Of a DNA stretch of 64,000 bases, positions 1 to 64,000 are shown in pieces. The notes below the pieces were generated by a model. It was not told where the DNA came from. It searched no databases and worked only from the letters and a program-made list of their open reading frames with translations. Both the position numbers and the translations under genes were made by a program. This stretch comes from Alphaproteobacteria bacterium. GTDB lineage: Bacteria > Pseudomonadota > Alphaproteobacteria > UBA828. How positions within the stretch are numbered: the stretch's first letter is position 1; every line of letters begins with the position of its first letter. The stretch lies in the NCBI GenBank assembly GCA_963422645.2, contig CAXXVO010000010.1:26303-90302 (forward strand), given 5' to 3'.

Positions 1-117
1 GCGGTTGCTCGTGTTGATGACGTTGAAGGCCACCAGCCAGCTGAACACCGCCGATGCGATCAGCAGATAGATGTAGATCGAGAAGACGACGTGGATGAGT
101 TCGGCCAACGCGTTCAT
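1..117 (-). CDS. yggT: YggT family membrane protein, 5' part (runs off the window)
   Basis: Manual translation from the ATG at 117 gives MNALAELIHVVFSIYIYLLIASAVFSWLVAFNVINTSNR, with the typical YggT SWLVAFNVIN motif. Confidence 0.8.
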   Translation of the reverse strand, partial: MNALAELIHVVFSIYIYLLIASAVFSWLVAFNVINTSNR

Positions 118-254
118 CGCCGGGCACGTCTCGGTGATTGCGGGGCGGGAGGCGGAATCCAGAGCCGGAGTATATCGCAGGGGCCGGGGGGCGCGAGTCC
201 CTTATGCGCGCGGGCCGGAGACCGAGAGATGCGCGCTCGCATACACCTCAGAGC

Positions 255-353
255 GACCAGGCGCAGCATGTCGGGATCGTGCGCGGCGTCCGCCGCATCG
301 CCCGTGCGGTCGACCCCGATGCCGGGGATGTCGCTCAGCCTCGATACCGTCAT
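255..353 (-). pseudogene. N-terminal remnant of a probable class I/II aminotransferase
   Basis: MTVSRLSDIPGIGVDRTGDAADAAHDPDMLRL resembles a PLP aminotransferase N-terminus by recall, then degenerates. It lies just downstream of the VOC gene. Confidence 0.4.
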
Positions 354-392
354 CGGCTGCGAGCCGCAGCGCTGGTTGCTGGCTCGGAGCGC

Positions 393-947
393 TCAGTCCG
401 CGTGGCGCGGGATGAAGTTCGACCAGGCCATGACGTAGGGGTGGGAGCTGACCTCGACGATATTGCCCCACGGATCCTCACAGTAGCAGACCTTGTAGGG
501 CTTATCGGGCCAGAGCTGCCACACCCTGCTGCGCTGCTTCCCGCCGCTCTCGTCGATCCGCTTGGCCAGGCCCTCGATGTCGGGATCGAGAATGCAGATG
601 TGGAAGATGCCGGTCTTCCAGTAGTCGAAATGCTCCTCCTGCGGCGCGTTGGCGACGAATTGGAAGAGCTCGATGCCGACCCCGTCGGCGGTCGCCAGAT
701 GGGCGATCTTCATGCCCTTGAAGTCGGCGCCGAAGATGTCGCCGACCACCTGCCCGAAATGGCTGTCGTCGGCATAGCCCTCGACCGGCTCCATCAGCAC
801 GTAGCAGCCGAGGACGTCACGATACCAGGCGACGGCAGCATCGATATCGGGCACCGAGATGCCGACGTGATCGAGCGCTCGCGCCGGCGCTCCCGCTGGT
901 GCCGTCTGGTGGCCCTGCCCTTCTGTCATGTCCTTGTCTTCGGTCAT
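393..947 (-). CDS. VOC/glyoxalase family protein
   Basis: Motifs LDHVGISVPDIDAAVAWY, GIELFQF, HICI and CEDPWGNIVEV; RBS AAGGAGAG before the ATG at 947. Confidence 0.9.
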   Translation of the reverse strand: MTEDKDMTEGQGHQTAPAGAPARALDHVGISVPDIDAAVAWYRDVLGCYVLMEPVEGYADDSHFGQVVGDIFGADFKGMKIAHLATADGVGIELFQFVANAPQEEHFDYWKTGIFHICILDPDIEGLAKRIDESGGKQRSRVWQLWPDKPYKVCYCEDPWGNIVEVSSHPYVMAWSNFIPRHAD

Positions 948-1102
948 ATCTGCTCTCCTTCGCGGGCGGACCCTATCGACCGGCATCCAGCGGCACAAGC
1001 GAGAGCCGCGCCGCCTGCCCGCCGTGTTCCAGACCGCGATTTGACCGCACGCGCGCCCTGATATTCGATGGGTTTCCGCTCAACGAGGCACGAGGAGAAT
1101 CC

Positions 1103-2248
1103 ATGGGCGCTATCGGAAGGCTCGGTCCCAACGAATCGCTCATCGGACAACAGGGCTCGCGCACGGCGCTGTCGACGCCCGCGCTGGTGCTCGACCTCGA
1201 CCGGCTGGAGCGCAATATCGCCTACCTCGCCAACTACCTGGGCAAGGCCGGCCACGGAGTCCGGCCGGTCGCCAAGATCCACAAGTCGGTGGAGGTGGCG
1301 AAGCGCCAGATCGAGGCCGGCGCGCTCGGCCAATGCTGCGCGACGCTGGCCGACGCTGAGGTCATGGCCGATGCGGGGATCCCGGGCGTGCTGCTCTTCT
1401 CCCAGGTCGTGACCGAGCCCAAGATCGCCCGCCTCGCCGCGCTCAACGTCCGCGCCGAGGGGCTGCTCGTCGCCGTGGACGATGCGGCCGTGGTGGACCG
1501 GCTCGCCGGGGCCGCACTCGCGGCCGGCAAGCCCCTCCGCATGCTGGTGGACTTCGAGGTGGGCGGCCGGCGCACCGGGCTCGTTGCGGCGGACGATGAG
1601 CTCGCTCTCGCGCGCCACATCGCCGAAACCGAGGGCGCGGTCTACGCCGGCGTGCAGGGCTACAACGGCTCGTTCCAGCGCGAGCCCGACTTCGACGCCC
1701 GCCGCGCCGAGCAGGAACGCTGCACGGCGCCGCTCGCCGCGCTTTGCGAGCGCCTCGGCGCGGAAGGCCTGGCGCCCGGAATCGTCTCCGGCGGCGGCAC
1801 CGGCACCTATGCCATCGACGCGGCCGCCGGCCTCTTCACCGAGTGCCAGGCGGGCAGCTACATCTTCATGGACGTGAACTACGCCGATACCCCCTTCGAG
1901 CCCGACAACCCGCATCCCTTCGAGACCTCGCTCTTCGTCCACACCACGGTGATCAGCGCGCGGGACGAGTTCGCGGTCACCGACGCCGGGATCAAGGAGC
2001 TGCAGCGCGAGGAGTTCCCGCCCCGCGTCGCCGCAGGCGCGCACCCGGGCTCCCTCTACGAGCTGGTCGGCGACGATATGGGCCGCGTCACGGTGCCGGA
2101 GGGCGCGCGCCTGCCGCAGGTAGGCGACGCGCTGGAATGCATCTCCCCGCACTGCTACCAGACGCTCCTTCTGTACGATGTCTATCACTGCGTGCGCGGC
2201 GACACGCTGGTAGACATCTGGCCGATCGAGGCGCGCGCCCAGTGGTGA
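1103..2248 (+). CDS. DSD1/D-threonine aldolase-like PLP enzyme (alanine racemase fold)
   Basis: Motifs TPALVLDLD, RPVAKIHK (PLP lysine), SGGGTGT and QAGSYIFMD; RBS GAGGAG. Confidence 0.88.
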   Translation: MGAIGRLGPNESLIGQQGSRTALSTPALVLDLDRLERNIAYLANYLGKAGHGVRPVAKIHKSVEVAKRQIEAGALGQCCATLADAEVMADAGIPGVLLFSQVVTEPKIARLAALNVRAEGLLVAVDDAAVVDRLAGAALAAGKPLRMLVDFEVGGRRTGLVAADDELALARHIAETEGAVYAGVQGYNGSFQREPDFDARRAEQERCTAPLAALCERLGAEGLAPGIVSGGGTGTYAIDAAAGLFTECQAGSYIFMDVNYADTPFEPDNPHPFETSLFVHTTVISARDEFAVTDAGIKELQREEFPPRVAAGAHPGSLYELVGDDMGRVTVPEGARLPQVGDALECISPHCYQTLLLYDVYHCVRGDTLVDIWPIEARAQW

Positions 2249-3200
2249 GGAGAGGCACGATGGGCGTGCACACACCTGATTCCGACGCACCGCAACGGGG
2301 GAGAGCGCGGACCGTCCGTCTGTGCATCGCCGGCATTGCGGCCATGGTCGCGGCGGCGATGAGCGCGGGCACCGAAGCCGCAGCGACCGAGGGCCTCTAT
2401 CTGCGGCTGGGAATCGGCTTCGACCGCCCGGCAGAGACGGAGTTCCTCGACAAGAACTGAGAGAGCGAGTCTCCGGTCCCGCTCTACGGTTGCGGCCCCG
2501 GTACCGACGGGGCGCCGTATCGTTCGGTGGGGGAGTTCGGAACGGTGACCGCACTCGAAGTCGGAATCGGCGGCACCGTCGCGCCGGCGCTGAGCCTGGA
2601 AGCTTTCGTCGAGTACCGCCCAGGCCTCACCTTCAGCGGGCGAGCCAACTTCCTGGCGCCAGAGCGGCGACAGGCGGTATCGACCGACCTATCGGTCCTG
2701 TCCGGGATGGTTGCCGCCTACCTGGAGCTTCCGGCACTGGGCTTGCCGAGGCTCGGCCCCTTCGACCCCTTCGTGGGAGTCGGGGTTGGCGTCGCCCGGG
2801 TCAAGACAGGCGAGACGCGGATGATGTTCCCGGCGACGACGACAATCGTGCCGGGCGCGCGCCGGTCCGATTTCGCCTGGATGCTGACGGCGGGCGTCGC
2901 GACGGCATTGAGCGAGAGCGCGACGCTGGAGGTCGCGTGGCGATACAGCGATCTCGGCACCGCCGAGACCGCCACGGGCGGCGGCCGGGTGGTGTGGCGT
3001 GACGGGAGCAGGGAGCCGCTTATACTCGATCAGGCTGCGAGCGAAGCGTACTTAAAACGTAACTACCCAGGTACCCCAATCCTGAGTTGAGGACGGTGAT
3101 TATGGCGGCGGCCGCGGCCTGGTTCTGCCACCGCGATTGGTTCTTGACCTCATAGAGTTGCGGGACTATGGACTGCTCTCTCGCGTGACGGGAGCGGTCC

Positions 3201-3866
3201 ATGGGGTATTTCGGCTCGAAGGCGACAGCAGGTCTGTGCCAAGCGCTGATTGCGCTGATGCCGCCGCACTCCGTCTACATCGAAAGCCACCTTGGGGGCG
3301 GGGCGCTGATGAAGCGCAAGCCGCCGGCCGTGCGTTCGATCGGCATCGACCGCGATGCGCAGGCGCTCGAGGCCTTCGTCTGCGACTACCCGGTCGATCT
3401 GGTTCACGGCTGTGCCCATGACTTCCTGGCCTCGTTCCCGTTCCTGGGCCCGGAGCTGGTTTACAGCGATCCGCCCTATCTGCACGCGACCCGCCGCTCG
3501 GCGCAGCGCTACCGCTTCGAGTACGAGGAGGCCGGCCACGTCGCGCTTCTCGCGCTGCTCAAGGCTCTGCCCTGCCAGGTCATGATCTCGGGCCATCCGT
3601 CGGCGCTCTATGACGAGGTGCTGGCGGGATGGCGCCGGCTGGCGCTGCAGGTCACGACCCAGGGTCTGGTGCGAACCGAGGTCGTCTGGTTCAACTACGC
3701 CCCCGACCGGATGCATTGGGCCAGCCACGCAGGCCGGAACTTCACCGACCGCCAGCGCATCAAGCGCAAGGCAGCCAACTGGGGCCGGCGCTACCAGGCC
3801 TTGCCGCCGGGCGAACGCCTCGCCGTGCTCGCCGCCATGATGGCCGTCGAGGCCGAAGACACGTGA
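3201..3866 (+). CDS. N6-adenine DNA methyltransferase (Dam/D12-like), passenger of IS66-A
   Basis: N-terminal YFGSK, SAM-binding motif I (YIESHLGGG), GID and catalytic motif IV YSDPPY. Confidence 0.88.
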   Translation: MGYFGSKATAGLCQALIALMPPHSVYIESHLGGGALMKRKPPAVRSIGIDRDAQALEAFVCDYPVDLVHGCAHDFLASFPFLGPELVYSDPPYLHATRRSAQRYRFEYEEAGHVALLALLKALPCQVMISGHPSALYDEVLAGWRRLALQVTTQGLVRTEVVWFNYAPDRMHWASHAGRNFTDRQRIKRKAANWGRRYQALPPGERLAVLAAMMAVEAEDT

Positions 3867-5401
3867 CGGTGTCGCACTGGCACGAAGACCTCGCCGCCCG
3901 TAACGAGGCCTTCTGCTGCCTGAAGGAGCTTCTCGAGCCATCATCCCTCGCAACCACTGTCGTCGTTGCCGTCCGGGAATGGGGGCAGGGGCTGCTGCGA
4001 TCAGCCACCGCGCTCGCCCGGGAAAATGCCGCACTCGAGCAGGAGAACGCGGCCCTGCGCGAGCGCATCGCCGAACTCGAGCGCAGCGCGGCCCTCAACA
4101 GCACCACAAGCAGCAAGCCCCCCGCCAGCGACGGGCTCAAGAAGAAAAGCGGAGCCCAGAGGCGCACCCAAAGCCAGCGCGGAAAGTCCGGCGGGCCCAG
4201 TGGCGGCCAGCCCGGCCACAAGGGAACCACCCTCGCGCGGAGCGACAGCCCGGACCGTGTCGTCGATCACCACCCCTCCACCTGTTCCGGCTGTGGCGTC
4301 GAGCTCTCGGACGCCGACCGGCAAGGCGCGCCCGCCTGTCGGCAGGTCTTCGACGTACCCGAGCCGCAGCCTCTCGAGGTCACCGAACACCGCGCCCATC
4401 GCTGCCTCTGCGGCGCATGCGGCACGCTGACACGAGCCGCCTTCCCGCCGGGCGTCACCGCCCCGGTCCAGTACGGCCCTCGCATCACCGCTTGGGTGAG
4501 TTACCTGCTGTACGCCCAGTTCGTGCCCGAGAAGCGTCTGGCCGAACTCATGAGCGACATCTTCGCGGTGTCCATCTCCACTGCCACGATCGCCGCCATG
4601 GGCCGGCGCACAGCGCAGCGCTTCGAGGGCTTCCTCGACCATGTCGCCGATCTGATCCGCACGCAGGCGCCGGTCAAGCACCTCGACGAGACCGGCCTGC
4701 GTATCGCCGCCCGTACCCGCTGGCTCCATGTGCTGTGCACCCCGTTGCTCACCGTCCTGCGCATCGGCGAGGGACGCGGCGATGTCGAAAAGAACCTGAA
4801 AGGCATCCTCGTCCACGACGACTTCGCCCCCTACTTCACCATCAAGGGCGTCCGCCACGGCGCCTGCAACGCACATCACCTGCGCGAACTCCAGGCCCTG
4901 ATCGACATCGAGAAGGAGGAATGGGCGGCGAGCATGCACCGCCTGCTTCAGCGCGCGCGCAGGGCCGCCCGCTTCGCCCGTGAGAAAGACCGTCAAGTCC
5001 CCGCCTCCCTGGTGGCCCGCATCTCAAGGGCATGGGACCGTATCCTCGAAGAAGCCATCGCCTTCCATGAGGCCCAACCGCCGCTCCAGATCGCAAAGCG
5101 AGGGCGAAAGAAACGCCGCATCGGCCACAACCTCGCGCGCCGCCTTCAAAAGCATAAGGAGGGCTGCCTGCGCTTCCTCACCGACCTGCGCACGCCGTTC
5201 ACGAATAACGAGGCGGAGCGTGACATCCGTATGAACAAAGTGCATGAGAAGATCTCAGGCGGCTTCCGCTCCCTGCAAGGCGCCTGCAACTTCGCCGGAA
5301 TGCGCAGCGTCATCGTCACCGCTCGAAAGCAAGGCTGGAACATCCTGCAAATCCTGGCGCACCCGGAACCGATGCAGCTGATCCCTATACTGCGCTCCTG
5401 A
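3863..5401 (+). CDS. IS66 family transposase
   Basis: Coiled coil, SSKPP, GGQPGHKG, zinc finger, HLDETG, CNAHHLREL and FTNNEAERDIR. The GTG start overlaps the MTase stop (GTGA). Confidence 0.95.
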   Translation: MTVSHWHEDLAARNEAFCCLKELLEPSSLATTVVVAVREWGQGLLRSATALARENAALEQENAALRERIAELERSAALNSTTSSKPPASDGLKKKSGAQRRTQSQRGKSGGPSGGQPGHKGTTLARSDSPDRVVDHHPSTCSGCGVELSDADRQGAPACRQVFDVPEPQPLEVTEHRAHRCLCGACGTLTRAAFPPGVTAPVQYGPRITAWVSYLLYAQFVPEKRLAELMSDIFAVSISTATIAAMGRRTAQRFEGFLDHVADLIRTQAPVKHLDETGLRIAARTRWLHVLCTPLLTVLRIGEGRGDVEKNLKGILVHDDFAPYFTIKGVRHGACNAHHLRELQALIDIEKEEWAASMHRLLQRARRAARFAREKDRQVPASLVARISRAWDRILEEAIAFHEAQPPLQIAKRGRKKRRIGHNLARRLQKHKEGCLRFLTDLRTPFTNNEAERDIRMNKVHEKISGGFRSLQGACNFAGMRSVIVTARKQGWNILQILAHPEPMQLIPILRS

Positions 5402-5896
5402 ACTTCTCCGGCTCATCCTGAGTATCGCTGTCCTCTCATCTTGTTCGCGACGCGGCGTTCATCATCCTCTCGCGCTCAAGAGAGTAGGCACCCCCGCGGC
5501 GTGGGGGCGTTGACGCAAAAGGAACTGGCTTGTTCCATAAGAGAGAGGGGGTACCTGGGCAGTTACCTTAAAACGCCATGGGATTCGCTTCTCTCTGCGC
5601 CAATTATTCGTAACTGCCCAGGTTCTTGCTGTGAAAATTCTCTGGGATTCGGCACAACGCTACCCACGCGACGCCCGTGTGCTCCTCTGGGGTCGCCGGG
5701 TTTCACAGCTCACGATGCCCCTCTTGCGGACTGCGACCGGTAAGCTACCCCGATGTGGCCCGAAGTCCGCCCGCGCGACGGGCACCGATTTTCAGTAACT
5801 GCCCAGGTCTGATTCTGCCGAGCACTCGGACGTGATGGATTGATGGTTCTGACCAGCCAGGGGTCAGGCGGCGCTTTCCCGGAGCAGCGCAGGATT

Positions 5897-7438
5897 TCAG
5901 AAGCGCAATACGGGGATCAGCTGGATTGGATCGGGGTGCGCCAGGGTTTCGAGGACATTCCAGCGCTGTTTTCGAGCGGTGGCGATGACGGATCGCAGGT
6001 TTGCGAAGTCGCGGGCGCCTTGTATCGAGCGGAAGCCGCCTGAGATTTTCTGGCGCAGCTTGCCCATTCGGAGGTCGCGCTCGGCCTCGTTGTTGGAGAA
6101 GGGGGTTCGCGGATCGGTGAGGAAGCGCAGGCACCCCTCCTTGTACTTCTGGAGTCGGAGGGCGAGGTTGTGACCGATGCGGCGCTTTTGTCGTCCGCGC
6201 TTTCCGGTCTGGAGCGGTGGCATTTCTTCGTGAGAGGCGATGGCACGTTCGAGGATGCGGTCCCAGGCTCGCGAGATGCGGGCCACCAGTGAGGCGGGCA
6301 CGTCGCGGTCGTTCTTGTGGGCGAAGCGGGCGGCTCTGTTGGCACGGATGAGGAGCCGGTGCGTGCTCGTTGCCCAGTCTTCCTTCTCGATCTCGATGAG
6401 GGCTTGGAGCTCGCGCAGGTGATGGGCGTTGCAGGCCCCGTGGCGCACGCCCTCGAGAGCGAAGTAGGTGGCGTAGTCGTCATGGATGACGATGCCGTTG
6501 AGCTTCTCGTCGATGTGGCTGCGCCCGGTGGCGACGCGCAGGATGGTGAGCAACGGGGTGCACAGCACATGGAGCCAATGGGTCCGGGCGGCGATGCGGA
6601 TGCCGGTCTCGTCGAGGTGTTTGACTGGGGCTGCGGTGCGGATGATCTCCGCGAGGCGATCGAGGAAGCCCTCGAAGCGCCGGGCGGTGCGCCTTCCCAT
6701 GGCGACGATGGTGGCTGTTGAGAGCTTGACCGCGAAGAGGTCGCTCATGACCTCGGCGACCCGCTTCTCGGGAATGAACTGAGCGTGCAGCAGGTAGGTC
6801 ACCCACGCGGTGATGCGCGGCCCGTATTGGACCGGTGCGCTCACGCCGTTCGGGAAGACGGCTGTCGTCACGGTGCCGCAGGCAGCGCAGAGGCAACGAT
6901 GGCCGCGATGTTCGGTGACCTCGAGGGGCTGCGGCTCGGGCACATCGAAGACCTGCCGGCAGACGGGGGCTCCGTGACGGTCAGCGTCCGACAGCGGCGC
7001 GCCGCAGCCCTCACAGGCGGACGGATCATGATCGACGACATGGTCGGGCGTCGCGGTCCGCTCCAGGGTAGTTCCCTTGTGGCCCGGCTGGCCGCCACTG
7101 GGCCTGTCGGACTTGCCGCGCTGGCTCCGGGTGCGCTTCTCCCGGTCACCGCTCTTCTTCTTCAGACCGTCGCTGGCCGGCGGCTTGGAGCTGGTGGTGC
7201 TGTCGAGCGCGGCGCTGCGCTCGAGTTCGGCGATCCGCTCGCGCAAGCGGGCGTTCTCCCGCTCCAGCGCGTCGTTCTCCTTGACCAGGGCCGCGCTCAG
7301 GCGCAGCAACCCCTGGCCCCATTCCCGAATGGCCTTGACGGCGGTCATTGCGAAGGATTGTGGGGTGAAAAGGTCCTGCAGGCACGCGAAGGCCTCGTCG
7401 TGGGCAGCGAGGTCCTCGTGCCAGCGCGACACTGTCAC
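5897..7438 (-). CDS. IS66 family transposase (element B)
   Basis: Same IS66 motifs (HLDETG, CNAHHLREL, SNNEAERDLR); GTG start overlaps the MTase stop. Confidence 0.95.
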   Translation of the reverse strand: MTVSRWHEDLAAHDEAFACLQDLFTPQSFAMTAVKAIREWGQGLLRLSAALVKENDALERENARLRERIAELERSAALDSTTSSKPPASDGLKKKSGDREKRTRSQRGKSDRPSGGQPGHKGTTLERTATPDHVVDHDPSACEGCGAPLSDADRHGAPVCRQVFDVPEPQPLEVTEHRGHRCLCAACGTVTTAVFPNGVSAPVQYGPRITAWVTYLLHAQFIPEKRVAEVMSDLFAVKLSTATIVAMGRRTARRFEGFLDRLAEIIRTAAPVKHLDETGIRIAARTHWLHVLCTPLLTILRVATGRSHIDEKLNGIVIHDDYATYFALEGVRHGACNAHHLRELQALIEIEKEDWATSTHRLLIRANRAARFAHKNDRDVPASLVARISRAWDRILERAIASHEEMPPLQTGKRGRQKRRIGHNLALRLQKYKEGCLRFLTDPRTPFSNNEAERDLRMGKLRQKISGGFRSIQGARDFANLRSVIATARKQRWNVLETLAHPDPIQLIPVLRF

Positions 7439-8103
7439 GAACCCTCGTCGGCCTCGACGGCCATGATCGCGGCCAGCACCGCCAGGCGTTCGCCCGCCGG
7501 CATGGCCTCGTAGCGCCGGCCCCAGTTGGCCGCCTTGCGCTTGATGCACTGGCGCTCGGTGAAGTTCCGGCCGGCGAAGCTCGCCCAGTGCACCCGGTCA
7601 GGCGCGAAGTTGAACCACACGACCTCGGTCCGCACCTGGGCCTGGGTCGTCACCTGCAGCGCCAGCCGGCGCCAGCCCGCCAGCAGCTCGTCATAGAGCG
7701 CAGACGGGTGGCCCGAGACCATCACCTGGCAGGGCAGACCCTTGAGCAGTTCGAGGAGCGCGACGTGGTCGGCCTCCTCGTACTCGAAGCGGTAGCGCTG
7801 CGACGAACGCCGGGTCGCGTGCAGATAGGGCGGATCGCTGTAGACCAGCTCCGGGCCCAGAAACGGGAACGAGGCCAGGAAGGAATGGGCGCAGCCGTGC
7901 ACCAACTCCACCGGGTAGTCGCAGCCAAAGGCCTCAAGCGCCCGCTCGTCGCGGTCGATCCCGATCGAGCGCATGGCCGCAGGCTTGCGCTTCATCAGCG
8001 CCCCGCCCCCAAGATGGCTCTCGATATAGACAGAGTGCCGCGGCATCAGCGCAATCAGCGCCTGGCTCAGACCGGTCGTCGCCTTCGACCCGAAATACCC
8101 CAC
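7435..8103 (-). CDS. N6-adenine DNA methyltransferase, passenger of IS66-B
   Basis: Diverged paralog of 3201-3866 with ESHLGGG and YSDPPY intact. Confidence 0.88.
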   Translation of the reverse strand: MGYFGSKATTGLSQALIALMPRHSVYIESHLGGGALMKRKPAAMRSIGIDRDERALEAFGCDYPVELVHGCAHSFLASFPFLGPELVYSDPPYLHATRRSSQRYRFEYEEADHVALLELLKGLPCQVMVSGHPSALYDELLAGWRRLALQVTTQAQVRTEVVWFNFAPDRVHWASFAGRNFTERQCIKRKAANWGRRYEAMPAGERLAVLAAIMAVEADEGS

Positions 8104-8346
8104 CGGCTGCTCCTCTCATGCGAGAGTGCAACCCATAGGCGAGAGAACCTATACAGTCAAGCGGGGATCAACGACGCGCCGACGGCGAAACGGCACCGAC
8201 GGCAAGCAACATCAGCACGCACTCAGAACTGGCGGCGGGGTACCTGGGTAGTTACGATTTTCATTCTATGGGGTGGTCCAGCACGGCGTCGACCATGATC
8301 GTTTATGAGAATGGCTCCGCTGTTGGAGAACCCGTGCCAGGTGAGC

Positions 8347-9852
8347 TTACGCGCACTTGACGGTGGCGATGAGCCGATCCGATGGGCTGGTCAGGGCTTC
8401 GATGATATTCCAGCCCTGCTTTCTGGCGGTGGTGATGACGCTGCGCAGGATGGCGAAGTTCTCGGCCCCCTGCGCGGACCGGAAGCCCCCGGAGATCTTC
8501 TGGCGCAGCTTCATCATCCGAAGGTCGCGCTCGGCCTCGTTGTTCGTGAACCCGACCTCGAGGTCGATCAGGAACCGGAGCACCGCGCATTTGTGGTCGC
8601 GCAGCCTCAAGGCCAGATTGTGACCGATCCTTCGCTTCCGGCGCTTCTTCCTCTTGCCAGGCGAGAACGGTGGTTGGCTCTCGTGAAAGGCCAGCGCATC
8701 GGCGATGATCTCGTCGTATCGGCGCTCGATCAGCGCCACAAGCCTCGCCGGAACGGCGATATCCTTGTCCAGCGCGATGCGGGCGGCGCGATTGGCTCGG
8801 CGCAGGAGCTGCTGCATCCGCCGGGCCCAAGCCTCCCCTTCGATGTCCACCAGCGCCTGCAACTCCCGCAGGTGATGGGCGTTGCACAGGCCGTGCTCCA
8901 CCCCTTCCATCGCGAAGTACGGCTTCCAGTGATCGTGCACGACGATGCCGGAGACACCCGAGAGCAGGGCGCCGCGCTTGCCGCTGACCCGGTACGCCGC
9001 CAGCAGCGGCGTGCAGATCACATGAAGCCACTGCGTCTGACCGCCGATCCGCAAGCCGGTCTCGTCCATGTGTTTCACCCGCGCCGTGCCCGCCGCCAGG
9101 TCCTGTATGTGCAAGGCCGCGTCCCGCAGCCGCTCGGCCGCCCTCTCGCTCATCGTCGCCAACGTCGCAGCCGTCACCGGCGCGCCGAAGAGCTCGGCCA
9201 TCACCTGCGACAGCCGATCCTCCGGCAGGAAGTGAGCGTGCTGAAGGTAGACCGCCACCCCGGCAATGCGCGGGCCGTACTGCACCGGCGCCGACACCCC
9301 GTCGGGGAACGCCGCCCGGGTCACCGTCCCGCAATGCCCGCAGCACTTGGCATGCGCCCGGTGCTCGGTCACCTCCAGGGGGCTCGGCTCGGGCAGATCG
9401 AACACCTGGCGGGCGACGGGCGTTCCCGCCCTGGCCGCGTCCGAAAGCGGCGAACCGCATCCCTTGCAGGAAGCCGGGACGTGATCCTTCACCCGATCCG
9501 GGTGATCGGCGCGGCGCAGCGTCTTGCCCTTGTGGCCGGGCTGGCCACCGGGCTTGCGGCCCGATTTGCCGCGCAGGCTTCGGGTTCGCCGCTTCGAATT
9601 CGGCTTCCTCAGCCCATCGCTCGAAGGCGGCTTGCCGCTGTTGCCGCTGTTGAGGCCGAGACGGCGCTCCAACTCCTCGATGCGCTCGACGAGACGCGCG
9701 ACTTGCTCTTCCAGCCGCGCGTTCTGCTGCCGAAGCCAGGCATTTTCCTCCCGAAGCCGGGCGTTCTCCTCCTCCAGGCGGGCGATCTTCTGCGCGGGCG
9801 TTTCGGGCGCTGCTCCCGTCGAAGGGCCGCGCGGCGACTCGGGATTGCTCAT
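8347..9852 (-). CDS. IS66 family transposase (element C)
   Basis: NSGKPPSSDG, HMDETG, CNAHHLREL and FTNNEAERDLR. Confidence 0.95.
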   Translation of the reverse strand: MSNPESPRGPSTGAAPETPAQKIARLEEENARLREENAWLRQQNARLEEQVARLVERIEELERRLGLNSGNSGKPPSSDGLRKPNSKRRTRSLRGKSGRKPGGQPGHKGKTLRRADHPDRVKDHVPASCKGCGSPLSDAARAGTPVARQVFDLPEPSPLEVTEHRAHAKCCGHCGTVTRAAFPDGVSAPVQYGPRIAGVAVYLQHAHFLPEDRLSQVMAELFGAPVTAATLATMSERAAERLRDAALHIQDLAAGTARVKHMDETGLRIGGQTQWLHVICTPLLAAYRVSGKRGALLSGVSGIVVHDHWKPYFAMEGVEHGLCNAHHLRELQALVDIEGEAWARRMQQLLRRANRAARIALDKDIAVPARLVALIERRYDEIIADALAFHESQPPFSPGKRKKRRKRRIGHNLALRLRDHKCAVLRFLIDLEVGFTNNEAERDLRMMKLRQKISGGFRSAQGAENFAILRSVITTARKQGWNIIEALTSPSDRLIATVKCA

Positions 9853-10204
9853 GTCGTTGTTGAGTCATTTCCCGAAATTCCCGTCAAGCCCTTTCCACCA
9901 ACTCCGAACGAGAAACGCCTCAATCCACTGGCCCAAAATGACAAATCAGACGACCTGGGCAGTTACAATTATTCTAATGAAGAATAGCGGCAGGCGGTGA
10001 ACTGTCAATCGGCTTTCAATACTGACCCCCGATCGGCGTGCAAAATTGACCCCCCTGAGTGGCACGGCGGAGGTTGTCCCGGTAGCCAATAGGGGGGACC
10101 CGCGCGGCTTCGTGTGGCGCCCTGCGCTACGCGGAGCGAAGCCGCGTGGGGGGTCCCTGTTGGCCCACCGGGGCAACCGGGCCGCAAGGGAGGCCGGCGG
10201 CGGG

Positions 10205-10933
10205 TCAGGAGCGGTTCTTGAAGCGCCAGCTCTCGTTGCCGGTCTCGATGATCTCGCAATGATGGGTGAGGCGATCGAGCAGCGCTGTGGTCATCTTGGG
10301 GTCGCCGAAGACGGATGGCCATTCGCCGAAGGCGAGGTTTGTGGTGATGACGATCGAGGTGCGCTCGTAGAGCCGGCTCATCAGATGGAAGAGCAGCTGC
10401 CCACCGGCCTGGGCGAAGGGCAGGTAGCCGAGCTCGTCGAGGATGACGAAGTCGCGGCGGACGAGCTGGTCTGCAGTGCGGCCCTGGCGTCCGGCGCGAA
10501 GCTCGGCCTCGAGGAGGTTGACCAGGTCGACGACGTTGTAGCACCGGCCGCGCGCGCCCTTGCGGATGCAGGACCGCGCGATGGCGACGGCGAGATGGGT
10601 CTTGCCGGTACCGGTGCCGCCGACCAGCACGATGTTGCGTTTGCCCTCGAGGAAGCCGCCGCCGGCGAGCTCCTGGATCAGGGGCTCGTTGACCGGCGAG
10701 GCGGCGAAGTCGAAGTCGGCCAGCTCCTTGACCGTCGGCAGCTTGGCGGAGGCCATCTGGTACTTGATCGAGCGGGCCCTCTTGTCGGCGATCTCGACCT
10801 GCAGCAGCGTACCGATGATCTGTTGCACCGGATGGCGGCGCTTGAGCCCGTCGGCAAGGATGTCGTCGTAAGCGGCGCGCATACCTGCGAGCTTCAGCTG
10901 GGTCATCATCTCCAGCACATCATGACGCTCCAT
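10205..10933 (-). CDS. istB: IS21 helper ATPase
   Basis: Walker [15 protein letters not shown] and LLDRLTHH. Confidence 0.95.
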
Positions 10934-12434
10934 GACCGGCCTCCCTCAGGCTGTCGTAGCGCTGACAGTCGGCTACCGGCTTGTGGCGAAGCTGCAGGCC
11001 CTCGGGCGTCGGGATGATTGCCGGCGGTGCCGGCTGGCGCTGCCGGGCGAGGATGTTGAGCACCACGTCGGCGCTGCAGGCACCGCAGTCGAGCGTCTCG
11101 GCACAGGCCGCCTCAACCGCCTCCAGTCCGTCCTCCAGCACCGCCGCGAGCACCTTGACGAACTGCCGGTCGCCGTCGTCGTGGCCCGCGAGCCGGGTTC
11201 GCAGGCGGCCGAGCGCGTTGGGCAACTGCCAGTCCTTGAAGGGCGCGCCATTGCGTAGCGCGCCGGGCTTCCGCGTCAGGATCGGCACGTAATGCCACGG
11301 ATCGTAGACGAACCGGCCGCGCCCGAAGCTGCGGGGGTGCTCGGCAACGGTCTCGCCGTCCTGGCGGATGACGATCCGATCGGCATAGGCCCGCACGTCC
11401 ACCGGCCGGCCGACGGCGCGGGCCGCGACGCTGTACTGGTTGTTGTCGAAGCGCACCAGACAGGTCTTCGAGACCGACACCTCGCTGGCATGGAAGCCGT
11501 CGAAGGGGCCGCGATACGCCATCAGGAAGGGCTGCTCCTCCTCGAACACCTGCCACACCGTCTTGCCCGGGATTGTCGGATGCGGATGCTTCTTGGCGTC
11601 CTCGATGCACCGATCCATCAGCCACTCGTTGATCTCGGCGTAGGAGCGGCCCCGCGGGATGGGCACGAACAGGCGGCCGCGAAGGTCACCCACCTGCTTC
11701 TCGACCTGCCCCTTCTCCCAGCCAGCCCCTGGCGTGCACGCCACAGGCTCCACCAGATGGTGCGAGCACAGCTCCTGGAAGCGGCGGTTGTAGTCCCGCT
11801 TCTTGCCCACGAAGATCGTGCTCACCGCCGTCTTCATGTTGTCGTAGATGCCCCGCCGGCAGACCCCGCCGAAGAAGCGGAAGGCACGCTCGTGCGCCTC
11901 GAAGACCATCTCCTGGCTCTCGCGGGGAAAGATCTGGACCAGATACATCCGGCTGTGGCACAGCCGCATGTGCGCCGCCTTCACCCTGGTCGTCGCGCCC
12001 GACAGACGCGCGTACTCGTGGCTCCAGTCGAACTGGTAGGCCTCGCCGGGATCGAAGATCAGCGGCACATAGGCCTGCGCCGGCGACAACAGCCGCCACC
12101 GGCGCCGCCAGGCCCTGGCATAGCGGCGAACCGCGTCATAGCCGCCCTTGTAGCCCAGCGACACAAGGTCTTCATGAATCCGCAGAAGAGACAGCCGATC
12201 CTTGCGTGCCTTCTTCTCGTTGGCCTTCAGCTGGCGCTCAAGCTCCTCCACCCACAGCCCAAGCTTCGGCATCGGCTGGATCTTGCGCTCGTAGCTGTGC
12301 GAGGTCGCATCGCCCCGCACCACCTTGCGTATCGTGTTCTTGGAAACCCTCAAATCCCGGGCGAGCTTCTTGATCGGAACGCCCTTCACCAGATGATCCC
12401 GACGGATCTTCGCGATCGTTTCCACAACCAGCAT
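10920..12434 (-). CDS. istA: IS21 transposase
   Basis: N-terminal [15 protein letters not shown] and WEKGQVE. Confidence 0.95.
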
Positions 12435-12553
12435 CTCCCCCACCACCCCGTCCGTCCAAACGACGAGGTGTGTTCATGGACACAAATCCAAGGGGGTCAA
12501 TTTTGGACGCCGATCACCCCCAATAGGGGGTCACTTTTCCACGCTTAACAACA

Positions 12554-13420
12554 CTTCAGGCAGCAGAAGGCCTCGTTACGGGCGGCGAGGTCTTCGTGCC
12601 AGTGCGACACCGTCACGTGTCTTCGGCCTCGACGGCCATCATGGCGGCGAGCACGGCGAGGCGTTCGCCCGGCGGCAAGGCCTGGTAGCGCCGGCCCCAG
12701 TTGGCTGCCTTGCGCTTGATGCGCTGGCGGTCGGTGAAGTTCCGGCCTGCGTGGCTGGCCCAATGCATCCGGTCGGGGGCGTAGTTGAACCAGACGACCT
12801 CGGTTCGCACCAGACCCTGGGTCGTGACCTGCAGCGCCAGCCGGCGCCATCCCGCCAGCACCTCGTCATAGAGCGCCGACGGATGGCCCGAGATCATGAC
12901 CTGGCAGGGCAGAGCCTTGAGCAGCGCGAGAAGCGCGACGTGGCCGGCCTCCTCGTACTCGAAGCGGTAGCGCTGCGCCGAGCGGCGGGTCGCGTGCAGA
13001 TAGGGCGGATCGCTGTAAACCAGCTCCGGGCCCAGGAACGGGAACGAGGCCAGGAAGTCATGGGCACAGCCGTGAACCAGATCGACCGGGTAGTCGCAGA
13101 CGAAGGCCTCGAGCGCCTGCGCATCGCGGTCGATGCCGATCGAACGCACGGCCGGCGGCTTGCGCTTCGTCAGCGCCCCGCCCCCAAGGTGGCTTTCGAT
13201 GTAGACGGAGTGCGGCGGCATCAGCGCAATCAGCGCTTGGCACAGACCTGCTGTCGCCTTCGAGCCGAAATACCCCATGGACCGCTCCCGTCACGCGAGA
13301 GAGCAGTCCATAGTCCCGCAACTCTATGAGGTCAAGAACCAATCGCGGTGGCAGAACCAGGCCGCGGCCGCCGCCATAATCACCGTCCTCAACTCAGGAT
13401 TGGGGTACCTGGGTAGTTAC
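12554..13420 (-). mobile_element. Truncated IS66-A (left end, intact MTase and first codons of the transposase), cut by IS21
   Basis: Reverse complement of 3059-3925; TIR ends at 13420. Confidence 0.92.
12613..13278 (-). CDS. N6-adenine DNA methyltransferase (second IS66-A copy)
   Basis: Same protein as 3201-3866 except one M-to-T change (GALTKRK). Confidence 0.88.
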   Translation of the reverse strand: MGYFGSKATAGLCQALIALMPPHSVYIESHLGGGALTKRKPPAVRSIGIDRDAQALEAFVCDYPVDLVHGCAHDFLASFPFLGPELVYSDPPYLHATRRSAQRYRFEYEEAGHVALLALLKALPCQVMISGHPSALYDEVLAGWRRLALQVTTQGLVRTEVVWFNYAPDRMHWASHAGRNFTDRQRIKRKAANWGRRYQALPPGERLAVLAAMMAVEAEDT

Positions 13421-13590
13421 ATGTACAGAACAATTGGATCGCCAGTCTCAGGGTTGGCAAGATTCATGGAAATCATTGGAAAGGTTCGTCCATCGGCTGC
13501 CCTTGGTCGAACTACACGAAAGCCCGTCAGCTGAGCTATCGGCGCTGGAAACTCTGTAACCGTCATCGCTATACCTTGATTCTCTTCGGC

Positions 13591-13845
13591 TTATTCGGTC
13601 TCGCACTCGATGAGCACGTCATCCGGGAGGGACACGGTGAGCGGCTTGGTGCAGTCCACCCCGAGGATGATGCGCTCGGTCGCTAACTCCTCGACCGGTT
13701 CGGCCGCTTCGACGATCGGGGTATTGGGCTCGCGGTCCTTGCTCTCTTCGGCTGCCGCCGAGGCGGCGAGGGGAAGGAGGATGGCCGCGAACATAGCCAC
13801 ACCCAGCTTCCTGGTGGTGGTCATCGACTTGCCGCAGCGGCTCAT
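13591..13845 (-). CDS. Small secreted hypothetical protein
   Basis: Basic N-region, hydrophobic core and AxA cleavage site (LAASAAA), then an acidic mature part with two Cys. The start could be 13824. Confidence 0.5.
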   Translation of the reverse strand: MSRCGKSMTTTRKLGVAMFAAILLPLAASAAAEESKDREPNTPIVEAAEPVEELATERIILGVDCTKPLTVSLPDDVLIECETE

Positions 13846-13948
13846 ATTCAGAACTCCTGACATTACGCTGGTAAGTGATTGAATCATTGAGAATGTTTTG
13901 GGAACCGCCGGCCGACCTTCGTAATGTCAAGTGTTGAGGCGAAAAGAT

Positions 13949-16461
13949 CAGACTTCCTGACCTCGTGATGCTGGCTGTTCTGGGCAGCGTGCCGGGAACT
14001 CCTTGAATTCTGATACATTTCGGTTGTTTCAGGCGGTTTTTCGCTGGGTGTCGCGCCCGAGGTCTGATATTATAATTTGATACCAATTGCACGGTCTCAA
14101 CCATGCCCAGTACCCTCCCAATGTGCCCTCCAGAGGCGGTCTCGATCGGCAACAGCTGCTTCGCCGTCCTGATCTCGGACGACACCTTCACCTACTTTTC
14201 CAACCTCATTCCCTTTGACAGCCACGCCGCCGATGACCGCACGGCCATGCTCTTGCGGATCGGCCGCCTCGCGGCGATCAGCGCGGTCTCGCCGCAGGAA
14301 CTGGCTGACGCTTTCGCTGTCTCGCGCGCGACGGTGCAGCGCGCACGACGGCGCTACCTGGCCGAGGGCGAAGCGGGGTTCATGAAGCCCCGGCGCGGTC
14401 GCGGGCCGTCGGTGTTCACTCCGGAGTTGGCGGAGAAGGCGACGGCGTTGCTGGCATCGGGCCTGAGCGGCTCTGCGGCGGCCCGGGTTCTCGGCGTGTC
14501 AGCGCCATCGGTCAACAAGTGGCGCCGTCAGGGACTGATCGGCAACACGGAGGCGGATGGGGAGCCCGGACGCTCAGCGCTGGCTGCGCCGCCTGACGCG
14601 GGTGCGGCTCCTGAAGGCCGTGTCGATGAAGAGAGTACCGGTGCCCCGGGGCCGGAGACGGCGCCGGGGCTGGAAGCGCAGCCGCAAACGGATCGCAGCG
14701 CGCGCGATCGGCGGGACCGGCAGGCGCCGATGGGGCGTGCGACTTGCGATGTTCCGGCTCGGGTTCTGGCCAGTTGTGGACAGGCGGGGCCGGTCGAACC
14801 GCAGTTCGCCGCCGCCGCCCGCGGTGTCCGCTTCGGCGGCGTGCTCGCCGCCCTGCCGGCCCTGCTGAAGGAAGGTCTTCTCTCCGAGACCGGTCTCCTG
14901 CCATTGCTGCCGAAGGGCTATTACGGCTTGCCTACGATCCTGCTCTTCCTGGCCTTCATGACCTTGGCGCGGGTGCGCAACCCCGAGAGCCTGCGCTACC
15001 AGGCGCCGGGCGAATGGGGCGCCATTCTCGGCCTCGATCGCTGCCCCGAGGTCAAGACGCTGCGCCGCAAGATCGCTCTCATCGCCGACGACGAGGCCGG
15101 CGTGCGGGCGTGGCAGCTCGCCCTTGCCAGGCGCTGGCAGGCGCCGACGAGCCGGAGCTCTGGGCGACGCTGGCCATCGACGGGCACGTCAAGGTCTACT
15201 CCGGCCGCAAGGGGCGCTTGCCCAAGCACTTCGTCTCGCGCGAGAAGCTGTGCCTGCCGGCGAGCGCCAGCTACTGGATCAACGCTCTGGGCGGCAAGCC
15301 GCTGCTCTGTCTGCACAAGCCGCTGGACCCGAAGATGGTCGCGGCCATCGAAGCCGACGTGGTGCCGGCGCTGCAGGAGCTTGGGATCGTTGGCGCCGGG
15401 GCGCCGGACCTGACCGCCGAGCATCCCGGCCAGCCGGCGCTCACCCTGGTCTTCGACCGCGAGGGCTGGAGCCCGGATCTGTTCCGCCGGCTGGCGAGGC
15501 GCGGCGTCGCCTGCCTGACCTGGCACAAGAACTTCAGGGGCGAGGACTGGCCGGCCGAGGACTTCGGCGCGATGACCGTTCCCATTCACGGACCGGCGGC
15601 GGACGGCAGCGCCACCATGCGGCTGGCTGAGAAGCCGGTGACGTTGCCGAACGGCTTCAGGGTGCGCCAGATCCGCCGCCTGCTCGACAACGGCCGTCAG
15701 GTGCCGCTGATCACCACCGATCCGCACAAGCCGATGGCTGAGGTTGCGGGCGCCATGTTCTCGCGCTGGTCGCAGGAGAACTTCTTCAAGTACATGCGTG
15801 ACGAGTTCAATCTCGACGCCCTGCCGACCCACGAGCTCGAGCCTCTCGATCCCGCCGCCATGGTCGTCAACCCGCTGCGGCGGGCCTATGACAAGGCAAT
15901 CCATCGCCTCGACCGCCAGCTTGGCCGCCTGCGCAACCGCATCGCCGACACGGCCCGGAAGAAGCAGCCGACGGCGGAACTCAGGAGGGAAGTCAGGGAC
16001 CTCCAGGATGTCCGCGACATCGTCAGGGCCAGCCGCAGGGAGACGCCCAAGCACTGCCGGGCCGGCGACCTCGACGAAGCCGAGCAGCTCGATGCCTTGC
16101 CCGCGCGCGAGCGCCTCCTCCTCGACGTCATCCGGATGATCGCCTACCGCGCCGAAACCCGCATGATGCTTCCCGTCATGCAGGCGCAGGGCCACAAGCC
16201 CCATCCCCGGAAACTGCTTCAAGCGCTGCTCACCGCCGATGCCGACATCCTGCCGGATCCTGGCAATGGCCTCCTGCGGGTCCACATTCTTGGCCTCGCA
16301 AACGACGCCTGCGACCGTTGGATCGATGCGGTTCTGAGCGACCTGAACGCCACCGAAACGGTCTTCCCCGGCACCCGTCTGCGCATAGTCTACGACATCG
16401 ACGGGGCCTCGGAATCCGCGCGGCTCGTGTCACCTAAAATCAGCAGAGGTCAGGAAGTCTG
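13949..16461 (+). mobile_element. Large IS4-like/unclassified DDE element 'D'
   Basis: 16-bp TIR CAGACTTCCTGACCTC / GAGGTCAGGAAGTCTG; 5-bp TSD AAGAT at 13944-13948 and 16462-16466. Confidence 0.9.
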
Positions 16462-16462
16462 A
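14103..16462 (+). pseudogene. Transposase of element D, frameshifted near 15140 (real or sequencing error)
   Basis: Two overlapping frames join into a homolog of 16619-18901, with HTH, IDGH, VFDREG and RWSQENFFKY. Confidence 0.8.
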
Positions 16463-16618
16463 AGATGCGGGACGAGCGGCAGAAAGAAGCGGTCAGAATA
16501 GCAGGGTATTCCAACTAATGTCAATGATATGGGCGCTGTAAAGGGGCCTCGTAGTGAGCAGCCGAACTCGCTTACAATGCGCGGCAAAGGGGCACAACGC
16601 GGTTCAGGAACATAGCCG

Positions 16619-18901
16619 ATGCAGCTTCAGTTTCCGCTGTGGCCGGAAAACGCCATCGTCATCTCCGAGACGCTCGCAATGGTCGAAGAGGACGGAAGGG
16701 TCGTCTTTTTCAACAGCGCGGGCCCGATCTTCACCTATGCCGAAGACGATGCCCTCGGGAAACGCCACGCAATGGCGATGCTCACTGCACAGCGTCTGGT
16801 CTCAGCCGAAGCTCTGGCAAGGGCGATGGGTGTCAGCGGGCAGACCGTCCGGCGCAATCGTGACAAGTATCTCGACGGTGGGCTGGAGGCGCTCATCGCG
16901 AAGCCGCGTCCAAGAAAAGGATACAAGCTGGCCGGGGCCGAGCTCACCCTGGCACAGGAGCTGCTCGACGCAGGTGCGAGCGTGTCGGCAACAGGGCGTG
17001 CCGTCGGGGTCTCGGAAGGGTGCGTCAGGGCGGCGATCAAGACCGGCAAGCTGGTGCGGCCGGGCAAGCGGACGGCGCGAGGAGGCAAGGGTGCCGGGCC
17101 GGCGCAGGGTTCGGTTGCAGCTGCACCGGCGCCGGGCGCTCAGCGAACGGAAGCGCCGGTATCGTTGTCGCTCCCACAGGGCATCCTGGAGACCGGGCCG
17201 GGACCGTCGCTGCGTTCGGCGGCGGATGCGCAGTGCAGCGCCGGTGTTGCCGTCAAGCGGATTGAGGAACGGACTCTGGCGATGGCCGGCCGCCTGACGG
17301 AGGCGCCGATGCAGGTGCAGGCGGCGGAAGCGGTGCCGGGAGCCGGTGTGCTGCTGGCGCTGCCGGCGGTGCTGGATCAGGGCCTGTTCGCGGCCGGCGA
17401 GCAAGCCTACGGCCATCTCAAGAAGGGCTTCTTCGGTCTGTGCAGCGTGCTGTTGTTGCTCACCTTCATGGCGCTGCTGCGGATACGCACGCCGGAGCAG
17501 CTCAAAGCCCATGCGCCGGGCGAACTCGGCCTGCTGCTCGGCCTCGACCGCGCGCCGGAGGTGAAGACCTTGCGCCGCAAGCTCGCGGAAATCGGCGCCA
17601 TGGGCAAGGCGCGCCACTTCGCCGATGCGCTGGCCCGGCGTTGGGCGCGCCCCGAGGCGCTGGGCTATCTCTATGTCGACGGCCATGTCCGGCCCTATCA
17701 TGGCCGCAAGTACAAGATCCCGAAGACCTGGTCGCCGCAGCGTCGGCTGTGCATGCCGGCGACCTCCGATACCTGGGTGAACGACGCGCAGGCGCAGCCC
17801 TGGTTCTTCGTCACCGCCGAAGCCAATGACGACCTGCTGTCGATGCTTGAGAACGCGGTTCTCCCGAAAATCCGCGACGAGGTCGGCGCCGGGCCGCGGC
17901 CGACCGTGGTGTTCGATCGCGGCGCCTGGAGCCCGGCTGCCTTCCAGCGCTGGTCGATCGCCGGCTTCGACATCATGACCTATCGCAAGGGTCGCTACGC
18001 CCCCTGGCCACAGCAGGACTTCGTCACCGTTGTCGATCCGAGCGGCCGGCAGAAGGCAGGCAAGCCGATGACCTGGAAGCTGGCCGAAAAGCCGCTCGCG
18101 CTCAGCACCGGGGGCGGTGACTCTCTGACAGTGCGCGAAGTTCGCAGGCTATGCGACAACGGCCACCAGACCTCGATCGTGACCACGCGCACCGACCTGT
18201 CGACCGGCGCCGTCGCCGCCCGGATGTTCGCGCGATGGCGGCAGGAGAACTACTTCAAATACATGCGCCAGGAATACGCCCTCGACCATCGGTGCAGCTA
18301 TGCCGCAGAAGCCGCAGACCCCGACCGCCCGATGGCAAATCCTCAGATCAAGGCTCTGGAGAAAAGCCGGAAGATCGTGAAGAAGGCGCTCGACAAGCTT
18401 CGCATTCGCTACGGCGAACTGCGCGACCGGAAGCCGAGCGATCCGGACCTGCCGGACATCAGGGAATGGATCGGCGAGTTCGACCGTATCCTCAAGGAGA
18501 TCCGGGCCGGGAAGAGAGCCTTGCCGAAGAAGGTGTCGGCCAAGACCGTGATGGACGAGGCGGACATCGTTCGTCTCGAGATCGAACGCAAGCGCTTCAC
18601 CGACCTGATCCGCATGATCGCATACCGCGCCGAGAGTGCGATGCTGCCCATGATCGCACCGCTGTTCATGCGCGATGCCGAGGAGGGCCGCACTTTCCTC
18701 AAGGCGGTCTACCAGCTTCCGGCCGACATGATCCCGCGACCCGAACGACAGATACTCATCCTCCGCTTCCACTCCATGGCCAACCCGCGATTCAACCGCG
18801 CTCTCGCTCATCTCTGCGAAAATCTCACCGCCGAATCGCACCTCTATCCGGGAACGCAACTCCGATTCGTCTTCCAGCCCCCGGCTCTTTCCGCCATTTG
18901 A
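16619..18901 (+). CDS. 760-aa DDE transposase with N-terminal HTH domains (element E)
   Basis: YVDGH, VFDRG and RWRQENYFKY (IS4-type signature); bounded by TIRs. Confidence 0.85.
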   Translation: MQLQFPLWPENAIVISETLAMVEEDGRVVFFNSAGPIFTYAEDDALGKRHAMAMLTAQRLVSAEALARAMGVSGQTVRRNRDKYLDGGLEALIAKPRPRKGYKLAGAELTLAQELLDAGASVSATGRAVGVSEGCVRAAIKTGKLVRPGKRTARGGKGAGPAQGSVAAAPAPGAQRTEAPVSLSLPQGILETGPGPSLRSAADAQCSAGVAVKRIEERTLAMAGRLTEAPMQVQAAEAVPGAGVLLALPAVLDQGLFAAGEQAYGHLKKGFFGLCSVLLLLTFMALLRIRTPEQLKAHAPGELGLLLGLDRAPEVKTLRRKLAEIGAMGKARHFADALARRWARPEALGYLYVDGHVRPYHGRKYKIPKTWSPQRRLCMPATSDTWVNDAQAQPWFFVTAEANDDLLSMLENAVLPKIRDEVGAGPRPTVVFDRGAWSPAAFQRWSIAGFDIMTYRKGRYAPWPQQDFVTVVDPSGRQKAGKPMTWKLAEKPLALSTGGGDSLTVREVRRLCDNGHQTSIVTTRTDLSTGAVAARMFARWRQENYFKYMRQEYALDHRCSYAAEAADPDRPMANPQIKALEKSRKIVKKALDKLRIRYGELRDRKPSDPDLPDIREWIGEFDRILKEIRAGKRALPKKVSAKTVMDEADIVRLEIERKRFTDLIRMIAYRAESAMLPMIAPLFMRDAEEGRTFLKAVYQLPADMIPRPERQILILRFHSMANPRFNRALAHLCENLTAESHLYPGTQLRFVFQPPALSAI

Positions 18902-18925
18902 AATTGCACCATGTCAGGAGTTCTG

Positions 18926-19035
18926 AACCTATACAGTCAAGCGGGGATCAACGACGCGCCGACGGCGAAACGGCACCGACGGCAAGCAACATCAGCACGC
19001 ACTCAGAACTGGCGGCGGGGTACCTGGGTAGTTAC
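18926..19035 (-). mobile_element. Orphan left end of IS66-B
   Basis: Matches 8146-8255. Confidence 0.9.
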
Positions 19036-19192
19036 TGCCAGACGTTCGATAAGCAACAATGAATCGGGTGCCGGGAACCACCGACCGCACGCCGACATCG
19101 CGCCGCGACTGAGGCGGCCGGCGGGGCGTGCTTTGGCCTGTGTCGGCCTGTATGGTGGCGCCGCGTCGGCGGGACGGAGAGGGAGAAGAGAG

Positions 19193-19588
19193 ATGGTTGA
19201 GTTGCCGGATCTGGCCAGACGGCTGCTGGACGGGAAGAATTTCGCGACCGTGGCAACCGTGATGGGGGACGGCCGGCCCCAGGCCTCCGTCGTCTGGATC
19301 CATACCGACGGCCCGCACATCGTCTTCAACACGGCGGAAGGGCGCGTGAAGCCCCGCAACATGCGCCGCGACGCGCGGGTCGCGATCGCCGTGTTCGGCA
19401 TGGAGAACCCCTACCAGCAGGCGATGATCCAGGGCCGCGTGGTGGCGATGGAGCACGAGGGCGCCGAAGAGCACATCGACGCGATGACCAAGAAGTACCT
19501 GGACCTGGATAGCTATCCCCACCGCAAGGAGGGCGAAGAGCGAGTGATCGTCAAGGTCGCGCCCGAGAAAGTCGCGCTGATGGAGTAG
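19193..19588 (+). CDS. PPOX-class (probable F420-dependent) oxidoreductase
   Basis: FATVATVMGDGRPQASVVW and KPRNMRRDARVAI; purine-rich RBS. Confidence 0.85.
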   Translation: MVELPDLARRLLDGKNFATVATVMGDGRPQASVVWIHTDGPHIVFNTAEGRVKPRNMRRDARVAIAVFGMENPYQQAMIQGRVVAMEHEGAEEHIDAMTKKYLDLDSYPHRKEGEERVIVKVAPEKVALME

Positions 19589-19622
19589 TTGCCGCCTGCG
19601 CCAGGACGAGGGGAGTTGAGCG

Positions 19623-20369
19623 ATGAGGCTAGAAGGCAAACGGGCACTGATCACGGGCGCGCTTGGCGGCATCGGCCGCAAGGTCGCCGAGCGTTTCGCC
19701 GCCGAGGGCGCCGAGCTCGCGCTGGCGGACGCAGCCTCGGGCGAGAGCCCCGTGGCTGGCGCGCGCTGCTATCAGGCCGATCTCAGCAGCGTCGCGGCGT
19801 GCCGGCGCCTCGCGGCCGAGGTCGAGGCCGATCTCGGCCCCATCGACTTGCTCGCCAACTGTGTCGGTGTCTTCGAGCAGATGCCCTTCGACGAGATCAC
19901 GGAGGAGAACTGGGATCGCAACGTCGACATCAACCTGAAGGGCGTGTTCTTCCTCATCCAGGCCGTGGTGCCGCAGATGCGCCAGCGCGGCGGCGGGCGC
20001 GTGGTCAACATCACCTCGATCGCCGCGACCCAGGGCTTCGCCAACGCCGAGGCGTATTGCGCGGCCAAGGGCGGGCTCCTCAACCTCACACAGGCGTTGG
20101 CCATGACGCTCGCGCCCGACGGCATCAACGTCAATGCGGTGGGACCCGGCTTCATCCGCACGCAGATGACCGAGCACCAATGGACCGACGACGCCTTCAA
20201 CGCCGGCCTCGCCCGTATGCTGGCCACCCGCAAGGGCTACATGGAGCCCGACAACATCGCCGCAGCCGTGCTCTTCCTCTGCTCCGACGATGCCGCTCAT
20301 ATCCACGGCACCAATCTGCGTGTGGACGACGGCTGGCTCTCCGGAATCGCGGGCGCCGCATTTACGTGA
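19623..20369 (+). CDS. SDR family oxidoreductase
   Basis: ITGALGGIG, YCAAK and NAVGPG. Confidence 0.92.
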   Translation: MRLEGKRALITGALGGIGRKVAERFAAEGAELALADAASGESPVAGARCYQADLSSVAACRRLAAEVEADLGPIDLLANCVGVFEQMPFDEITEENWDRNVDINLKGVFFLIQAVVPQMRQRGGGRVVNITSIAATQGFANAEAYCAAKGGLLNLTQALAMTLAPDGINVNAVGPGFIRTQMTEHQWTDDAFNAGLARMLATRKGYMEPDNIAAAVLFLCSDDAAHIHGTNLRVDDGWLSGIAGAAFT

Positions 20370-20403
20370 GGCCGGCTGCGGCCCTTATGACGGGACCCTT
20401 GCG

Positions 20404-21435
20404 ATGAAGTTCGGTCTGCTCTTCGCTCACCAGGTGCCGCCGGAGAGCGGCATTTCGAGCCAGGAAACCTACCGGGACATGCTGCGCTGCCTGCCGTGGG
20501 CAGAAGAGCTCGGCTACGTCTCCGCCTTCCAGTGCTCCCACCACATCCAGAAGGACGGTTTTTGCCCGGGCCCGCTGGTGGCGATGGCCGGCGCCGCGGC
20601 GGTCACCCAGCGGATGCGGATCGGCACGGCGGTTCTGCTGGTGCCGCTCTACGCCCCGCTCAAGCTCGCCGAGGATGTCGCGGTGATCGACAACCTCTCG
20701 GGCGGGCGCTTCGTCTTCGGCGTGGCGCCGGGGTACGTCACGCAGGAGTTCGCGGCCCACGGCGTGCCGCGGGAGGAACGCGTCGGCCGCTTTGAGGAAG
20801 CGCTCGATCTGATGGTCCAGGCCTGGACCGGGGAGCCTTTCTCCTTCGAGGGGCGCTACTACCGGGTGCCGGAGGGGCGGGTGACGCCGAAGCCGGTGCA
20901 AAGCCCGCATCCGCCCATCTGGTACGGGGTCTCTGCGCCCGGCTCTCTGCGCCGGGCGGCGGCGCGGCGCTCAGTGCAGATCATGTCGCCGCGCCACGGG
21001 CTCGCCGAGCTCGAAGCCCACTTCGAGCCATACGAAGCGGCTGCCGAGGCCGCCGGCTGGGAGATTCCGGAGCGGCCGATCATCCGCCAGGTGTTCGTCG
21101 CGCCGACCATGGCGGAGGCGGAGGCGAAGGCCGCACCTGCGGTGGACTACCTCTACCGCGAGCTCTACGGCGCTGCGTCGGCCGCCGGCGACCGGGTGCT
21201 GCGGCGGGACGACGGCAGCGTGATCGACGACCCCACCGAGGTCGCGTTCACGACCTTCAAGGACCGCTACATCATCGGCGATCCGGACTTCGCGATCCGC
21301 AGCATTCGGGACTATCAGGCGGCGGTGAACCCGAGCGAGATGATCTGCTGGATGCACATGCCGGGCGTTGCCGGCGCCGACGCAAAGGCCTCGGTCGAGC
21401 TCTTCGCCAGCGAAGTGATGCCGCACTTCCGATAG
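20404..21435 (+). CDS. LLM-class flavin-dependent oxidoreductase
   Basis: AEELGY, RIGTAVL, LAEDVAVIDNLSGGR and PKPVQSPHPPIW. Confidence 0.92.
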   Translation: MKFGLLFAHQVPPESGISSQETYRDMLRCLPWAEELGYVSAFQCSHHIQKDGFCPGPLVAMAGAAAVTQRMRIGTAVLLVPLYAPLKLAEDVAVIDNLSGGRFVFGVAPGYVTQEFAAHGVPREERVGRFEEALDLMVQAWTGEPFSFEGRYYRVPEGRVTPKPVQSPHPPIWYGVSAPGSLRRAAARRSVQIMSPRHGLAELEAHFEPYEAAAEAAGWEIPERPIIRQVFVAPTMAEAEAKAAPAVDYLYRELYGAASAAGDRVLRRDDGSVIDDPTEVAFTTFKDRYIIGDPDFAIRSIRDYQAAVNPSEMICWMHMPGVAGADAKASVELFASEVMPHFR

Positions 21436-21542
21436 ATCCGCGTTTCCGAACAATCAGATAATGTGGTCACACTGTGGTCTTGCACCCGGTCTCCCTGCGG
21501 CGTAGGGTGGGAAGGTCGCTCAGTTTCCAGGAAGCATCGGCT

Positions 21543-21854
21543 ATGGAATACGCCTTGCGCGATGCCAAGGCTCACCTTTCCAAGCTCATCAGGGACGCTC
21601 AGAACGGCAAACGTGTGGTCATCACCAAGCACGGCGAGCCGGTTGTCGAACTCGTGCGCTGCGCGGGGCGGGGCGGAATCGACTTCGACAAGCTGGAAGC
21701 GGACCGCCGGCGCCTTGGGATCGAGGACGCCTCCCCGGAAGAAGCCGAGGCGATGATCGCCGCCTTTCAAGATCCGGCGCTGAGCCGCCGGGTGCTCGGA
21801 CTCGAAGACAAAACAGTCATGGTCCCCGCGGTTCTGAGCCACCCCGTGGCATGA
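21543..21854 (+). CDS. Phd/YefM family antitoxin; native C-terminus replaced by IS110 read-through
   Basis: MEYALRDAKAHLSKLI...VVITKHGEPVVEL. The reconstructed native end is ...LEDKE* using the TAG at 30658-30660. Confidence 0.88.
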   Translation: MEYALRDAKAHLSKLIRDAQNGKRVVITKHGEPVVELVRCAGRGGIDFDKLEADRRRLGIEDASPEEAEAMIAAFQDPALSRRVLGLEDKTVMVPAVLSHPVA

Positions 21855-21920
21855 AACAGGAGCGGTTCGGCTGACGTTTTCCTTGCGCTTGCACCCATTT
21901 GCCGTGTCAGGATGGGTATT

Positions 21921-22103
21921 GGCGGAGGTGGGGACGTGTGAGCGTCGTTATATCGGTGACGTAGTTCCCGATGACAAAACTGCTTCCGGCGGCCGGCTCC
22001 GCACCCCGTATTGTACCCGGCCCGTGGCCGTGGACGCGCGGCAAATTGCACCGCACCCGCTCGTCGGATGCGTGTTCTTCCGACCGCTGTCCCCGCCTCC
22101 ACC
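21921..22103 (+). ncRNA. Candidate IS110 bridge RNA (repeated in each copy)
   Basis: Lies in the ~350-bp non-coding left end. Closing stem GGCGGAGGTGGGGAC / GTCCCCGCCTCCACC; internal segments match target (GATGACAAA) and donor (CGCGGCAAA). Confidence 0.65.
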
Positions 22104-22165
22104 GTGGCGATGCCACGGCGTGATCGTACGCCGCCGTGGCGAGAGCGCAAATGAGGAGGAAGGCG

Positions 22166-23416
22166 ATGAAGACGGAAGGCTTGCACGTCGTCCGGCCGCG
22201 CGCGGCGGGTCTGGACGTGCACAAGATGGAGATCACCGCGACGGTTCGCCTCTGTGAGGGCGAGGGTGAGCCGGTGGTGGAGACGCGCTGCTTCGGCACG
22301 CTGCCGAGCGGTCTGGAGGAGATGGTCGCGTGGCTGACCGGTCACGGCGTCGAGGCTGCGGTGATGGAAGGGACCGGGGTCTACTGGCAGGCGCCCTTCG
22401 CGGCCCTGGAGGCGGCCGGGCTCGAGGCGATCCTGGTGCATGCGCGTCAGGTGAAGCAGTTGAAGGGGCGCAAGACCGACGTGGCGGACAGCGTGTGGCT
22501 GGCCTGCGTGTGCCAGTTCGGGCTCTGCACGCCTTCCCACGTTCCGCCTGAGCCGTTCCGGGAGCTGCGCGCACTGAGCCGCCAGCGCCGCGTCCTGGTC
22601 AGGCAGCGCTCCGCCGTGCGCAACCGCGTGCAGAAGATCATCGACCGCGCCGGTGCGCGCATCGGCGGCATCCTCTCCGACGTCTTCGGCGTCAACGGCC
22701 GGAAGATCCTCGACGGCCTGGCGCAGGGGACGGCGCGCGAGGTCATCCTCGCCTCGCTCACCAGCCACGTTGCGAACAAGCTGGAGGGGCTCGGCGAGGC
22801 GCTCACCCTGAGCCTGGGCGACAACGACCGCTTCATGCTCAACGACCTGCTGGAGGAGCATGACGCGCTTGAGGCGCGCATCGCGTCCTACACCAGGAAG
22901 ATCGACGGGCAGATGACACCGTGGGAGGAGCAGCTCCGTCTGCTGACCACCATCCCCGGCATCGACCGCACCGCCGCCTCGACCATCCTCATCGAGATCG
23001 GCCCCGACATCGGCGTGTTCGCCTCCAAGGAGCACTTCGCCGCCTGGGCCGGGCTCTGCCCCGGCAACAACGAGAGCGGGGGCAAGCGCCGCAACGCACG
23101 CACCCGCATGGGCTCCAAGACCCTGCGCGCCTGCCTCGTCGAGTGTGCCCACGGCGCGGCCCGAACCAAGGGGTGCCAGTTCGAGGCTCATCACCGCGCC
23201 CTCGCCGCCCGGCGCGGCTACAAGCGCGCCATCGTCGCCGGCGCTCACAAGATGCTGCGCATCATCTATGTGGTGCTCAAGACCGGCAGGCCCTACTACG
23301 ACCGCACGGCCGACTACGACGCTCTGATGGTCAAGCGCAACGCTCCTCGGTGGATCCGCATGCTCCGCCGCTACGGCTACATCGAGCCCGTAGGCGCGGA
23401 ACTCAAGGCCGCCTGA
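22166..23416 (+). CDS. IS110 family recombinase, copy 1
   Basis: RuvC-like DEDD motifs GLDVHK, MEGTG and KTDVAD; Tnp-domain serine in NESGGK; RBS GAGGAGG. Confidence 0.95.
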   Translation: MKTEGLHVVRPRAAGLDVHKMEITATVRLCEGEGEPVVETRCFGTLPSGLEEMVAWLTGHGVEAAVMEGTGVYWQAPFAALEAAGLEAILVHARQVKQLKGRKTDVADSVWLACVCQFGLCTPSHVPPEPFRELRALSRQRRVLVRQRSAVRNRVQKIIDRAGARIGGILSDVFGVNGRKILDGLAQGTAREVILASLTSHVANKLEGLGEALTLSLGDNDRFMLNDLLEEHDALEARIASYTRKIDGQMTPWEEQLRLLTTIPGIDRTAASTILIEIGPDIGVFASKEHFAAWAGLCPGNNESGGKRRNARTRMGSKTLRACLVECAHGAARTKGCQFEAHHRALAARRGYKRAIVAGAHKMLRIIYVVLKTGRPYYDRTADYDALMVKRNAPRWIRMLRRYGYIEPVGAELKAA

Positions 23417-23933
23417 GCGGCCCGCATCTCGTCAGCCGGCTACGCGGGACCGCTTCGGACCACATCGGGGAAGTCCACCGCTCGTCTCCGCCGCGCCGAC
23501 CCTGGCGGTCTCAGCCAACGCCGTGACCTCGGGGTTGGAGCGTCACCGCGCGTCCCTCGCCAGAATCTGTTTCACGGCAAACAGTCATGGTCCCCGCGGT
23601 TCTGAGCCACCCCGTGGCATGAAACAGGAGCGGTTCGGCTGACGTTTTCCTTGCGCTTGCACCCATTTGCCGTGTCAGGATGGGTATTGGCGGAGGTGGG
23701 GACGTGTGAGCGTCGTTATATCGGTGACGTAGTTCCCGATGACAAAACTGCTTCCGGCGGCCGGCTCCGCACCCCGTATTGTACCCGGCCCGTGGCCGTG
23801 GACGCGCGGCAAATTGCACCGCACCCGCTCGTCGGATGCGTGTTCTTCCGACCGCTGTCCCCGCCTCCACCGTGGCGATGCCACGGCGTGATCGTACGCC
23901 GCCGTGGCGAGAGCGCAAATGAGGAGGAAGGCG

Positions 23934-25184
23934 ATGAAGACGGAAGGCTTGCACGTCGTCCGGCCGCGCGCGGCGGGTCTGGACGTGCACAAGATGGAGA
24001 TCACCGCGACGGTTCGCCTCTGTGAGGGCGAGGGTGAGCCGGTGGTGGAGACGCGCTGCTTCGGCACGCTGCCGAGCGGTCTGGAGGAGATGGTCGCGTG
24101 GCTGACCGGTCACGGCGTCGAGGCTGCGGTGATGGAAGGGACCGGGGTCTACTGGCAGGCGCCCTTCGCGGCCCTGGAGGCGGCCGGGCTCGAGGCGATC
24201 CTGGTGCATGCGCGTCAGGTGAAGCAGTTGAAGGGGCGCAAGACCGACGTGGCGGACAGCGTGTGGCTGGCCTGCGTGTGCCAGTTCGGGCTCTGCACGC
24301 CTTCCCACGTTCCGCCTGAGCCGTTCCGGGAGCTGCGCGCACTGAGCCGCCAGCGCCGCGTCCTGGTCAGGCAGCGCTCCGCCGTGCGCAACCGCGTGCA
24401 GAAGATCATCGACCGCGCCGGTGCGCGCATCGGCGGCATCCTCTCCGACGTCTTCGGCGTCAACGGCCGGAAGATCCTCGACGGCCTGGCGCAGGGGACG
24501 GCGCGCGAGGTCATCCTCGCCTCGCTCACCAGCCACGTTGCGAACAAGCTGGAGGGGCTCGGCGAGGCGCTCACCCTGAGCCTGGGCGACAACGACCGCT
24601 TCATGCTCAACGACCTGCTGGAGGAGCATGACGCGCTTGAGGCGCGCATCGCGTCCTACACCAGGAAGATCGACGGGCAGATGACACCGTGGGAGGAGCA
24701 GCTCCGTCTGCTGACCACCATCCCCGGCATCGACCGCACCGCCGCCTCGACCATCCTCATCGAGATCGGCCCCGACATCGGCGTGTTCGCCTCCAAGGAG
24801 CACTTCGCCGCCTGGGCCGGGCTCTGCCCCGGCAACAACGAGAGCGGGGGCAAGCGCCGCAACGCACGCACCCGCATGGGCTCCAAGACCCTGCGCGCCT
24901 GCCTCGTCGAGTGTGCCCACGGCGCGGCCCGAACCAAGGGGTGCCAGTTCGAGGCTCATCACCGCGCCCTCGCCGCCCGGCGCGGCTACAAGCGCGCCAT
25001 CGTCGCCGGCGCTCACAAGATGCTGCGCATCATCTATGTGGTGCTCAAGACCGGCAGGCCCTACTACGACCGCACGGCCGACTACGACGCTCTGATGGTC
25101 AAGCGCAACGCTCCTCGGTGGATCCGCATGCTCCGCCGCTACGGCTACATCGAGCCCGTAGGCGCGGAACTCAAGGCCGCCTGA
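23934..25184 (+). CDS. IS110 family recombinase, copy 2
   Basis: Translation identical to copy 1. Confidence 0.95.
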   Translation: MKTEGLHVVRPRAAGLDVHKMEITATVRLCEGEGEPVVETRCFGTLPSGLEEMVAWLTGHGVEAAVMEGTGVYWQAPFAALEAAGLEAILVHARQVKQLKGRKTDVADSVWLACVCQFGLCTPSHVPPEPFRELRALSRQRRVLVRQRSAVRNRVQKIIDRAGARIGGILSDVFGVNGRKILDGLAQGTAREVILASLTSHVANKLEGLGEALTLSLGDNDRFMLNDLLEEHDALEARIASYTRKIDGQMTPWEEQLRLLTTIPGIDRTAASTILIEIGPDIGVFASKEHFAAWAGLCPGNNESGGKRRNARTRMGSKTLRACLVECAHGAARTKGCQFEAHHRALAARRGYKRAIVAGAHKMLRIIYVVLKTGRPYYDRTADYDALMVKRNAPRWIRMLRRYGYIEPVGAELKAA

Positions 25185-25701
25185 GCGGCCCGCATCTCGT
25201 CAGCCGGCTACGCGGGACCGCTTCGGACCACATCGGGGAAGTCCACCGCTCGTCTCCGCCGCGCCGACCCTGGCGGTCTCAGCCAACGCCGTGACCTCGG
25301 GGTTGGAGCGTCACCGCGCGTCCCTCGCCAGAATCTGTTTCACGGCAAACAGTCATGGTCCCCGCGGTTCTGAGCCACCCCGTGGCATGAAACAGGAGCG
25401 GTTCGGCTGACGTTTTCCTTGCGCTTGCACCCATTTGCCGTGTCAGGATGGGTATTGGCGGAGGTGGGGACGTGTGAGCGTCGTTATATCGGTGACGTAG
25501 TTCCCGATGACAAAACTGCTTCCGGCGGCCGGCTCCGCACCCCGTATTGTACCCGGCCCGTGGCCGTGGACGCGCGGCAAATTGCACCGCACCCGCTCGT
25601 CGGATGCGTGTTCTTCCGACCGCTGTCCCCGCCTCCACCGTGGCGATGCCACGGCGTGATCGTACGCCGCCGTGGCGAGAGCGCAAATGAGGAGGAAGGC
25701 G

Positions 25702-26952
25702 ATGAAGACGGAAGGCTTGCACGTCGTCCGGCCGCGCGCGGCGGGTCTGGACGTGCACAAGATGGAGATCACCGCGACGGTTCGCCTCTGTGAGGGCGAG
25801 GGTGAGCCGGTGGTGGAGACGCGCTGCTTCGGCACGCTGCCGAGCGGTCTGGAGGAGATGGTCGCGTGGCTGACCGGTCACGGCGTCGAGGCTGCGGTGA
25901 TGGAAGGGACCGGGGTCTACTGGCAGGCGCCCTTCGCGGCCCTGGAGGCGGCCGGGCTCGAGGCGATCCTGGTGCATGCGCGTCAGGTGAAGCAGTTGAA
26001 GGGGCGCAAGACCGACGTGGCGGACAGCGTGTGGCTGGCCTGCGTGTGCCAGTTCGGGCTCTGCACGCCTTCCCACGTTCCGCCTGAGCCGTTCCGGGAG
26101 CTGCGCGCACTGAGCCGCCAGCGCCGCGTCCTGGTCAGGCAGCGCTCCGCCGTGCGCAACCGCGTGCAGAAGATCATCGACCGCGCCGGTGCGCGCATCG
26201 GCGGCATCCTCTCCGACGTCTTCGGCGTCAACGGCCGGAAGATCCTCGACGGCCTGGCGCAGGGGACGGCGCGCGAGGTCATCCTCGCCTCGCTCACCAG
26301 CCACGTTGCGAACAAGCTGGAGGGGCTCGGCGAGGCGCTCACCCTGAGCCTGGGCGACAACGACCGCTTCATGCTCAACGACCTGCTGGAGGAGCATGAC
26401 GCGCTTGAGGCGCGCATCGCGTCCTACACCAGGAAGATCGACGGGCAGATGACACCGTGGGAGGAGCAGCTCCGTCTGCTGACCACCATCCCCGGCATCG
26501 ACCGCACCGCCGCCTCGACCATCCTCATCGAGATCGGCCCCGACATCGGCGTGTTCGCCTCCAAGGAGCACTTCGCCGCCTGGGCCGGGCTCTGCCCCGG
26601 CAACAACGAGAGCGGGGGCAAGCGCCGCAACGCACGCACCCGCATGGGCTCCAAGACCCTGCGCGCCTGCCTCGTCGAGTGTGCCCACGGCGCGGCCCGA
26701 ACCAAGGGGTGCCAGTTCGAGGCTCATCACCGCGCCCTCGCCGCCCGGCGCGGCTACAAGCGCGCCATCGTCGCCGGCGCTCACAAGATGCTGCGCATCA
26801 TCTATGTGGTGCTCAAGACCGGCAGGCCCTACTACGACCGCACGGCCGACTACGACGCTCTGATGGTCAAGCGCAACGCTCCTCGGTGGATCCGCATGCT
26901 CCGCCGCTACGGCTACATCGAGCCCGTAGGCGCGGAACTCAAGGCCGCCTGA
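25702..26952 (+). CDS. IS110 family recombinase, copy 3
   Basis: Translation identical to copy 1. Confidence 0.95.
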   Translation: MKTEGLHVVRPRAAGLDVHKMEITATVRLCEGEGEPVVETRCFGTLPSGLEEMVAWLTGHGVEAAVMEGTGVYWQAPFAALEAAGLEAILVHARQVKQLKGRKTDVADSVWLACVCQFGLCTPSHVPPEPFRELRALSRQRRVLVRQRSAVRNRVQKIIDRAGARIGGILSDVFGVNGRKILDGLAQGTAREVILASLTSHVANKLEGLGEALTLSLGDNDRFMLNDLLEEHDALEARIASYTRKIDGQMTPWEEQLRLLTTIPGIDRTAASTILIEIGPDIGVFASKEHFAAWAGLCPGNNESGGKRRNARTRMGSKTLRACLVECAHGAARTKGCQFEAHHRALAARRGYKRAIVAGAHKMLRIIYVVLKTGRPYYDRTADYDALMVKRNAPRWIRMLRRYGYIEPVGAELKAA

Positions 26953-27470
26953 GCGGCCCGCATCTCGTCAGCCGGCTACGCGGGACCGCTTCGGACCACA
27001 TCGGGGAAGTCCACCGCTCGTCTCCGCCGCGCCGACCCTGGCGGTCTCAGCCAACGCCGTGACCTCGGGGTTGGAGCGTCACCGCGCGTCCCTCGCCAGA
27101 ATCTGTTTCACGGCAAAACAGTCATGGTCCCCGCGGTTCTGAGCCACCCCGTGGCATGAAACAGGAGCGGTTCGGCTGACGTTTTCCTTGCGCTTGCACC
27201 CATTTGCCGTGTCAGGATGGGTATTGGCGGAGGTGGGGACGTGTGAGCGTCGTTATATCGGTGACGTAGTTCCCGATGACAAAACTGCTTCCGGCGGCCG
27301 GCTCCGCACCCCGTATTGTACCCGGCCCGTGGCCGTGGACGCGCGGCAAATTGCACCGCACCCGCTCGTCGGATGCGTGTTCTTCCGACCGCTGTCCCCG
27401 CCTCCACCGTGGCGATGCCACGGCGTGATCGTACGCCGCCGTGGCGAGAGCGCAAATGAGGAGGAAGGCG

Positions 27471-28721
27471 ATGAAGACGGAAGGCTTGCACGTCGTCCGG
27501 CCGCGCGCGGCGGGTCTGGACGTGCACAAGATGGAGATCACCGCGACGGTTCGCCTCTGTGAGGGCGAGGGTGAGCCGGTGGTGGAGACGCGCTGCTTCG
27601 GCACGCTGCCGAGCGGTCTGGAGGAGATGGTCGCGTGGCTGACCGGTCACGGCGTCGAGGCTGCGGTGATGGAAGGGACCGGGGTCTACTGGCAGGCGCC
27701 CTTCGCGGCCCTGGAGGCGGCCGGGCTCGAGGCGATCCTGGTGCATGCGCGTCAGGTGAAGCAGTTGAAGGGGCGCAAGACCGACGTGGCGGACAGCGTG
27801 TGGCTGGCCTGCGTGTGCCAGTTCGGGCTCTGCACGCCTTCCCACGTTCCGCCTGAGCCGTTCCGGGAGCTGCGCGCACTGAGCCGCCAGCGCCGCGTCC
27901 TGGTCAGGCAGCGCTCCGCCGTGCGCAACCGCGTGCAGAAGATCATCGACCGCGCCGGTGCGCGCATCGGCGGCATCCTCTCCGACGTCTTCGGCGTCAA
28001 CGGCCGGAAGATCCTCGACGGCCTGGCGCAGGGGACGGCGCGCGAGGTCATCCTCGCCTCGCTCACCAGCCACGTTGCGAACAAGCTGGAGGGGCTCGGC
28101 GAGGCGCTCACCCTGAGCCTGGGCGACAACGACCGCTTCATGCTCAACGACCTGCTGGAGGAGCATGACGCGCTTGAGGCGCGCATCGCGTCCTACACCA
28201 GGAAGATCGACGGGCAGATGACACCGTGGGAGGAGCAGCTCCGTCTGCTGACCACCATCCCCGGCATCGACCGCACCGCCGCCTCGACCATCCTCATCGA
28301 GATCGGCCCCGACATCGGCGTGTTCGCCTCCAAGGAGCACTTCGCCGCCTGGGCCGGGCTCTGCCCCGGCAACAACGAGAGCGGGGGCAAGCGCCGCAAC
28401 GCACGCACCCGCATGGGCTCCAAGACCCTGCGCGCCTGCCTCGTCGAGTGTGCCCACGGCGCGGCCCGAACCAAGGGGTGCCAGTTCGAGGCTCATCACC
28501 GCGCCCTCGCCGCCCGGCGCGGCTACAAGCGCGCCATCGTCGCCGGCGCTCACAAGATGCTGCGCATCATCTATGTGGTGCTCAAGACCGGCAGGCCCTA
28601 CTACGACCGCACGGCCGACTACGACGCTCTGATGGTCAAGCGCAACGCTCCTCGGTGGATCCGCATGCTCCGCCGCTACGGCTACATCGAGCCCGTAGGC
28701 GCGGAACTCAAGGCCGCCTGA
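27471..28721 (+). CDS. IS110 family recombinase, copy 4
   Basis: Translation identical to copy 1. Confidence 0.95.
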   Translation: MKTEGLHVVRPRAAGLDVHKMEITATVRLCEGEGEPVVETRCFGTLPSGLEEMVAWLTGHGVEAAVMEGTGVYWQAPFAALEAAGLEAILVHARQVKQLKGRKTDVADSVWLACVCQFGLCTPSHVPPEPFRELRALSRQRRVLVRQRSAVRNRVQKIIDRAGARIGGILSDVFGVNGRKILDGLAQGTAREVILASLTSHVANKLEGLGEALTLSLGDNDRFMLNDLLEEHDALEARIASYTRKIDGQMTPWEEQLRLLTTIPGIDRTAASTILIEIGPDIGVFASKEHFAAWAGLCPGNNESGGKRRNARTRMGSKTLRACLVECAHGAARTKGCQFEAHHRALAARRGYKRAIVAGAHKMLRIIYVVLKTGRPYYDRTADYDALMVKRNAPRWIRMLRRYGYIEPVGAELKAA

Positions 28722-29239
28722 GCGGCCCGCATCTCGTCAGCCGGCTACGCGGGACCGCTTCGGACCACATCGGGGAAGTCCACCGCTCGTCTCCGCCGCG
28801 CCGACCCTGGCGGTCTCAGCCAACGCCGTGACCTCGGGGTTGGAGCGTCACCGCGCGTCCCTCGCCAGAATCTGTTTCACGGCAAAACAGTCATGGTCCC
28901 CGCGGTTCTGAGCCACCCCGTGGCATGAAACAGGAGCGGTTCGGCTGACGTTTTCCTTGCGCTTGCACCCATTTGCCGTGTCAGGATGGGTATTGGCGGA
29001 GGTGGGGACGTGTGAGCGTCGTTATATCGGTGACGTAGTTCCCGATGACAAAACTGCTTCCGGCGGCCGGCTCCGCACCCCGTATTGTACCCGGCCCGTG
29101 GCCGTGGACGCGCGGCAAATTGCACCGCACCCGCTCGTCGGATGCGTGTTCTTCCGACCGCTGTCCCCGCCTCCACCGTGGCGATGCCACGGCGTGATCG
29201 TACGCCGCCGTGGCGAGAGCGCAAATGAGGAGGAAGGCG

Positions 29240-30490
29240 ATGAAGACGGAAGGCTTGCACGTCGTCCGGCCGCGCGCGGCGGGTCTGGACGTGCACAAGA
29301 TGGAGATCACCGCGACGGTTCGCCTCTGTGAGGGCGAGGGTGAGCCGGTGGTGGAGACGCGCTGCTTCGGCACGCTGCCGAGCGGTCTGGAGGAGATGGT
29401 CGCGTGGCTGACCGGTCACGGCGTCGAGGCTGCGGTGATGGAAGGGACCGGGGTCTACTGGCAGGCGCCCTTCGCGGCCCTGGAGGCGGCCGGGCTCGAG
29501 GCGATCCTGGTGCATGCGCGTCAGGTGAAGCAGTTGAAGGGGCGCAAGACCGACGTGGCGGACAGCGTGTGGCTGGCCTGCGTGTGCCAGTTCGGGCTCT
29601 GCACGCCTTCCCACGTTCCGCCTGAGCCGTTCCGGGAGCTGCGCGCACTGAGCCGCCAGCGCCGCGTCCTGGTCAGGCAGCGCTCCGCCGTGCGCAACCG
29701 CGTGCAGAAGATCATCGACCGCGCCGGTGCGCGCATCGGCGGCATCCTCTCCGACGTCTTCGGCGTCAACGGCCGGAAGATCCTCGACGGCCTGGCGCAG
29801 GGGACGGCGCGCGAGGTCATCCTCGCCTCGCTCACCAGCCACGTTGCGAACAAGCTGGAGGGGCTCGGCGAGGCGCTCACCCTGAGCCTGGGCGACAACG
29901 ACCGCTTCATGCTCAACGACCTGCTGGAGGAGCATGACGCGCTTGAGGCGCGCATCGCGTCCTACACCAGGAAGATCGACGGGCAGATGACACCGTGGGA
30001 GGAGCAGCTCCGTCTGCTGACCACCATCCCCGGCATCGACCGCACCGCCGCCTCGACCATCCTCATCGAGATCGGCCCCGACATCGGCGTGTTCGCCTCC
30101 AAGGAGCACTTCGCCGCCTGGGCCGGGCTCTGCCCCGGCAACAACGAGAGCGGGGGCAAGCGCCGCAACGCACGCACCCGCATGGGCTCCAAGACCCTGC
30201 GCGCCTGCCTCGTCGAGTGTGCCCACGGCGCGGCCCGAACCAAGGGGTGCCAGTTCGAGGCTCATCACCGCGCCCTCGCCGCCCGGCGCGGCTACAAGCG
30301 CGCCATCGTCGCCGGCGCTCACAAGATGCTGCGCATCATCTATGTGGTGCTCAAGACCGGCAGGCCCTACTACGACCGCACGGCCGACTACGACGCTCTG
30401 ATGGTCAAGCGCAACGCTCCTCGGTGGATCCGCATGCTCCGCCGCTACGGCTACATCGAGCCCGTAGGCGCGGAACTCAAGGCCGCCTGA
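29240..30490 (+). CDS. IS110 family recombinase, copy 5
   Basis: Translation identical to copy 1. Confidence 0.95.
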   Translation: MKTEGLHVVRPRAAGLDVHKMEITATVRLCEGEGEPVVETRCFGTLPSGLEEMVAWLTGHGVEAAVMEGTGVYWQAPFAALEAAGLEAILVHARQVKQLKGRKTDVADSVWLACVCQFGLCTPSHVPPEPFRELRALSRQRRVLVRQRSAVRNRVQKIIDRAGARIGGILSDVFGVNGRKILDGLAQGTAREVILASLTSHVANKLEGLGEALTLSLGDNDRFMLNDLLEEHDALEARIASYTRKIDGQMTPWEEQLRLLTTIPGIDRTAASTILIEIGPDIGVFASKEHFAAWAGLCPGNNESGGKRRNARTRMGSKTLRACLVECAHGAARTKGCQFEAHHRALAARRGYKRAIVAGAHKMLRIIYVVLKTGRPYYDRTADYDALMVKRNAPRWIRMLRRYGYIEPVGAELKAA

Positions 30491-30673
30491 GCGGCCCGCA
30501 TCTCGTCAGCCGGCTACGCGGGACCGCTTCGGACCACATCGGGGAAGTCCACCGCTCGTCTCCGCCGCGCCGACCCTGGCGGTCTCAGCCAACGCCGTGA
30601 CCTCGGGGTTGGAGCGTCACCGCGCGTCCCTCGCCAGAATCTGTTTCACGGCAAGAATAGCGGCCGAACACCG

Positions 30674-31069
30674 ATGCGCGTCCTTCTCGATACGTCATAC
30701 CTCTATAAGCTCATGCGGGCCCATGGTTGGATTTCCGAGCTGGAGCGTCGGTTCTTCGACACGTGGGAGGCACGGCTCTACGTGAGCGCCGTGTCGATCT
30801 GGGAGATGCGCCTCAAGTTTCGCGCCATACATCCGTCCGGCGAGCGCAAGAGCCCTTACGATCCGAACGATGTGGTCGCCGCGCTCGAACGGCAGGGGGT
30901 GACGTTCCTGACCATGACCGCGCGGCACGCCGCGTGCGATCTCGAGACCCCAATTCCTCACAAGGACCCGTTCGACGAGCTTCTTCTGGTGCAGGCCCAG
31001 GAAGAGGGGCTAAAACTCCTCACCGACGATCGTCGACTCATCGGGCACCCCCTGACCATCACGGCATAG
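30674..31069 (+). CDS. vapC: PIN-domain VapC family toxin
   Basis: [27 protein letters not shown] and LLTDD. Confidence 0.9.
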
Positions 31070-31070
31070 C

Positions 31071-32750
31071 ATGAGCGCAGGCGACGACTTTATTCGGGCG
31101 GTGGTCCGCGCCGACCTGGAAGCCGGGCGGCATGACGAGGTGGTGACCCGCTTCCCGCCCGAGCCCAACGGCTATCTCCACATCGGGCACGCCAAGTCGA
31201 TCTGCCTCAACTTCGGCGTGCCGCAGGAGTTCGGCGGGCGCTGCCACATGCGCTTCGACGACACCAACCCCACGAAGGAGGAGCACGAGTTCATCGAGGC
31301 GATCATGGCGGACGTGCGCTGGCTCGGCTTCGACTGGGGCAGCCATCTCTATTTCGCCTCCGACCATTTCGAGCGCCTCTACGCGTGGGCCGAGCACCTG
31401 ATCCAGATTGGCGACGCCTACGTGGACGATCTTTCGGCCGAGGAAATCCGCGCGCACCGCGGCACGCTGACCGAGCCCGGGCGCGACAGCCCCTATCGCA
31501 CCCGCCCGGCGGCGGAGAGCCTGGATCTCTTCCGCCGCATGCGCGCGGGCGAGTTCGGCGAAGGCGCGCGGGTGCTGCGGGCGAAGATCGACATGGCGTC
31601 GGGCAACATCAACATGCGGGACCCCGTGCTCTACCGCATCCTGCACGCTGCCCACCCGCGCACCGGCGATGAGTGGTGCATCTATCCCACCTACGATTTC
31701 GCCCACGGGCAGTCGGACGCGATCGAGGGCGTGACGCATTCGCTCTGCACGCTTGAGTTCGAGGACCACCGCCCGCTCTACGACTGGCTTATCGAGCACC
31801 TGCCGGTGCCGATGGTGCCGCGGCAGTACGAGTTCTCGCGCCTCAATCTCAGCCACACCCTGCTCTCCAAGCGGCGCCTCACGCAGATGGTGGAGGAGGG
31901 CCGGGTGGACGGCTGGGACGACCCCCGGATGCCGACCCTGCGCGGCCTGCGCCGGCGGGGTGTGCCGCCCGAGGCGATCCGCGACTTCGTGGGCCTGCTC
32001 GCCATCTCCAAGACCAGCGACAACCTGGTGGAGCAGGCCATGCTCGACCATGCGGTGCGCGAGCGGTTGAACAAGACCGCGCCGCGCCGCTTCGGGGTGC
32101 TCAAGCCGCTCAAGCTCGTGATCGAGAACTACCCGGAAGGCGAGGGCGAGTGGGTCGACGCCCTCAACAACCCGGAGGACCCGGATGCGGGCACCCGGCA
32201 AGTCCGCTTCAGCCGCACCCTTTACGTCGAGGCCGACGACTTCATGGAGGACCCGCCCAGGAAATTCTTCCGGCTGGCGCCGGGCCGCGAGGCGCGGCTG
32301 CGCTACGGCTACCTCGTGACCTGCCAGGAGGCGGTCAAGGACTCCTCGGGCGCCGTCACCGAGCTTCGCTGCACCTACGACCCCGAGACCCGTGGCGGCC
32401 AGGCGCCGGACGGGCGCAAGGTGAGGGGCGCGCTGCACTGGCTCTCGGCGCAGGACTCGGTCGAGGCCGAGGTGCGGCTCTACGACTCCCTCTTTACCGA
32501 GCCGCTGCCGGGTACGGACGGCGGCGCGCTGTGGGACGACCTCAATCCGGCATCCCGCACCGTGCTGACCGGCTGCCGGCTCGAGCGGGCTCTCGCCGAC
32601 GCGGCGCCGGGGGAGACAGTGCAGTTCGAGCGCCAAGGCTATTTCTGCCCCGATCCGGTCTCCACCCCGGACGCGCCGGTCTTCAACCGCACGGTGGGCC
32701 TGCGCGATTCCTGGGCACGGGCGCAGAAGCGGGCGGTGAGCCAGGGCTGA
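31071..32750 (+). CDS. glnS: Glutamine--tRNA ligase
   Basis: [54 protein letters not shown] and FQFERxGYF-like motif. Confidence 0.95.
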
Positions 32751-33013
32751 GCCGCTCCCTGCACCAGGGACTTGGTGGACGTCGGGGCCGGCACGTTTTC
32801 GGGAACTGACGCTCCTGCTTGCTCAACGCCCCGGAACATGGTGCCCGTCGCGGCGCTGGCCTTGACCGAGGTGAAGGTCGTGCCGAACCCGGGTTCGGGC
32901 GTGAACTACACCTGATTGCGGAACCTTCGAGGCCGGCCGCAGCCCGAGGCGTCAGGTGCTTGTCATCGAACACGCGCCATGAAAGGTTTCGTCGCAGCGG
33001 CGGGAGCAGCTGG

Positions 33014-33694
33014 GTGGCCGATGAGTTGCAAAGGGTCGAACTGGTCATATTCGACTGCGATGGAGTCATCGCCGACAGCGAGGTCATCAGCGCAAGGCTC
33101 CTGGTCCGACAGCTCCTGCCCTACGGCATATGCATCGACACCGATTACGTCTTTCGCAACTTTGTCGGCAGGAGCTTCCCCGTCGCGGCCGGCATCATCA
33201 GCGAGCGTTTCGGAGTAGCGCTGCCCACCACGTTCGAGAGCGATTATCGCGCGGCGCTGCGCGAGGCCTTCGCCGAGAGTCTGCAGGCCACGCCCGGATT
33301 GCCCGACGTGTTGGATCAACTGACCTGCGCCTCTTGTATCGCGACCAGCTCGAGCCCACAGCGTGTGGCCTATACCCTGGAGATCCTCGGACTCACCGAC
33401 TATTTCGGCGCCGATGTCTTCACGGCGTCCCAGGTTGCGAAGGGAAAGCCGGCGCCCGACCTCTTCCTGTTCGCAGCCCGCGAGATGTCGACGCCGCCGG
33501 AGCGCTGCCTGGTAATCGAGGACAGCGTTGCGGGGATCGAAGCGGGGCTGGCGGCCGGCATGAAGGTCTGGCGTTACGTGGGTGCATCGCATATCGCCGA
33601 TCCCGCCCAGGCGCGCGATGAGACGCCGGCTGGCGTGACTGTCTTTGACAATTGGGACCGCTTTTACGTATTGGCGCCTGAACTGAGGGCGTGA
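33014..33694 (+). CDS. HAD family phosphatase
   Basis: IFDCDGVIADSE, GKPAPDLF and VIEDS; GTG start inferred. Confidence 0.88.
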   Translation: MADELQRVELVIFDCDGVIADSEVISARLLVRQLLPYGICIDTDYVFRNFVGRSFPVAAGIISERFGVALPTTFESDYRAALREAFAESLQATPGLPDVLDQLTCASCIATSSSPQRVAYTLEILGLTDYFGADVFTASQVAKGKPAPDLFLFAAREMSTPPERCLVIEDSVAGIEAGLAAGMKVWRYVGASHIADPAQARDETPAGVTVFDNWDRFYVLAPELRA

Positions 33695-33704
33695 CAGAGC
33701 GAGC

Positions 33705-34657
33705 ATGGCCAGGACCAACGGCGGCAACCGTCTGGACGACGCGGCTCGGGCCGGATGGCTCTACTACGTCGCGGGCAACACCCAGGACGAGATCGCGCAC
33801 AAGCTGGGCGTGTCGCGGCAGTCTGCGCAGAGGCTGGTGTCGCTGGCGGTCAGCGAGAAGCTGATCAAGTTCCGACTGGATCACCCCATCGCACACTGCA
33901 TGGAGCTTTCGGCGCAACTGAGTCGGCGCTTCGGTCTGCAATCCTGCGAGATCGTGCCGTCGGACCCGGGCGCGCCCGAGTCGATCACCGGCGTTGCCAT
34001 TGCCGGCGCTGCGGAGATGGAGAAGCAGCTCGATACGAAGACGCCCAGGGTCATTGCAGTGGGGACGGGTCGCGTCCTGCGCGCCTGCGTCGAGCAACTG
34101 CCGTCGATGGATTGCCCGCAGCATCACCTTGTTTCGCTGGTCGGCAATACGATGCCCGATGGGTCCGCCACCGCCTACAACGTCGTGGTGCGCATGGCCG
34201 AGCGTGTCGGCGGCCGGCACAACCCGATGCCGCTCCCCGTGCTGGTGCGCAAGCCGGCCGAGCTCCCCATACTGCACAGCCAGGAACCGGTGGCGAAGAC
34301 GCTTGGGCTGTGCGCCGACGCCGGCGCGACCTTCGTCGGGATCGGTCACATCGATGGCTCGGCGCCGCTCACGGTGGACGGGTTCATCACCCATGAGGAA
34401 AGCCGGGCGCTCATCCGCATGGGCGCGGTTGGCGAGATCGTCGGCTGGGTCTTCGATTCCAGGGCAGGCTGATCGAGGGCCTGACCAACGATCGGGTTTC
34501 GAGCGCGCCGCTGGTGCCCGCAACCCCGCGCCCGATGATCGGGCTCGCCGTCGGCGAAGTCAAGGTCGCCGCGATTCTCGGAGCCATGCGCGGCCAGCTC
34601 ATCAACGCGCTGGTCACCGACGAAGCGACGGTCGAGGCGATTCTGGCGCACGCCTGA
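33705..34657 (+). pseudogene. SorC/DeoR sugar-binding transcriptional regulator, frameshift near 34465
   Basis: HTH TQDEIAHKLGVSRQSAQR; the C-terminus (LINALVTDE) continues in another frame to the TGA at 34657. Confidence 0.8.
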
Positions 34658-34769
34658 CCAGCTTGGAGCGTTTCCCTTTCACACGGAAACGCGCACCTTC
34701 GGTTCTACGCAACTGATTCGATTGCGATTGTCTTCCGTATCTATTGCCACAGGGCGCGGAATTCAAGCC

Positions 34770-34800
34770 TGTCAATCGGCTTTCAATATTGACCCCCGAT
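34770..34800. repeat. Isolated IS21 terminal repeat remnant
   Basis: TGTCAATCGGCTTTCAATATTGACCCCCGAT differs at one base from 10003-10033. Confidence 0.8.
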
Positions 34801-34805
34801 TGGAG

Positions 34806-36439
34806 ATGCCGTAATGGGGCTTGGCGCCGGCGTGCAGCGTCTCGGCCTGTCGCGATGACGGCGAATCGGTTGTCGTTGCCCTTACACGCGTAGCGTGTTC
34901 ACGGGGTCTTGCCGCAAGGCGCGCCCCAATTCCTCTGGAGGAAAGGGCAACGACAATGGACGTCTGTATCGGGCTGGATGTATCGCTGGCAAGCACGGCG
35001 GTTTGCGTTCTCGACGAGAAGGGCAAGATCGCGACCGAGGCGCAGGTCGCCAGCACGCCTGAAGCGCTGGTTGGGTTCCTGCACAAGCTGCCGCACGAGA
35101 TCACCGCGATCGGTCTCGAGGCCGGTCCCTTGTCCCACTGGTTGCACAAGGGAATGACCGACGCCGGCTTCGAGGCCGTGTTGATGGAGACCCGGCAGGT
35201 AAAGGGTGCGCTGAAGGCCATGCCGATCAAGACCGATCGCCGGGACGCCGAGGGCATCGCACGGCTGTTGCTGATGGGGTGGTTTCGGCCGGTGCACTGC
35301 AAGTCGGTGTCATCGCAAGAGATGCGAGCCCTCCTGACCTCGCGCAAGTCCGTGCTGGACGCGATCATCCGCCTGGAGGTCTCGCTGCGCGGCGTCCTGC
35401 GTAACTTTGGCCTGAAGCTGGGCCTGATCTCGAAGGGCCGCTATGAGGCCCGAGTGCGGGAGTTGGTCGCCGGCAACGCGATGCTGGAAGCGGCAGCCGA
35501 ACCGATCCTGGGCGCGCGGGCGGCCCTGCGCCGCGAGTTCGCCGAGCTGGAGAAGCTGGTCCGCACTCTGGCAAGGCAAGACAGGGCATGCCGCCTGTTG
35601 ATGACCATGCCGGGCGTGGGGCATGTCATAGCCCTGACCTTCAAGTCCGCGATCGACGACCCGGAGCGGTTCCGAAGATCGAAGGATGTCGGCCCCTGGG
35701 TAGGGCTGACGCCGGCGCGGGAGCAGTCCGGGGAGAGGGATATTGTCGGCCGGATCACCAAGGCCGGCGATGCCGGTCTGCGCGCGGCTCTTTACCAAGC
35801 CGCAACGGTGATGCTGAACCGCACAGGGCCGAACTGGCTGAAGGCTTGGGCGCTACGTTTGGCGAAGCACAGGGGCAAGAAGCGCGCGACCGTTGCCTTG
35901 GCCCGGCGCATCGGTGTTGTGCTTCACCGAATGTGGCGGGATGGAACCGAGTTCCGCTTTACGCGCGAGGAAGCGATGGCGCTTCGGACGGCATAGGCGC
36001 GGCTGCATCCCATCGGCAGTCAGCGAGGAGAGGAGGAAAGAGCCGCGCCTGAAGGTGGGCGAGCCACCAACGTCCCCTCGCCGGGACGCGGTCCCCGATG
36101 ATGCACGTGGGCCCACTTGTTTGCCGAACCGGCCTGTCGTGTTCGAGCACGCTGTGGAGATAGGCACTCGGGAACCGATTTGGACTGGGCATGATGTTGG
36201 CAGCCGATGCGCTGACCACGGACAGAAGCGAGAACCCGGCGAAGGACACAAGACGTTGAGCAAGCGCGAGATCGATACGGTCGGCCCCATTGCACCTGAC
36301 ACCGGCAACCTCCTCCGCGCCTCACCCGGCGCCTCATAGCCAGGCCGAAGGAGCCCCTACACCACGCCAGGAAAACAACTGATTGGCGCGACAATGATCT
36401 ATTGAAAATCGAGCTTGACGGGAAACGCCCCATTACAGA
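34806..36439 (+). mobile_element. IS110 family, IS1111-group element
   Basis: Sub-terminal IRs GTAATGGGGC (34811) / GCCCCATTAC (36427); AG core on both sides; ~440-bp non-coding right end. Confidence 0.8.
34956..35996 (+). CDS. IS110/IS1111 family recombinase
   Basis: IGLDVS, GLEAG, KTDRRDA and EQSGE. Confidence 0.93.
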   Translation: MDVCIGLDVSLASTAVCVLDEKGKIATEAQVASTPEALVGFLHKLPHEITAIGLEAGPLSHWLHKGMTDAGFEAVLMETRQVKGALKAMPIKTDRRDAEGIARLLLMGWFRPVHCKSVSSQEMRALLTSRKSVLDAIIRLEVSLRGVLRNFGLKLGLISKGRYEARVRELVAGNAMLEAAAEPILGARAALRREFAELEKLVRTLARQDRACRLLMTMPGVGHVIALTFKSAIDDPERFRRSKDVGPWVGLTPAREQSGERDIVGRITKAGDAGLRAALYQAATVMLNRTGPNWLKAWALRLAKHRGKKRATVALARRIGVVLHRMWRDGTEFRFTREEAMALRTA

Positions 36440-36464
36440 AGTGGGCCCCTGGGGTCGGGCAACC

Positions 36465-36600
36465 GGGGCCGGCGCCGTCGAGAGAGTGCATTGCGGCATC
36501 GGCACGGGTATCCAGCCAGCGCTCGACGCCTGCTGCGACGGCTTCGCTGTCACCGGTGTAGGTGCCGTTCAGCCAGCGGGTGATGCTGGAGCCCTTATGG
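36465..36600 (-). pseudogene. Possible remnant of a Mu-like DNA transposition protein B N-terminus
   Basis: SSITRWLNGTYTGDSEAVAAGVERWLD resembles the HTH of transposable-phage B ATPases, by recall only. Confidence 0.45.
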
Positions 36601-36691
36601 GCTGTGAGCGTTCTGCCAAGTCCGGTGAAGGGTCGAAAACGCATGGCCTGAGGCGCTGGCCATCGAGTGCGGCCTCCCGATCCCGGGTACT

Positions 36692-37483
36692 TCAGCCGAA
36701 AACCGCACGCCCGCCTGTGAGGACCACTACCTCTCCGACCTTCGCCTGGAAGAACAGCCCGGCGCCATTGCCATCTGCGGTCACGTCGATCGCATCCCCT
36801 GGCATCACCGGTGCTGCGAGGCGCGCTTCGAGGCGTCTGAGTTCGCTCGGGTGAGCCCCCGCCGGCTCGGCGAGCATTCGCGCCGCGATCCCGAGTGTGC
36901 AGAGGCCGTGGAGGATCGGTCGATCGAAGCCGTTGGCGCGCGCGACCTCGATATCGATGTGGATCGGATGCAGGTCACCGGTCAGCCGGTAAAGCGCCGC
37001 CCGGCTACGATCGGTCGCGTGGCGGCCTTGCCAGGACGGCTGCCATTCCTGAGGCGTAGCCGACGGCCCCCGCTCGCCTCCCCAGCCTCCGCGCCCCGGC
37101 AGGAAGATGCCGTAGCGCGCCGTGAAGAGCTCGCACTCCACGACGATGGTGACAATCGCCGCCTTGCCCTTGTCCCATACCTCGGCGACCCGTCCCCGAG
37201 CCTCGAACGAGCCGTTGCGGGGCATCGGCGCGTGCACGTCCAGGCTCTGGGCAGCGTGGAGTGACCTGTTCCGGTCGTAGGCACCGAGGCCGCCTGCCGA
37301 TTCGACCGCCCAAAGGCCGAGGGCGCAGGCGTAGGTCGGCAACACCCTGAGGTCCCGCTCGTAGACGAGCTCCGTCTCGTCGCTCGAGGCCCCGACGGCG
37401 AGCGCATAGAGTATCGCGTCGCGCGTGTCGTAGCCGATGGTTCGGGTGCCGAGATCGTGCCCGGCCAGATCCTTGAGCTCCAT
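36692..37483 (-). CDS. MaoC-like (R)-enoyl-CoA hydratase 2, double hotdog fold
   Basis: ILYALAVGA and LYRLTGDLHPIHID...PILHGLCT. Confidence 0.9.
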   Translation of the reverse strand: MELKDLAGHDLGTRTIGYDTRDAILYALAVGASSDETELVYERDLRVLPTYACALGLWAVESAGGLGAYDRNRSLHAAQSLDVHAPMPRNGSFEARGRVAEVWDKGKAAIVTIVVECELFTARYGIFLPGRGGWGGERGPSATPQEWQPSWQGRHATDRSRAALYRLTGDLHPIHIDIEVARANGFDRPILHGLCTLGIAARMLAEPAGAHPSELRRLEARLAAPVMPGDAIDVTADGNGAGLFFQAKVGEVVVLTGGRAVFG

Positions 37484-37532
37484 GGGGTCGCGGTCTCCTC
37501 TATGCCGCCGCCGAGGCGCCGCTTCGCGCCTT

Positions 37533-38258
37533 TCAGACCATGAGGTAAGCGGCGCGGATTTCCTCGTTTTCGGCGAGTTCCGCCATCGATCCCTCGTAGC
37601 GGATGCGGCCTTTTTCGATGATGTAGGCGCGATCCGAAACCAGGGTCGACAAATGGAGGTTTTGTTCGGAGAGCAGAATCGACAGACCCTGCGCCTTCAG
37701 GTCGAGGATGGTCTTCGCCACCTGCTCGACGATGACGGGTGCGAGACCCTCAGAGGGCTCGTCGAGCAGCATGGTCGTTGGGTTGCCCATCAGCGTGCGT
37801 GCGATGGTCAGCATCTGTTGCTCCCCTCCGCTCATCAAGCCTCCGAGCCGGTCGCTCATCGCCGCGAGGTTAGGGAACAATGCGAAGAGCTTGTCGTGCG
37901 TCCACTCCGGCGCATTCTCGCGCCGGGGCTGGCGACCGACCTCGAGGTTCTCGGCGACGGTCAGGCTGGTGAACACGCGGCGGTCCTCGGGTACGTATCC
38001 CAGCCCGAGACGGCTGATTTGGAAGGGCTCCAACCCCTGTATCGGCTTCCCCTCGAAGGCGATTTCGCCCTTCGCGGGAGGGACCAGGCCGATGATCGAC
38101 TTGATCGTCGTCGACTTGCCTGCGCCGTTGCGGCCGAGCAGCGCCACGACCTCGCTTCGACGAAGCTCGAGCGATACCTCGGACAGGATCTGCGCCCGAC
38201 CGTAGAAGGCGTCGACACCGCTCAACTCCAGGACCGGGGCGCCTGTCGCCTCGGTCAT
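37533..38258 (-). CDS. Branched-chain amino acid-type ABC ATPase (LivF-like)
   Basis: GRNGAGKS, MSGGEQQML and LLDEPSEGLAP. Confidence 0.92.
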   Translation of the reverse strand: MTEATGAPVLELSGVDAFYGRAQILSEVSLELRRSEVVALLGRNGAGKSTTIKSIIGLVPPAKGEIAFEGKPIQGLEPFQISRLGLGYVPEDRRVFTSLTVAENLEVGRQPRRENAPEWTHDKLFALFPNLAAMSDRLGGLMSGGEQQMLTIARTLMGNPTTMLLDEPSEGLAPVIVEQVAKTILDLKAQGLSILLSEQNLHLSTLVSDRAYIIEKGRIRYEGSMAELAENEEIRAAYLMV

Positions 38259-39043
38259 GAGATTTCCACACCATGCGTGGCGCCGCTGCCCAAGTAGATC
38301 TCCTGGACCTTCTTGTTCGAGCGCACCGCCATCGGCGGGCCCTCGGAGATCAGCTCTCCCCGATCCAGCACCATGATTCGGTCGGCGTGGGTGAAGACCA
38401 CGTCCATGTCGTGTTCGGTGAAGAGAACGGCGATGTCCCGTTCGTGCACGATCTCGGCGGTGAGCTGCATCAACTCCATGCGTTCCCTGGGCGCCATGCC
38501 CGCGGTGGGTTCGTCCATCAACAAGAGTTTGGGATCGTTCGCCAGCGCGATCGCAAGCTCGACCCGCTTGAGGTCGCCGTAGGCCAGCACCCCACAGGCT
38601 CTGTCGTATTGCTGGTCCATGCCGACGCGTTCCAGCAGCGCCATGGCCTCGTCGATGTAGTGGTTCTTCGCCGGCCGCCACAGCTCCCGTGACCGGCGAT
38701 GGTAGTTGATCAACACCATTTGCACGTTCTCGCGCACGGTCATCGACGCGAAGGTCGCGGTGATCTGGAATGTCCGCCCGACGCCGAGCCGCCAGATGGA
38801 CTGGGGCGGCAGGCCCAGAATGCTGCGGCCGTTGAGCCTTACTGAGCCGGCATCCGGTCGGAGCTGGCCGTTCAGCATGTTGAAGCAGGTCGTCTTGCCC
38901 GCGCCGTTGGGTCCTATCATGGCCAGGAGCTCGCTCGACGAGAGCGTGAACGAGACCCGCTCCACCGCCTGCACGCCGCCGAACGACTTGCTCAGCGCTT
39001 CGACCTCTAGCACCGGAGCGCGCTCGTGCAGTGCCGCAGTCAT
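38255..39043 (-). CDS. ABC ATPase (LivG-like)
   Basis: GPNGAGKT, LLMDEPTAGM and EHDMD. Confidence 0.92.
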   Translation of the reverse strand: MTAALHERAPVLEVEALSKSFGGVQAVERVSFTLSSSELLAMIGPNGAGKTTCFNMLNGQLRPDAGSVRLNGRSILGLPPQSIWRLGVGRTFQITATFASMTVRENVQMVLINYHRRSRELWRPAKNHYIDEAMALLERVGMDQQYDRACGVLAYGDLKRVELAIALANDPKLLLMDEPTAGMAPRERMELMQLTAEIVHERDIAVLFTEHDMDVVFTHADRIMVLDRGELISEGPPMAVRSNKKVQEIYLGSGATHGVEIS

Positions 39044-40980
39044 GTCGCCATTTCCTCCGGCCGCACCAGCCGGAGTCGCCGCCCCAGACGCGTGCCGGCG
39101 AAACCGGCGAGCCCCTGGGGAAGCAGCAGCACCAGGGCGATGATGGTCACGCCCAGCAGGAAGCGCCAATAGCTGAGGACGCTGAAGAGATCGTTGAACC
39201 AGGTCAGCGCGGCGGCGCCGAAGATCGGGCCGAAGAGCGACTGCACACCGCCGAAGAGCACCATCAACAGAGCGTCGAAGGAGCGCGCGATTTCCAGCGT
39301 CGTCGGGAAGATGCTGCCCTTCGAGAACAGGAACAGGGAACCGGCGAGGCCCGCAAAGGCGCCGGAGACCGCAAACGCCAGCCAACGATGACGCGTAAGA
39401 TCGATGCCGATCGCGGCAGCCCGCAAGGGCGAGTCCCGGCCGGCGCGCAAGGTGTAGCCGAAGGGCGCATACAGGATGCGTCGCATGATCCAGAGCGCGG
39501 CCACGCTCAGCCCCACGGTGATGTAGTAGTAGGAGACACGCGTACTCGCCCATTGCGACGGCCAGATGTCGTTCAGGCCGTCGTCACCGCCGGTGATCTT
39601 GAGCGGCGTGCCGAACTCGTCTGCGATCCCAAAGGACTTGAGCACGCTGCCCGGCATGTCCTGGAACACGAACGCCCATGCGATCTGCGCGAAGGCGAGC
39701 GTCAGCATCGCAAAGTAGACGCCGCTCAGACGCACGCAGAACCAGCCGAACAGAAATGCGAGCAGCGCCCCGCCGACCGGCGCGGCCCAAAACGCGAGCT
39801 CGAAGGGTGCGTCCGCGAATTTCACCAGGAGCGCGGCCGCATAGGCACCGCCACCGAAATACGCAGCGTGGCCGAAGCTGACCATCCCGCCCGGGCCCAT
39901 GATGAAATGGAGCGCGGCGGCGAACAGCACGAAGACCATGATCTCGATCACCAGGACCAAGGTGAACGTGCCGACCACCTCGGGGAAGACGAGGTGCACG
40001 ATCGGAAGCACGAGGAGCACCGCGCAAGCCGCGCCGGCCAGGGCACGCACCCGCGGCAACGCCGGGCGCAGCGGCTGCTCGGGCGGACCGGAAGGAATTT
40101 GAAGTACTGACTCCGGTATGCCGAGCAGCCCCCACGGCCGGAAGATCAGGACCACCGCCATGACCAGGAACATCAGCACCAGCGTCGAGTTCGGCAGTAT
40201 CTGGATGCCGAAGGTCTGGAGGACGCCGAACAGCACCGCGGCCCAGAAGGCGCCGAAAATGCTGCCCATGCCGCCCACGACGACCACGACGAATGCGACA
40301 GCGAGGATATTGAAATCCATCAGCAGGTCGGCGCCGCCCTTGGGAATCTGAACGGCGCCACCGAGCCCGGCGAGGGCGGAGCCGAGAAAGAGAACACCGG
40401 TGAACAACCAGCGTTGGTTGACGCCCAGCGCCGCCACCATCTGCCGGTCCTGCGTCGCGGCCCGAACCAGCGTGCCCCAACGCGTCAGCTTGAAGAGCGC
40501 CCACAGGCCGATCAGCACCAGCGGCGATATCGCGATCAGGGCCAGATCGTATTCGGGAATCGGCTTGCCGAGGATATTGATCGCGCCCTTGAGGCCAGGG
40601 GCCTGCGGGCCGACCAGGTCTTCCGATCCCCAGACCCACAGAGTCACGTCCTGGATGACCAGGATGACCCCGAAGGTCGCGATCAGCTGAAAGAGCTCGG
40701 GCGCCTTGTAGATCCGGCGAAGCAGCAGGATCTCCATGACCACGCCGATGAGGCCGACGGCGACGGCGGCGATCAGTACGGCGGCCCAGAATCCAATCCC
40801 CGTGGAGCCGATCGTCTGGACCAACGTGTATCCGATATAGGCGCCCAGCATATAGAACGAGCCGTGGGCGAAGTTCACGATCCGGGTCACCCCGAAGATG
40901 ATCGACAACCCCGACGCGACCAGGAACATGGCCGCGGCGCTGGATAACCCCGTCAACAGGCTGACAATGAAATCCGCCAC
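39040..40980 (-). CDS. Fused LivH-LivM-type ABC permease
   Basis: Two BPD_transp_2-like halves (VNFAHG...; VSFGHAAYFG...). Confidence 0.9.
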   Translation of the reverse strand: MADFIVSLLTGLSSAAAMFLVASGLSIIFGVTRIVNFAHGSFYMLGAYIGYTLVQTIGSTGIGFWAAVLIAAVAVGLIGVVMEILLLRRIYKAPELFQLIATFGVILVIQDVTLWVWGSEDLVGPQAPGLKGAINILGKPIPEYDLALIAISPLVLIGLWALFKLTRWGTLVRAATQDRQMVAALGVNQRWLFTGVLFLGSALAGLGGAVQIPKGGADLLMDFNILAVAFVVVVVGGMGSIFGAFWAAVLFGVLQTFGIQILPNSTLVLMFLVMAVVLIFRPWGLLGIPESVLQIPSGPPEQPLRPALPRVRALAGAACAVLLVLPIVHLVFPEVVGTFTLVLVIEIMVFVLFAAALHFIMGPGGMVSFGHAAYFGGGAYAAALLVKFADAPFELAFWAAPVGGALLAFLFGWFCVRLSGVYFAMLTLAFAQIAWAFVFQDMPGSVLKSFGIADEFGTPLKITGGDDGLNDIWPSQWASTRVSYYYITVGLSVAALWIMRRILYAPFGYTLRAGRDSPLRAAAIGIDLTRHRWLAFAVSGAFAGLAGSLFLFSKGSIFPTTLEIARSFDALLMVLFGGVQSLFGPIFGAAALTWFNDLFSVLSYWRFLLGVTIIALVLLLPQGLAGFAGTRLGRRLRLVRPEEMAT

Positions 40981-41063
40981 GCTCCGGCTCTTCCGCTCAG
41001 ACCGCTCTTGTTCCAGACGGCAGCATCAGGAGCCGGCTGGCCGGCCCCTGACGATGCGCCGGT

Positions 41064-42289
41064 TCAGCCTCCGCTGCGCAGTTTCCGGACCTCGTCATCC
41101 GACGGCAGGTAGTCCGCGCCGTCGAGGTACTTCCAGTCGACCATGACGCCCTGTCCGTCGCGCAACGTGGTCCAGCCGACATAGGCCCCCATTGTCGATT
41201 GATGATCGATCGCCCGAACGTGATGGGCCCGGTCGGCGCATCGAAACTCAGCCCTTCCATGGCATCGACCATTTTCTCCGTTTCGGTCGAGCCAGCCCGA
41301 TCGAACATTGCCTTGATTGCCAGCATGGTGTTGTAGCCGACAACCGAGCCGATGCGCGGATAGTCTTCCCAACGCTGCTGATAGGCGTCCAGGAACGCCT
41401 GGTGCGCCGGAGTCTCGATGTCGTACCAGGGGTAACCGGTAACCAGCCAGCCCTCCGGTGCCTCGTCCTTCAGGGGATCGATGTACTCGGGCTCGCCGGT
41501 CAGCAATCCGACCATCAGCCGCCCCTCGAAGAGGCCGCGCAGCCTGCCCTCGCGCGCGAACTTTGCGAGATCGCTGCCAAAGGTGACGTTGTAGATCGCG
41601 TCCGGTTCCAGGCGCTTGAGTGCCTCGACCTCGGCCCCGGCGTCGATCTTGAACAGCGCCGGCCATTGCGAACCGACGAACTCCACATCCGGCCGCAACT
41701 CCGTCAACACCCTCTGGAACGCCGCGACAGCATCCTTGCCGTAGGCATAGTTGGGCGCGATGGTTGCCCAACGCTTGGCGTCCTCATCCTTCGCTGCCTC
41801 GACGGCAAGCATCGCCGCCTGCATGTAGGTCGACGGGCGCAGCCGGAAGGTGTAGCGGTTGCCCTGAGCCCAGACCAGGGCGTCGGCCAGCGGCTCGGCC
41901 GCGATGTACAATTGCTGGGTCTGCTTGGCGTAGGCGGTCAGCGCCAGCCCGACGTGGCTGAACAGGGAGCCCGAGATCAGGACCACCTCGTCGCGGTCGA
42001 AGAGCCGCTCGGCCACCTTGACCGCCTCGCCCGGTTTCCCCTGATCGTCGTGCGATATGAGTTCGAGCTGACGCCCGAGGACGCCGCCCGCGCTGTTGAT
42101 CTCCTCGATCGCGAGAATTGCCCCTTGCCGGTAGGGAACCGTGTGTGCCGGCAGCCGCGTGTACGAGTTGATGTCGCCGATGCGAATGGTCTCCGTCTCG
42201 GCGGTCGCGGACCCGGACCAGACCGTCACGCCGGTCGCGAGCACGGCGGCGGCGGCGGTCACCCTTAGAAGCGTTTTGAATGGTCTCAT
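41064..42289 (-). CDS. Liv-family ABC substrate-binding protein, frameshift near 41215 (possibly an error)
   Basis: Signal peptide and EINSAGGVLGR; the C-terminus RAIDHQSTMGAYVG...VRKLRSGG is in a second frame. Confidence 0.8.
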
Positions 42290-42470
42290 CTTCTCCTCCC
42301 AATGAATCAATATCTCGCGCGGTAAGCGCCTGTCAGACGAATTCCTCGAAGGCCGCGCCACGTTGACGACCGGTCCGAACCCGGCGTCGGGTGACGGGGC
42401 GTATTGGCACGGACGACATCATTTCATTGGGTCCCTCCCCTTCGTCATGAGGGCGATCCGAGCGAGCCGA

Positions 42471-43220
42471 TCACGCCAGCCCCAGACGCGCCTTCGCCTC
42501 TTCGATCCGCTCGCGTCGCTCCGTCGAGCCGAGGATGTCGAGGTGCACGCGCTCCCACTCATCGAGTCGGGCGCAGCCCCCCTCGAACTCATTGAGCAGC
42601 TTCTTGGTGGCCGCGACGGCGTGGGGCGAGCGAGCCGATACCCGCTCGGCCAGCGCCCGCGCCTCGGCCCTGGCGCTGCCCTCGCCGACGACACGGGAAA
42701 CCAGGCCCATCTCCGCCCCGGTTCTGGCATCGATCCGCTCGCCAAGTAGAAGCAGCCATCTCAGAGCGGCGGGGTACAAACGAAGGCGGAGGCGCGCCAC
42801 GGCGCGTGGATCGTAAAGCAGGCCGAGATGCGTCGCGGGAATCGCGAAATAGGCTCCCTCGGCGGCCACGATCGCGTCACAGTTCAGTGCCAATACAAGC
42901 GCGCCGCCGATACATGGACCCTCAACGGCCGCGATGACAGGTGCCGGGCAATCACGAATCGATGCGGCGGCGCGCGCTATGGCGTCGTCCACGGCACGGT
43001 CGTCGATCGTGCCCGTCAGCTCGGTGAGATCGGCGCCGGCGCTGAACCCGTCGCCGGCGCCGGCGAGAACCACCGCCCGGATGTCACCTGCGCGAGCATC
43101 GCCAATCGCCTGGCTCAGCGCCAACAGAAGCGAGCGGGACAGCGCGTTCCGGCGTCGGGCGTTCTCGAGCGTAACCTCGAGCACACCGTCGTGCGACAAT
43201 GTGGCTATGTGCCCGCTCAC
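42471..43220 (-). CDS. Enoyl-CoA hydratase/isomerase
   Basis: RNALS, FSAGADL and IAAVEGPCIGGA; GTG start overlaps the amidase stop. Confidence 0.9.
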   Translation of the reverse strand: MSGHIATLSHDGVLEVTLENARRRNALSRSLLLALSQAIGDARAGDIRAVVLAGAGDGFSAGADLTELTGTIDDRAVDDAIARAAASIRDCPAPVIAAVEGPCIGGALVLALNCDAIVAAEGAYFAIPATHLGLLYDPRAVARLRLRLYPAALRWLLLLGERIDARTGAEMGLVSRVVGEGSARAEARALAERVSARSPHAVAATKKLLNEFEGGCARLDEWERVHLDILGSTERRERIEEAKARLGLA

Positions 43221-44617
43221 GAAGCCGCCTCTACCGCCGGCCGCGGCGCCGGATCGCCCATCAGGCTCCGGTCGAATGCGATCGCCTCTTCCACATCTTC
43301 GGCAAGATCGAGAAGCCTCTCGTCCGCGTTCAGCGGCATGACGAGTTGCAGCCCCACGGGCAGACCGTCGGCCAGCCCGCAGGGCAGCGATACGGCGGGA
43401 TTGCCGGAGACATTGAAGGGCACAGCGAAGGGGAATGCGCCCCAAAGCCAGTCCACCTCGCGGCCGGCGATCCGCTTCGGCCGCTGGTCGAAGGGAAAGG
43501 CGGTGACGGCCGTTGCCGGTGTCGCAATCGCGTCCCAGGTCTCGAACAACGCCGCCATATGGCCGCGATAGCGGAGATGCGCGGCGCGGCCAGCCGCAAT
43601 CTCGTCGTCGGTGAGTGTCAGTGCCGCCGCCAATGACTTGCGTACATAGTCGCTCAGCACGTCCGGGCATCGCTGGAGCAGGTCTCCGCGCTCGCGGCGT
43701 TCCTCGGCGAGGACGAGCGGCCCGAAGGCTTGGTTCCAGCCTTCGAGGGGCAACGCGGTCTCGACCACTTCGTGGCCCAGGGCCTCGAGATTCGCGACGG
43801 CAGCTCCGACGGTCGTCGCGACTCCAGGGTCGACAGGACGACCTTCGGGGCGCGGACACCAGGCAATGCGCAACCCTTTTCCCACGCTGCCACGGCTCAT
43901 CCCGCGACCGAGAAGTGCGCCCAGGAACGCCCGCGCATCGGCCGCGCGCCTGGCCAATGGACCTGGACTAACGAAATCCGACATCGCCGGCAGACCGCCT
44001 TCGTCGGGGCAGAGGCCGTAGGTGGGTTTGAATCCGAGCAATCCGGTGAACGATGCCGGAATGCGGATCGACCCGCCGCCGTCGGCGGCCAGCGCGACGC
44101 TGGCAAGCCCGGCCGCGACCGAAACCGCCGCGCCGCCGCTCGAGCCGCCCAGTGTGCGCGTGGTATCCCACGGATTGCAGGCCTCGGGGCCGAGGCGGTT
44201 GTCGCTGGTTGCCGACTGGCCGAACTCGGCGGTGTTGGTCTTCCCGGTGAACATCGCGCCCGAGGCTCTCAGCCGGCGAACGACCCCGCTGTCCTGCTGC
44301 GTGAGGTTATGGCGGTGCACGACCGAACCGAAGGTCGTCACCGCCCCGGCAAGCGGGTAGGTGTCCTTGATCGAGATCGGCACGCCGCTCAGCGGCAACG
44401 CCCGGCCGGCCCGGTACGCCGCCTCGGCCTCGCGTGCCTGGCCGCGCGTGAGATCGTCGAAGCGGACGAGATAGGCATGAAGCGACGGATTCAGTCGATC
44501 GGTTCTCGCGAGCACCTCATCCGCCACCTCGACCGGCGACAACAGGCCTTCTCGGTAGGCCTCGATCAGCGAAGCGATCGGCCAGCAGATCGGGCTCTCG
44601 CTACCGCGATCAGGCAT
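43217..44617 (-). CDS. Amidase (amidase signature family)
   Basis: GVPISIKD, GGSSGG and DGGGSIRIPA. Confidence 0.93.
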   Translation of the reverse strand: MPDRGSESPICWPIASLIEAYREGLLSPVEVADEVLARTDRLNPSLHAYLVRFDDLTRGQAREAEAAYRAGRALPLSGVPISIKDTYPLAGAVTTFGSVVHRHNLTQQDSGVVRRLRASGAMFTGKTNTAEFGQSATSDNRLGPEACNPWDTTRTLGGSSGGAAVSVAAGLASVALAADGGGSIRIPASFTGLLGFKPTYGLCPDEGGLPAMSDFVSPGPLARRAADARAFLGALLGRGMSRGSVGKGLRIAWCPRPEGRPVDPGVATTVGAAVANLEALGHEVVETALPLEGWNQAFGPLVLAEERRERGDLLQRCPDVLSDYVRKSLAAALTLTDDEIAAGRAAHLRYRGHMAALFETWDAIATPATAVTAFPFDQRPKRIAGREVDWLWGAFPFAVPFNVSGNPAVSLPCGLADGLPVGLQLVMPLNADERLLDLAEDVEEAIAFDRSLMGDPAPRPAVEAAS

Positions 44618-45389
44618 TCGGAGACACGCCTCCGCTGATGCCGTACACCTCTCCGGTGATGTATCCGGCGCGGTCGCTGATCAGGAACGAAACCAGGTCC
44701 GCGATGTCCTGGGGCTGTCCGACGCGGCCGACCAGAGACCGTGATTCCGCGTAGCCGTCGAAGAACTCGTCGGGGTAGATGCGGCGCAGAAAGTCGTTGT
44801 AGATCAGCCCCGGCGCCACGGCATTGACGCGGATGCCGTGCCGTCCGTTCTCAGCGGCAGCGACCCGTGTGAGCGCCAGAATCCCTGCCTTGGCCGCGGA
44901 ATAGGCGGCGCCGTGCTCGGTCGTCATTTCCCAGGCCGCAATCGACGAGATGTTGACGATGGCCCCCGCGCCTTGCGCGATCATGTGCGGGAGTACGCGA
45001 CGCATGGCGTAAAAGGTGCCGTTCAGGTCGACATCCAGACAGCGCTTCCAGGTTTCGGGCGTCATCTCGGCGACCGGCTCGATCTTGCTCCACCCCGCGT
45101 TGTTGACGAGGGCGTCAATCCGGCCGCGCCGCGCGACGACGGCATCGGTGACGGCACCCACCGCGTCGAAATCGGTCACATCGAGCGGCATCGACAGGAA
45201 CTCTCTGCCGTGTTCATCGGCGAGTTGCCCGGCGAACGCGTCGCAACGGCGCTCGTGGGCGTCCGTTATCACCACGTCGTAGCCGTCGGCGGCGAGCCGG
45301 CGCGCAATCGCGGCACCGATCCCGGCACCGGCCGCCGCGGTGACGAGTGCCACCCGGCGTTCTCCCTTGTGTTCATCTGACGCCGGCAT
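44610..45389 (-). CDS. SDR family oxidoreductase
   Basis: TAAAGAGIG, NNAG and YSAAK. Confidence 0.92.
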   Translation of the reverse strand: MPASDEHKGERRVALVTAAAGAGIGAAIARRLAADGYDVVITDAHERRCDAFAGQLADEHGREFLSMPLDVTDFDAVGAVTDAVVARRGRIDALVNNAGWSKIEPVAEMTPETWKRCLDVDLNGTFYAMRRVLPHMIAQGAGAIVNISSIAAWEMTTEHGAAYSAAKAGILALTRVAAAENGRHGIRVNAVAPGLIYNDFLRRIYPDEFFDGYAESRSLVGRVGQPQDIADLVSFLISDRAGYITGEVYGISGGVSPNA

Positions 45390-45401
45390 CTCTGCCTCCG
45401 C

Positions 45402-46406
45402 TTAGTCCGCTTTGAGCTGGGGAATCACGTGCTTGCCGAGCTCTTCCAGCCGACGCATGCGGCCGCCAGAGAGCAGGGCGAAGCTGATGCGATCGATGTC
45501 GACCGTCGAGAGCTCGTGCAACCGCGAGAGGCAATGATCCCGATCGCCGCTGATCGTCACCGAGCGCACGAACTCCTCGCTCACGATCTCCTTGTGCCCG
45601 GCGCGCAGCGAGAGGTGTTCCTCGTAGTGGTAGGCCTCCTCGGCGGCCTTGAATTCGGGCCGGAAGCGCTCCCACCCCGGCGGCATCGCCTTCCAGACGG
45701 CGAAGGTCGCGGCCTGGCTGGTGGCCCAGGCGCGGACATCCTGGACCGCTTGTTCGGCATCCTCGTCGATGCTCATCGTGACGATGAGATCGATCAGGAT
45801 GTCCTCGCGCTTGCGCCCGGCCTTTCGAAGACCCCGGTAGATGTATTCGAGCTGCCAGTTGCAGAAGTCCGGGTCGGCCGCGCCCATCAGGACGGCGCCG
45901 TCGCAAAGCTCGCCGCATAGCTCGAGCATGCGGGGCTGGGAGACGGCGAGATAGATCGGGATCTGTCGACGCGCGGTGGCGAGACGCCCCTTGGCGCCGG
46001 CGAAGTCGACCTCGTCGCCCGAGAACAGCTCGCGAAACAGCTCTATGCCCTCCCGAAGTTCTGCGATCCTGTTCGGCTTCTCGCCGATGGAATGGACGGC
46101 CACCCAGCCCGCGCCGAGGCCCAGCAAGGCGCGTCCATCGGAAAGCTCGTCGAGCGCGGTCGTGGCGTTGGCGGTAACCGTCGGATGACGCGTCCGAAGG
46201 TTGGTGACCGCGCAACCGATCTCGATCGACCCGGTCGCCATCGCCGCAACGTTCATGGCCGCGTAAACGTCCTTCATTCCGAGCTGATGATCGATGAACC
46301 ACAGCGCTTCGAAGCCGAGATCCTCGACCCTCTTCGCGATCTCCCCGACCTGGGCGAAGGTCTCTCGCGGGCTGACTCCTCTTGAAATTCCGAACCTCTT
46401 GACCAT
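45402..46406 (-). CDS. LLM-class oxidoreductase (Mer-like)
   Basis: VTNLRTRHP, LDELSDGRALLGLGAG and IPIYLA. Confidence 0.88.
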   Translation of the reverse strand: MVKRFGISRGVSPRETFAQVGEIAKRVEDLGFEALWFIDHQLGMKDVYAAMNVAAMATGSIEIGCAVTNLRTRHPTVTANATTALDELSDGRALLGLGAGWVAVHSIGEKPNRIAELREGIELFRELFSGDEVDFAGAKGRLATARRQIPIYLAVSQPRMLELCGELCDGAVLMGAADPDFCNWQLEYIYRGLRKAGRKREDILIDLIVTMSIDEDAEQAVQDVRAWATSQAATFAVWKAMPPGWERFRPEFKAAEEAYHYEEHLSLRAGHKEIVSEEFVRSVTISGDRDHCLSRLHELSTVDIDRISFALLSGGRMRRLEELGKHVIPQLKAD

Positions 46407-47191
46407 CAGGCGTTGCTTTCGAGTGCGTTGCGAATGGCCTGCGCATAGGCCTCGGGTTGATCGACGCTCATCAGATGCCCGGCCCCAGCCACCTCGTGAT
46501 AGGTTCCGTGGCGCAGGGCGGCGATCATGATGTCCGCGGCCTTGCGCGGGCAGAACACGTCGGCCTCGCCGCCGATCACATGGACCGGGCAGGCGATGTC
46601 CGGCAGGACTTGGGTGAGGGGCTCCTCGTTGAGCCGCGCCATCGCACGCGCGGCATTGACGTAGCCATCCCCGGTGCCGATGGCCTCGAGGCGCCGGGCC
46701 GTGACTTCTTGGAGCCGGTCGCCGGCGACGACGAGCTGCTGGCGGGTATCCTCCTTCAGCGCGCTGCCAAAACTCGAGAAATCGCTCCGAATCGTCTCGA
46801 TGCGCTCACGGAAGAACTCGGCGGCGCGTCGTCCGACAACGGTCGAGGTGCCGGCGACCGTGGCTCGGGTCACCAGATCGGGCCGCCTGGCTGCGACCCA
46901 GAGCACCACAGCGCCGCCGAGCGAGTAGCCGATGCAGTGAGCGGCACCCGTCAGCGCCTCGAGGAAGGCAATGAGGTCGCCGCCCAGCTGTTCCAGCGTG
47001 CCTTCGGCCTCGCCCAGGTCGGTTTCGCCGTGTCCGCGAAGGTCGTAGGCGTAGGTCCTGAAATCGCTCAGCCGGCGCTGGACGTCCGCCCAGCTGCTCC
47101 GGTCCTCCGCAAGGCCGTGGACCATCACCGCCGGCGGTCCCTTTCCCATGCGCGTGTAGCCGATGTCGATGTCGGCGAGCCGGGCCCTCAT
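46406..47191 (-). CDS. Alpha/beta hydrolase
   Basis: VHGL, DLRGHG, GYSLGG nucleophile elbow and AGH. Confidence 0.92.
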   Translation of the reverse strand: MRARLADIDIGYTRMGKGPPAVMVHGLAEDRSSWADVQRRLSDFRTYAYDLRGHGETDLGEAEGTLEQLGGDLIAFLEALTGAAHCIGYSLGGAVVLWVAARRPDLVTRATVAGTSTVVGRRAAEFFRERIETIRSDFSSFGSALKEDTRQQLVVAGDRLQEVTARRLEAIGTGDGYVNAARAMARLNEEPLTQVLPDIACPVHVIGGEADVFCPRKAADIMIAALRHGTYHEVAGAGHLMSVDQPEAYAQAIRNALESNA

Positions 47192-48861
47192 GCCCCGCCA
47201 CCGGATACTGAGCCATCGCCGATCACGATGGCGCGGAGGTCGGCCTTGCGGATCTTGCCCGCCGGCGTCATCGGCATCGTATCGACGATGCGCAGGACCT
47301 CGGGCCAGTGATGCTTCGGCAGGCGCTTCGCTCGCGCGTGGGCGATCAGGTCGTCGAGGCTCGGGGCCTTTCCGTCGGGTACAACCACCGCGCCGATGCG
47401 TTCGCCCAGGCGCTCGTCGGGATGGCCGATGACGGCCACGGCATTGACGCCCGGATGGTCGGCGAGCGCATTTTCGATCGGCGCCGGTGAGATGTTGACG
47501 CCGCCTCGAATGATCAAGTCTTTCAGCCTGCCGATGATGCGCACGTACCCGCCGGCATCGATTCGCGCGAGATCGCCGGTGCGAAAGAACCCGTCGTCCG
47601 TGATCAAGGAGTCGTAGAGGTCCTGCTGGCCGAAATAGCCGATGAAGACGCCCGGCCCGCGCATGGCCAGCTCTCCCTCCTCACCCACGGGCAAGGTGCT
47701 GCCCTCGGCGTCGAGGCAACGCAGTTCGAGCCCTGGCAGTCCGATGCCAGCGGTACTCATCAGTTTCTCGCGGGGGCTTTCGCGGACGCAGGTAACGAGC
47801 CCGCCCTCGGTCATGCCCCAGAGGACCGTCAAAAAAGTGTTCGGAAATTGGAGCTGCGCGGCCTCCATCAGTGACGACGGCACCTGCGCGCCGCCGCATA
47901 GAAACGAGCGGAGCGGTGCCAGCTTCGGTGTTGAGCGTGGCCAGCGCGCGTCGACCAGATCCTTCAGAAAGGGCGTCGCCGCGGCGGTGAACGCACAGCC
48001 GAACTCCTCGATCATTTCGAGCGCCTGCTCGGGATTCCAGACATCCTGAAGCACCAGCGGCGCGCCAGTATGGAGCGCTAATCGGGTGCCGTGGATGGCA
48101 CCAATGCTGTGCCCGAGGGGAGAGGCGAGAAAGATCGGCGCATCCGGGCCAAGTGAGAAACGCTTCGTGAACGCGATATTCAGCGCGGCGAGGGTGTCTT
48201 CGCTGTGCATGACGGCCTTGGGCCGGCCAGTCGTGCTTGACGTGAACATGATGTGCGCGAGGTCGGTGGCGCTTGCCGCCAAGGGCGCTCCTTGATTTGC
48301 CGGCGCCATCCGCCACGTCCCGACGGAATCGTCGAACAGGAAAACGCCCAGCCCATGCCCGCAGGTCGAGGCGGCTTCCCGGGCGATATCACCCAGCCGC
48401 GCGCTACCGTGGCGTTCCAATGAAATCAGCGCCCGCGCGCGCGTCAGTCGGGCGACGTGGGCGAGCGTTTCGGGATCGGTTCGGGTCGGCAAGCTCGCGG
48501 GTATGGCGCCGAGCCGAAGCAACGCGACGAACGCGACCTGCCCGTCAACGATGTTCGGCAGAAGAAGGATAACGATATCGCCGCGACCGATTCCGCCCTC
48601 TTCCAGCTTTTCGGCGAGGCGTCCGCCCTCCCGCCACAACATGCCGTGGCTGAGTCGTTGCCCGCTTGCATCGGCGACGGCGAGGCGGTTTTCAAAGCGC
48701 TGGGCGAGGACGGAGTAGCGGTCGCACAAGCGCTCGCCCGACCACCACCCCTTCGCGCGGTACCGGCGTTCACGTTCGGCGCGGTTGGCGGCAGCGGTAT
48801 CCGAAAACGCTGCGCGCGTGGATTGCGGGCTTTCCGGATCCCCGAGACGCAACTCACTCAT
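47188..48861 (-). CDS. AMP-binding acyl-CoA ligase (cyclohexanecarboxylate-CoA ligase-like)
   Basis: FTSSTTGRPK, WGMTE, FRTGD, GRLKDLIIRGG and GKIRK. Confidence 0.9.
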   Translation of the reverse strand: MSELRLGDPESPQSTRAAFSDTAAANRAERERRYRAKGWWSGERLCDRYSVLAQRFENRLAVADASGQRLSHGMLWREGGRLAEKLEEGGIGRGDIVILLLPNIVDGQVAFVALLRLGAIPASLPTRTDPETLAHVARLTRARALISLERHGSARLGDIAREAASTCGHGLGVFLFDDSVGTWRMAPANQGAPLAASATDLAHIMFTSSTTGRPKAVMHSEDTLAALNIAFTKRFSLGPDAPIFLASPLGHSIGAIHGTRLALHTGAPLVLQDVWNPEQALEMIEEFGCAFTAAATPFLKDLVDARWPRSTPKLAPLRSFLCGGAQVPSSLMEAAQLQFPNTFLTVLWGMTEGGLVTCVRESPREKLMSTAGIGLPGLELRCLDAEGSTLPVGEEGELAMRGPGVFIGYFGQQDLYDSLITDDGFFRTGDLARIDAGGYVRIIGRLKDLIIRGGVNISPAPIENALADHPGVNAVAVIGHPDERLGERIGAVVVPDGKAPSLDDLIAHARAKRLPKHHWPEVLRIVDTMPMTPAGKIRKADLRAIVIGDGSVSGGGA

Positions 48862-48970
48862 TCGCCGCTCCCGTTGCCCGCCCGGAATCACCGAATTTCC
48901 ACTGCCACCCCACTCGCGTCCAGCGTAGACCCGCTTCAAGTCGAATTCAAGATGATGACGTCGCTTTTTT

Positions 48971-50011
48971 GTAACTGCCCAGGTCGTCTGATTTGTCATT
49001 TTGGGCCAGTGGATTGAGGCGTTTCTCGTTCGGAGTTGGTGGAAAGGGCTTGACGGGAATTTCGGGAAATGACTCAACAACGACATGAGCAATCCCGAGT
49101 CGCCGCGCGGCCCTTCGACGGGAGCAGCGCCCGAAACGCCCGCGCAGAAGATCGCCCGCCTGGAGGAGGAGAACGCCCGGCTTCGGGAGGAAAATGCCTG
49201 GCTTCGGCAGCAGAACGCGCGGCTGGAAGAGCAAGTCGCGCGTCTCGTCGAGCGCATCGAGGAGTTGGAGCGCCGTCTCGGCCTCAACAGCGGCAACAGC
49301 GGCAAGCCGCCTTCGAGCGATGGGCTGAGGAAGCCGAATTCGAAGCGGCGAACCCGAAGCCTGCGCGGCAAATCGGGCCGCAAGCCCGGTGGCCAGCCCG
49401 GCCACAAGGGCAAGACGCTGCGCCGCGCCGATCACCCGGATCGGGTGAAGGATCACGTCCCGGCTTCCTGCAAGGGATGCGGTTCGCCGCTTTCGGACGC
49501 GGCCAGGGCGGGAACGCCCGTCGCCCGCCAGGTGTTCGATCTGCCCGAGCCGAGCCCCCTGGAGGTGACCGAGCACCGGGCGCATGCCAAGTGCTGCGGG
49601 CATTGCGGGACGGTGACCCGGGCGGCGTTCCCCGACGGGGTGTCGGCGCCGGTGCAGTACGGCCCGCGCATTGCCGGGGTGGCGGTCTACCTTCAGCACG
49701 CTCACTTCCTGCCGGAGGATCGGCTGTCGCAGGTGATGGCCGAGCTCTTCGGCGCGCCGGTGACGGCTGCGACGTTGGCGACGATGAGCGAGAGGGCGGC
49801 CGAGCGGCTTGCGGGACGCGGCCTTGCACATACAGGACCTGGCGGCGGGCACGGCGCGGGTGAAACACATGGACGAGACCGGCTTGCGGATCGGCGGTCA
49901 GACGCAGTGGCTTCATGTGATCTGCACGCCGCTGCTGGCGGCGTACCGGGTCAGCGGCAAGCGCGGCGCCCTGCTCTCGGGTGTCTCCGGCATCGTCGTG
50001 CACGATCACTG
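48971..50011 (+). mobile_element. Truncated IS66-C (left end and 5' part of the transposase, +1 frameshift near 49810)
   Basis: Matches 50571-51610 apart from an extra T; stops after CACGATCACTG. Confidence 0.9.
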
Positions 50012-50199
50012 TGTAGACGGACGAAAGTCGTTGTGAATCGGGTCAAGGGGTGGAATCAGGCGGAATCGGGCGGAAGGTGGCGGAATCTCAAGGGGATGCG
50101 CGGCGGCACGGTGGCGGTGCGGCGGCTGGCGTGCGGACGGAAGTCTTTGCGAATCGGGCCGTGCAGAGGCCGTGAATTGGCTGGAAACGGCAATTTTCG

Positions 50200-50563
50200 G
50201 TCATGGGCACAGCCGTGAACCAGATCGACCGGGTAGTCGCAGACGAAGGCCTCGAGCGCCTGCGCATCGCGGTCGATGCCGATCGAACGCACGGCCGGCG
50301 GCTTGCGCTTCATCAGCGCCCCGCCCCCAAGGTGGCTTTCGATGTAGACGGAGTGCGGCGGCATCAGCGCAATCAGCGCTTGGCACAGACCTGCTGTCGC
50401 CTTCGAGCCGAAATACCCCATGGACCGCTCCCGTCACGCGAGAGAGCAGTCCATAGTCCCGCAACTCTATGAGGTCAAGAACCAATCGCGGTGGCAGAAC
50501 CAGGCCGCGGCCGCCGCCATAATCACCGTCCTCAACTCAGGATTGGGGTACCTGGGTAGTTAC
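50200..50563 (-). mobile_element. IS66-A left end with 5' third of the MTase (fragment)
   Basis: Reverse complement of 3059-3422. Confidence 0.9.
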
Positions 50564-50684
50564 GAATTTTGTAACTGCCCAGGTCGTCTGATTTGTCATT
50601 TTGGGCCAGTGGATTGAGGCGTTTCTCGTTCGGAGTTGGTGGAAAGGGCTTGACGGGAATTTCGGGAAATGACTCAACAACGAC

Positions 50685-52190
50685 ATGAGCAATCCCGAGT
50701 CGCCGCGCGGCCCTTCGACGGGAGCAGCGCCCGAAACGCCCGCGCAGAAGATCGCCCGCCTGGAGGAGGAGAACGCCCGGCTTCGGGAGGAAAATGCCTG
50801 GCTTCGGCAGCAGAACGCGCGGCTGGAAGAGCAAGTCGCGCGTCTCGTCGAGCGCATCGAGGAGTTGGAGCGCCGTCTCGGCCTCAACAGCGGCAACAGC
50901 GGCAAGCCGCCTTCGAGCGATGGGCTGAGGAAGCCGAATTCGAAGCGGCGAACCCGAAGCCTGCGCGGCAAATCGGGCCGCAAGCCCGGTGGCCAGCCCG
51001 GCCACAAGGGCAAGACGCTGCGCCGCGCCGATCACCCGGATCGGGTGAAGGATCACGTCCCGGCTTCCTGCAAGGGATGCGGTTCGCCGCTTTCGGACGC
51101 GGCCAGGGCGGGAACGCCCGTCGCCCGCCAGGTGTTCGATCTGCCCGAGCCGAGCCCCCTGGAGGTGACCGAGCACCGGGCGCATGCCAAGTGCTGCGGG
51201 CATTGCGGGACGGTGACCCGGGCGGCGTTCCCCGACGGGGTGTCGGCGCCGGTGCAGTACGGCCCGCGCATTGCCGGGGTGGCGGTCTACCTTCAGCACG
51301 CTCACTTCCTGCCGGAGGATCGGCTGTCGCAGGTGATGGCCGAGCTCTTCGGCGCGCCGGTGACGGCTGCGACGTTGGCGACGATGAGCGAGAGGGCGGC
51401 CGAGCGGCTGCGGGACGCGGCCTTGCACATACAGGACCTGGCGGCGGGCACGGCGCGGGTGAAACACATGGACGAGACCGGCTTGCGGATCGGCGGTCAG
51501 ACGCAGTGGCTTCATGTGATCTGCACGCCGCTGCTGGCGGCGTACCGGGTCAGCGGCAAGCGCGGCGCCCTGCTCTCGGGTGTCTCCGGCATCGTCGTGC
51601 ACGATCACTGGAAGCCGTACTTCGCGATGGAAGGGGTGGAGCACGGCCTGTGCAACGCCCATCACCTGCGGGAGTTGCAGGCGCTGGTGGACATCGAAGG
51701 GGAGGCTTGGGCCCGGCGGATGCAGCAGCTCCTGCGCCGAGCCAATCGCGCCGCCCGCATCGCGCTGGACAAGGATATCGCCGTTCCGGCGAGGCTTGTG
51801 GCGCTGATCGAGCGCCGATACGACGAGATCATCGCCGATGCGCTGGCCTTTCACGAGAGCCAACCACCGTTCTCGCCTGGCAAGAGGAAGAAGCGCCGGA
51901 AGCGAAGGATCGGTCACAATCTGGCCTTGAGGCTGCGCGACCACAAATGCGCGGTGCTCCGGTTCCTGATCGACCTCGAGGTCGGGTTCACGAACAACGA
52001 GGCCGAGCGCGACCTTCGGATGATGAAGCTGCGCCAGAAGATCTCCGGGGGCTTCCGGTCCGCGCAGGGGGCCGAGAACTTCGCCATCCTGCGCAGCGTC
52101 ATCACCACCGCCAGAAAGCAGGGCTGGAATATCATCGAAGCCCTGACCAGCCCATCGGATCGGCTCATCGCCACCGTCAAGTGCGCGTAA
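50685..52190 (+). CDS. IS66 family transposase (element C)
   Basis: Translation identical to 8347-9852. Confidence 0.95.
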   Translation: MSNPESPRGPSTGAAPETPAQKIARLEEENARLREENAWLRQQNARLEEQVARLVERIEELERRLGLNSGNSGKPPSSDGLRKPNSKRRTRSLRGKSGRKPGGQPGHKGKTLRRADHPDRVKDHVPASCKGCGSPLSDAARAGTPVARQVFDLPEPSPLEVTEHRAHAKCCGHCGTVTRAAFPDGVSAPVQYGPRIAGVAVYLQHAHFLPEDRLSQVMAELFGAPVTAATLATMSERAAERLRDAALHIQDLAAGTARVKHMDETGLRIGGQTQWLHVICTPLLAAYRVSGKRGALLSGVSGIVVHDHWKPYFAMEGVEHGLCNAHHLRELQALVDIEGEAWARRMQQLLRRANRAARIALDKDIAVPARLVALIERRYDEIIADALAFHESQPPFSPGKRKKRRKRRIGHNLALRLRDHKCAVLRFLIDLEVGFTNNEAERDLRMMKLRQKISGGFRSAQGAENFAILRSVITTARKQGWNIIEALTSPSDRLIATVKCA

Positions 52191-52234
52191 GCTCACCTGG
52201 CACGGGTTCTCCAACAGCGGAGCCATTCTCATAA

Positions 52235-52440
52235 ACGATCATGGTCGACGCCGTGCTGGACCACCCCATAGAATGAAAATCGGTGCCCGTCGCGCGGGCG
52301 GACTTCGGGCCACATCGGGGTAGCTTACCGGTCGCAGTCCGCAAGAGGGGCATCGTGAGCTGTGAAACCCGGCGACCATAGAGGAGCACACGGGCGTCGC
52401 GTGGGTAGCGTTGTGCCGAATCCCAGAGAATTTTCACAGC
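52235..52440 (+). mobile_element. Non-autonomous IS110-related mini-element inside the IS66-C 3' end (second copy 5628-8302, split by IS66-B)
   Basis: Both ends are homologous to the ends of the tandem IS110 and are flanked by AA cores. Confidence 0.72.
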
Positions 52441-52652
52441 AAGAACCTGGGCAGTTACGCTTTTTTTATTGACATTCATTTTTACTGACCGTCATTCTTT
52501 CTCTTGCTACCTTCCTGGCACGACCGGGAACGGGGGCTTCCACGGGGCCACCCGGGAACAACCGGGACACCACCCGGAGAACGGCCGGTGAAGAGCGCGA
52601 GCCGGCGACGCTCCAGGATTTGCGTTGCGCGAAACGGGTGGAGGTCGCTGGA

Positions 52653-53339
52653 ATGGCGGCGCAGACGACCCAATTCCCGACCACACCCAAAGGCCGGCGT
52701 ACGCGCAGCCGTCTCCTGGCGAGTGCGCGACGAGTGTTGGCTCGGAACGGCTATGTCTCCCTCAAGATGGTCGACGTTGCCGAAGAGGCGGGGGTATCGC
52801 TCGGCGCTCTCTATCGCTATTTCCGCAATAAGGAGGATCTCTTCAGGGCCTTGGTCGAGGGCATTCACGAGGCATTGTTCGAAGCGAGTCGAGCGCCGAA
52901 CAAGCAACTGGCAACCGACTCCAAGGGGGCCTTACTCGAAGCAAACCGCGGCTATCTCGCGCTCTACAGCGAAAATCGCGACGTGATGCGCGCCCTTATC
53001 GAGGCCTCCACGGTTGACAAGCGCTTCCGCAGCGTTTGGTGGGCGATGCGGAACCGCCATGTCGATCGCTTCGTGGGCGCCCTCAAGGCGAAGTGCGGGA
53101 TAGAGGTGGTAGACGGCGTTCCGGCCCGCCTGGTCGCGGAAGCCATGGCCGCGATGGTCGAGCAATGCGCCTATGTCTGGTTTGCGCAGGAGGAACAACT
53201 GAACGAGAAACCGGTCTCCGTCGACGACGCCGCAAAGATCGTGACCCGGGTATGGCACAACGCCTTTTTCGAGCCTGATGCACGTTCAGACGTCGCAGCC
53301 GAAGCCGGCCGGGCAAAGTCGTCAATCAAGGACCTGTAG
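52653..53339 (+). CDS. TetR/AcrR family regulator, divergent from the catabolic operon
   Basis: VAEEAGVSLGALYRYFRNKEDLF. Confidence 0.93.
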   Translation: MAAQTTQFPTTPKGRRTRSRLLASARRVLARNGYVSLKMVDVAEEAGVSLGALYRYFRNKEDLFRALVEGIHEALFEASRAPNKQLATDSKGALLEANRGYLALYSENRDVMRALIEASTVDKRFRSVWWAMRNRHVDRFVGALKAKCGIEVVDGVPARLVAEAMAAMVEQCAYVWFAQEEQLNEKPVSVDDAAKIVTRVWHNAFFEPDARSDVAAEAGRAKSSIKDL

Positions 53340-53364
53340 AAGGCCGCCATTTGTCCGTGGGCTT

Positions 53365-53613
53365 CGCGCGAGACCCTGGCGGTCCGGGTCCGGCGCAAGC
53401 TCTCCTCCACTGATGTCATCGATGTTCTGACCGACTTGTTCAACCTGCGCGGTATCCCGGCCTGTGTCAGGTTCGACAATGGCCCGGAGTTCGCCGCCGA
53501 GGCCGTCCGGGGATGGATCACCGCAGCCGGCGCCCGGACCGCCTTCATCGAGCCGGGCTCGCTCTGGAAGAACGGATACATCGAGAGCTTGAGCCCGCGG
53601 CTGTGGGGCGAGC
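53365..53613 (+). pseudogene. IS3-family integrase core fragment, followed by an IS3-like end at about 53614-53645
   Basis: VIDVLTDLF...RFDNGPEF...IEPGSLWKNGYIES; next comes TGAGGTGGCCCCGGAAAATCGGACA. Confidence 0.75.
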
Positions 53614-53647
53614 TGAGGTGGCCCCGGAAAATCGGACAGGTCGCTAA

Positions 53648-54293
53648 CCTGACCTATTCATCCTGCGTTGCCTTTGGAGGTCACGATGGCACGGCGTGAG
53701 CTTTCCCCCTGACGCCATAGGCATCCGGTTTCGAGCTTTGTTGTGACAGGCGTTGGGGGTTGAGGGGGAGTTCGGGTTTACGGGGCACGGCGCCCCGGCG
53801 GTCAGGGGCCTGCTGCTGCGAGGCGCCCTGCGAGCAGGCGGAAGAGGGCGGCGTCCGGGCAGGCAGAGGAGAAGTGGATACGGATGCGGGCGGCCTTTTC
53901 GATGACGCGGGCACCGATCTTGAGCAGGCGCAGCCTGAGAGTGGCGAACTCGGCGCGGGCGAGCGGCGCAGCACGGGGAATGGCGTCGCGCAGGGCGAGC
54001 ATGAGCCAGTAGGCGCCGGTGTGCAGGACCAGCCTGAGCTGGTTGGCGAGCGGGCTTTGGCAAGAGGTCCGGTCCGAGGCGAGCTGGCCCTTGTGCAGCT
54101 TGATCAGGTTCTCGGCCTGGCCGCGGGCGCAGTAGAGGACTTCGTAGAGATGGCGGGGCTCGCCGCTGAGCGAGGTGACGATATAGCGGGCGTCGAAGCC
54201 GCGCGTGCTCGCCTCTAGCCTGGCGACGACCCGGCGTTCGCGGCCCCAGGAGCGGGCGGCGTAGGCGAAGGCGGCGAAGCTGCGCATCCTGTC
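53648..54293 (-). mobile_element. IS1380-family 3' fragment (transposase C-terminus at 53802-54293)
   Basis: YAARSW.RERRVVAR, YCARGQAENLIK and ANQLRL; probable end CCTGACCTATTCAT; cut by the IS21 end. Confidence 0.8.
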
Positions 54294-54438
54294 TGTCAAT
54301 CGGCTTTCAATACTGACCCCCGATCGGCGTGCAAAATTGACCCCCCTGAGTGGCACGGCGGAGGTTGTCCCGGTAGCCAATAGGGGGGACCCGCGCGGCT
54401 TCGTGTGGCGCCCTGCGCTACGCGGAGCGAAGCCGCGT
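54294..54438 (-). mobile_element. IS21 terminal fragment
   Basis: Matches 10003-10147. Confidence 0.9.
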
Positions 54439-54537
54439 TGAGCGTGCGCCCAGCATTTGATGGTGCGGTTTTCGGATTATTTGATGTTCGTGATGCGGCG
54501 CTTGGTTGATCTGCGAGAGCGGTGAGTGGCCTGGCTT

Positions 54538-57175
54538 TCATCGAGACCGCAGGAGCATCTCGTTCCAGTCCTTGGCGTGTCGTGGGCGCAACCTTTTCAC
54601 CCTTGGATCGTTGAGCACGAGATGCTCGGCGGCAGTGTCGCCGGCGCTGTCTGCGTCGTAGGCACAGACGATGCGACGTGGCTTCCACTCCTTGATCCAG
54701 GGCGGGACCGAGCTGGCGATGCCGGCGGTTGAGGCGACGACGGCGCCGTTCTCGCGCGTCCCCTCGACGCGCAGGCTTCGTGCAGAGATGGCGTCGACGG
54801 CGCTCTCGGTGAGGATGACGAGGGCGGGCTGGTTTCGGTCGCAGTGGAGCCAGAAGCCGCCACGCGCCTTGCGCGATCCCGGGGCCATGCCCCTGAAGCG
54901 TTTGCCGTGAAACAGATTCTGGCGAGGGACGCGCGGTGACGCTCCAACCCCGAGGTCACGGCGTTGGCTGAGACCGCCAGGGTCGGCGCGGCGGAGACGA
55001 GCGGTGGACTTCCCCGATGTGGTCCGAAGCGGTCCCGCGTAGCCGGCTGACGAGATGCGGGCCGCTCAGGCGGCCTTGAGTTCCGCGCCTACGGGCTCGA
55101 TGTAGCCGTAGCGGCGGAGCATGCGGATCCACCGAGGAGCGTTGCGCTTGACCATCAGAGCGTCGTAGTCGGCCGTGCGGTCGTAGTAGGGCCTGCCGGT
55201 CTTGAGCACCACATAGATGATGCGCAGCATCTTGTGAGCGCCGGCGACGATGGCGCGCTTGTAGCCGCGCCGGGCGGCGAGGGCGCGGTGATGAGCCTCG
55301 AACTGGCACCCCTTGGTTCGGGCCGCGCCGTGGGCACACTCGACGAGGCAGGCGCGCAGGGTCTTGGAGCCCATGCGGGTGCGTGCGTTGCGGCGCTTGC
55401 CCCCGCTCTCGTTGTTGCCGGGGCAGAGCCCGGCCCAGGCGGCGAAGTGCTCCTTGGAGGCGAACACGCCGATGTCGGGGCCGATCTCGATGAGGATGGT
55501 CGAGGCGGCGGTGCGGTCGATGCCGGGGATGGTGGTCAGCAGACGGAGCTGCTCCTCCCACGGTGTCATCTGCCCGTCGATCTTCCTGGTGTAGGACGCG
55601 ATGCGCGCCTCAAGCGCGTCATGCTCCTCCAGCAGGTCGTTGAGCATGAAGCGGTCGTTGTCGCCCAGGCTCAGGGTGAGCGCCTCGCCGAGCCCCTCCA
55701 GCTTGTTCGCAACGTGGCTGGTGAGCGAGGCGAGGATGACCTCGCGCGCCGTCCCCTGCGCCAGGCCGTCGAGGATCTTCCGGCCGTTGACGCCGAAGAC
55801 GTCGGAGAGGATGCCGCCGATGCGCGCACCGGCGCGGTCGATGATCTTCTGCACGCGGTTGCGCACGGCGGAGCGCTGCCTGACCAGGACGCGGCGCTGG
55901 CGGCTCAGTGCGCGCAGCTCCCGGAACGGCTCAGGCGGAACGTGGGAAGGCGTGCAGAGCCCGAACTGGCACACGCAGGCCAGCCACACGCTGTCCGCCA
56001 CGTCGGTCTTGCGCCCCTTCAACTGCTTCACCTGACGCGCATGCACCAGGATCGCCTCGAGCCCGGCCGCCTCCAGGGCCGCGAAGGGCGCCTGCCAGTA
56101 GACCCCGGTCCCTTCCATCACCGCAGCCTCGACGCCGTGACCGGTCAGCCACGCGACCATCTCCTCCAGACCGCTCGGCAGCGTGCCGAAGCAGCGCGTC
56201 TCCACCACCGGCTCACCCTCGCCCTCACAGAGGCGAACCGTCGCGGTGATCTCCATCTTGTGCACGTCCAGACCCGCCGCGCGCGGCCGGACGACGTGCA
56301 AGCCTTCCGTCTTCATCGCCTTCCTCCTCATTTGCGCTCTCGCCACGGCGGCGTACGATCACGCCGTGGCATCGCCACGGTGGAGGCGGGGACAGCGGTC
56401 GGAAGAACACGCATCCGACGAGCGGGTGCGGTGCAATTTGCCGCGCGTCCACGGCCACGGGCCGGGTACAATACGGGGTGCGGAGCCGGCCGCCGGAAGC
56501 AGTTTTGTCATCGGGAACTACGTCACCGATATAACGACGCTCACACGTCCCCACCTCCGCCAATACCCATCCTGACACGGCAAATGGGTGCAAGCGCAAG
56601 GAAAACGTCAGCCGAACCGCTCCTGTTTCATGCCACGGGGTGGCTCAGAACCGCGGGGACCATGACTGTTTTGTTCCGGGCTGCGGCGCGGTGCCGAGGA
56701 TCTCGGCGCCGGTCGTGTGCCCGCTGGCGTTTCGGCAGATGAAGACGGCGTTGATCCTGTCATCGGCGTAGAGGAGGCCTCGGCCGTGGCAGGCTTCGAG
56801 CACGTCGGTGCCGATAGCGCGTTGGCGGATGAGGGCGTCCCGGACCCTGGGCCAGGCGCGGGGACTGGGCCTTGGCAGCCGCAGGCGTCGCGGGGCGGCT
56901 GGGATGGTGGTGATCTCCCTCCGCCCCTCATGGCTTCCGAGGAAGCGGAGGGCTTCCGGGAAGCGGCATCCCGTCGCATGGATGACGAGGTCGATGGCGC
57001 CACCCCCTCCCGTGCCGCGCAGGTGATCGAAGAACTTCTCGCCGTTGATGCTGATGACCGAGCCCCCGCGCTTGAAGCGCGCCCGGTCGGTCGGGTCTCT
57101 GCGGTAGCCGAGGGCGGCGGCGACCCGGTCGAGGGGGATGTTGCGGCAGGTGGCCAGGGGATCGCCGCCGCTCAT
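54538..57175 (-). pseudogene. DUF3991 + Toprim primase-like protein split by IS110 (57175-56670 and 54901-54538)
   Basis: GGGAIDLV, LYADDRINAVF, TESAVDAIS, AYDADSAG and KDWNE. Removing the IS restores the frame ...PGTKRFRGMAPGS. Confidence 0.8.
54904..56669 (-). mobile_element. Sixth copy of the 1766-bp IS110 element (recombinase CDS 55066-56316)
   Basis: Same ends and identical translation as the tandem copies. Confidence 0.95.
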
Positions 57176-57277
57176 TGCCGGGTCCCGGCGAAGGTCTGCT
57201 TGGAAGGGAGGCTGACGGCGTTCCCGTTCCTGTACCCTTCAACGCTTAAGAGTTCCGGGAACGGGAACGGGAACGCC

Positions 57278-58276
57278 TCATCCCGCACTTCCGTTGATGG
57301 CGGCAGGGGATTGCGGCTCCCGGTGCGCCTCGGCGGCTGCGAGGCGATAGCCACCCCTGGGCGCCCGTTCGATGCGCCCCTCCCTGGTGAGGCTCTCGAT
57401 GGCGGCAACGACGGTGGCGTTGCGGGCAGCGGCGCGTGAGCGGATCTGGGCTTTCGAGAGCGGCTTTTCGGCCTGCTCGATCGCCTTGAAGACGCGCTGC
57501 TCGACGGTGGCGGGCTCGTGCCTGTCTTCATCTGCCGCGTCCTGGTGCAGACGGAAGGCCGGCCCATGTCCGCCGTCGACGAGTTCCAGCTCGATGTCGT
57601 TGAGGCCCCGGGCGTCGCGCTGCTCGACCGTCATGACGATCTTCTTGTCGCGCCGGCGCAGGTACAGATTTGAGTCACCCCAAGCGTGCAGCTCGCTGCT
57701 CCCGCGCAGGGCCTGCCCCGGCCGGGTGCCGCCGCTCTTGCGGGCGTGGTGGACGAGGAGGACGGCGGTTTCGAAGCGGCGCTGCAGTTCGCGCAGGAAG
57801 CCGAGGATGGGGGCGATCTCTGCGACGGCGTTCTCGTCGACGCTGTGCAGGCGGACCAGGGGATCGAGGATCAGGAGGCGCGGTTCGATGCGCTCCACGG
57901 TCTCCTGCAGGCGCTGACGGTCGATGCGCTGGTCGAGACGCAGGGTGGGCACGTCGATGACGGCGATGTCGAGTTCGTCGAAGGGGGTGGCGGCGGCGCG
58001 GGCGATCCCCTGCAGACGCTTGCGCACCCTGTGGCCGGCGTCCTCGGCGGCGAAGAGCAGCACGGTGCCGCTTGCGCTGGGGCGGTAGTGGCGCAGGCAT
58101 GGGACGCCGGTGGCCACGGCGACGGCGAGATCGAGCGCGAGCAGGGATTTGCCGCACTTGGGCTCGCCGCCGACGATGCCCACGGCCTGCTCGGCCCACA
58201 GCGTGTCCACCATCCACTGTTGCGCCCGGGGGCGATCCTCGAGCTGCATCGGCGCCCGTGTCGGGAAGCCCTTCAC
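57278..58276 (-). CDS. RecA/DnaB-fold AAA ATPase (AAA_25, RSF1010 RepA-like helicase); may extend to 57172 via a frameshift
   Basis: GEPKCGKS, FAAED, LLILDPL, LLVHHARK and LRGSS; GTG start overlaps the ExeA stop. Confidence 0.82.
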   Translation of the reverse strand: MKGFPTRAPMQLEDRPRAQQWMVDTLWAEQAVGIVGGEPKCGKSLLALDLAVAVATGVPCLRHYRPSASGTVLLFAAEDAGHRVRKRLQGIARAAATPFDELDIAVIDVPTLRLDQRIDRQRLQETVERIEPRLLILDPLVRLHSVDENAVAEIAPILGFLRELQRRFETAVLLVHHARKSGGTRPGQALRGSSELHAWGDSNLYLRRRDKKIVMTVEQRDARGLNDIELELVDGGHGPAFRLHQDAADEDRHEPATVEQRVFKAIEQAEKPLSKAQIRSRAAARNATVVAAIESLTREGRIERAPRGGYRLAAAEAHREPQSPAAINGSAG

Positions 58277-59106
58277 CGCCGTGCCCTCTTCGGCTTGGCG
58301 GGCTCGCCCAGGATCTCCATGAAGAGCTTCTCGTCGAGAACCTCGCGGTTCTTCTCGGCGCCGGCGGCGAGCAGCATGTCGCCCATGACGGTAAGCGCCC
58401 TGGGGTTGCCGCCGGCGTGGGTGACCAGGGTGTCCTTGAGCTCTGCGCTCATGAGGCCCGGATTGCCGGCCTGCTCGACCAGATGGTCGAGCAGGGCCGC
58501 GAGGTCGCCGGCGTCTGCCTGGGTCATGACCAGGCGCTGGCGCAGGCGCGAGGCGATGGGCTGCAAGTCGGGCTGGCGGAGCCTGTCGATCAGGCGGCTG
58601 TCGCCGGCGAAGACGACCGAGAGGATGGCGCGCGAGTCGAAGTCGGTGGACGCCAGCAGGCGGATCTCGGAGATCACCGAGGGCAGCAGCTCCTGGGCCT
58701 CGTCGATGAGCACCACGGGCCGCATGCGGGTGTCGTCGACATGGGTGAGCCATCGCTCGCGCAGGTTTTTGAAGCTGGCCCAGCGGTTGTTGTACATCAG
58801 GTCGACGCCGAACATCCCGCCGATCTCGCGGTAGAAGTCGGACAGCCTGGAAGAGGGGTGGGTGATGGCACAGACCCTGAGCCCGTCCGAGCGGCCGAGG
58901 CGGTCGGCGAGCACGCGCAACGCCACGCTCTTTCCGGTGCCGGGCTCGCCGGCGATCAACGCGAAGCCGCCCTGGCGCACAAGATGATGCTCGATTCTGA
59001 GGCAGAAGCTGTCGACGGCGGGGCTCACCATGAGGCTGTCGACCGGAAGGTCGGTGGCGAAGGGGTTCCATTTGAGCCCGTAGAAGGTGAGCAGCTCGCG
59101 GTTCAT
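58273..59106 (-). CDS. ExeA-family AAA+ ATPase (MuB/TnsC-like transposition partner)
   Basis: FYGLKWNPF, GEPGTGKS, VLIDEAQ and GGNPR. Confidence 0.88.
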   Translation of the reverse strand: MNRELLTFYGLKWNPFATDLPVDSLMVSPAVDSFCLRIEHHLVRQGGFALIAGEPGTGKSVALRVLADRLGRSDGLRVCAITHPSSRLSDFYREIGGMFGVDLMYNNRWASFKNLRERWLTHVDDTRMRPVVLIDEAQELLPSVISEIRLLASTDFDSRAILSVVFAGDSRLIDRLRQPDLQPIASRLRQRLVMTQADAGDLAALLDHLVEQAGNPGLMSAELKDTLVTHAGGNPRALTVMGDMLLAAGAEKNREVLDEKLFMEILGEPAKPKRARR

Positions 59107-60578
59107 GACGGATCTCCCTGATCGTCGTCCTCGCCCGGACCGGGCGTCTTGTTATGGGGTACCCAGGCCGGCGGCAGGCCTGTTGCGGCCTGGGCGTCGA
59201 GCACGCCCTTGAGCAGCGGCGGAAGTTCGCCGACGCCCGCGCTGGCGCCGCCATGGTCGCTGCCGGGTCTCGCAGGACGGCGGACGCCATCGGCGTTGCC
59301 GCGCTTGTCGAGGGGGTACAGCGTGCACAGCCGCTCGCCGCTTCGGCCTTCCACCAGATCGACGCCGCTGAGGTCCCAGCGCGCATAGCGGACCCAGAGC
59401 GTCCTCAGGTGGCGCCACGGCTGTGGCACCTGGTAGCGGATGCCCTCGACCGAGACGGTGCCGTCCGAGCGCCTGAGCGTGCGCTTCCTGGCGATGCGGA
59501 AGGCCGCCTTGAGCTCGTCCGAGGCGGGGCAGGGCCTCGATGCCTTGACGCTCCCGGCGAGGCGTTCATGCGGCGTCATGCCGAGCTCGCGGTGCACCCG
59601 CCGATGGTAGTCCTGCTCCAGCCAGGCTATGGTGGCGTCGTTGAGCATCTTCAGGGTGAGCGCGTCGACGCCTTCGAGCTGAGCCATCAGGCGGCCCTCG
59701 ACCGTGCCCCAGAACGACTCGATTTTTCCATTTTGATGGGGGCTGTAAGCGAGTGTCGTGGCCCCCACGATGCCGAGGCGGTGCAAGCCCTCCTCGACCT
59801 CGCCCGCCGTCATCGGCCCGCCGTTGTCGGTCAGCAGGGACCTGGGCAAGTCCCTCTTCATGAAGGCCTGACAGAGCCCGTGGACGAAGACCTCGGCGGT
59901 CTCCTCCAGGTACCACTGCAGGTGGCAGCCAAGCCTGGAGTGGTCGTCGAGGAAGCCGAGCAGGATGGGCGTCTGCCATTCGCCCGACGCCGTCAGCACG
60001 CGGCGCTTGCCGTGGTGGAAGTCCCCGTGCCACAGCGCGTGACTGCGAGACACCTCGTAGCTAAGGACCTCGCGGGCTTCGACCGCCGGCTTGTCCTCAC
60101 CCTCGTGCCACTTCCTGGGGCGCTCGCGCACCAGGCCGCGATTGCGCATCGCCCGCGTCAGCGTCGCGTAGGACGGCATCGGGCCGAGCTCGGGATGGGT
60201 CGCAACATGAGCCTTGAGGGTCTCGTAGTGGAGCTGCGCCGCCCACGAGGGATGGACCCGGTACTGCTCGCGCAGCGCCGCGATCAGCCCCGCCGACATG
60301 GACCGCTCGCGGCCGACGTCGGTCCGAGGCTTCCGGCGCAGCGCCTTGACCGGGTCCTGCTCCTCTGCCCGCGCCCGGTAGTACCAGCGCTCGATCGTCG
60401 AGGCCGCAAAGCGCACCGGCCCCTTGCCCGACGGGTGCTCCCAGTCGCGCTGCGACAGACGCTCGAACTCGGCCCCCAGCTGGCCTGCAGGCGGCAGTGA
60501 AGCCAGAAGCGGCCCCACCACCGCAAAGCGCAGCCGGGCCCACTTCTCGCGCCTGGCGCCTGCGTCGTCCTTGTCCAT
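59103..60578 (-). CDS. DDE integrase/transposase (rve core, Mu/IS481-like)
   Basis: HTH, WHGDF, LDDHSR, TDNG, NGKIESF and a Mu-type C-terminal DGTVSVEGIRYQVP. Confidence 0.9.
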   Translation of the reverse strand: MDKDDAGARREKWARLRFAVVGPLLASLPPAGQLGAEFERLSQRDWEHPSGKGPVRFAASTIERWYYRARAEEQDPVKALRRKPRTDVGRERSMSAGLIAALREQYRVHPSWAAQLHYETLKAHVATHPELGPMPSYATLTRAMRNRGLVRERPRKWHEGEDKPAVEAREVLSYEVSRSHALWHGDFHHGKRRVLTASGEWQTPILLGFLDDHSRLGCHLQWYLEETAEVFVHGLCQAFMKRDLPRSLLTDNGGPMTAGEVEEGLHRLGIVGATTLAYSPHQNGKIESFWGTVEGRLMAQLEGVDALTLKMLNDATIAWLEQDYHRRVHRELGMTPHERLAGSVKASRPCPASDELKAAFRIARKRTLRRSDGTVSVEGIRYQVPQPWRHLRTLWVRYARWDLSGVDLVEGRSGERLCTLYPLDKRGNADGVRRPARPGSDHGGASAGVGELPPLLKGVLDAQAATGLPPAWVPHNKTPGPGEDDDQGDPS

Positions 60579-60627
60579 TCCGGCATCCCTCCCTCGCCGC
60601 ATCGGAGAGATGCCCATGTAGAACGCC

Positions 60628-61245
60628 CTATCCGGGCGTGACAGGAACACTTTCTGCGGGCGGCGCCGAGCCATCGCCGAGCCCGCAATAGCCCGTCCAC
60701 GGCTTGAACCAGATCAGGCTCAGGAACAGACGCTCACCGAAGCGTCCGCCCCGCATCTGCCGCAGCACGAAGAGCAGCGGCACCTCCTCGGGTGGCATCA
60801 CCAGTTCGCCACGCTTCGCTCCCCAGGGCTCCGTCGCCGGGAACGCCTCCAGCCACCACTTCCGCCAGCGGCGCAGTGTGGCGACCGAGACCCCCCACTT
60901 CCGCTTGATCGTCTGCAACCGCACCCCGCCTCTCAGAACCAGTGCACTCAACAGAACGAACAGGGCGCCCAGATAAAAGCGGCGCCCGAAGAATCGTACC
61001 GATGGTGGGGTCGCTCGCAGGCGGCAATCCGCGCAGCAGAAGCTGAACCGCCGCGTGCCCTCTTCCCTCAACTCGGCTGCCAGACCGTACGGCTTGCGCG
61101 GATACGTCGCGCTGTGCAGCTTGCCGGGGCAGTGTCGGCAGCCCGCCTCGCGGCAGCGCGCCGCCTCGGCCTCATCGACCTCGCGCAGCCAGGCCCAGAC
61201 CAGGGCGTTGCAAAGCATGGAGTGGCGGAAAATGTTGTGCGACAT
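60628..61245 (-). CDS. Zn-finger + HTH accessory protein (DUF6431-like)
   Basis: CRHC...CADC, TPPSVRFFGRRFY and VSVATLRRWRKWW; first gene inside the transposon end. Confidence 0.7.
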   Translation of the reverse strand: MSHNIFRHSMLCNALVWAWLREVDEAEAARCREAGCRHCPGKLHSATYPRKPYGLAAELREEGTRRFSFCCADCRLRATPPSVRFFGRRFYLGALFVLLSALVLRGGVRLQTIKRKWGVSVATLRRWRKWWLEAFPATEPWGAKRGELVMPPEEVPLLFVLRQMRGGRFGERLFLSLIWFKPWTGYCGLGDGSAPPAESVPVTPG

Positions 61246-61395
61246 TGGGGCCGTCTCTGGCGATTGTGACCGTCACCACGAGACAAAGCCCCCCGGCGAA
61301 CTTCTTGCAAGTTCGCCGAGGGGCACCCGCCCCAAAACCTCAACAAATCCGAGCGGATCAGGCCCCGATCCCCGCTGAAAGACCGCGCGCGCTCA

Positions 61396-61748
61396 TCGTC
61401 GCCATGGGAAGGCGCACCGCCCGGCGCTTCGAGGGCTTCCTCGATCGCCTCGCGGAGATCATCCGCACCGCAGCCCCAGTCAAACACCTCGACGAGACCG
61501 GCATCCGCATCGCCGCCCGGACCCATTGGCTCCATGTGCTGTGCACCCCGTTGCTCACCATCCTGCGCGTCGCCACCGGGCGCAGCCACATCGACGAGAA
61601 GCTCAACGGCATCGTCATCCATGACGACTACGCCACCTACTTCGCTCTCGAGGGCGTGCGCCACGGGGCCTGCAACGCCCATCACCTGCGCGAGCTCCAA
61701 GCCCTCATCGAGATCGAGAAGGAAGACTGGGCAACGAGCACGCACCGG
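61396..61748 (+). pseudogene. Internal fragment of the IS66-B transposase
   Basis: Reverse complement of about 6356-6708 (IVAMGRRT...WATSTHR). Confidence 0.9.
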
Positions 61749-64000
61749 TGCCCTCCGTCGCCGGCTCCCCGGTGGCACCCACGGCCACCGTCACCACCGT
61801 CGCCGATGTCCGCGGCGTTGCGTCGAGCTCTGCGGTCACCGTCACTTGCGTCGCCCCGGCATCTTCGGCGACCGTCGGTGCGCTCACCGTCAGCGTTACC
61901 TTCGAGGACGCCGTCTCGTCTTCGGTCACCGTCACGACAACGTCGGTGGCGTTTACCGAGCCATAATCGCCTCCCGACACAGCGTGTTCGATCGTGGCCG
62001 TGTCGGCATCGGCATCATGGGCCGCTTCGACCGTCACCGTCTGCGCCGTCGACCAGTTCCCGGTCGTGAACGTCAGAGGCGACGGCGCCACCGTCACATC
62101 CGAACTCCCGCTCCGCGACAGCACCACCGTCACCGGTCCGGTAGGCTCGGAGGTGAGCACCACCGTGTAGGTATCGTCGCCGCCCTCCGCCACCGCCAGC
62201 GTTGTCGGCGAGACGTCCACGCCGCGCGTGTCGTTGTCGGCGATCGTCACCTCGACGTTTGTCACCGTCAGGCCCTGGACGGTTCCGCCGATGGTCAGCG
62301 CCTCATCCGCCTCATCGATGTCGTCGTTCGCCGGCGTCAGCGTGAAGTCCACCGTCGCCGAGGTCTGGCCCGCGGGGATCGTCAAGGTCAAATCGCTGAC
62401 GCCGGTGTAGTCGGTTCCCTCCGTCGCCGCGTCGCCGGAGGCGCCCACCGACACCGTCACCACGGCGGCGGCCGCCAGGGGGATCCCGTTCAGTTCACCG
62501 GTCACCGTCACCTGGGTCGCTCACCAGCGTCCTCGGCAACCGTCGGCGCGCTCACCGTCAGCGTCACCTTCGTGGATACCCTGTCGTCGTCGGTCACCGT
62601 CACGACCACGTCGGCGGCGACCACCGAGCCGTAGTCGGCGCCCGATACGGTGTGTTCGATCGTCGCCGCGTCGGCGTCGGCGTCGGCGTCATGGGCCGCC
62701 GAAACCGTCACGTCCTGCTCGACGTTCCAGTTCACAGTGGTGAACGTCAGGCTGGCAGGATTCACCGTCACGTCGGAGCTGCCGGTCACCGACGGCATCA
62801 CCGTCACCGTCCCCGACGGCTGAGCCGTCAAAAACACACTGTAATAGTCGCTCCCGCCCTCAGCCACGGGCAGCGATGTCGGGTCAACATCGACTCCGAG
62901 TACATCTACTGCATTCACCCCGTGGCCGGAAAAGGGTGTCGTGACCATCGTGCCGCCGTTAGCTCGCACCAACAGGGGAGCCTTGTCCGCAACATCGCCA
63001 TGCTCCTGCCTGATGATGAACCCGCCGTTCCAGGTGATGGCGTGGTTGTTCACCTGTATCCCGTCCGGATCGGAGTCGCTGGCCTGGACCACGTACTCGA
63101 AACGCACGACATCGTCTCCCACCGTGGTCGTGTAAGCCGCCTGACGGGTTGTAGTCCCGATGACGACGCCGAGCGTGGGCGTGCCGCCGTCGGTGAAGAC
63201 GCTCACCTTGCGGTCGAAGGTCAGGTCGATCTTGATGGTTTCGCCGGTCGCGTAACTGGTGCCGGATGCCGGCGTTGAAGCCACGGTAACGCTGTCCACC
63301 TCCGGACGGACGTGAATCTTGTGGCCGCTTCGTGCCTCTATCGCGGCGTAATCCAGGTCCGCGTCCACGGCGCCCGCCTGGTTCTTGATCGCCCCGCCGT
63401 TACCGAGGACAATCCCGTTCCTGGGGAAGATGACCCCGTCATGGGAATAGTCGGTGGCCTTCACCGTGTAGGAGAACACCAGCGCCGTCGCCGTGCTGTC
63501 GGCAGCGACGTAACGGGGCTTCACCGTCATCGCCCCTTCGACGAGTCTCATTTTGATTTTGGGCGTTCCGGTCACCGCCACGGCCTCCGAGAACGTCACC
63601 GTGACCTTGATCGCGTCGTCCTTGACATATTCGCCGTCGCTGCCGGGATCCGAGGTGACTGCCACGCTTTCGACCACCGGGATGGTGGGGCTGGTGAAGT
63701 TGCCGACCCGGAAGACGCCGGAGAGCGCTAGGAAGCGCGATTCCGCCGTACTCAAATTGCTCGTCCCGCTCAAGGTGTGGGCGGTGTCACCGATCATCGT
63801 CGCGGTACAGGAGGCCGCACCGAGAGGTTGATCAGTCGTGCCGTCGTCGGCCGTGCCGGTACAAATGACTTGATCCCGGCGGTTCTGGGAAATTAACGTG
63901 CCATCCTCGAGTCTCGCGGAGAGGGCGCTTGTCCAGGAACCGTCGTAGAAATCGCCGTAGTTATTCGCGACTTTCGCGCCGTTGAGCCAATAGATCGGGA
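61749..64000 (-). pseudogene. Large repetitive surface protein (Calx-beta/cadherin-like repeats); starts beyond the window, frameshift near 62515, 3' end truncated
   Basis: T/V/D-rich repeats (LTFTTxNW, AAHDADAD, TVAEDAG, ATEGTDY); the frame is open to 63998 (PIYWLNGAKVANNYGDFYDGSW). Confidence 0.75.

Follow-up and report, generated by a model that had tools for sequence, protein, structure and literature searches.

How did five identical copies of one insertion sequence come to lie head to tail at the end of an antitoxin gene? In the 64,000-nucleotide stretch of an alphaproteobacterial contig that we analysed (the window), five IS110-family units occupy positions 21813-30652 of the forward strand. 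Each unit is 1766 bp long, and there are no differences among the five, so the five-unit array that a preliminary description had read from the letters is confirmed. The units lie at 21813-23578, 23581-25346, 25349-27114, 27118-28883, and 28887-30652, with transposase ORFs at 22166-23416, 23934-25184, 25702-26952, 27471-28721, and 29240-30490, respectively. The spacers between the units are, in order, AA (23579-23580), AA (25347-25348), AAA (27115-27117), and AAA (28884-28886); counted with the first base of the next unit, these are the two 3-A and two 4-A junctions described previously. An AA also flanks the array on each side. The left copy (21811-21812) ends the left half of the target, GAAGACA-AA, and the right copy (30653-30654) is followed by GAA TAG, the severed last codon and stop of the antitoxin gene (together 30653-30660). 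The unit count of five comes from the assembly, because no read spans the 8.8 kb and the sequencing runs were examined as contigs only. The array escaped Tandem Repeats Finder, as the unit exceeds the program's maximum period of 500. On balance, we favor the reading that the array truly exists in the chromosome, that its IS110-family element is active, and that it arose when the RNA-guided recombinase of the element acted on junctions of the element itself.

The element is an IS110-family (bridge-RNA) insertion sequence. Its transposase ORF (about 416-426 aa) matched the Pfam domains DEDD_Tnp_IS110 (PF01548, E 1.9e-23, residues 24-171) and Transposase_20 (PF02371, E 4.6e-21; the C-terminal transposase domain), and it scored 270.3 bits against the NCBIfam model NF033542, "IS110 family RNA-guided transposase", which has a cutoff of 140. 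In the alignment to an IS621 chain, the E of the "EGTG" motif and both D residues of "KTDvaD" are conserved, and the first D lies beyond the aligned stretch. An ESG motif aligned with the ESG of IS621 chain 8wt6_A; judging from this motif, its serine probably corresponds to the published S241. The ends of the element (ACAGTC... and ...CACGGC) are without inverted repeats. AA is found on both sides at all 36 loci that carry the element in this genome, one site reading ATA on the right. The sequence joining the right end to the left end is present in the arrays and in read-derived unitigs, where contigs cannot separate a circle from a tandem. A simple scan for sigma-70 promoters and terminators across this junction returned no sites.

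The array splits a toxin-antitoxin operon. The Phd/YefM antitoxin ORF in its present state (21474-21854, +; Pfam PF02604, E 2.1e-10) has final codons that run into the first insertion sequence copy, and in translation the tail ...LEDKTVMVPAVLSHPVA replaces ...LEDKE. The gene for the PIN-domain (VapC-like) toxin (30674-31069, +; Pfam PF01850, E 2.1e-10) is presently 8.8 kb from its antitoxin. The preliminary description had proposed that an AA core restores the empty site; a contig of run X1, from another strain, passes from 21179 to 21812 and then directly to the letters after 30654, crossing the empty antitoxin site exactly as rebuilt. A sixth copy, single and without differences from the array units, lies inside a DUF3991/Toprim gene (54904-56669, -). 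For this site, too, the rebuilt empty sequence held, since 23 uninterrupted paralogues carry ACAAAACGC in an intact 310-aa ORF. The empty sites available through paralogues (4 of 32 sites) and the site in run X1 are all consistent with a 2-nt overlap.

Arrays of this element recur in the genome. There are 47 full copies, identical to the letter, at 36 loci: six arrays (of two, two, two, three, three, and five units) and 30 single loci, amounting to 11 tandem junctions versus 36 left junctions. All six arrays, including the five units here, consist of at least two complete modules on one strand that abut at the donor junction. In one 2.2-kb host repeat that is present in three copies, one, two, and three units are found at the identical position. 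The 47 identical copies are the product of a very recent burst of the element.

A candidate bridge RNA of 183 nt, closed by a long basal stem, was located in unit 1 at 21921-22103 (+) and at the equal offset in every other unit. The RNAalifold consensus of 16 sequences has 45 pairs, 12 of which show compensatory changes. Folded as a single sequence, the left end did not outperform shuffled sequences (z -0.03), and a search of Rfam gave no match to a bridge-RNA family. The Rfam search also placed sRNA P10 in the transposase ORF; this hit was below threshold (22 bits against a gathering score of 37, E 0.034) and was taken as chance.

Within the candidate RNA, the left target guide GATGACAAA (21970-21978, +, in unit 1) is followed by AC. 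Covariation with the left flank over 12 guide variants shows this guide to be real: left flanks were matched by their own guides at 4.0 of 7 positions on average (n=20 loci), whereas other guides reached 1.95 of 7 (n=220). The left guide named in the preliminary description is thereby supported, and its match counts (8/9 at the antitoxin site and 5/9 at the Toprim, or primase, site) were correct on recounting. The right guide named there fared worse. It had been said to fit the left junction at 6/8, better than the original site, and the recount gave 5/8 for both. The segment concerned, GTATTGT (22008-22014, +), varies between lineages and matched neither right flanks, left flanks, nor donor ends in any lineage; the T that it calls for at +1 is present in only one of 32 natural right flanks. 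We do not accept it as a demonstrated right target guide. A candidate left donor guide, GCGCGGCAA (22036-22044, +), may be read from the sequence; it is identical at 7 of 9 positions to the right end plus core, TCACGGCAA. No right donor guide was found.

The target logo of the 32 natural sites reduces to (G)ACA-AA-(A/G), which is all that they share. The left junction of an inserted copy, GACA-AA-AC, meets this consensus fully, and therefore a usable target survives insertion. The preliminary description had proposed that each insertion regenerates a target and that the array grows in this way. The regenerated target stands, through the consensus; the right-guide argument does not, and neither does guide matching as a sufficient cause. 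The guide-coding DNA in each copy is itself a 9/9 match followed by AC, and it is interrupted in none of the 47 copies; therefore, target-loop matching alone is insufficient to make arrays. Tandem use thus stands at 11 for left junctions versus 0 for the equally well matched guide-coding DNA. This contrast would be expected if the donor arm contributes, in line with the available text of a preprint on "half-match" recombination (bioRxiv 10.64898/2026.08.31.748434).

Among sites with a guide match of at least 6/9, 5 of 17 carry arrays, compared to 0 of 15 below this value (Fisher one-sided p=0.03), a post hoc comparison of 32 sites in which the six arrays are not independent events. The comparison of tandem status with guide match across the other genomic copies, suggested earlier as a check, thus came out in favor of the proposal. 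The longest array, the one with five units, is at the best-matching site (8/9).

The spacers carry further information. In all six arrays, the number of A's in the spacer of the leftmost internal junction equals the length of the A-run with which the right flank of that array begins, which points to local recombination partners. The preliminary description had offered homopolymer error as one source of the 3-A and 4-A junctions. This is unlikely. The two types occur in an ordered pattern, and run X18 contains a junction unitig with the one-letter indel, seen for the AAA spacer at 27115-27117, at a depth of 19 versus 3.9 for the flank, which fits the five four-A junctions of the assembly, although depth is not copy number. 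The 3-A and 4-A junctions look real. The two four-A junctions of the window's array are at a site whose right flank has just two A's.

A different IS110 element, in a same-genus genome that is assembled as one contig, gave a second view of the process. This genome contains 46 full copies of that element and 11 head-to-tail arrays. Some insertions there are nested and lie precisely at the core within the guide-coding DNA of that element, which shows guide-directed insertion into target look-alikes carried by the element. In other public genomes, only 1 of 57 related loci has two adjacent copies, and this one is not a clean tandem; arrays are therefore not general in the lineage.

From these observations, we infer the recombining partners and the order of events as follows. 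The element landed in the last codons of the Phd/YefM antitoxin gene during the recent burst. The left target guide reads only about four bases of the left target plus the AA core, and in the RNA it runs on with AC, the first two bases of the element itself. Because of this short reading and the AC continuation, (G)ACA-AA-AC still resembles a full target after insertion. The right half of the left junction would also be a donor arm known to the donor loop. A second copy could then arrive by either of two routes. A free circle with a right end-AA-left end junction may have recombined with the left junction, or the right junction of the sister chromosome may have recombined with the left junction, which would be the excision reaction in trans. 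Repeats of either route, possibly with later unequal exchange by RecA, would bring two copies to five, and every internal junction would recreate a complete donor site in the chromosome. For the four-A junctions, the circle route and the sister route would each need, in addition, a slip in register or a circle with four A's that came from a different locus. The register-slip schemes that we considered for these junctions (a circle entering a shifted left, shifted right, or donor junction) were rejected, as each predicts either an outer junction or a one-A spacer of a kind that was not seen.

A more far-reaching version of this mechanism is possible, and we put it forward tentatively. Because the bridge RNA of this lineage recognizes only a short part of the target and its guide extends into the first bases of the element, the left junction of every insert might be the best target in the cell, with arrays growing by repeated self-insertion under RNA guidance or by junction exchange; the internal junctions, as donor sites in the chromosome, might act as permanent "circle-like" launch pads and so have driven the rise to 47 copies; and the 3-A and 4-A junctions might record which side of the A-run fixed the crossover register.

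The host's RecA could also have built the array. An excised double-stranded circle of the insertion sequence would recombine with a resident copy through 1.77 kb of identity to give a tandem dimer containing the circle junction, which unequal sister-chromatid exchange would expand or contract. We consider this rather unlikely as the main explanation. It gives the exact sequence observed, leaves the outer junctions unchanged, and needs no target; indeed, RecA-dependent routes and the exchange of sister-chromosome junctions yield identical sequence. It also accounts for the uninterrupted guide-coding DNA (0/47), has abundant substrate in the 47 identical copies, and could produce runs of like junctions (AA, AA, AAA, AAA) by two unequal exchanges. 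However, homologous recombination predicts no dependence on the flank, whereas arrays were found only at sites with guide matches of at least 6/9, and the longest at the best site, with the post hoc support given above (5/17 vs 0/15, p=0.03). It offers no explanation for the agreement, in six of six arrays, between the leftmost junction and the local right flank, and the insertions precisely at the guide-coding core in the same-genus genome are impossible by homology.

An assembly artefact, in the array or in its copy number, would be a collapsed or expanded repeat, or reads from circle concatemers placed in the chromosome; we judge this improbable. The run data are contigs, without a read spanning the array, and the genome assembly comprises 23 contigs and has a "contamination" value of 8.5%. 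The depths of the insertion sequence and its flank in Logan contigs from three runs were 139 and 3.9, 743 and 15.1, and about 2400-3400 and 43.1; these ratios differ between runs, and such depths are not copy numbers, so we did not use them as such. In run X20, the parts of the stretch without listed cover carry no information. Of the loose ends in runs X19, X20, and X1, six of the 12 that were looked up are absent from this genome. Against an artefact, unique sequence borders each of the six arrays left and right, and no contig terminates in any of the 47 copies. In runs X18 and X19, contigs built from the reads extend across the left junction. The two junction types follow an ordered pattern, and the indel unitig in X18 has about five single-copy depths. 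In addition, 11 arrays of another IS110 element are present in the one-contig genome, and 437 such loci are reported in the available text of a preprint (bioRxiv 10.64898/2026.08.14.744561).

Least probable of all is the integration, in one step, of a pentameric circle formed by rolling-circle copying or by circle-by-circle recombination, which would need a single targeting event at the best-matching site (8/9) and could explain mixed 3-A and 4-A junctions through mixed circles, but for which there is no evidence of multimeric circles here, while the host repeat copies with one, two, and three units fit stepwise change better and the leftmost-junction rule (6/6) is not expected.

Recombination by the element's own recombinase at its own junctions, the reading that we favor, can be placed beside known systems. 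As described for IS621 and other IS110 elements in the available portions of three papers (Durrant 2024, PMC11208160; Hiraizumi 2024, PMC11208158; PMC13626964), the element shares a recombinase with DEDD and serine residues, a structured non-coding RNA on the 5' side, a left target guide that has the sequence of the left target and core, and a 2-nt core on both sides without inverted repeats. The core is AA here, whereas it is CT in IS621 as described there, and target recognition is effectively about four nucleotides plus the core, compared to 11 positions. Also in contrast to IS621 as described in these portions, no right guide was seen to match the natural right targets, and the candidate RNA has a long closing stem at its base.

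Tandem complete IS110 modules in natural genomes are described in the preprint that counts 437 loci (bioRxiv 10.64898/2026.08.14.744561), and its available text ascribes them to a resident recombination system and half-matches. The array in the window is a well-resolved example of this kind and may be among those loci. Compared to what that text describes, the left junction here meets the whole empirical target consensus; the series within one genome (six arrays and 30 single loci, all from one clone), the 3-A/4-A dimorphism, and the same-genus replicate go beyond it. In an in vivo assay of CazIS110-1, tandem repeats of the cargo were found in 3 of 96 colonies (bioRxiv 10.1101/2025.10.25.684509); according to the available text, these by-products were unstable, and under induction every one of them reverted, whereas up to five copies are fixed in the assembled genome here. 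For IS621, half-match recombination in vitro is reported to lead to excision and off-target insertion (bioRxiv 10.64898/2026.08.31.748434). By analogy, the left junction would be such a substrate, a left target for one loop and a right donor for the other; tandem arrays are not part of the results described in the available text of that preprint. In the tandem dimers of IS30, as far as described in the available text (PMC9333248), the abutted ends of neighbors create a reactive junction identical to that of the circle. The likeness to our arrays is one of arrangement, as IS30 has a DDE transposase, inverted repeats, and other chemistry, unlike the element here.

The genome thus amounts to an experiment made by nature, in which a single clone of one element occupies 36 loci and forms arrays at six of them, alongside a same-genus relative with an element that inserts into its own guide-coding DNA. 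For this lineage, the findings contradict the printed statement that insertion regenerates no target. Because bridge recombinases are under development as tools for inserting DNA into genomes, it matters whether inserted cargo leaves a junction that can be hit again. Our results suggest that head-to-tail stacking of cargo is to be expected from elements or designs whose effective target recognition is short, and the donor sites that an array places in the chromosome could promote rearrangements.

Five identical 1766-bp units fill positions 21813-30652 of the window, separated in order by AA, AA, AAA, and AAA, with AA at both outer edges. In each unit, a 416-aa ORF lies between a non-coding left end of 353 nt and a right end of 162 nt. 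The ORF contains both Pfam domains typical of IS110 transposases and scores 270 bits (cutoff 140) against the NCBIfam model NF033542 (IS110 family RNA-guided transposase); in alignments with PDB recombinase chains (IS621, E 6e-16; ISCro4, E 3e-15), an E, two D, and the ESG serine motif are conserved. The array is inserted into the last codons of a Phd/YefM antitoxin gene (21474-21854, upstream), whose tail it alters; the PIN toxin gene (30674-31069) lies downstream, and the two genes are now 8.8 kb apart with the array in between. Sequence comparison revealed a sixth, identical copy on the minus strand (54904-56669), a single copy that interrupts a DUF3991/Toprim gene.

The source genome (G000; 5.9 Mb, 67% G+C, 23 contigs, the window belonging to contig C11) contains the unit 47 times without any difference. 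These copies occupy 36 loci, corresponding to 32 distinct sites; 30 loci carry one unit each, and the other six carry head-to-tail arrays of 2, 2, 2, 3, 3, and 5 units (on contigs C5, C8 (two), C10, C11 (the window), and C16). The spacer is AA in six of the 11 internal junctions and AAA in five, and none of the 47 copies lies at a contig end. One extra copy with a 20-bp internal deletion (unit positions 299-318) is located at C16:23523-25256, 1.9 kb upstream of a three-unit array. A 2.2-kb host repeat present in three copies harbors 1, 2, and 3 units at the identical position, with otherwise different surroundings. Other repeats are very abundant throughout the genome (e.g., the region at window position 5223, C11:31525); a target-like site in one of these is uninterrupted in 66 copies and has a single IS insertion, and the Toprim-gene site is occupied in 3 copies and empty in 23.

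In sequencing run X1 (from 2015, same species label, another strain), the element is about 2-3% divergent, at a depth like that of the flank. In the sister samples X18, X19, and X20, the depth of the element unitigs exceeds that of the flank 36- to about 80-fold, although these depths are not copy numbers. The burst of the element is therefore recent and strain-specific. Some loose ends beside the element termini in X19 and X20 (at window 21806-21809 and 23582-23585) are absent from G000 and may be insertion sites peculiar to the sister samples. Transposase relatives with 60-94% identity (loci L024, L042-L058, L063, and L065) occur in MAGs labelled Binatia, Pseudomonadales, Vicinamibacterales, and Gammaproteobacteria, and at least a quarter of the flank's words are present in sponge metagenome runs, which suggests spread across phyla within one habitat.

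Uninterrupted paralogues were found for four of the 32 sites (1, 2, 23, and 66 copies). At each of these sites, the A count of the empty paralogue equals the left run plus the right run minus two, which gives the 2-nt AA core proposed in the preliminary description. The empty antitoxin site reconstructed there matches exactly an X1 contig that passes through this site without the element (...GACAAA directly joined to GAATAG), and the reconstructed Toprim/primase site is found in a paralogue, an intact 310-aa ORF reading through ...GGA ACA AAA CGC....

The left ends of 16-20 relatives (from G000, same-genus genomes, and MAGs labelled Thalassobaculaceae, Alphaproteobacteria, Binatia, Pseudomonadales, and Vicinamibacterales) share a conserved frame, CCCG-(variable)-AA-AC-TG, in which the variable segment tracks the element's own left flank, with 4.0/7 matches to the own guide versus 1.95/7 to other guides (12 guides, 20 loci); this covariation identifies GATGACAAA (21970-21978) as the left target guide, as had been suggested. 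The natural match is confined to the 3-5 bases adjoining the core, and AC, the element's own first two bases, directly follows the guide in every lineage. A 183-nt RNA (21921-22103) is predicted to fold into a structure with a closing basal stem and 45 pairs, and compensatory changes are seen in 12 of these pairs. GCGCGGCAA (22036-22044), which matches the right end plus core at 7/9 positions, is a plausible candidate for the left donor guide. The proposed right guide, GTATTGT, found no support: it would need T at +1, where the 32 natural right flanks have A in 23, G in 8, and T in 1, and no right guide match was found in relatives with other versions of this segment. The 6/8 score assigned to the left junction with this guide became 5/8 on recount, equal to the original site.

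The preliminary description held that each insertion regenerates a good target, so that the array grows. Empirically, a target is regenerated: the 32 sites have only (G)ACA-AA-(A/G) in common, and the left junction, (G)ACA-AA-AC, keeps all that natural targets of this lineage share. ACAAA followed by A or G occurs 987 times in G000. A good fit to the target loop is not sufficient, however: all 47 copies include guide-coding DNA that matches at 9/9 and continues with AC, but none of them is interrupted there, whereas the 36 left junctions gave rise to 11 tandem junctions (binomial 1e-4 per junction, 0.007 per locus). A feature peculiar to the end of the element must therefore contribute. A candidate for this role is the donor arm adjoining the left target, for which the half-match reaction of IS621, as outlined in a preprint (bioRxiv 10.64898/2026.08.31.748434), could serve as a model; in the account of the excision complex in PMC13626964, the left half is bound by both loops. 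Alternatively, a route using no target is a possibility.

Of the 17 sites with a guide match of at least 6/9, five held arrays, whereas the 15 sites with a poorer match had none (post hoc; Fisher one-sided p=0.03, rank test p=0.006); the antitoxin site has the best guide match of the 32 (8/9) and also the longest array. As the origin of the arrays, we lean slightly towards an RNA-guided reaction in which the element's recombinase acts on the junctions of the element itself; either a circle would insert into the left junction, as first proposed, or the right junction of one sister would recombine with the left junction of the other. A route in which RecA recombines a circle with a copy already in place, together with unequal exchange, would account for the untouched guide-coding DNA; however, it leaves the flank dependence unexplained, and we consider it rather unlikely.

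In all six arrays, the leftmost internal spacer and the A-run opening the right flank of the same array have equal A counts (probability by chance about 1 in 20): AAA at three sites whose right flank opens with AAAT, and AA at three with AAG or AAT. Such a rule would be expected if, in the first duplication, the right and left junctions of the locus were joined to each other and the crossover was placed beside the right target, either through the excision reaction between sister chromosomes or through a locally made circle re-used immediately. The two right-side AAA junctions of the window array break this reading, as only two A's open its right flank; a four-A circle from another locus or a register slip would have to be invoked for them. 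Homopolymer error, previously offered for the 3A and 4A junctions, is implausible at five of 11 junctions given zero differences in 47 x 1766 bases.

The read evidence consists of Logan contigs, none spanning the 8.8 kb. Contigs from X18 and X19 bridge the left junction, and a 52-letter X18 unitig that carries a one-letter indel covers the right end-left end junction; its depth of 19, compared with 3.9 for the flank, is higher by a factor of about five, in line with the five AAA junctions of the assembly, although depth is not copy number. Furthermore, in G004, a single-contig genome of the same genus, another IS110 element (period 1707) is present in 46 full copies and forms arrays of 2-3 units at 11 loci; the genome also has complex loci. 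An assembly artefact is thus very improbable, the exact count of five being less certain than the array's existence; integration of a multimer in one step is given even less credence.

Both event types occur in G004: beside the 11 clean arrays, nested insertions hit the guide-coding DNA precisely at its AG core (GATGTTA-AG, unit 134-142), giving a full copy between unit positions 1-145 and 141-1707 or a full copy followed by 141-1707 (loci L014 (2029-6273), L079, L111, L112, L113, and L114). Such elements therefore do insert into their own target look-alikes. G004 also harbors mini elements of about 240 bp, 84-97% identical to the full element, in which left end 1-144 runs directly into right end 1613-1707; some stand alone, and others have full copies directly adjacent to them or inserted at their guide core (L115 (2578-2812, 6224-6457), L018, L117, L118, and L079). 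In a 91%-related element from an alphaproteobacterial MAG (L039:5395-5430), the final 15 right-end bases (ending ...CACGGCAA) are tandemly duplicated.

Bridge-RNA recombination has been described (PMC11208160, PMC11208158, PMC13626964). For natural head-to-tail IS110 arrays, our literature searches yielded no earlier description apart from two preprints, which report tandem cargo repeats (3/96) in an assay of CazIS110-1 (bioRxiv 10.1101/2025.10.25.684509) and tandem complete IS110 modules in genomes (n=437; bioRxiv 10.64898/2026.08.14.744561). The array in the window is therefore a further, well-resolved example of already reported tandem IS110 modules, with some added mechanistic hints.

Follow-up and report, generated by a model that had tools for sequence, protein, structure and literature searches.

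Does a bacterial DDE transposon that carries helicase and primase genes use them to help copy itself? The question is raised by positions 54439–61395 of the window (the entire analysed stretch of 64,000 nucleotides), where the first-pass annotation had proposed a candidate DDE element with five genes and inverted ends, of about 5.2 kb without an IS110 insertion. Sequence analysis and comparison of genomic copies confirm that this element is real: it is a single copy, disrupted by an IS110 element, of a DDE transposon that is multi-copy and was active recently, with a measured length of 5,189 bp (Table 1). The description of a discrete DDE plus AAA+ transposon carrying a helicase and a primase thus holds, but a named relative exists, and the helicase and primase do not form one module.

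Table 1 Features of the element and its left flank (window coordinates)
Feature	Position	Strand	Details
Left flank	54294–54438		terminal 145 bp of a 2,551-bp IS21-family element
Distal terminal inverted repeat	54439–54449	.	TGAGCGTGCGC; far from operon start; breakpoints, 26 exact left ends
Distal subterminal repeats	54452–54490	.	two ATTTGATG units; gene strand reads CATCAAAT
Primase, C-terminal fragment	54538–54888	−	Pfam Toprim_2, E 3.9e-10
IS110-family insertion	54904–56667	−	transposase 55066–56346; between two GTTT; splits primase gene
Primase, N-terminal fragment	56668–57175 (gene piece 56645–57175)	−	Pfam DUF3991; zinc-less N-domain
Hexamer-repeat palindrome	57205–57290	.	(GTTCCC)3 ... 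(GGGAAC)-type x3, gene strand; overlaps helicase stop, precedes primase
RepA(RSF1010)-like RecA-fold helicase-type ATPase with C-terminal winged helix	57278–58276	−	Pfam AAA_25, E 3e-36
MuB/TniB/ExeA-type AAA+ transposition ATPase	58273–59106	−	Pfam AAA_22, E 6e-19
DDE transposase	59103–60674	−	D218, D283, E319; N-terminal HTH_32; phrog_310 transposase, E 6e-35
Cys4 (CxxC x2)/HTH protein	60628–61245	−	HTH_23, E 0.0018, below Pfam's cutoff
Hairpin with 16-bp stem, then T-rich run	61288–61324	−	inside gene-proximal end, upstream of operon
Gene-proximal subterminal motif (61336–61352) and terminal inverted repeat (61385–61395)	61336–61395	.	23 exact right ends; kept in relatives

Transposase matches were found at 31 places in the host genome, 14 of them full-length, and at least 7 complete copies of the element are present. 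Exact 30-nt matches identified 26 left and 23 right ends, which form 12 left-right pairs; 7 of these span 5,189–5,192 bp, and perfect target duplications of 5 bp and of 4 bp accompany three and two pairs, respectively. In four other MAG chromosomes, each of the 17 intact copies is flanked by a target duplication of 4–5 bp (one reads as 6 bp), and the empty site of one copy is present in contigs of three of four public runs, with five shared letters. The window copy itself lacks a target duplication (flanks CGCGT vs. TCGTC). When the region was compared with the host genome by BLAST, many copies broke exactly at 54439 and 61395, where the IS21 and IS66 fragments had been reported to stop, in agreement with the target duplications and the empty site; no copy, here or in the other genomes and metagenome loci compared, ended after the ExeA-type gene. 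The 5-bp target duplications and the empty site fix the ends, which places both the helicase and the primase within the mobile unit. A simple insertion flanked by a target duplication is compatible with both replicative and conservative transposition.

The element has ends of the TG..CA type, with 11-bp terminal inverted repeats, subterminal repeats and target duplications of 4–5 bp. The right end, TGAGCGCGCGC (reverse complement of 61385–61395), matches the left end at 10 of 11 bases. The TGAGCG inverted ends noticed originally are present in the sequence, but an 11-nt inverted repeat by itself is not above chance (the repeat finder returned 780 inverted pairs in the region, and the end repeat was absent from the 25 longest); the ends are proven instead by the comparison of copies. 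The inner end motifs occupy 54472–54488 and 61336–61352. The distal subterminal repeats are likely transposase binding sites; relatives have the same CATCAAA..GCGTG pair ahead of their GCTCA end, and so does Tn6049. At the opposite end, the hairpin upstream of the operon is conserved in relatives and coincides with a terminator-like site in copy L013; it may insulate the operon from read-through or serve as an operator. The flanking IS21-family element (IstA/IstB, about 70 copies) is represented by a remnant with an IS1380-type fragment (DDE_Tnp_1_4) to its left, and the right flank is an IS66 transposase fragment that begins where the element ends. The IS110 transposase matches Pfam DEDD_Tnp_IS110 and Transposase_20, and BLAST shows that other copies join 54903 to 56668 with an overlap of 4 nt.

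The five genes are all on the minus strand in the order originally described, and both reported overlaps are in the sequence: ATGA at 59103–59106 and GTGA at 58273–58276, the latter formed by the helicase GTG start and the AAA_22 gene stop and coupling these two genes. Gene calls and Pfam searches found no resolvase, conjugation or capsid gene in the element, as had been claimed, and neither a polymerase gene nor a separate initiator gene. The first-pass annotation knew of no named family with this architecture, but a named relative exists, Tn6049 of Cupriavidus metallidurans: judged by sequence, the three transposition genes, in identical order, and the end architecture with its subterminal repeats are homologous, with identities of 42% for the Cys4/HTH protein and orf1 (E 1e-33), 47.6% for the DDE transposases and 50% for the AAA+ ATPases ('gspA' in Tn6049). 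The transposase matches to Pfam rve, rve_3 and HTH_32 each fall under Pfam's own cutoff; the true start of this gene may be downstream of 60674. The ATPase has Walker A (53–60) and Walker B (133–138) motifs and matches phrog_296, 'DNA transposition protein' (E 6e-19). In the Cys4/HTH protein, C36, C39, C70, C71 and C74 are invariant, and its Atlas neighbours carry DUF6431; the structural model (pLDDT 66) gave no match in a fold search, and the protein may act in DNA binding or regulation. A literature search found no paper describing the architecture as a whole, i.e. a DDE/AAA+ core with a helicase and, optionally, a primase.

The proposed resemblance of the fourth protein, an ATPase of the hexameric-helicase type, to RSF1010 RepA was borne out (PDB 1g8y, E 8e-9, residues 32–196). 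Walker A (37–44), Walker B (D138) and HHARK (176–180) are kept, an RGSS stretch aligns with that of RepA, and R191, G192 and S194 are invariant in 38 sequences; the protein also matches PHROG primase/helicase families, and its homologues have GntR/MarR/IclR-type HTH Pfam matches. Of 35 genome loci, 33 have the AAA_22 gene immediately before the helicase gene, as do all 75 metagenome loci with enough sequence on that side. Across the metagenome loci, the transposase, ATPase and helicase show similar identities (about 50%), and the helicase is missing from none of the usable loci; by these comparisons, it is a core gene of the family that diverges in step with the transposase. The helicase module is about 70% identical across two transposase classes that share only about 27% identity. 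A single helicase-primase module, as first envisaged, does not fit these data: the helicase and the palindrome form the invariable core of a large family, and the primase occurs in a minority of its members.

The proposal that 57218–57276 is a conserved cis element gained support from its conservation in relatives and from DNA fold z-scores of −4.4 and −6.2. The palindrome, inverted repeat I1 of the repeat finder, was recognized by eye in 16 of 16 elements and by a strict automated test in 36 of 71 metagenome loci vs. none of 770 control windows; it is absent from the helicase-less Tn6049, which has a plain hairpin. In 19 of 25 loci, the helicase stop is 105–199 nt from the element end, and in compact relatives among these 25, the palindrome abuts the distal subterminal repeats. 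The repeat unit changes with the winged-helix motif (GGGAAC with RNA(T/S)V in 8 of 8 cases, GGTAAC with RPATV in 2 of 3), a pattern drawn from few lineages and from a helicase tree with an unresolved backbone. The palindrome is a candidate binding and loading site of the helicase winged helix. Situated just 3' of a stop codon, it could instead act as an operator, stabilize the RNA or terminate transcription, although it has no T-run.

An intact primase gene (289 aa) is present in copy L013 (600–1469). The Toprim residues E201, D251 and D253 (intact-protein numbering) are invariant, and the conserved cysteines are absent from the N-domain. Modelled with AlphaFold, the intact protein (pLDDT 89.6) resembles DnaG and T7 gp4 primases, and all Foldseek matches listed at E <= 1e-3 are DnaG-type primases or primase-helicases (T7 gp4, Twinkle, T4 gp61). 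By this confident model and its fold matches, the DUF3991-Toprim protein encoded between the palindrome and the distal end is a primase of the DnaG/T7-gp4 type. Its distribution among the sequences compared indicates that it is optional for the family. A distant relative (L071) encodes a different DnaG-type primase at the equivalent position, with no pairwise similarity to the window primase. Two copies with the IS110 and the broken primase gene are 100% identical, and one of them has a target duplication. This form was probably copied without a primase of its own, although a primase acting in trans, or IS110 inserting more than once at the same specific site, may account for the pair.

The combination of a helicase, an adjoining conserved site and, sometimes, a primase suggests that the element helps copy itself. 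Most likely, although we put this at about an even chance, the transposition intermediate is replicated with the help of a helicase that the element itself provides and loads. As in Mu and Tn552-type elements, the DDE transposase and its AAA+ partner would join the 3' ends of the element to a target. The winged helix would bring the helicase to the hexamer palindrome, so that, in compact relatives, the recruitment site would lie directly beside the distal transposase-binding repeats. The helicase loaded there would unwind the DNA, allowing the branched intermediate to be replicated across the element free of a host-specific restart or helicase-loading pathway; a primase, where carried, would provide primers and make this step even less host-dependent. 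The payoff, if this is correct, would be a gain in copy number and a wide host range. Several observations stand against self-replication: the element encodes no resolvase for resolving cointegrates, no polymerase and no separate initiator, the primase is dispensable for the family, and the primase-broken form occurs twice. Moreover, Tn6049 spreads without a helicase (12 copies in the published account, PMC2864759), so that the DDE/AAA+ core itself needs none.

Three other readings were considered. The element might pass through an episomal phase, in which it is excised or copied out as a circle that replicates like a small plasmid, with the helicase-winged-helix protein as initiator, the palindrome as origin and, in this lineage, its own primase, before re-integrating; such a phase would help establishment after transfer to new hosts. 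We consider this unlikely. Iteron-like repeats do adjoin a helicase that bears its own DNA-binding domain, RepA-like helicases are members of a plasmid replication family, and the plasmid proteins closest to the primase are Toprim proteins fused to relaxases, one of them encoded by a 2.9-kb plasmid. The spread of the element is also patchy: MAGs labelled as several phyla contain it, while a sample of 400 further genomes from across the class of the host gave only 1 helicase match. However, no circle junction was seen in the contigs of four runs (a weak indication, contigs being prone to drop rare forms), the genome holds no head-to-tail junction, and element-sized short contigs start and stop exactly at the element ends, unpermuted. 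Close helicase relatives were found neither among 72,556 plasmid records nor in viral contigs, and the palindrome at the very end of compact relatives, beside the transposase sites, points to a function tied to that end more than to an origin inside the element.

RecA-fold ring ATPases also serve non-replicative roles, and the AAA_25-winged-helix protein might accordingly be an end-binding or remodelling accessory of transposition (marking the distal end, governing how the transpososome is assembled or taken apart, or acting in immunity or the choice of target), or it might regulate its own operon, with the primase as an incidental passenger of one lineage. The strict linkage of its gene to that of the AAA+ transposition ATPase, with which it is translationally coupled, the contact between its candidate site and the transposase-binding repeats, the lack of a primase in most members and a sole, weak NCBIfam match to RadA/Sms (E 1e-3) are all compatible with such a role, which nevertheless appears improbable: the best relatives of known function are replicative helicases and primase-helicases, and Tn6049 recognises its ends without this protein. 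Furthermore, two unrelated DnaG-type primases directly after the helicase and palindrome are hard to explain if the ATPase is unrelated to priming.

That the helicase and primase are plain cargo with no mobility role, e.g. a plasmid or prophage remnant or an ATPase-plus-Toprim defence module of the kind found in OLD, Gabija and PARIS, is very improbable: they do lie between the core genes and the distal end, where transposons often hold cargo, and JetD and a Toprim nuclease appear far down the Foldseek list (E about 1e-2), but PADLOC gave no meaningful match (at best, the primase matched a DRT model in its DnaG-like domain, E 3e-9), cargo genes are normally variable whereas the helicase, never missing from the metagenome loci, keeps pace there with a transposase that has diverged by about 50% in sequence, and the end architecture includes a conserved cis site of the helicase.

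Helicase loading by the element itself, the reading that we prefer, has partial counterparts in several systems. The element shares with Mu A/B and Tn552/Tn5053 (TniA/TniB) the pairing of an rve-type DDE protein and an AAA+ protein, ends that contain multiple sites, and duplications of 5 bp; the PHROG matches of both proteins are to phage transposition functions, and class-2 relatives carry the Mu transposase C-terminal domain, although a PDB sequence search matched none of MuA, MuB and TnsC. Replication of Mu after strand transfer relies on the host restart primosome, whereas the present element encodes a helicase and sometimes a primase; unlike these elements, it has no resolvase (TniR/BinL), TniQ match or phage genes. 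RSF1010/IncQ plasmids (RepA, RepB', RepC, iterons) similarly place a RepA-like helicase beside short direct repeats and a palindrome and encode a primase, a logic of host-independent priming. The differences are that the present element lacks a RepC-type initiator, its DNA-binding domain being fused to the helicase, that its primase is DnaG-type rather than RepB'-type, and that the module sits at the end of a DDE transposon, not in a plasmid. As in the T7 gp4, Twinkle and DnaB-DnaG primosomes, the primase model matches the catalytic cores of T7 gp4, Twinkle, T4 gp61 and DnaG, and the helicase is of the RecA-fold ring type. Phage P4 alpha also combines primase, helicase and a C-terminal origin-binding winged helix. 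The element differs from this group in having two separate genes, helicase first, and a primase with a zinc-less N-domain and no helicase-binding C-domain.

Tn6049 of C. metallidurans CH34 (3.5 kb, 12 copies; PMC2864759, PMC4739549) likewise has short terminal repeats starting with TG and a distal end with two CCATCAAT..CGTGCTC subterminal repeats; its direct repeats are given as 4 bp (PMC4739549) vs. 4–5 bp here. It differs in its terminal sequence (TGTGCATAAGCA vs. TGAGCGYGCGC) and in its fourth gene, which encodes a 90-aa hypothetical protein in place of the helicase, and it has no primase. Self-synthesizing transposons (casposons and Polintons), as summarized in PMC4046053, are also mobile elements with their own replication proteins, but these comprise a DNA polymerase and Cas1 or a retroviral-type integrase; the present element has no polymerase, only a helicase with or without a primase. 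A precedent for a primase/helicase protein acting with a DDE transposase in a DNA-synthesis step of transposition is IEE, described in a preprint as a PrimPol-helicase that enhances the excision of copy-out-paste-in insertion sequences (bioRxiv 10.1101/2023.06.07.543989). By that description, IEE is a protein of the PrimPol (AEP) class that promotes IS loss and whose gene resides elsewhere in the genome, whereas the helicase and primase genes of the present element are of the RepA and DnaG types and lie within the transposon itself.

When the region was compared with the host genome (5.9 Mb, 23 contigs), the transposase matched at 31 places, 14 of them full length, and the copies broke off exactly at positions 54439 and 61395 of the window (BLAST of the region against the host genome); most copies do not contain the IS110-family element present in the window copy, position 54903 being joined directly to 56668. 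Exact searches with the terminal 30 nt identified 26 left ends and 23 right ends, forming 12 left-right pairs, of which seven span 5,189-5,192 bp, two 6,957 bp (with the IS110), two about 7,352 bp and one 9,036 bp. Perfect 5-bp target duplications (GGGAA, CCTGC and CAAGG) flank three of the 12 pairs and 4-bp duplications another two; the remaining seven, including the window copy, have none, and a search for their reciprocal flanks returned 5-mer matches at chance level only. Most simply, the duplication-less copies are assumed to be products of recombination among the many copies. The empty site of the intact copy taken as reference (L013) was found in contigs from three of the four public runs, with the flanks joined without the element and five letters shared. 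The terminal repeats (TGAGCGTGCGC at the left end and, in reverse complement, TGAGCGCGCGC at the right end) are not significant taken alone, the region containing 780 inverted pairs with the 11-nt repeat absent from the 25 longest (repeat finder); thus, the ends are proven by the comparison of copies and not by the 11-nt repeat itself. The ends proposed in the first-pass annotation are accordingly real, as indicated by the BLAST breakpoints, the 30-nt end matches, the target duplications and the empty site, and its placement of the helicase and primase genes inside the mobile unit is borne out by copies of the whole 5.2-kb unit, which break at both ends.

The intact copy yields a complete primase gene (289 aa). 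The IS110-broken form occurs twice, 100% identical over 6,957 bp and at unrelated sites, namely in the window and at G000:C18:61466-68422 of the host genome, the latter copy being flanked by the 5-bp duplication CCTGC; a third IS110-bearing copy, truncated and with the IS110 at the identical place, lies at G000:C13:129934-132381. The broken copy was probably copied without its own primase; alternatively, primase may have been supplied in trans, or the IS110 may have inserted more than once at one specific site.

The host genome is saturated with insertion sequences (IS21, IS66, IS110 and IS1380-type), many copies of which are nested. The IS110-family element of the primase gene also forms head-to-tail tandem arrays, one of five copies at window 21808-30654 (G000:C11:48110-56956) and another of three copies at G000:C10:44758-50068, in which adjacent copies overlap by 4 nt, as would fit an IS110 element recreating its own target at its junction. 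A 2,551-bp IS21-family element, encoding IstA with a Mu transposase C-terminal domain and IstB, is located at window 10003-12553.

The five genes of the element are co-directional, with ATGA and GTGA start/stop overlaps, and related inner motifs are present at both ends, all as first read from the sequence (see table). The element also abuts its neighbors exactly as had been described: on the left, the terminal 145 bp (54294-54438) of a 2,551-bp IS21-family element with about 70 genomic copies and, on the right, an IS66 transposase fragment that begins where the element ends (Pfam). The DDE transposase has an intact catalytic triad and adjoins an AAA+ ATPase with Walker A and Walker B motifs; in Pfam, its rve match falls short of the database's cutoff, and in PHROG the pair matches phage families, those of the Mu-type transposase and of the 'DNA transposition protein'. 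For the Cys4/HTH protein, no fold match at E ≤ 0.001 was obtained (the model has a pLDDT of only 66), no TniQ match was detected by Pfam or fold search, and a DUF6431 lead from Atlas neighbors had no Pfam support at E ≤ 0.01. A hairpin with a 16-bp stem and a T-rich tail (61288-61324) lies just inward of the gene-proximal end, ahead of the operon, and is kept in relatives; possibly, it is an insulator against outside read-through or an operator.

Features of the window copy, with the positions of a non-coding module found in relatives (window coordinates unless a locus of a relative, L, is named)
Feature	Position	Strand	Basis or remark
Cys4/HTH protein, 205 aa	60628-61245	-	Pfam search
rve-type DDE transposase, 523 aa, D218/D283/E319	59103-60674	-	Pfam, motif positions
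AAA_22 ATPase, 277 aa	58273-59106	-	Pfam
AAA_25 ATPase (helicase), 332 aa	57278-58276	-	Pfam
DUF3991-Toprim protein (predicted primase), two pieces	56645-57175 + 54538-54888	-	Pfam
IS110-family element splitting the primase gene	54904-56667 (transposase 55066-56346)	-	Pfam and BLAST of copies
Inner motifs named in the first-pass annotation, distal-side and gene-proximal	54472-54488; 61336-61352		sequence
Palindrome, arms of three hexamers (GTTCCC x3 ... GGGAAC x3 on the gene strand)	57205-57290		directly after or overlapping the helicase stop
Module of ~130 nt	L025:~9050-9260; L015:~9040-9235; L023:~4090-4300; L024:~4880-5090; L030:~1670-1880

In sequence, the AAA_25 protein matches RepA, the replicative hexameric helicase of RSF1010 (PDB 1g8y, E = 8 × 10−9, residues 32-196), as well as the primase/helicase and DnaB-like PHROG families. 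The Walker A, Walker B and HHARK motifs are kept, and an RGSS stretch aligns with that of RepA; across 38 sequences, R191, G192 and S194 do not vary. The last ~100 residues are judged to form a winged helix, from GntR, MarR and IclR Pfam hits in homologues and a weak AbiEi hit.

The intact primase contains DUF3991 and Toprim_2 domains (Pfam) and has no sequence match in the PDB. AlphaFold, given 40 sequences, modeled it confidently (pLDDT 89.6), and among the Foldseek matches listed, all those at E ≤ 10−3 are DnaG-type primases or primase-helicases (Aquifex primase, 1.5 × 10−7; Twinkle; T7 gp4; E. coli DnaG; T4 gp61), Toprim nucleases appearing only near E = 10−2. The Toprim E and DxD residues are present (E201, D251 and D253, all invariant); in the N-terminal domain, which aligns weakly with the zinc-binding domain of a primase (1d0q, E = 0.028), no cysteine is conserved, suggestive of a zinc-less version. 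The fold of the reconstructed protein is thus in line with the primase assignment made from sequence, and we treat it as a predicted DnaG-type primase. Its nearest plasmid relatives are Toprim domains, 30-38% identical, that are fused to MobV relaxases; such DUF3991-Toprim fusions are found in 2.9-kb plasmids of Paracoccus aestuarii (H28 and H29) and in cyanobacterial plasmids (H30-H38), and the fusion may be the main replication and mobilization protein of the 2.9-kb plasmids.

A helicase search of the genome collection yielded 35 loci from 19 MAGs, in which the gene order is again Cys4/HTH, DDE, AAA_22, AAA_25; in 33 of the 35, the helicase gene is immediately preceded by the AAA_22 gene, the two exceptions being a frameshifted lone helicase gene and a fragment. 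Four complete MAG chromosomes each carry several identical copies, three of them of a four-gene form without the primase (4,354-4,409 bp) and one of a five-gene form (5,160 bp) with a primase 47% identical to that of the window element. All 17 intact copies examined on these chromosomes have ends of the TGAGCG...GCTCA type and are flanked by target duplications, which measure 5 bp in 14 copies (6 bp as read in one of these) and 4 bp in three. At least 586 stretches of the metagenome collection encode relatives, and 80 were kept for analysis: AAA_22 directly precedes the helicase in each of the 75 that extend far enough upstream (the other five begin at a contig edge), and the DDE and Cys4/HTH genes were also found where the contig extends further. 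The metagenome relatives show ~50% identity to the window proteins for transposase, ATPase and helicase alike; this co-divergence with the transposition genes indicates that the helicase gene is a core gene and not recent cargo. The primase was detected in six of the 35 genome loci (four MAGs) and one of the 80 metagenome loci (Pfam on only the 10 longest downstream ORFs, and tblastn of all loci with both primases) and is optional in the family. Thus, the five-gene synteny put forward in the first-pass annotation holds through the helicase gene, these four genes being constant; it does not extend to the primase, which occurs in few loci.

One distant family member, L071, encodes a different DnaG-type primase in the corresponding place after the helicase and palindrome (L071:2566-3498), with a canonical CHC2 zinc ribbon and Toprim domain and no pairwise similarity to the window primase (E = 0.11). 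The occurrence of two dissimilar primases at one position suggests that priming is relevant to the action of the helicase.

The helicase has relatives of at least 68% identity in more than 120 protein clusters, and dozens of copies occur in single genomes. Only one of 400 other genomes sampled in the host's class matches (partially, at 45% identity), and none of three genomes of the host's family. On long contigs, the family was found only in Alpha- and Gammaproteobacteria, apart from one fragment in Binatia; the labels Acidobacteriota, Chloroflexota, Gemmatimonadota and Acidimicrobiales, attached to MAG contigs of 2.5-4.5 kb, may be binning errors of a multi-copy repeat. A second class of relatives has ends TGTTGT...ACAACA and a transposase with a Mu transposase C-terminal domain that is ~27% identical to that of the window element, with a helicase ~70% identical to the window helicase. 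Hence, either transposon lineages have exchanged the helicase module, or constraint on the helicase is far stronger than that on the transposase; a tree of the helicase resolved neither the exchange between transposase classes nor the order of primase gain and loss.

The palindrome next to the helicase gene was present in all 16 elements read by eye. Automated counts are conservative, many of the 'negatives' resembling degenerate versions by eye: 36 of 71 metagenome loci vs. 0 of 770 control windows under a strict criterion, 30 of 71 vs. 0 of 188 under a gapless criterion, and 15 of 73 under a third. As single-stranded DNA, the palindrome has fold z-scores of −4.4 and −6.2 for the two strands, with weak values in two relatives (−1.6 and −0.5). 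The long hairpin was recovered in single-sequence DNA folds and not by RNAalifold on a MAFFT alignment of the region, because the repeat units slip in the alignment. The repeat unit varies by lineage, in both arms together (GGGAAC, GGTAAC, GGAAAC or GGAACC), and the presumed recognition-helix motif is RNA(T/S)V in eight of eight GGGAAC elements, RPATV in two of three GGTAAC elements and R(H/N)KTV in three of four GGAACC elements. This joint variation, which comes from few lineages, suggests that the winged helix reads the hexamers.

In 19 of the 25 metagenome loci with a recognizable distal end, that end lies 105-199 nt past the helicase stop, and in the sequences printed for those loci the palindrome abuts two subterminal repeats; this position makes the palindrome a component of one end of the transposon. 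Between the palindrome and the end, the primase gene has been inserted in the window lineage and a non-coding module in others.

In four-gene relatives and in the second transposase class, a structured module of ~130 nt occupies the place of the primase gene, with 48 predicted pairs, six of them showing compensatory changes (among only five sequences); its loops are GNRA-like, and the G-U pairs assign the structure to the gene strand. The module could act as RNA or as a signal in single-stranded DNA and, conceivably, stands in for the primase. The host genome contains a version of it downstream of a transposase gene of an unrelated type, DDE_Tnp_1 (L055:~1480-1620; G000:C12:~125780-125920), with an outer stem that differs in sequence and retains its pairing, so the module is not tied to one transposon family. 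Another conserved non-coding stretch, of the GAAACGGAG...GGGATAGCC type, follows the palindrome in L061, L078, L110, L119 and L121. In Rfam, neither the element nor its palindrome had a match, and the same was true of the 3' non-coding modules of relatives, both the ~130-nt module and the GAAACGGAG...GGGATAGCC stretch.

Taken together, the element is a Tn6049-related DDE/AAA+ transposon that makes 4-5-bp duplications. Its conserved features include an ATPase of the ring-helicase type, which has a DNA-binding domain, and the repeat palindrome of the distal end; a predicted DnaG-type primase is optional. We propose that the transposase would join the 3' ends of the element to the target, that the winged helix would bring the helicase to the distal end for loading, that the branched intermediate would be replicated across the element, and that primers would be supplied by the element primase where present and otherwise by the host. 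As a whole, this scheme seems to us evenly poised between right and wrong: direct evidence of DNA synthesis is lacking, Tn6049 spreads without a helicase, a resolvase is absent, the primase is dispensable, and the IS110-broken element is found twice at 100% identity, once with a duplication.

Replication of an excised circle, with the palindrome as origin, appears unlikely. No end-to-end (circle) joint is listed among the assembled contigs of the public runs, where contig depth is no measure of copy number, and two short contigs from relatives begin exactly at the end sequence, one of them also stopping at the distal end, which identifies them as collapsed repeats and not permuted circles. We consider equally improbable a non-replicative role of the ATPase, in end binding or regulation. 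That the helicase and primase are mere cargo or a defense system is very hard to credit, a PADLOC search having given no meaningful match.

The scheme of strand transfer followed by helicase loading can be extended, tentatively and with rather more doubt than confidence, to a large undescribed 'self-priming' DDE family, in which a ring helicase with its own loading site in one end would allow an element-directed primosome to replicate the strand-transfer intermediate, the kit being completed by two unrelated DnaG-type primases or by structured non-coding modules that may act as primer or priming signal. Replicating bacterial DDE transposons are thought to borrow the host replication-restart machinery. 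If the self-priming reading is true, a family with its own helicase, a dedicated end site and sometimes a primase would show how elements escape host factors, provide a bacterial link between transposons and replicons and a prokaryotic intermediate between simple transposons and elements that replicate themselves, account for the spread of the family across distant hosts, and offer a tractable system for the hand-over from transpososome to replisome. The abundance of the family matters for the annotation of genomes and MAGs, in which it collapses into short contigs of 4-5 kb.

Among known systems, the closest is Tn6049, whose orf1 product, DDE transposase and 'gspA' ATPase are 42% (E = 10−33), 47.6% (E = 7 × 10−130) and 50% (E = 3 × 10−94) identical to the window proteins, the order of these first three genes being common to Tn6049 of pMOL28 and the window element. 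On Cupriavidus metallidurans plasmids and chromid, the Tn6049 transposase is annotated as 'IS481 family transposase'. Both elements have short terminal repeats starting with TG, paired CCATCAAT-type subterminal repeats (in each case with a pair of CCATCAAT..CGTGCTC repeats at the distal end) and 4-5-bp direct repeats, whereas the terminal 11-12 nt differ in sequence. The available parts of the Tn6049 papers describe a 3.5-kb unit in 12 copies, all with the 'gspA' ATPase (PMC2864759), and 12-bp inverted repeats with 4-bp direct repeats (PMC4739549), and in those parts make no mention of helicase- or primase-bearing relatives. Tn6049 is a 3.5-kb unit with a 90-aa fourth gene and without helicase, primase or hexamer palindrome; the 5,189-bp window element has these three in the corresponding place and, given its size and added modules, is a relative of Tn6049, not Tn6049 itself. 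The first-pass statement that no named family has this architecture thus stands for the five-gene arrangement but not for the transposition core, which is homologous to that of Tn6049.

More broadly, the element shares with the Mu/Tn552/Tn5053/Tn7 superfamily a DDE transposase of the rve fold, its triad intact, next to an AAA+ ATPase; no TnsA, TniQ/TnsD, resolvase (TniR/BinL) or phage gene was found among the ORFs of the element or its Pfam/NCBIfam matches, the absence of a resolvase being in agreement with the first reading. Membership in IS481 was rejected (117.3 bits vs. the NCBIfam transpos_IS481 cutoff of 224, in a unit of four to five genes), as was membership in IS21 (transpos_IS21, 37 bits vs. 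a cutoff of 160, the ATPase matching AAA_22 and not IstB_IS21); a genuine IS21 elsewhere in the window does match the IS21 profiles. An IncQ/RSF1010-type replicon has only the RepA-like helicase in common with the element, whose predicted primase is DnaG-type, which has no RepC-like ORF and whose copies are all chromosomal insertions. Self-synthesizing transposons (casposons, Polintons) were dismissed for want of a polymerase domain in any ORF, and a phage satellite or PICI-like island because the element has a DDE transposase and target duplications with no integrase or att site, no further genes and no relatives on viral contigs. In searches of full-text articles, we found no description of a bacterial DDE transposon that encodes both a helicase and a primase. 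Of the functional precedents found, the nearest is IEE, a PrimPol-helicase that works together with copy-out-paste-in insertion sequences but whose gene lies elsewhere in the genome (bioRxiv 10.1101/2023.06.07.543989). The transposition core is known and Tn6049-related, and what appears new is a helicase with an end-linked site, both conserved across a large and abundant family.
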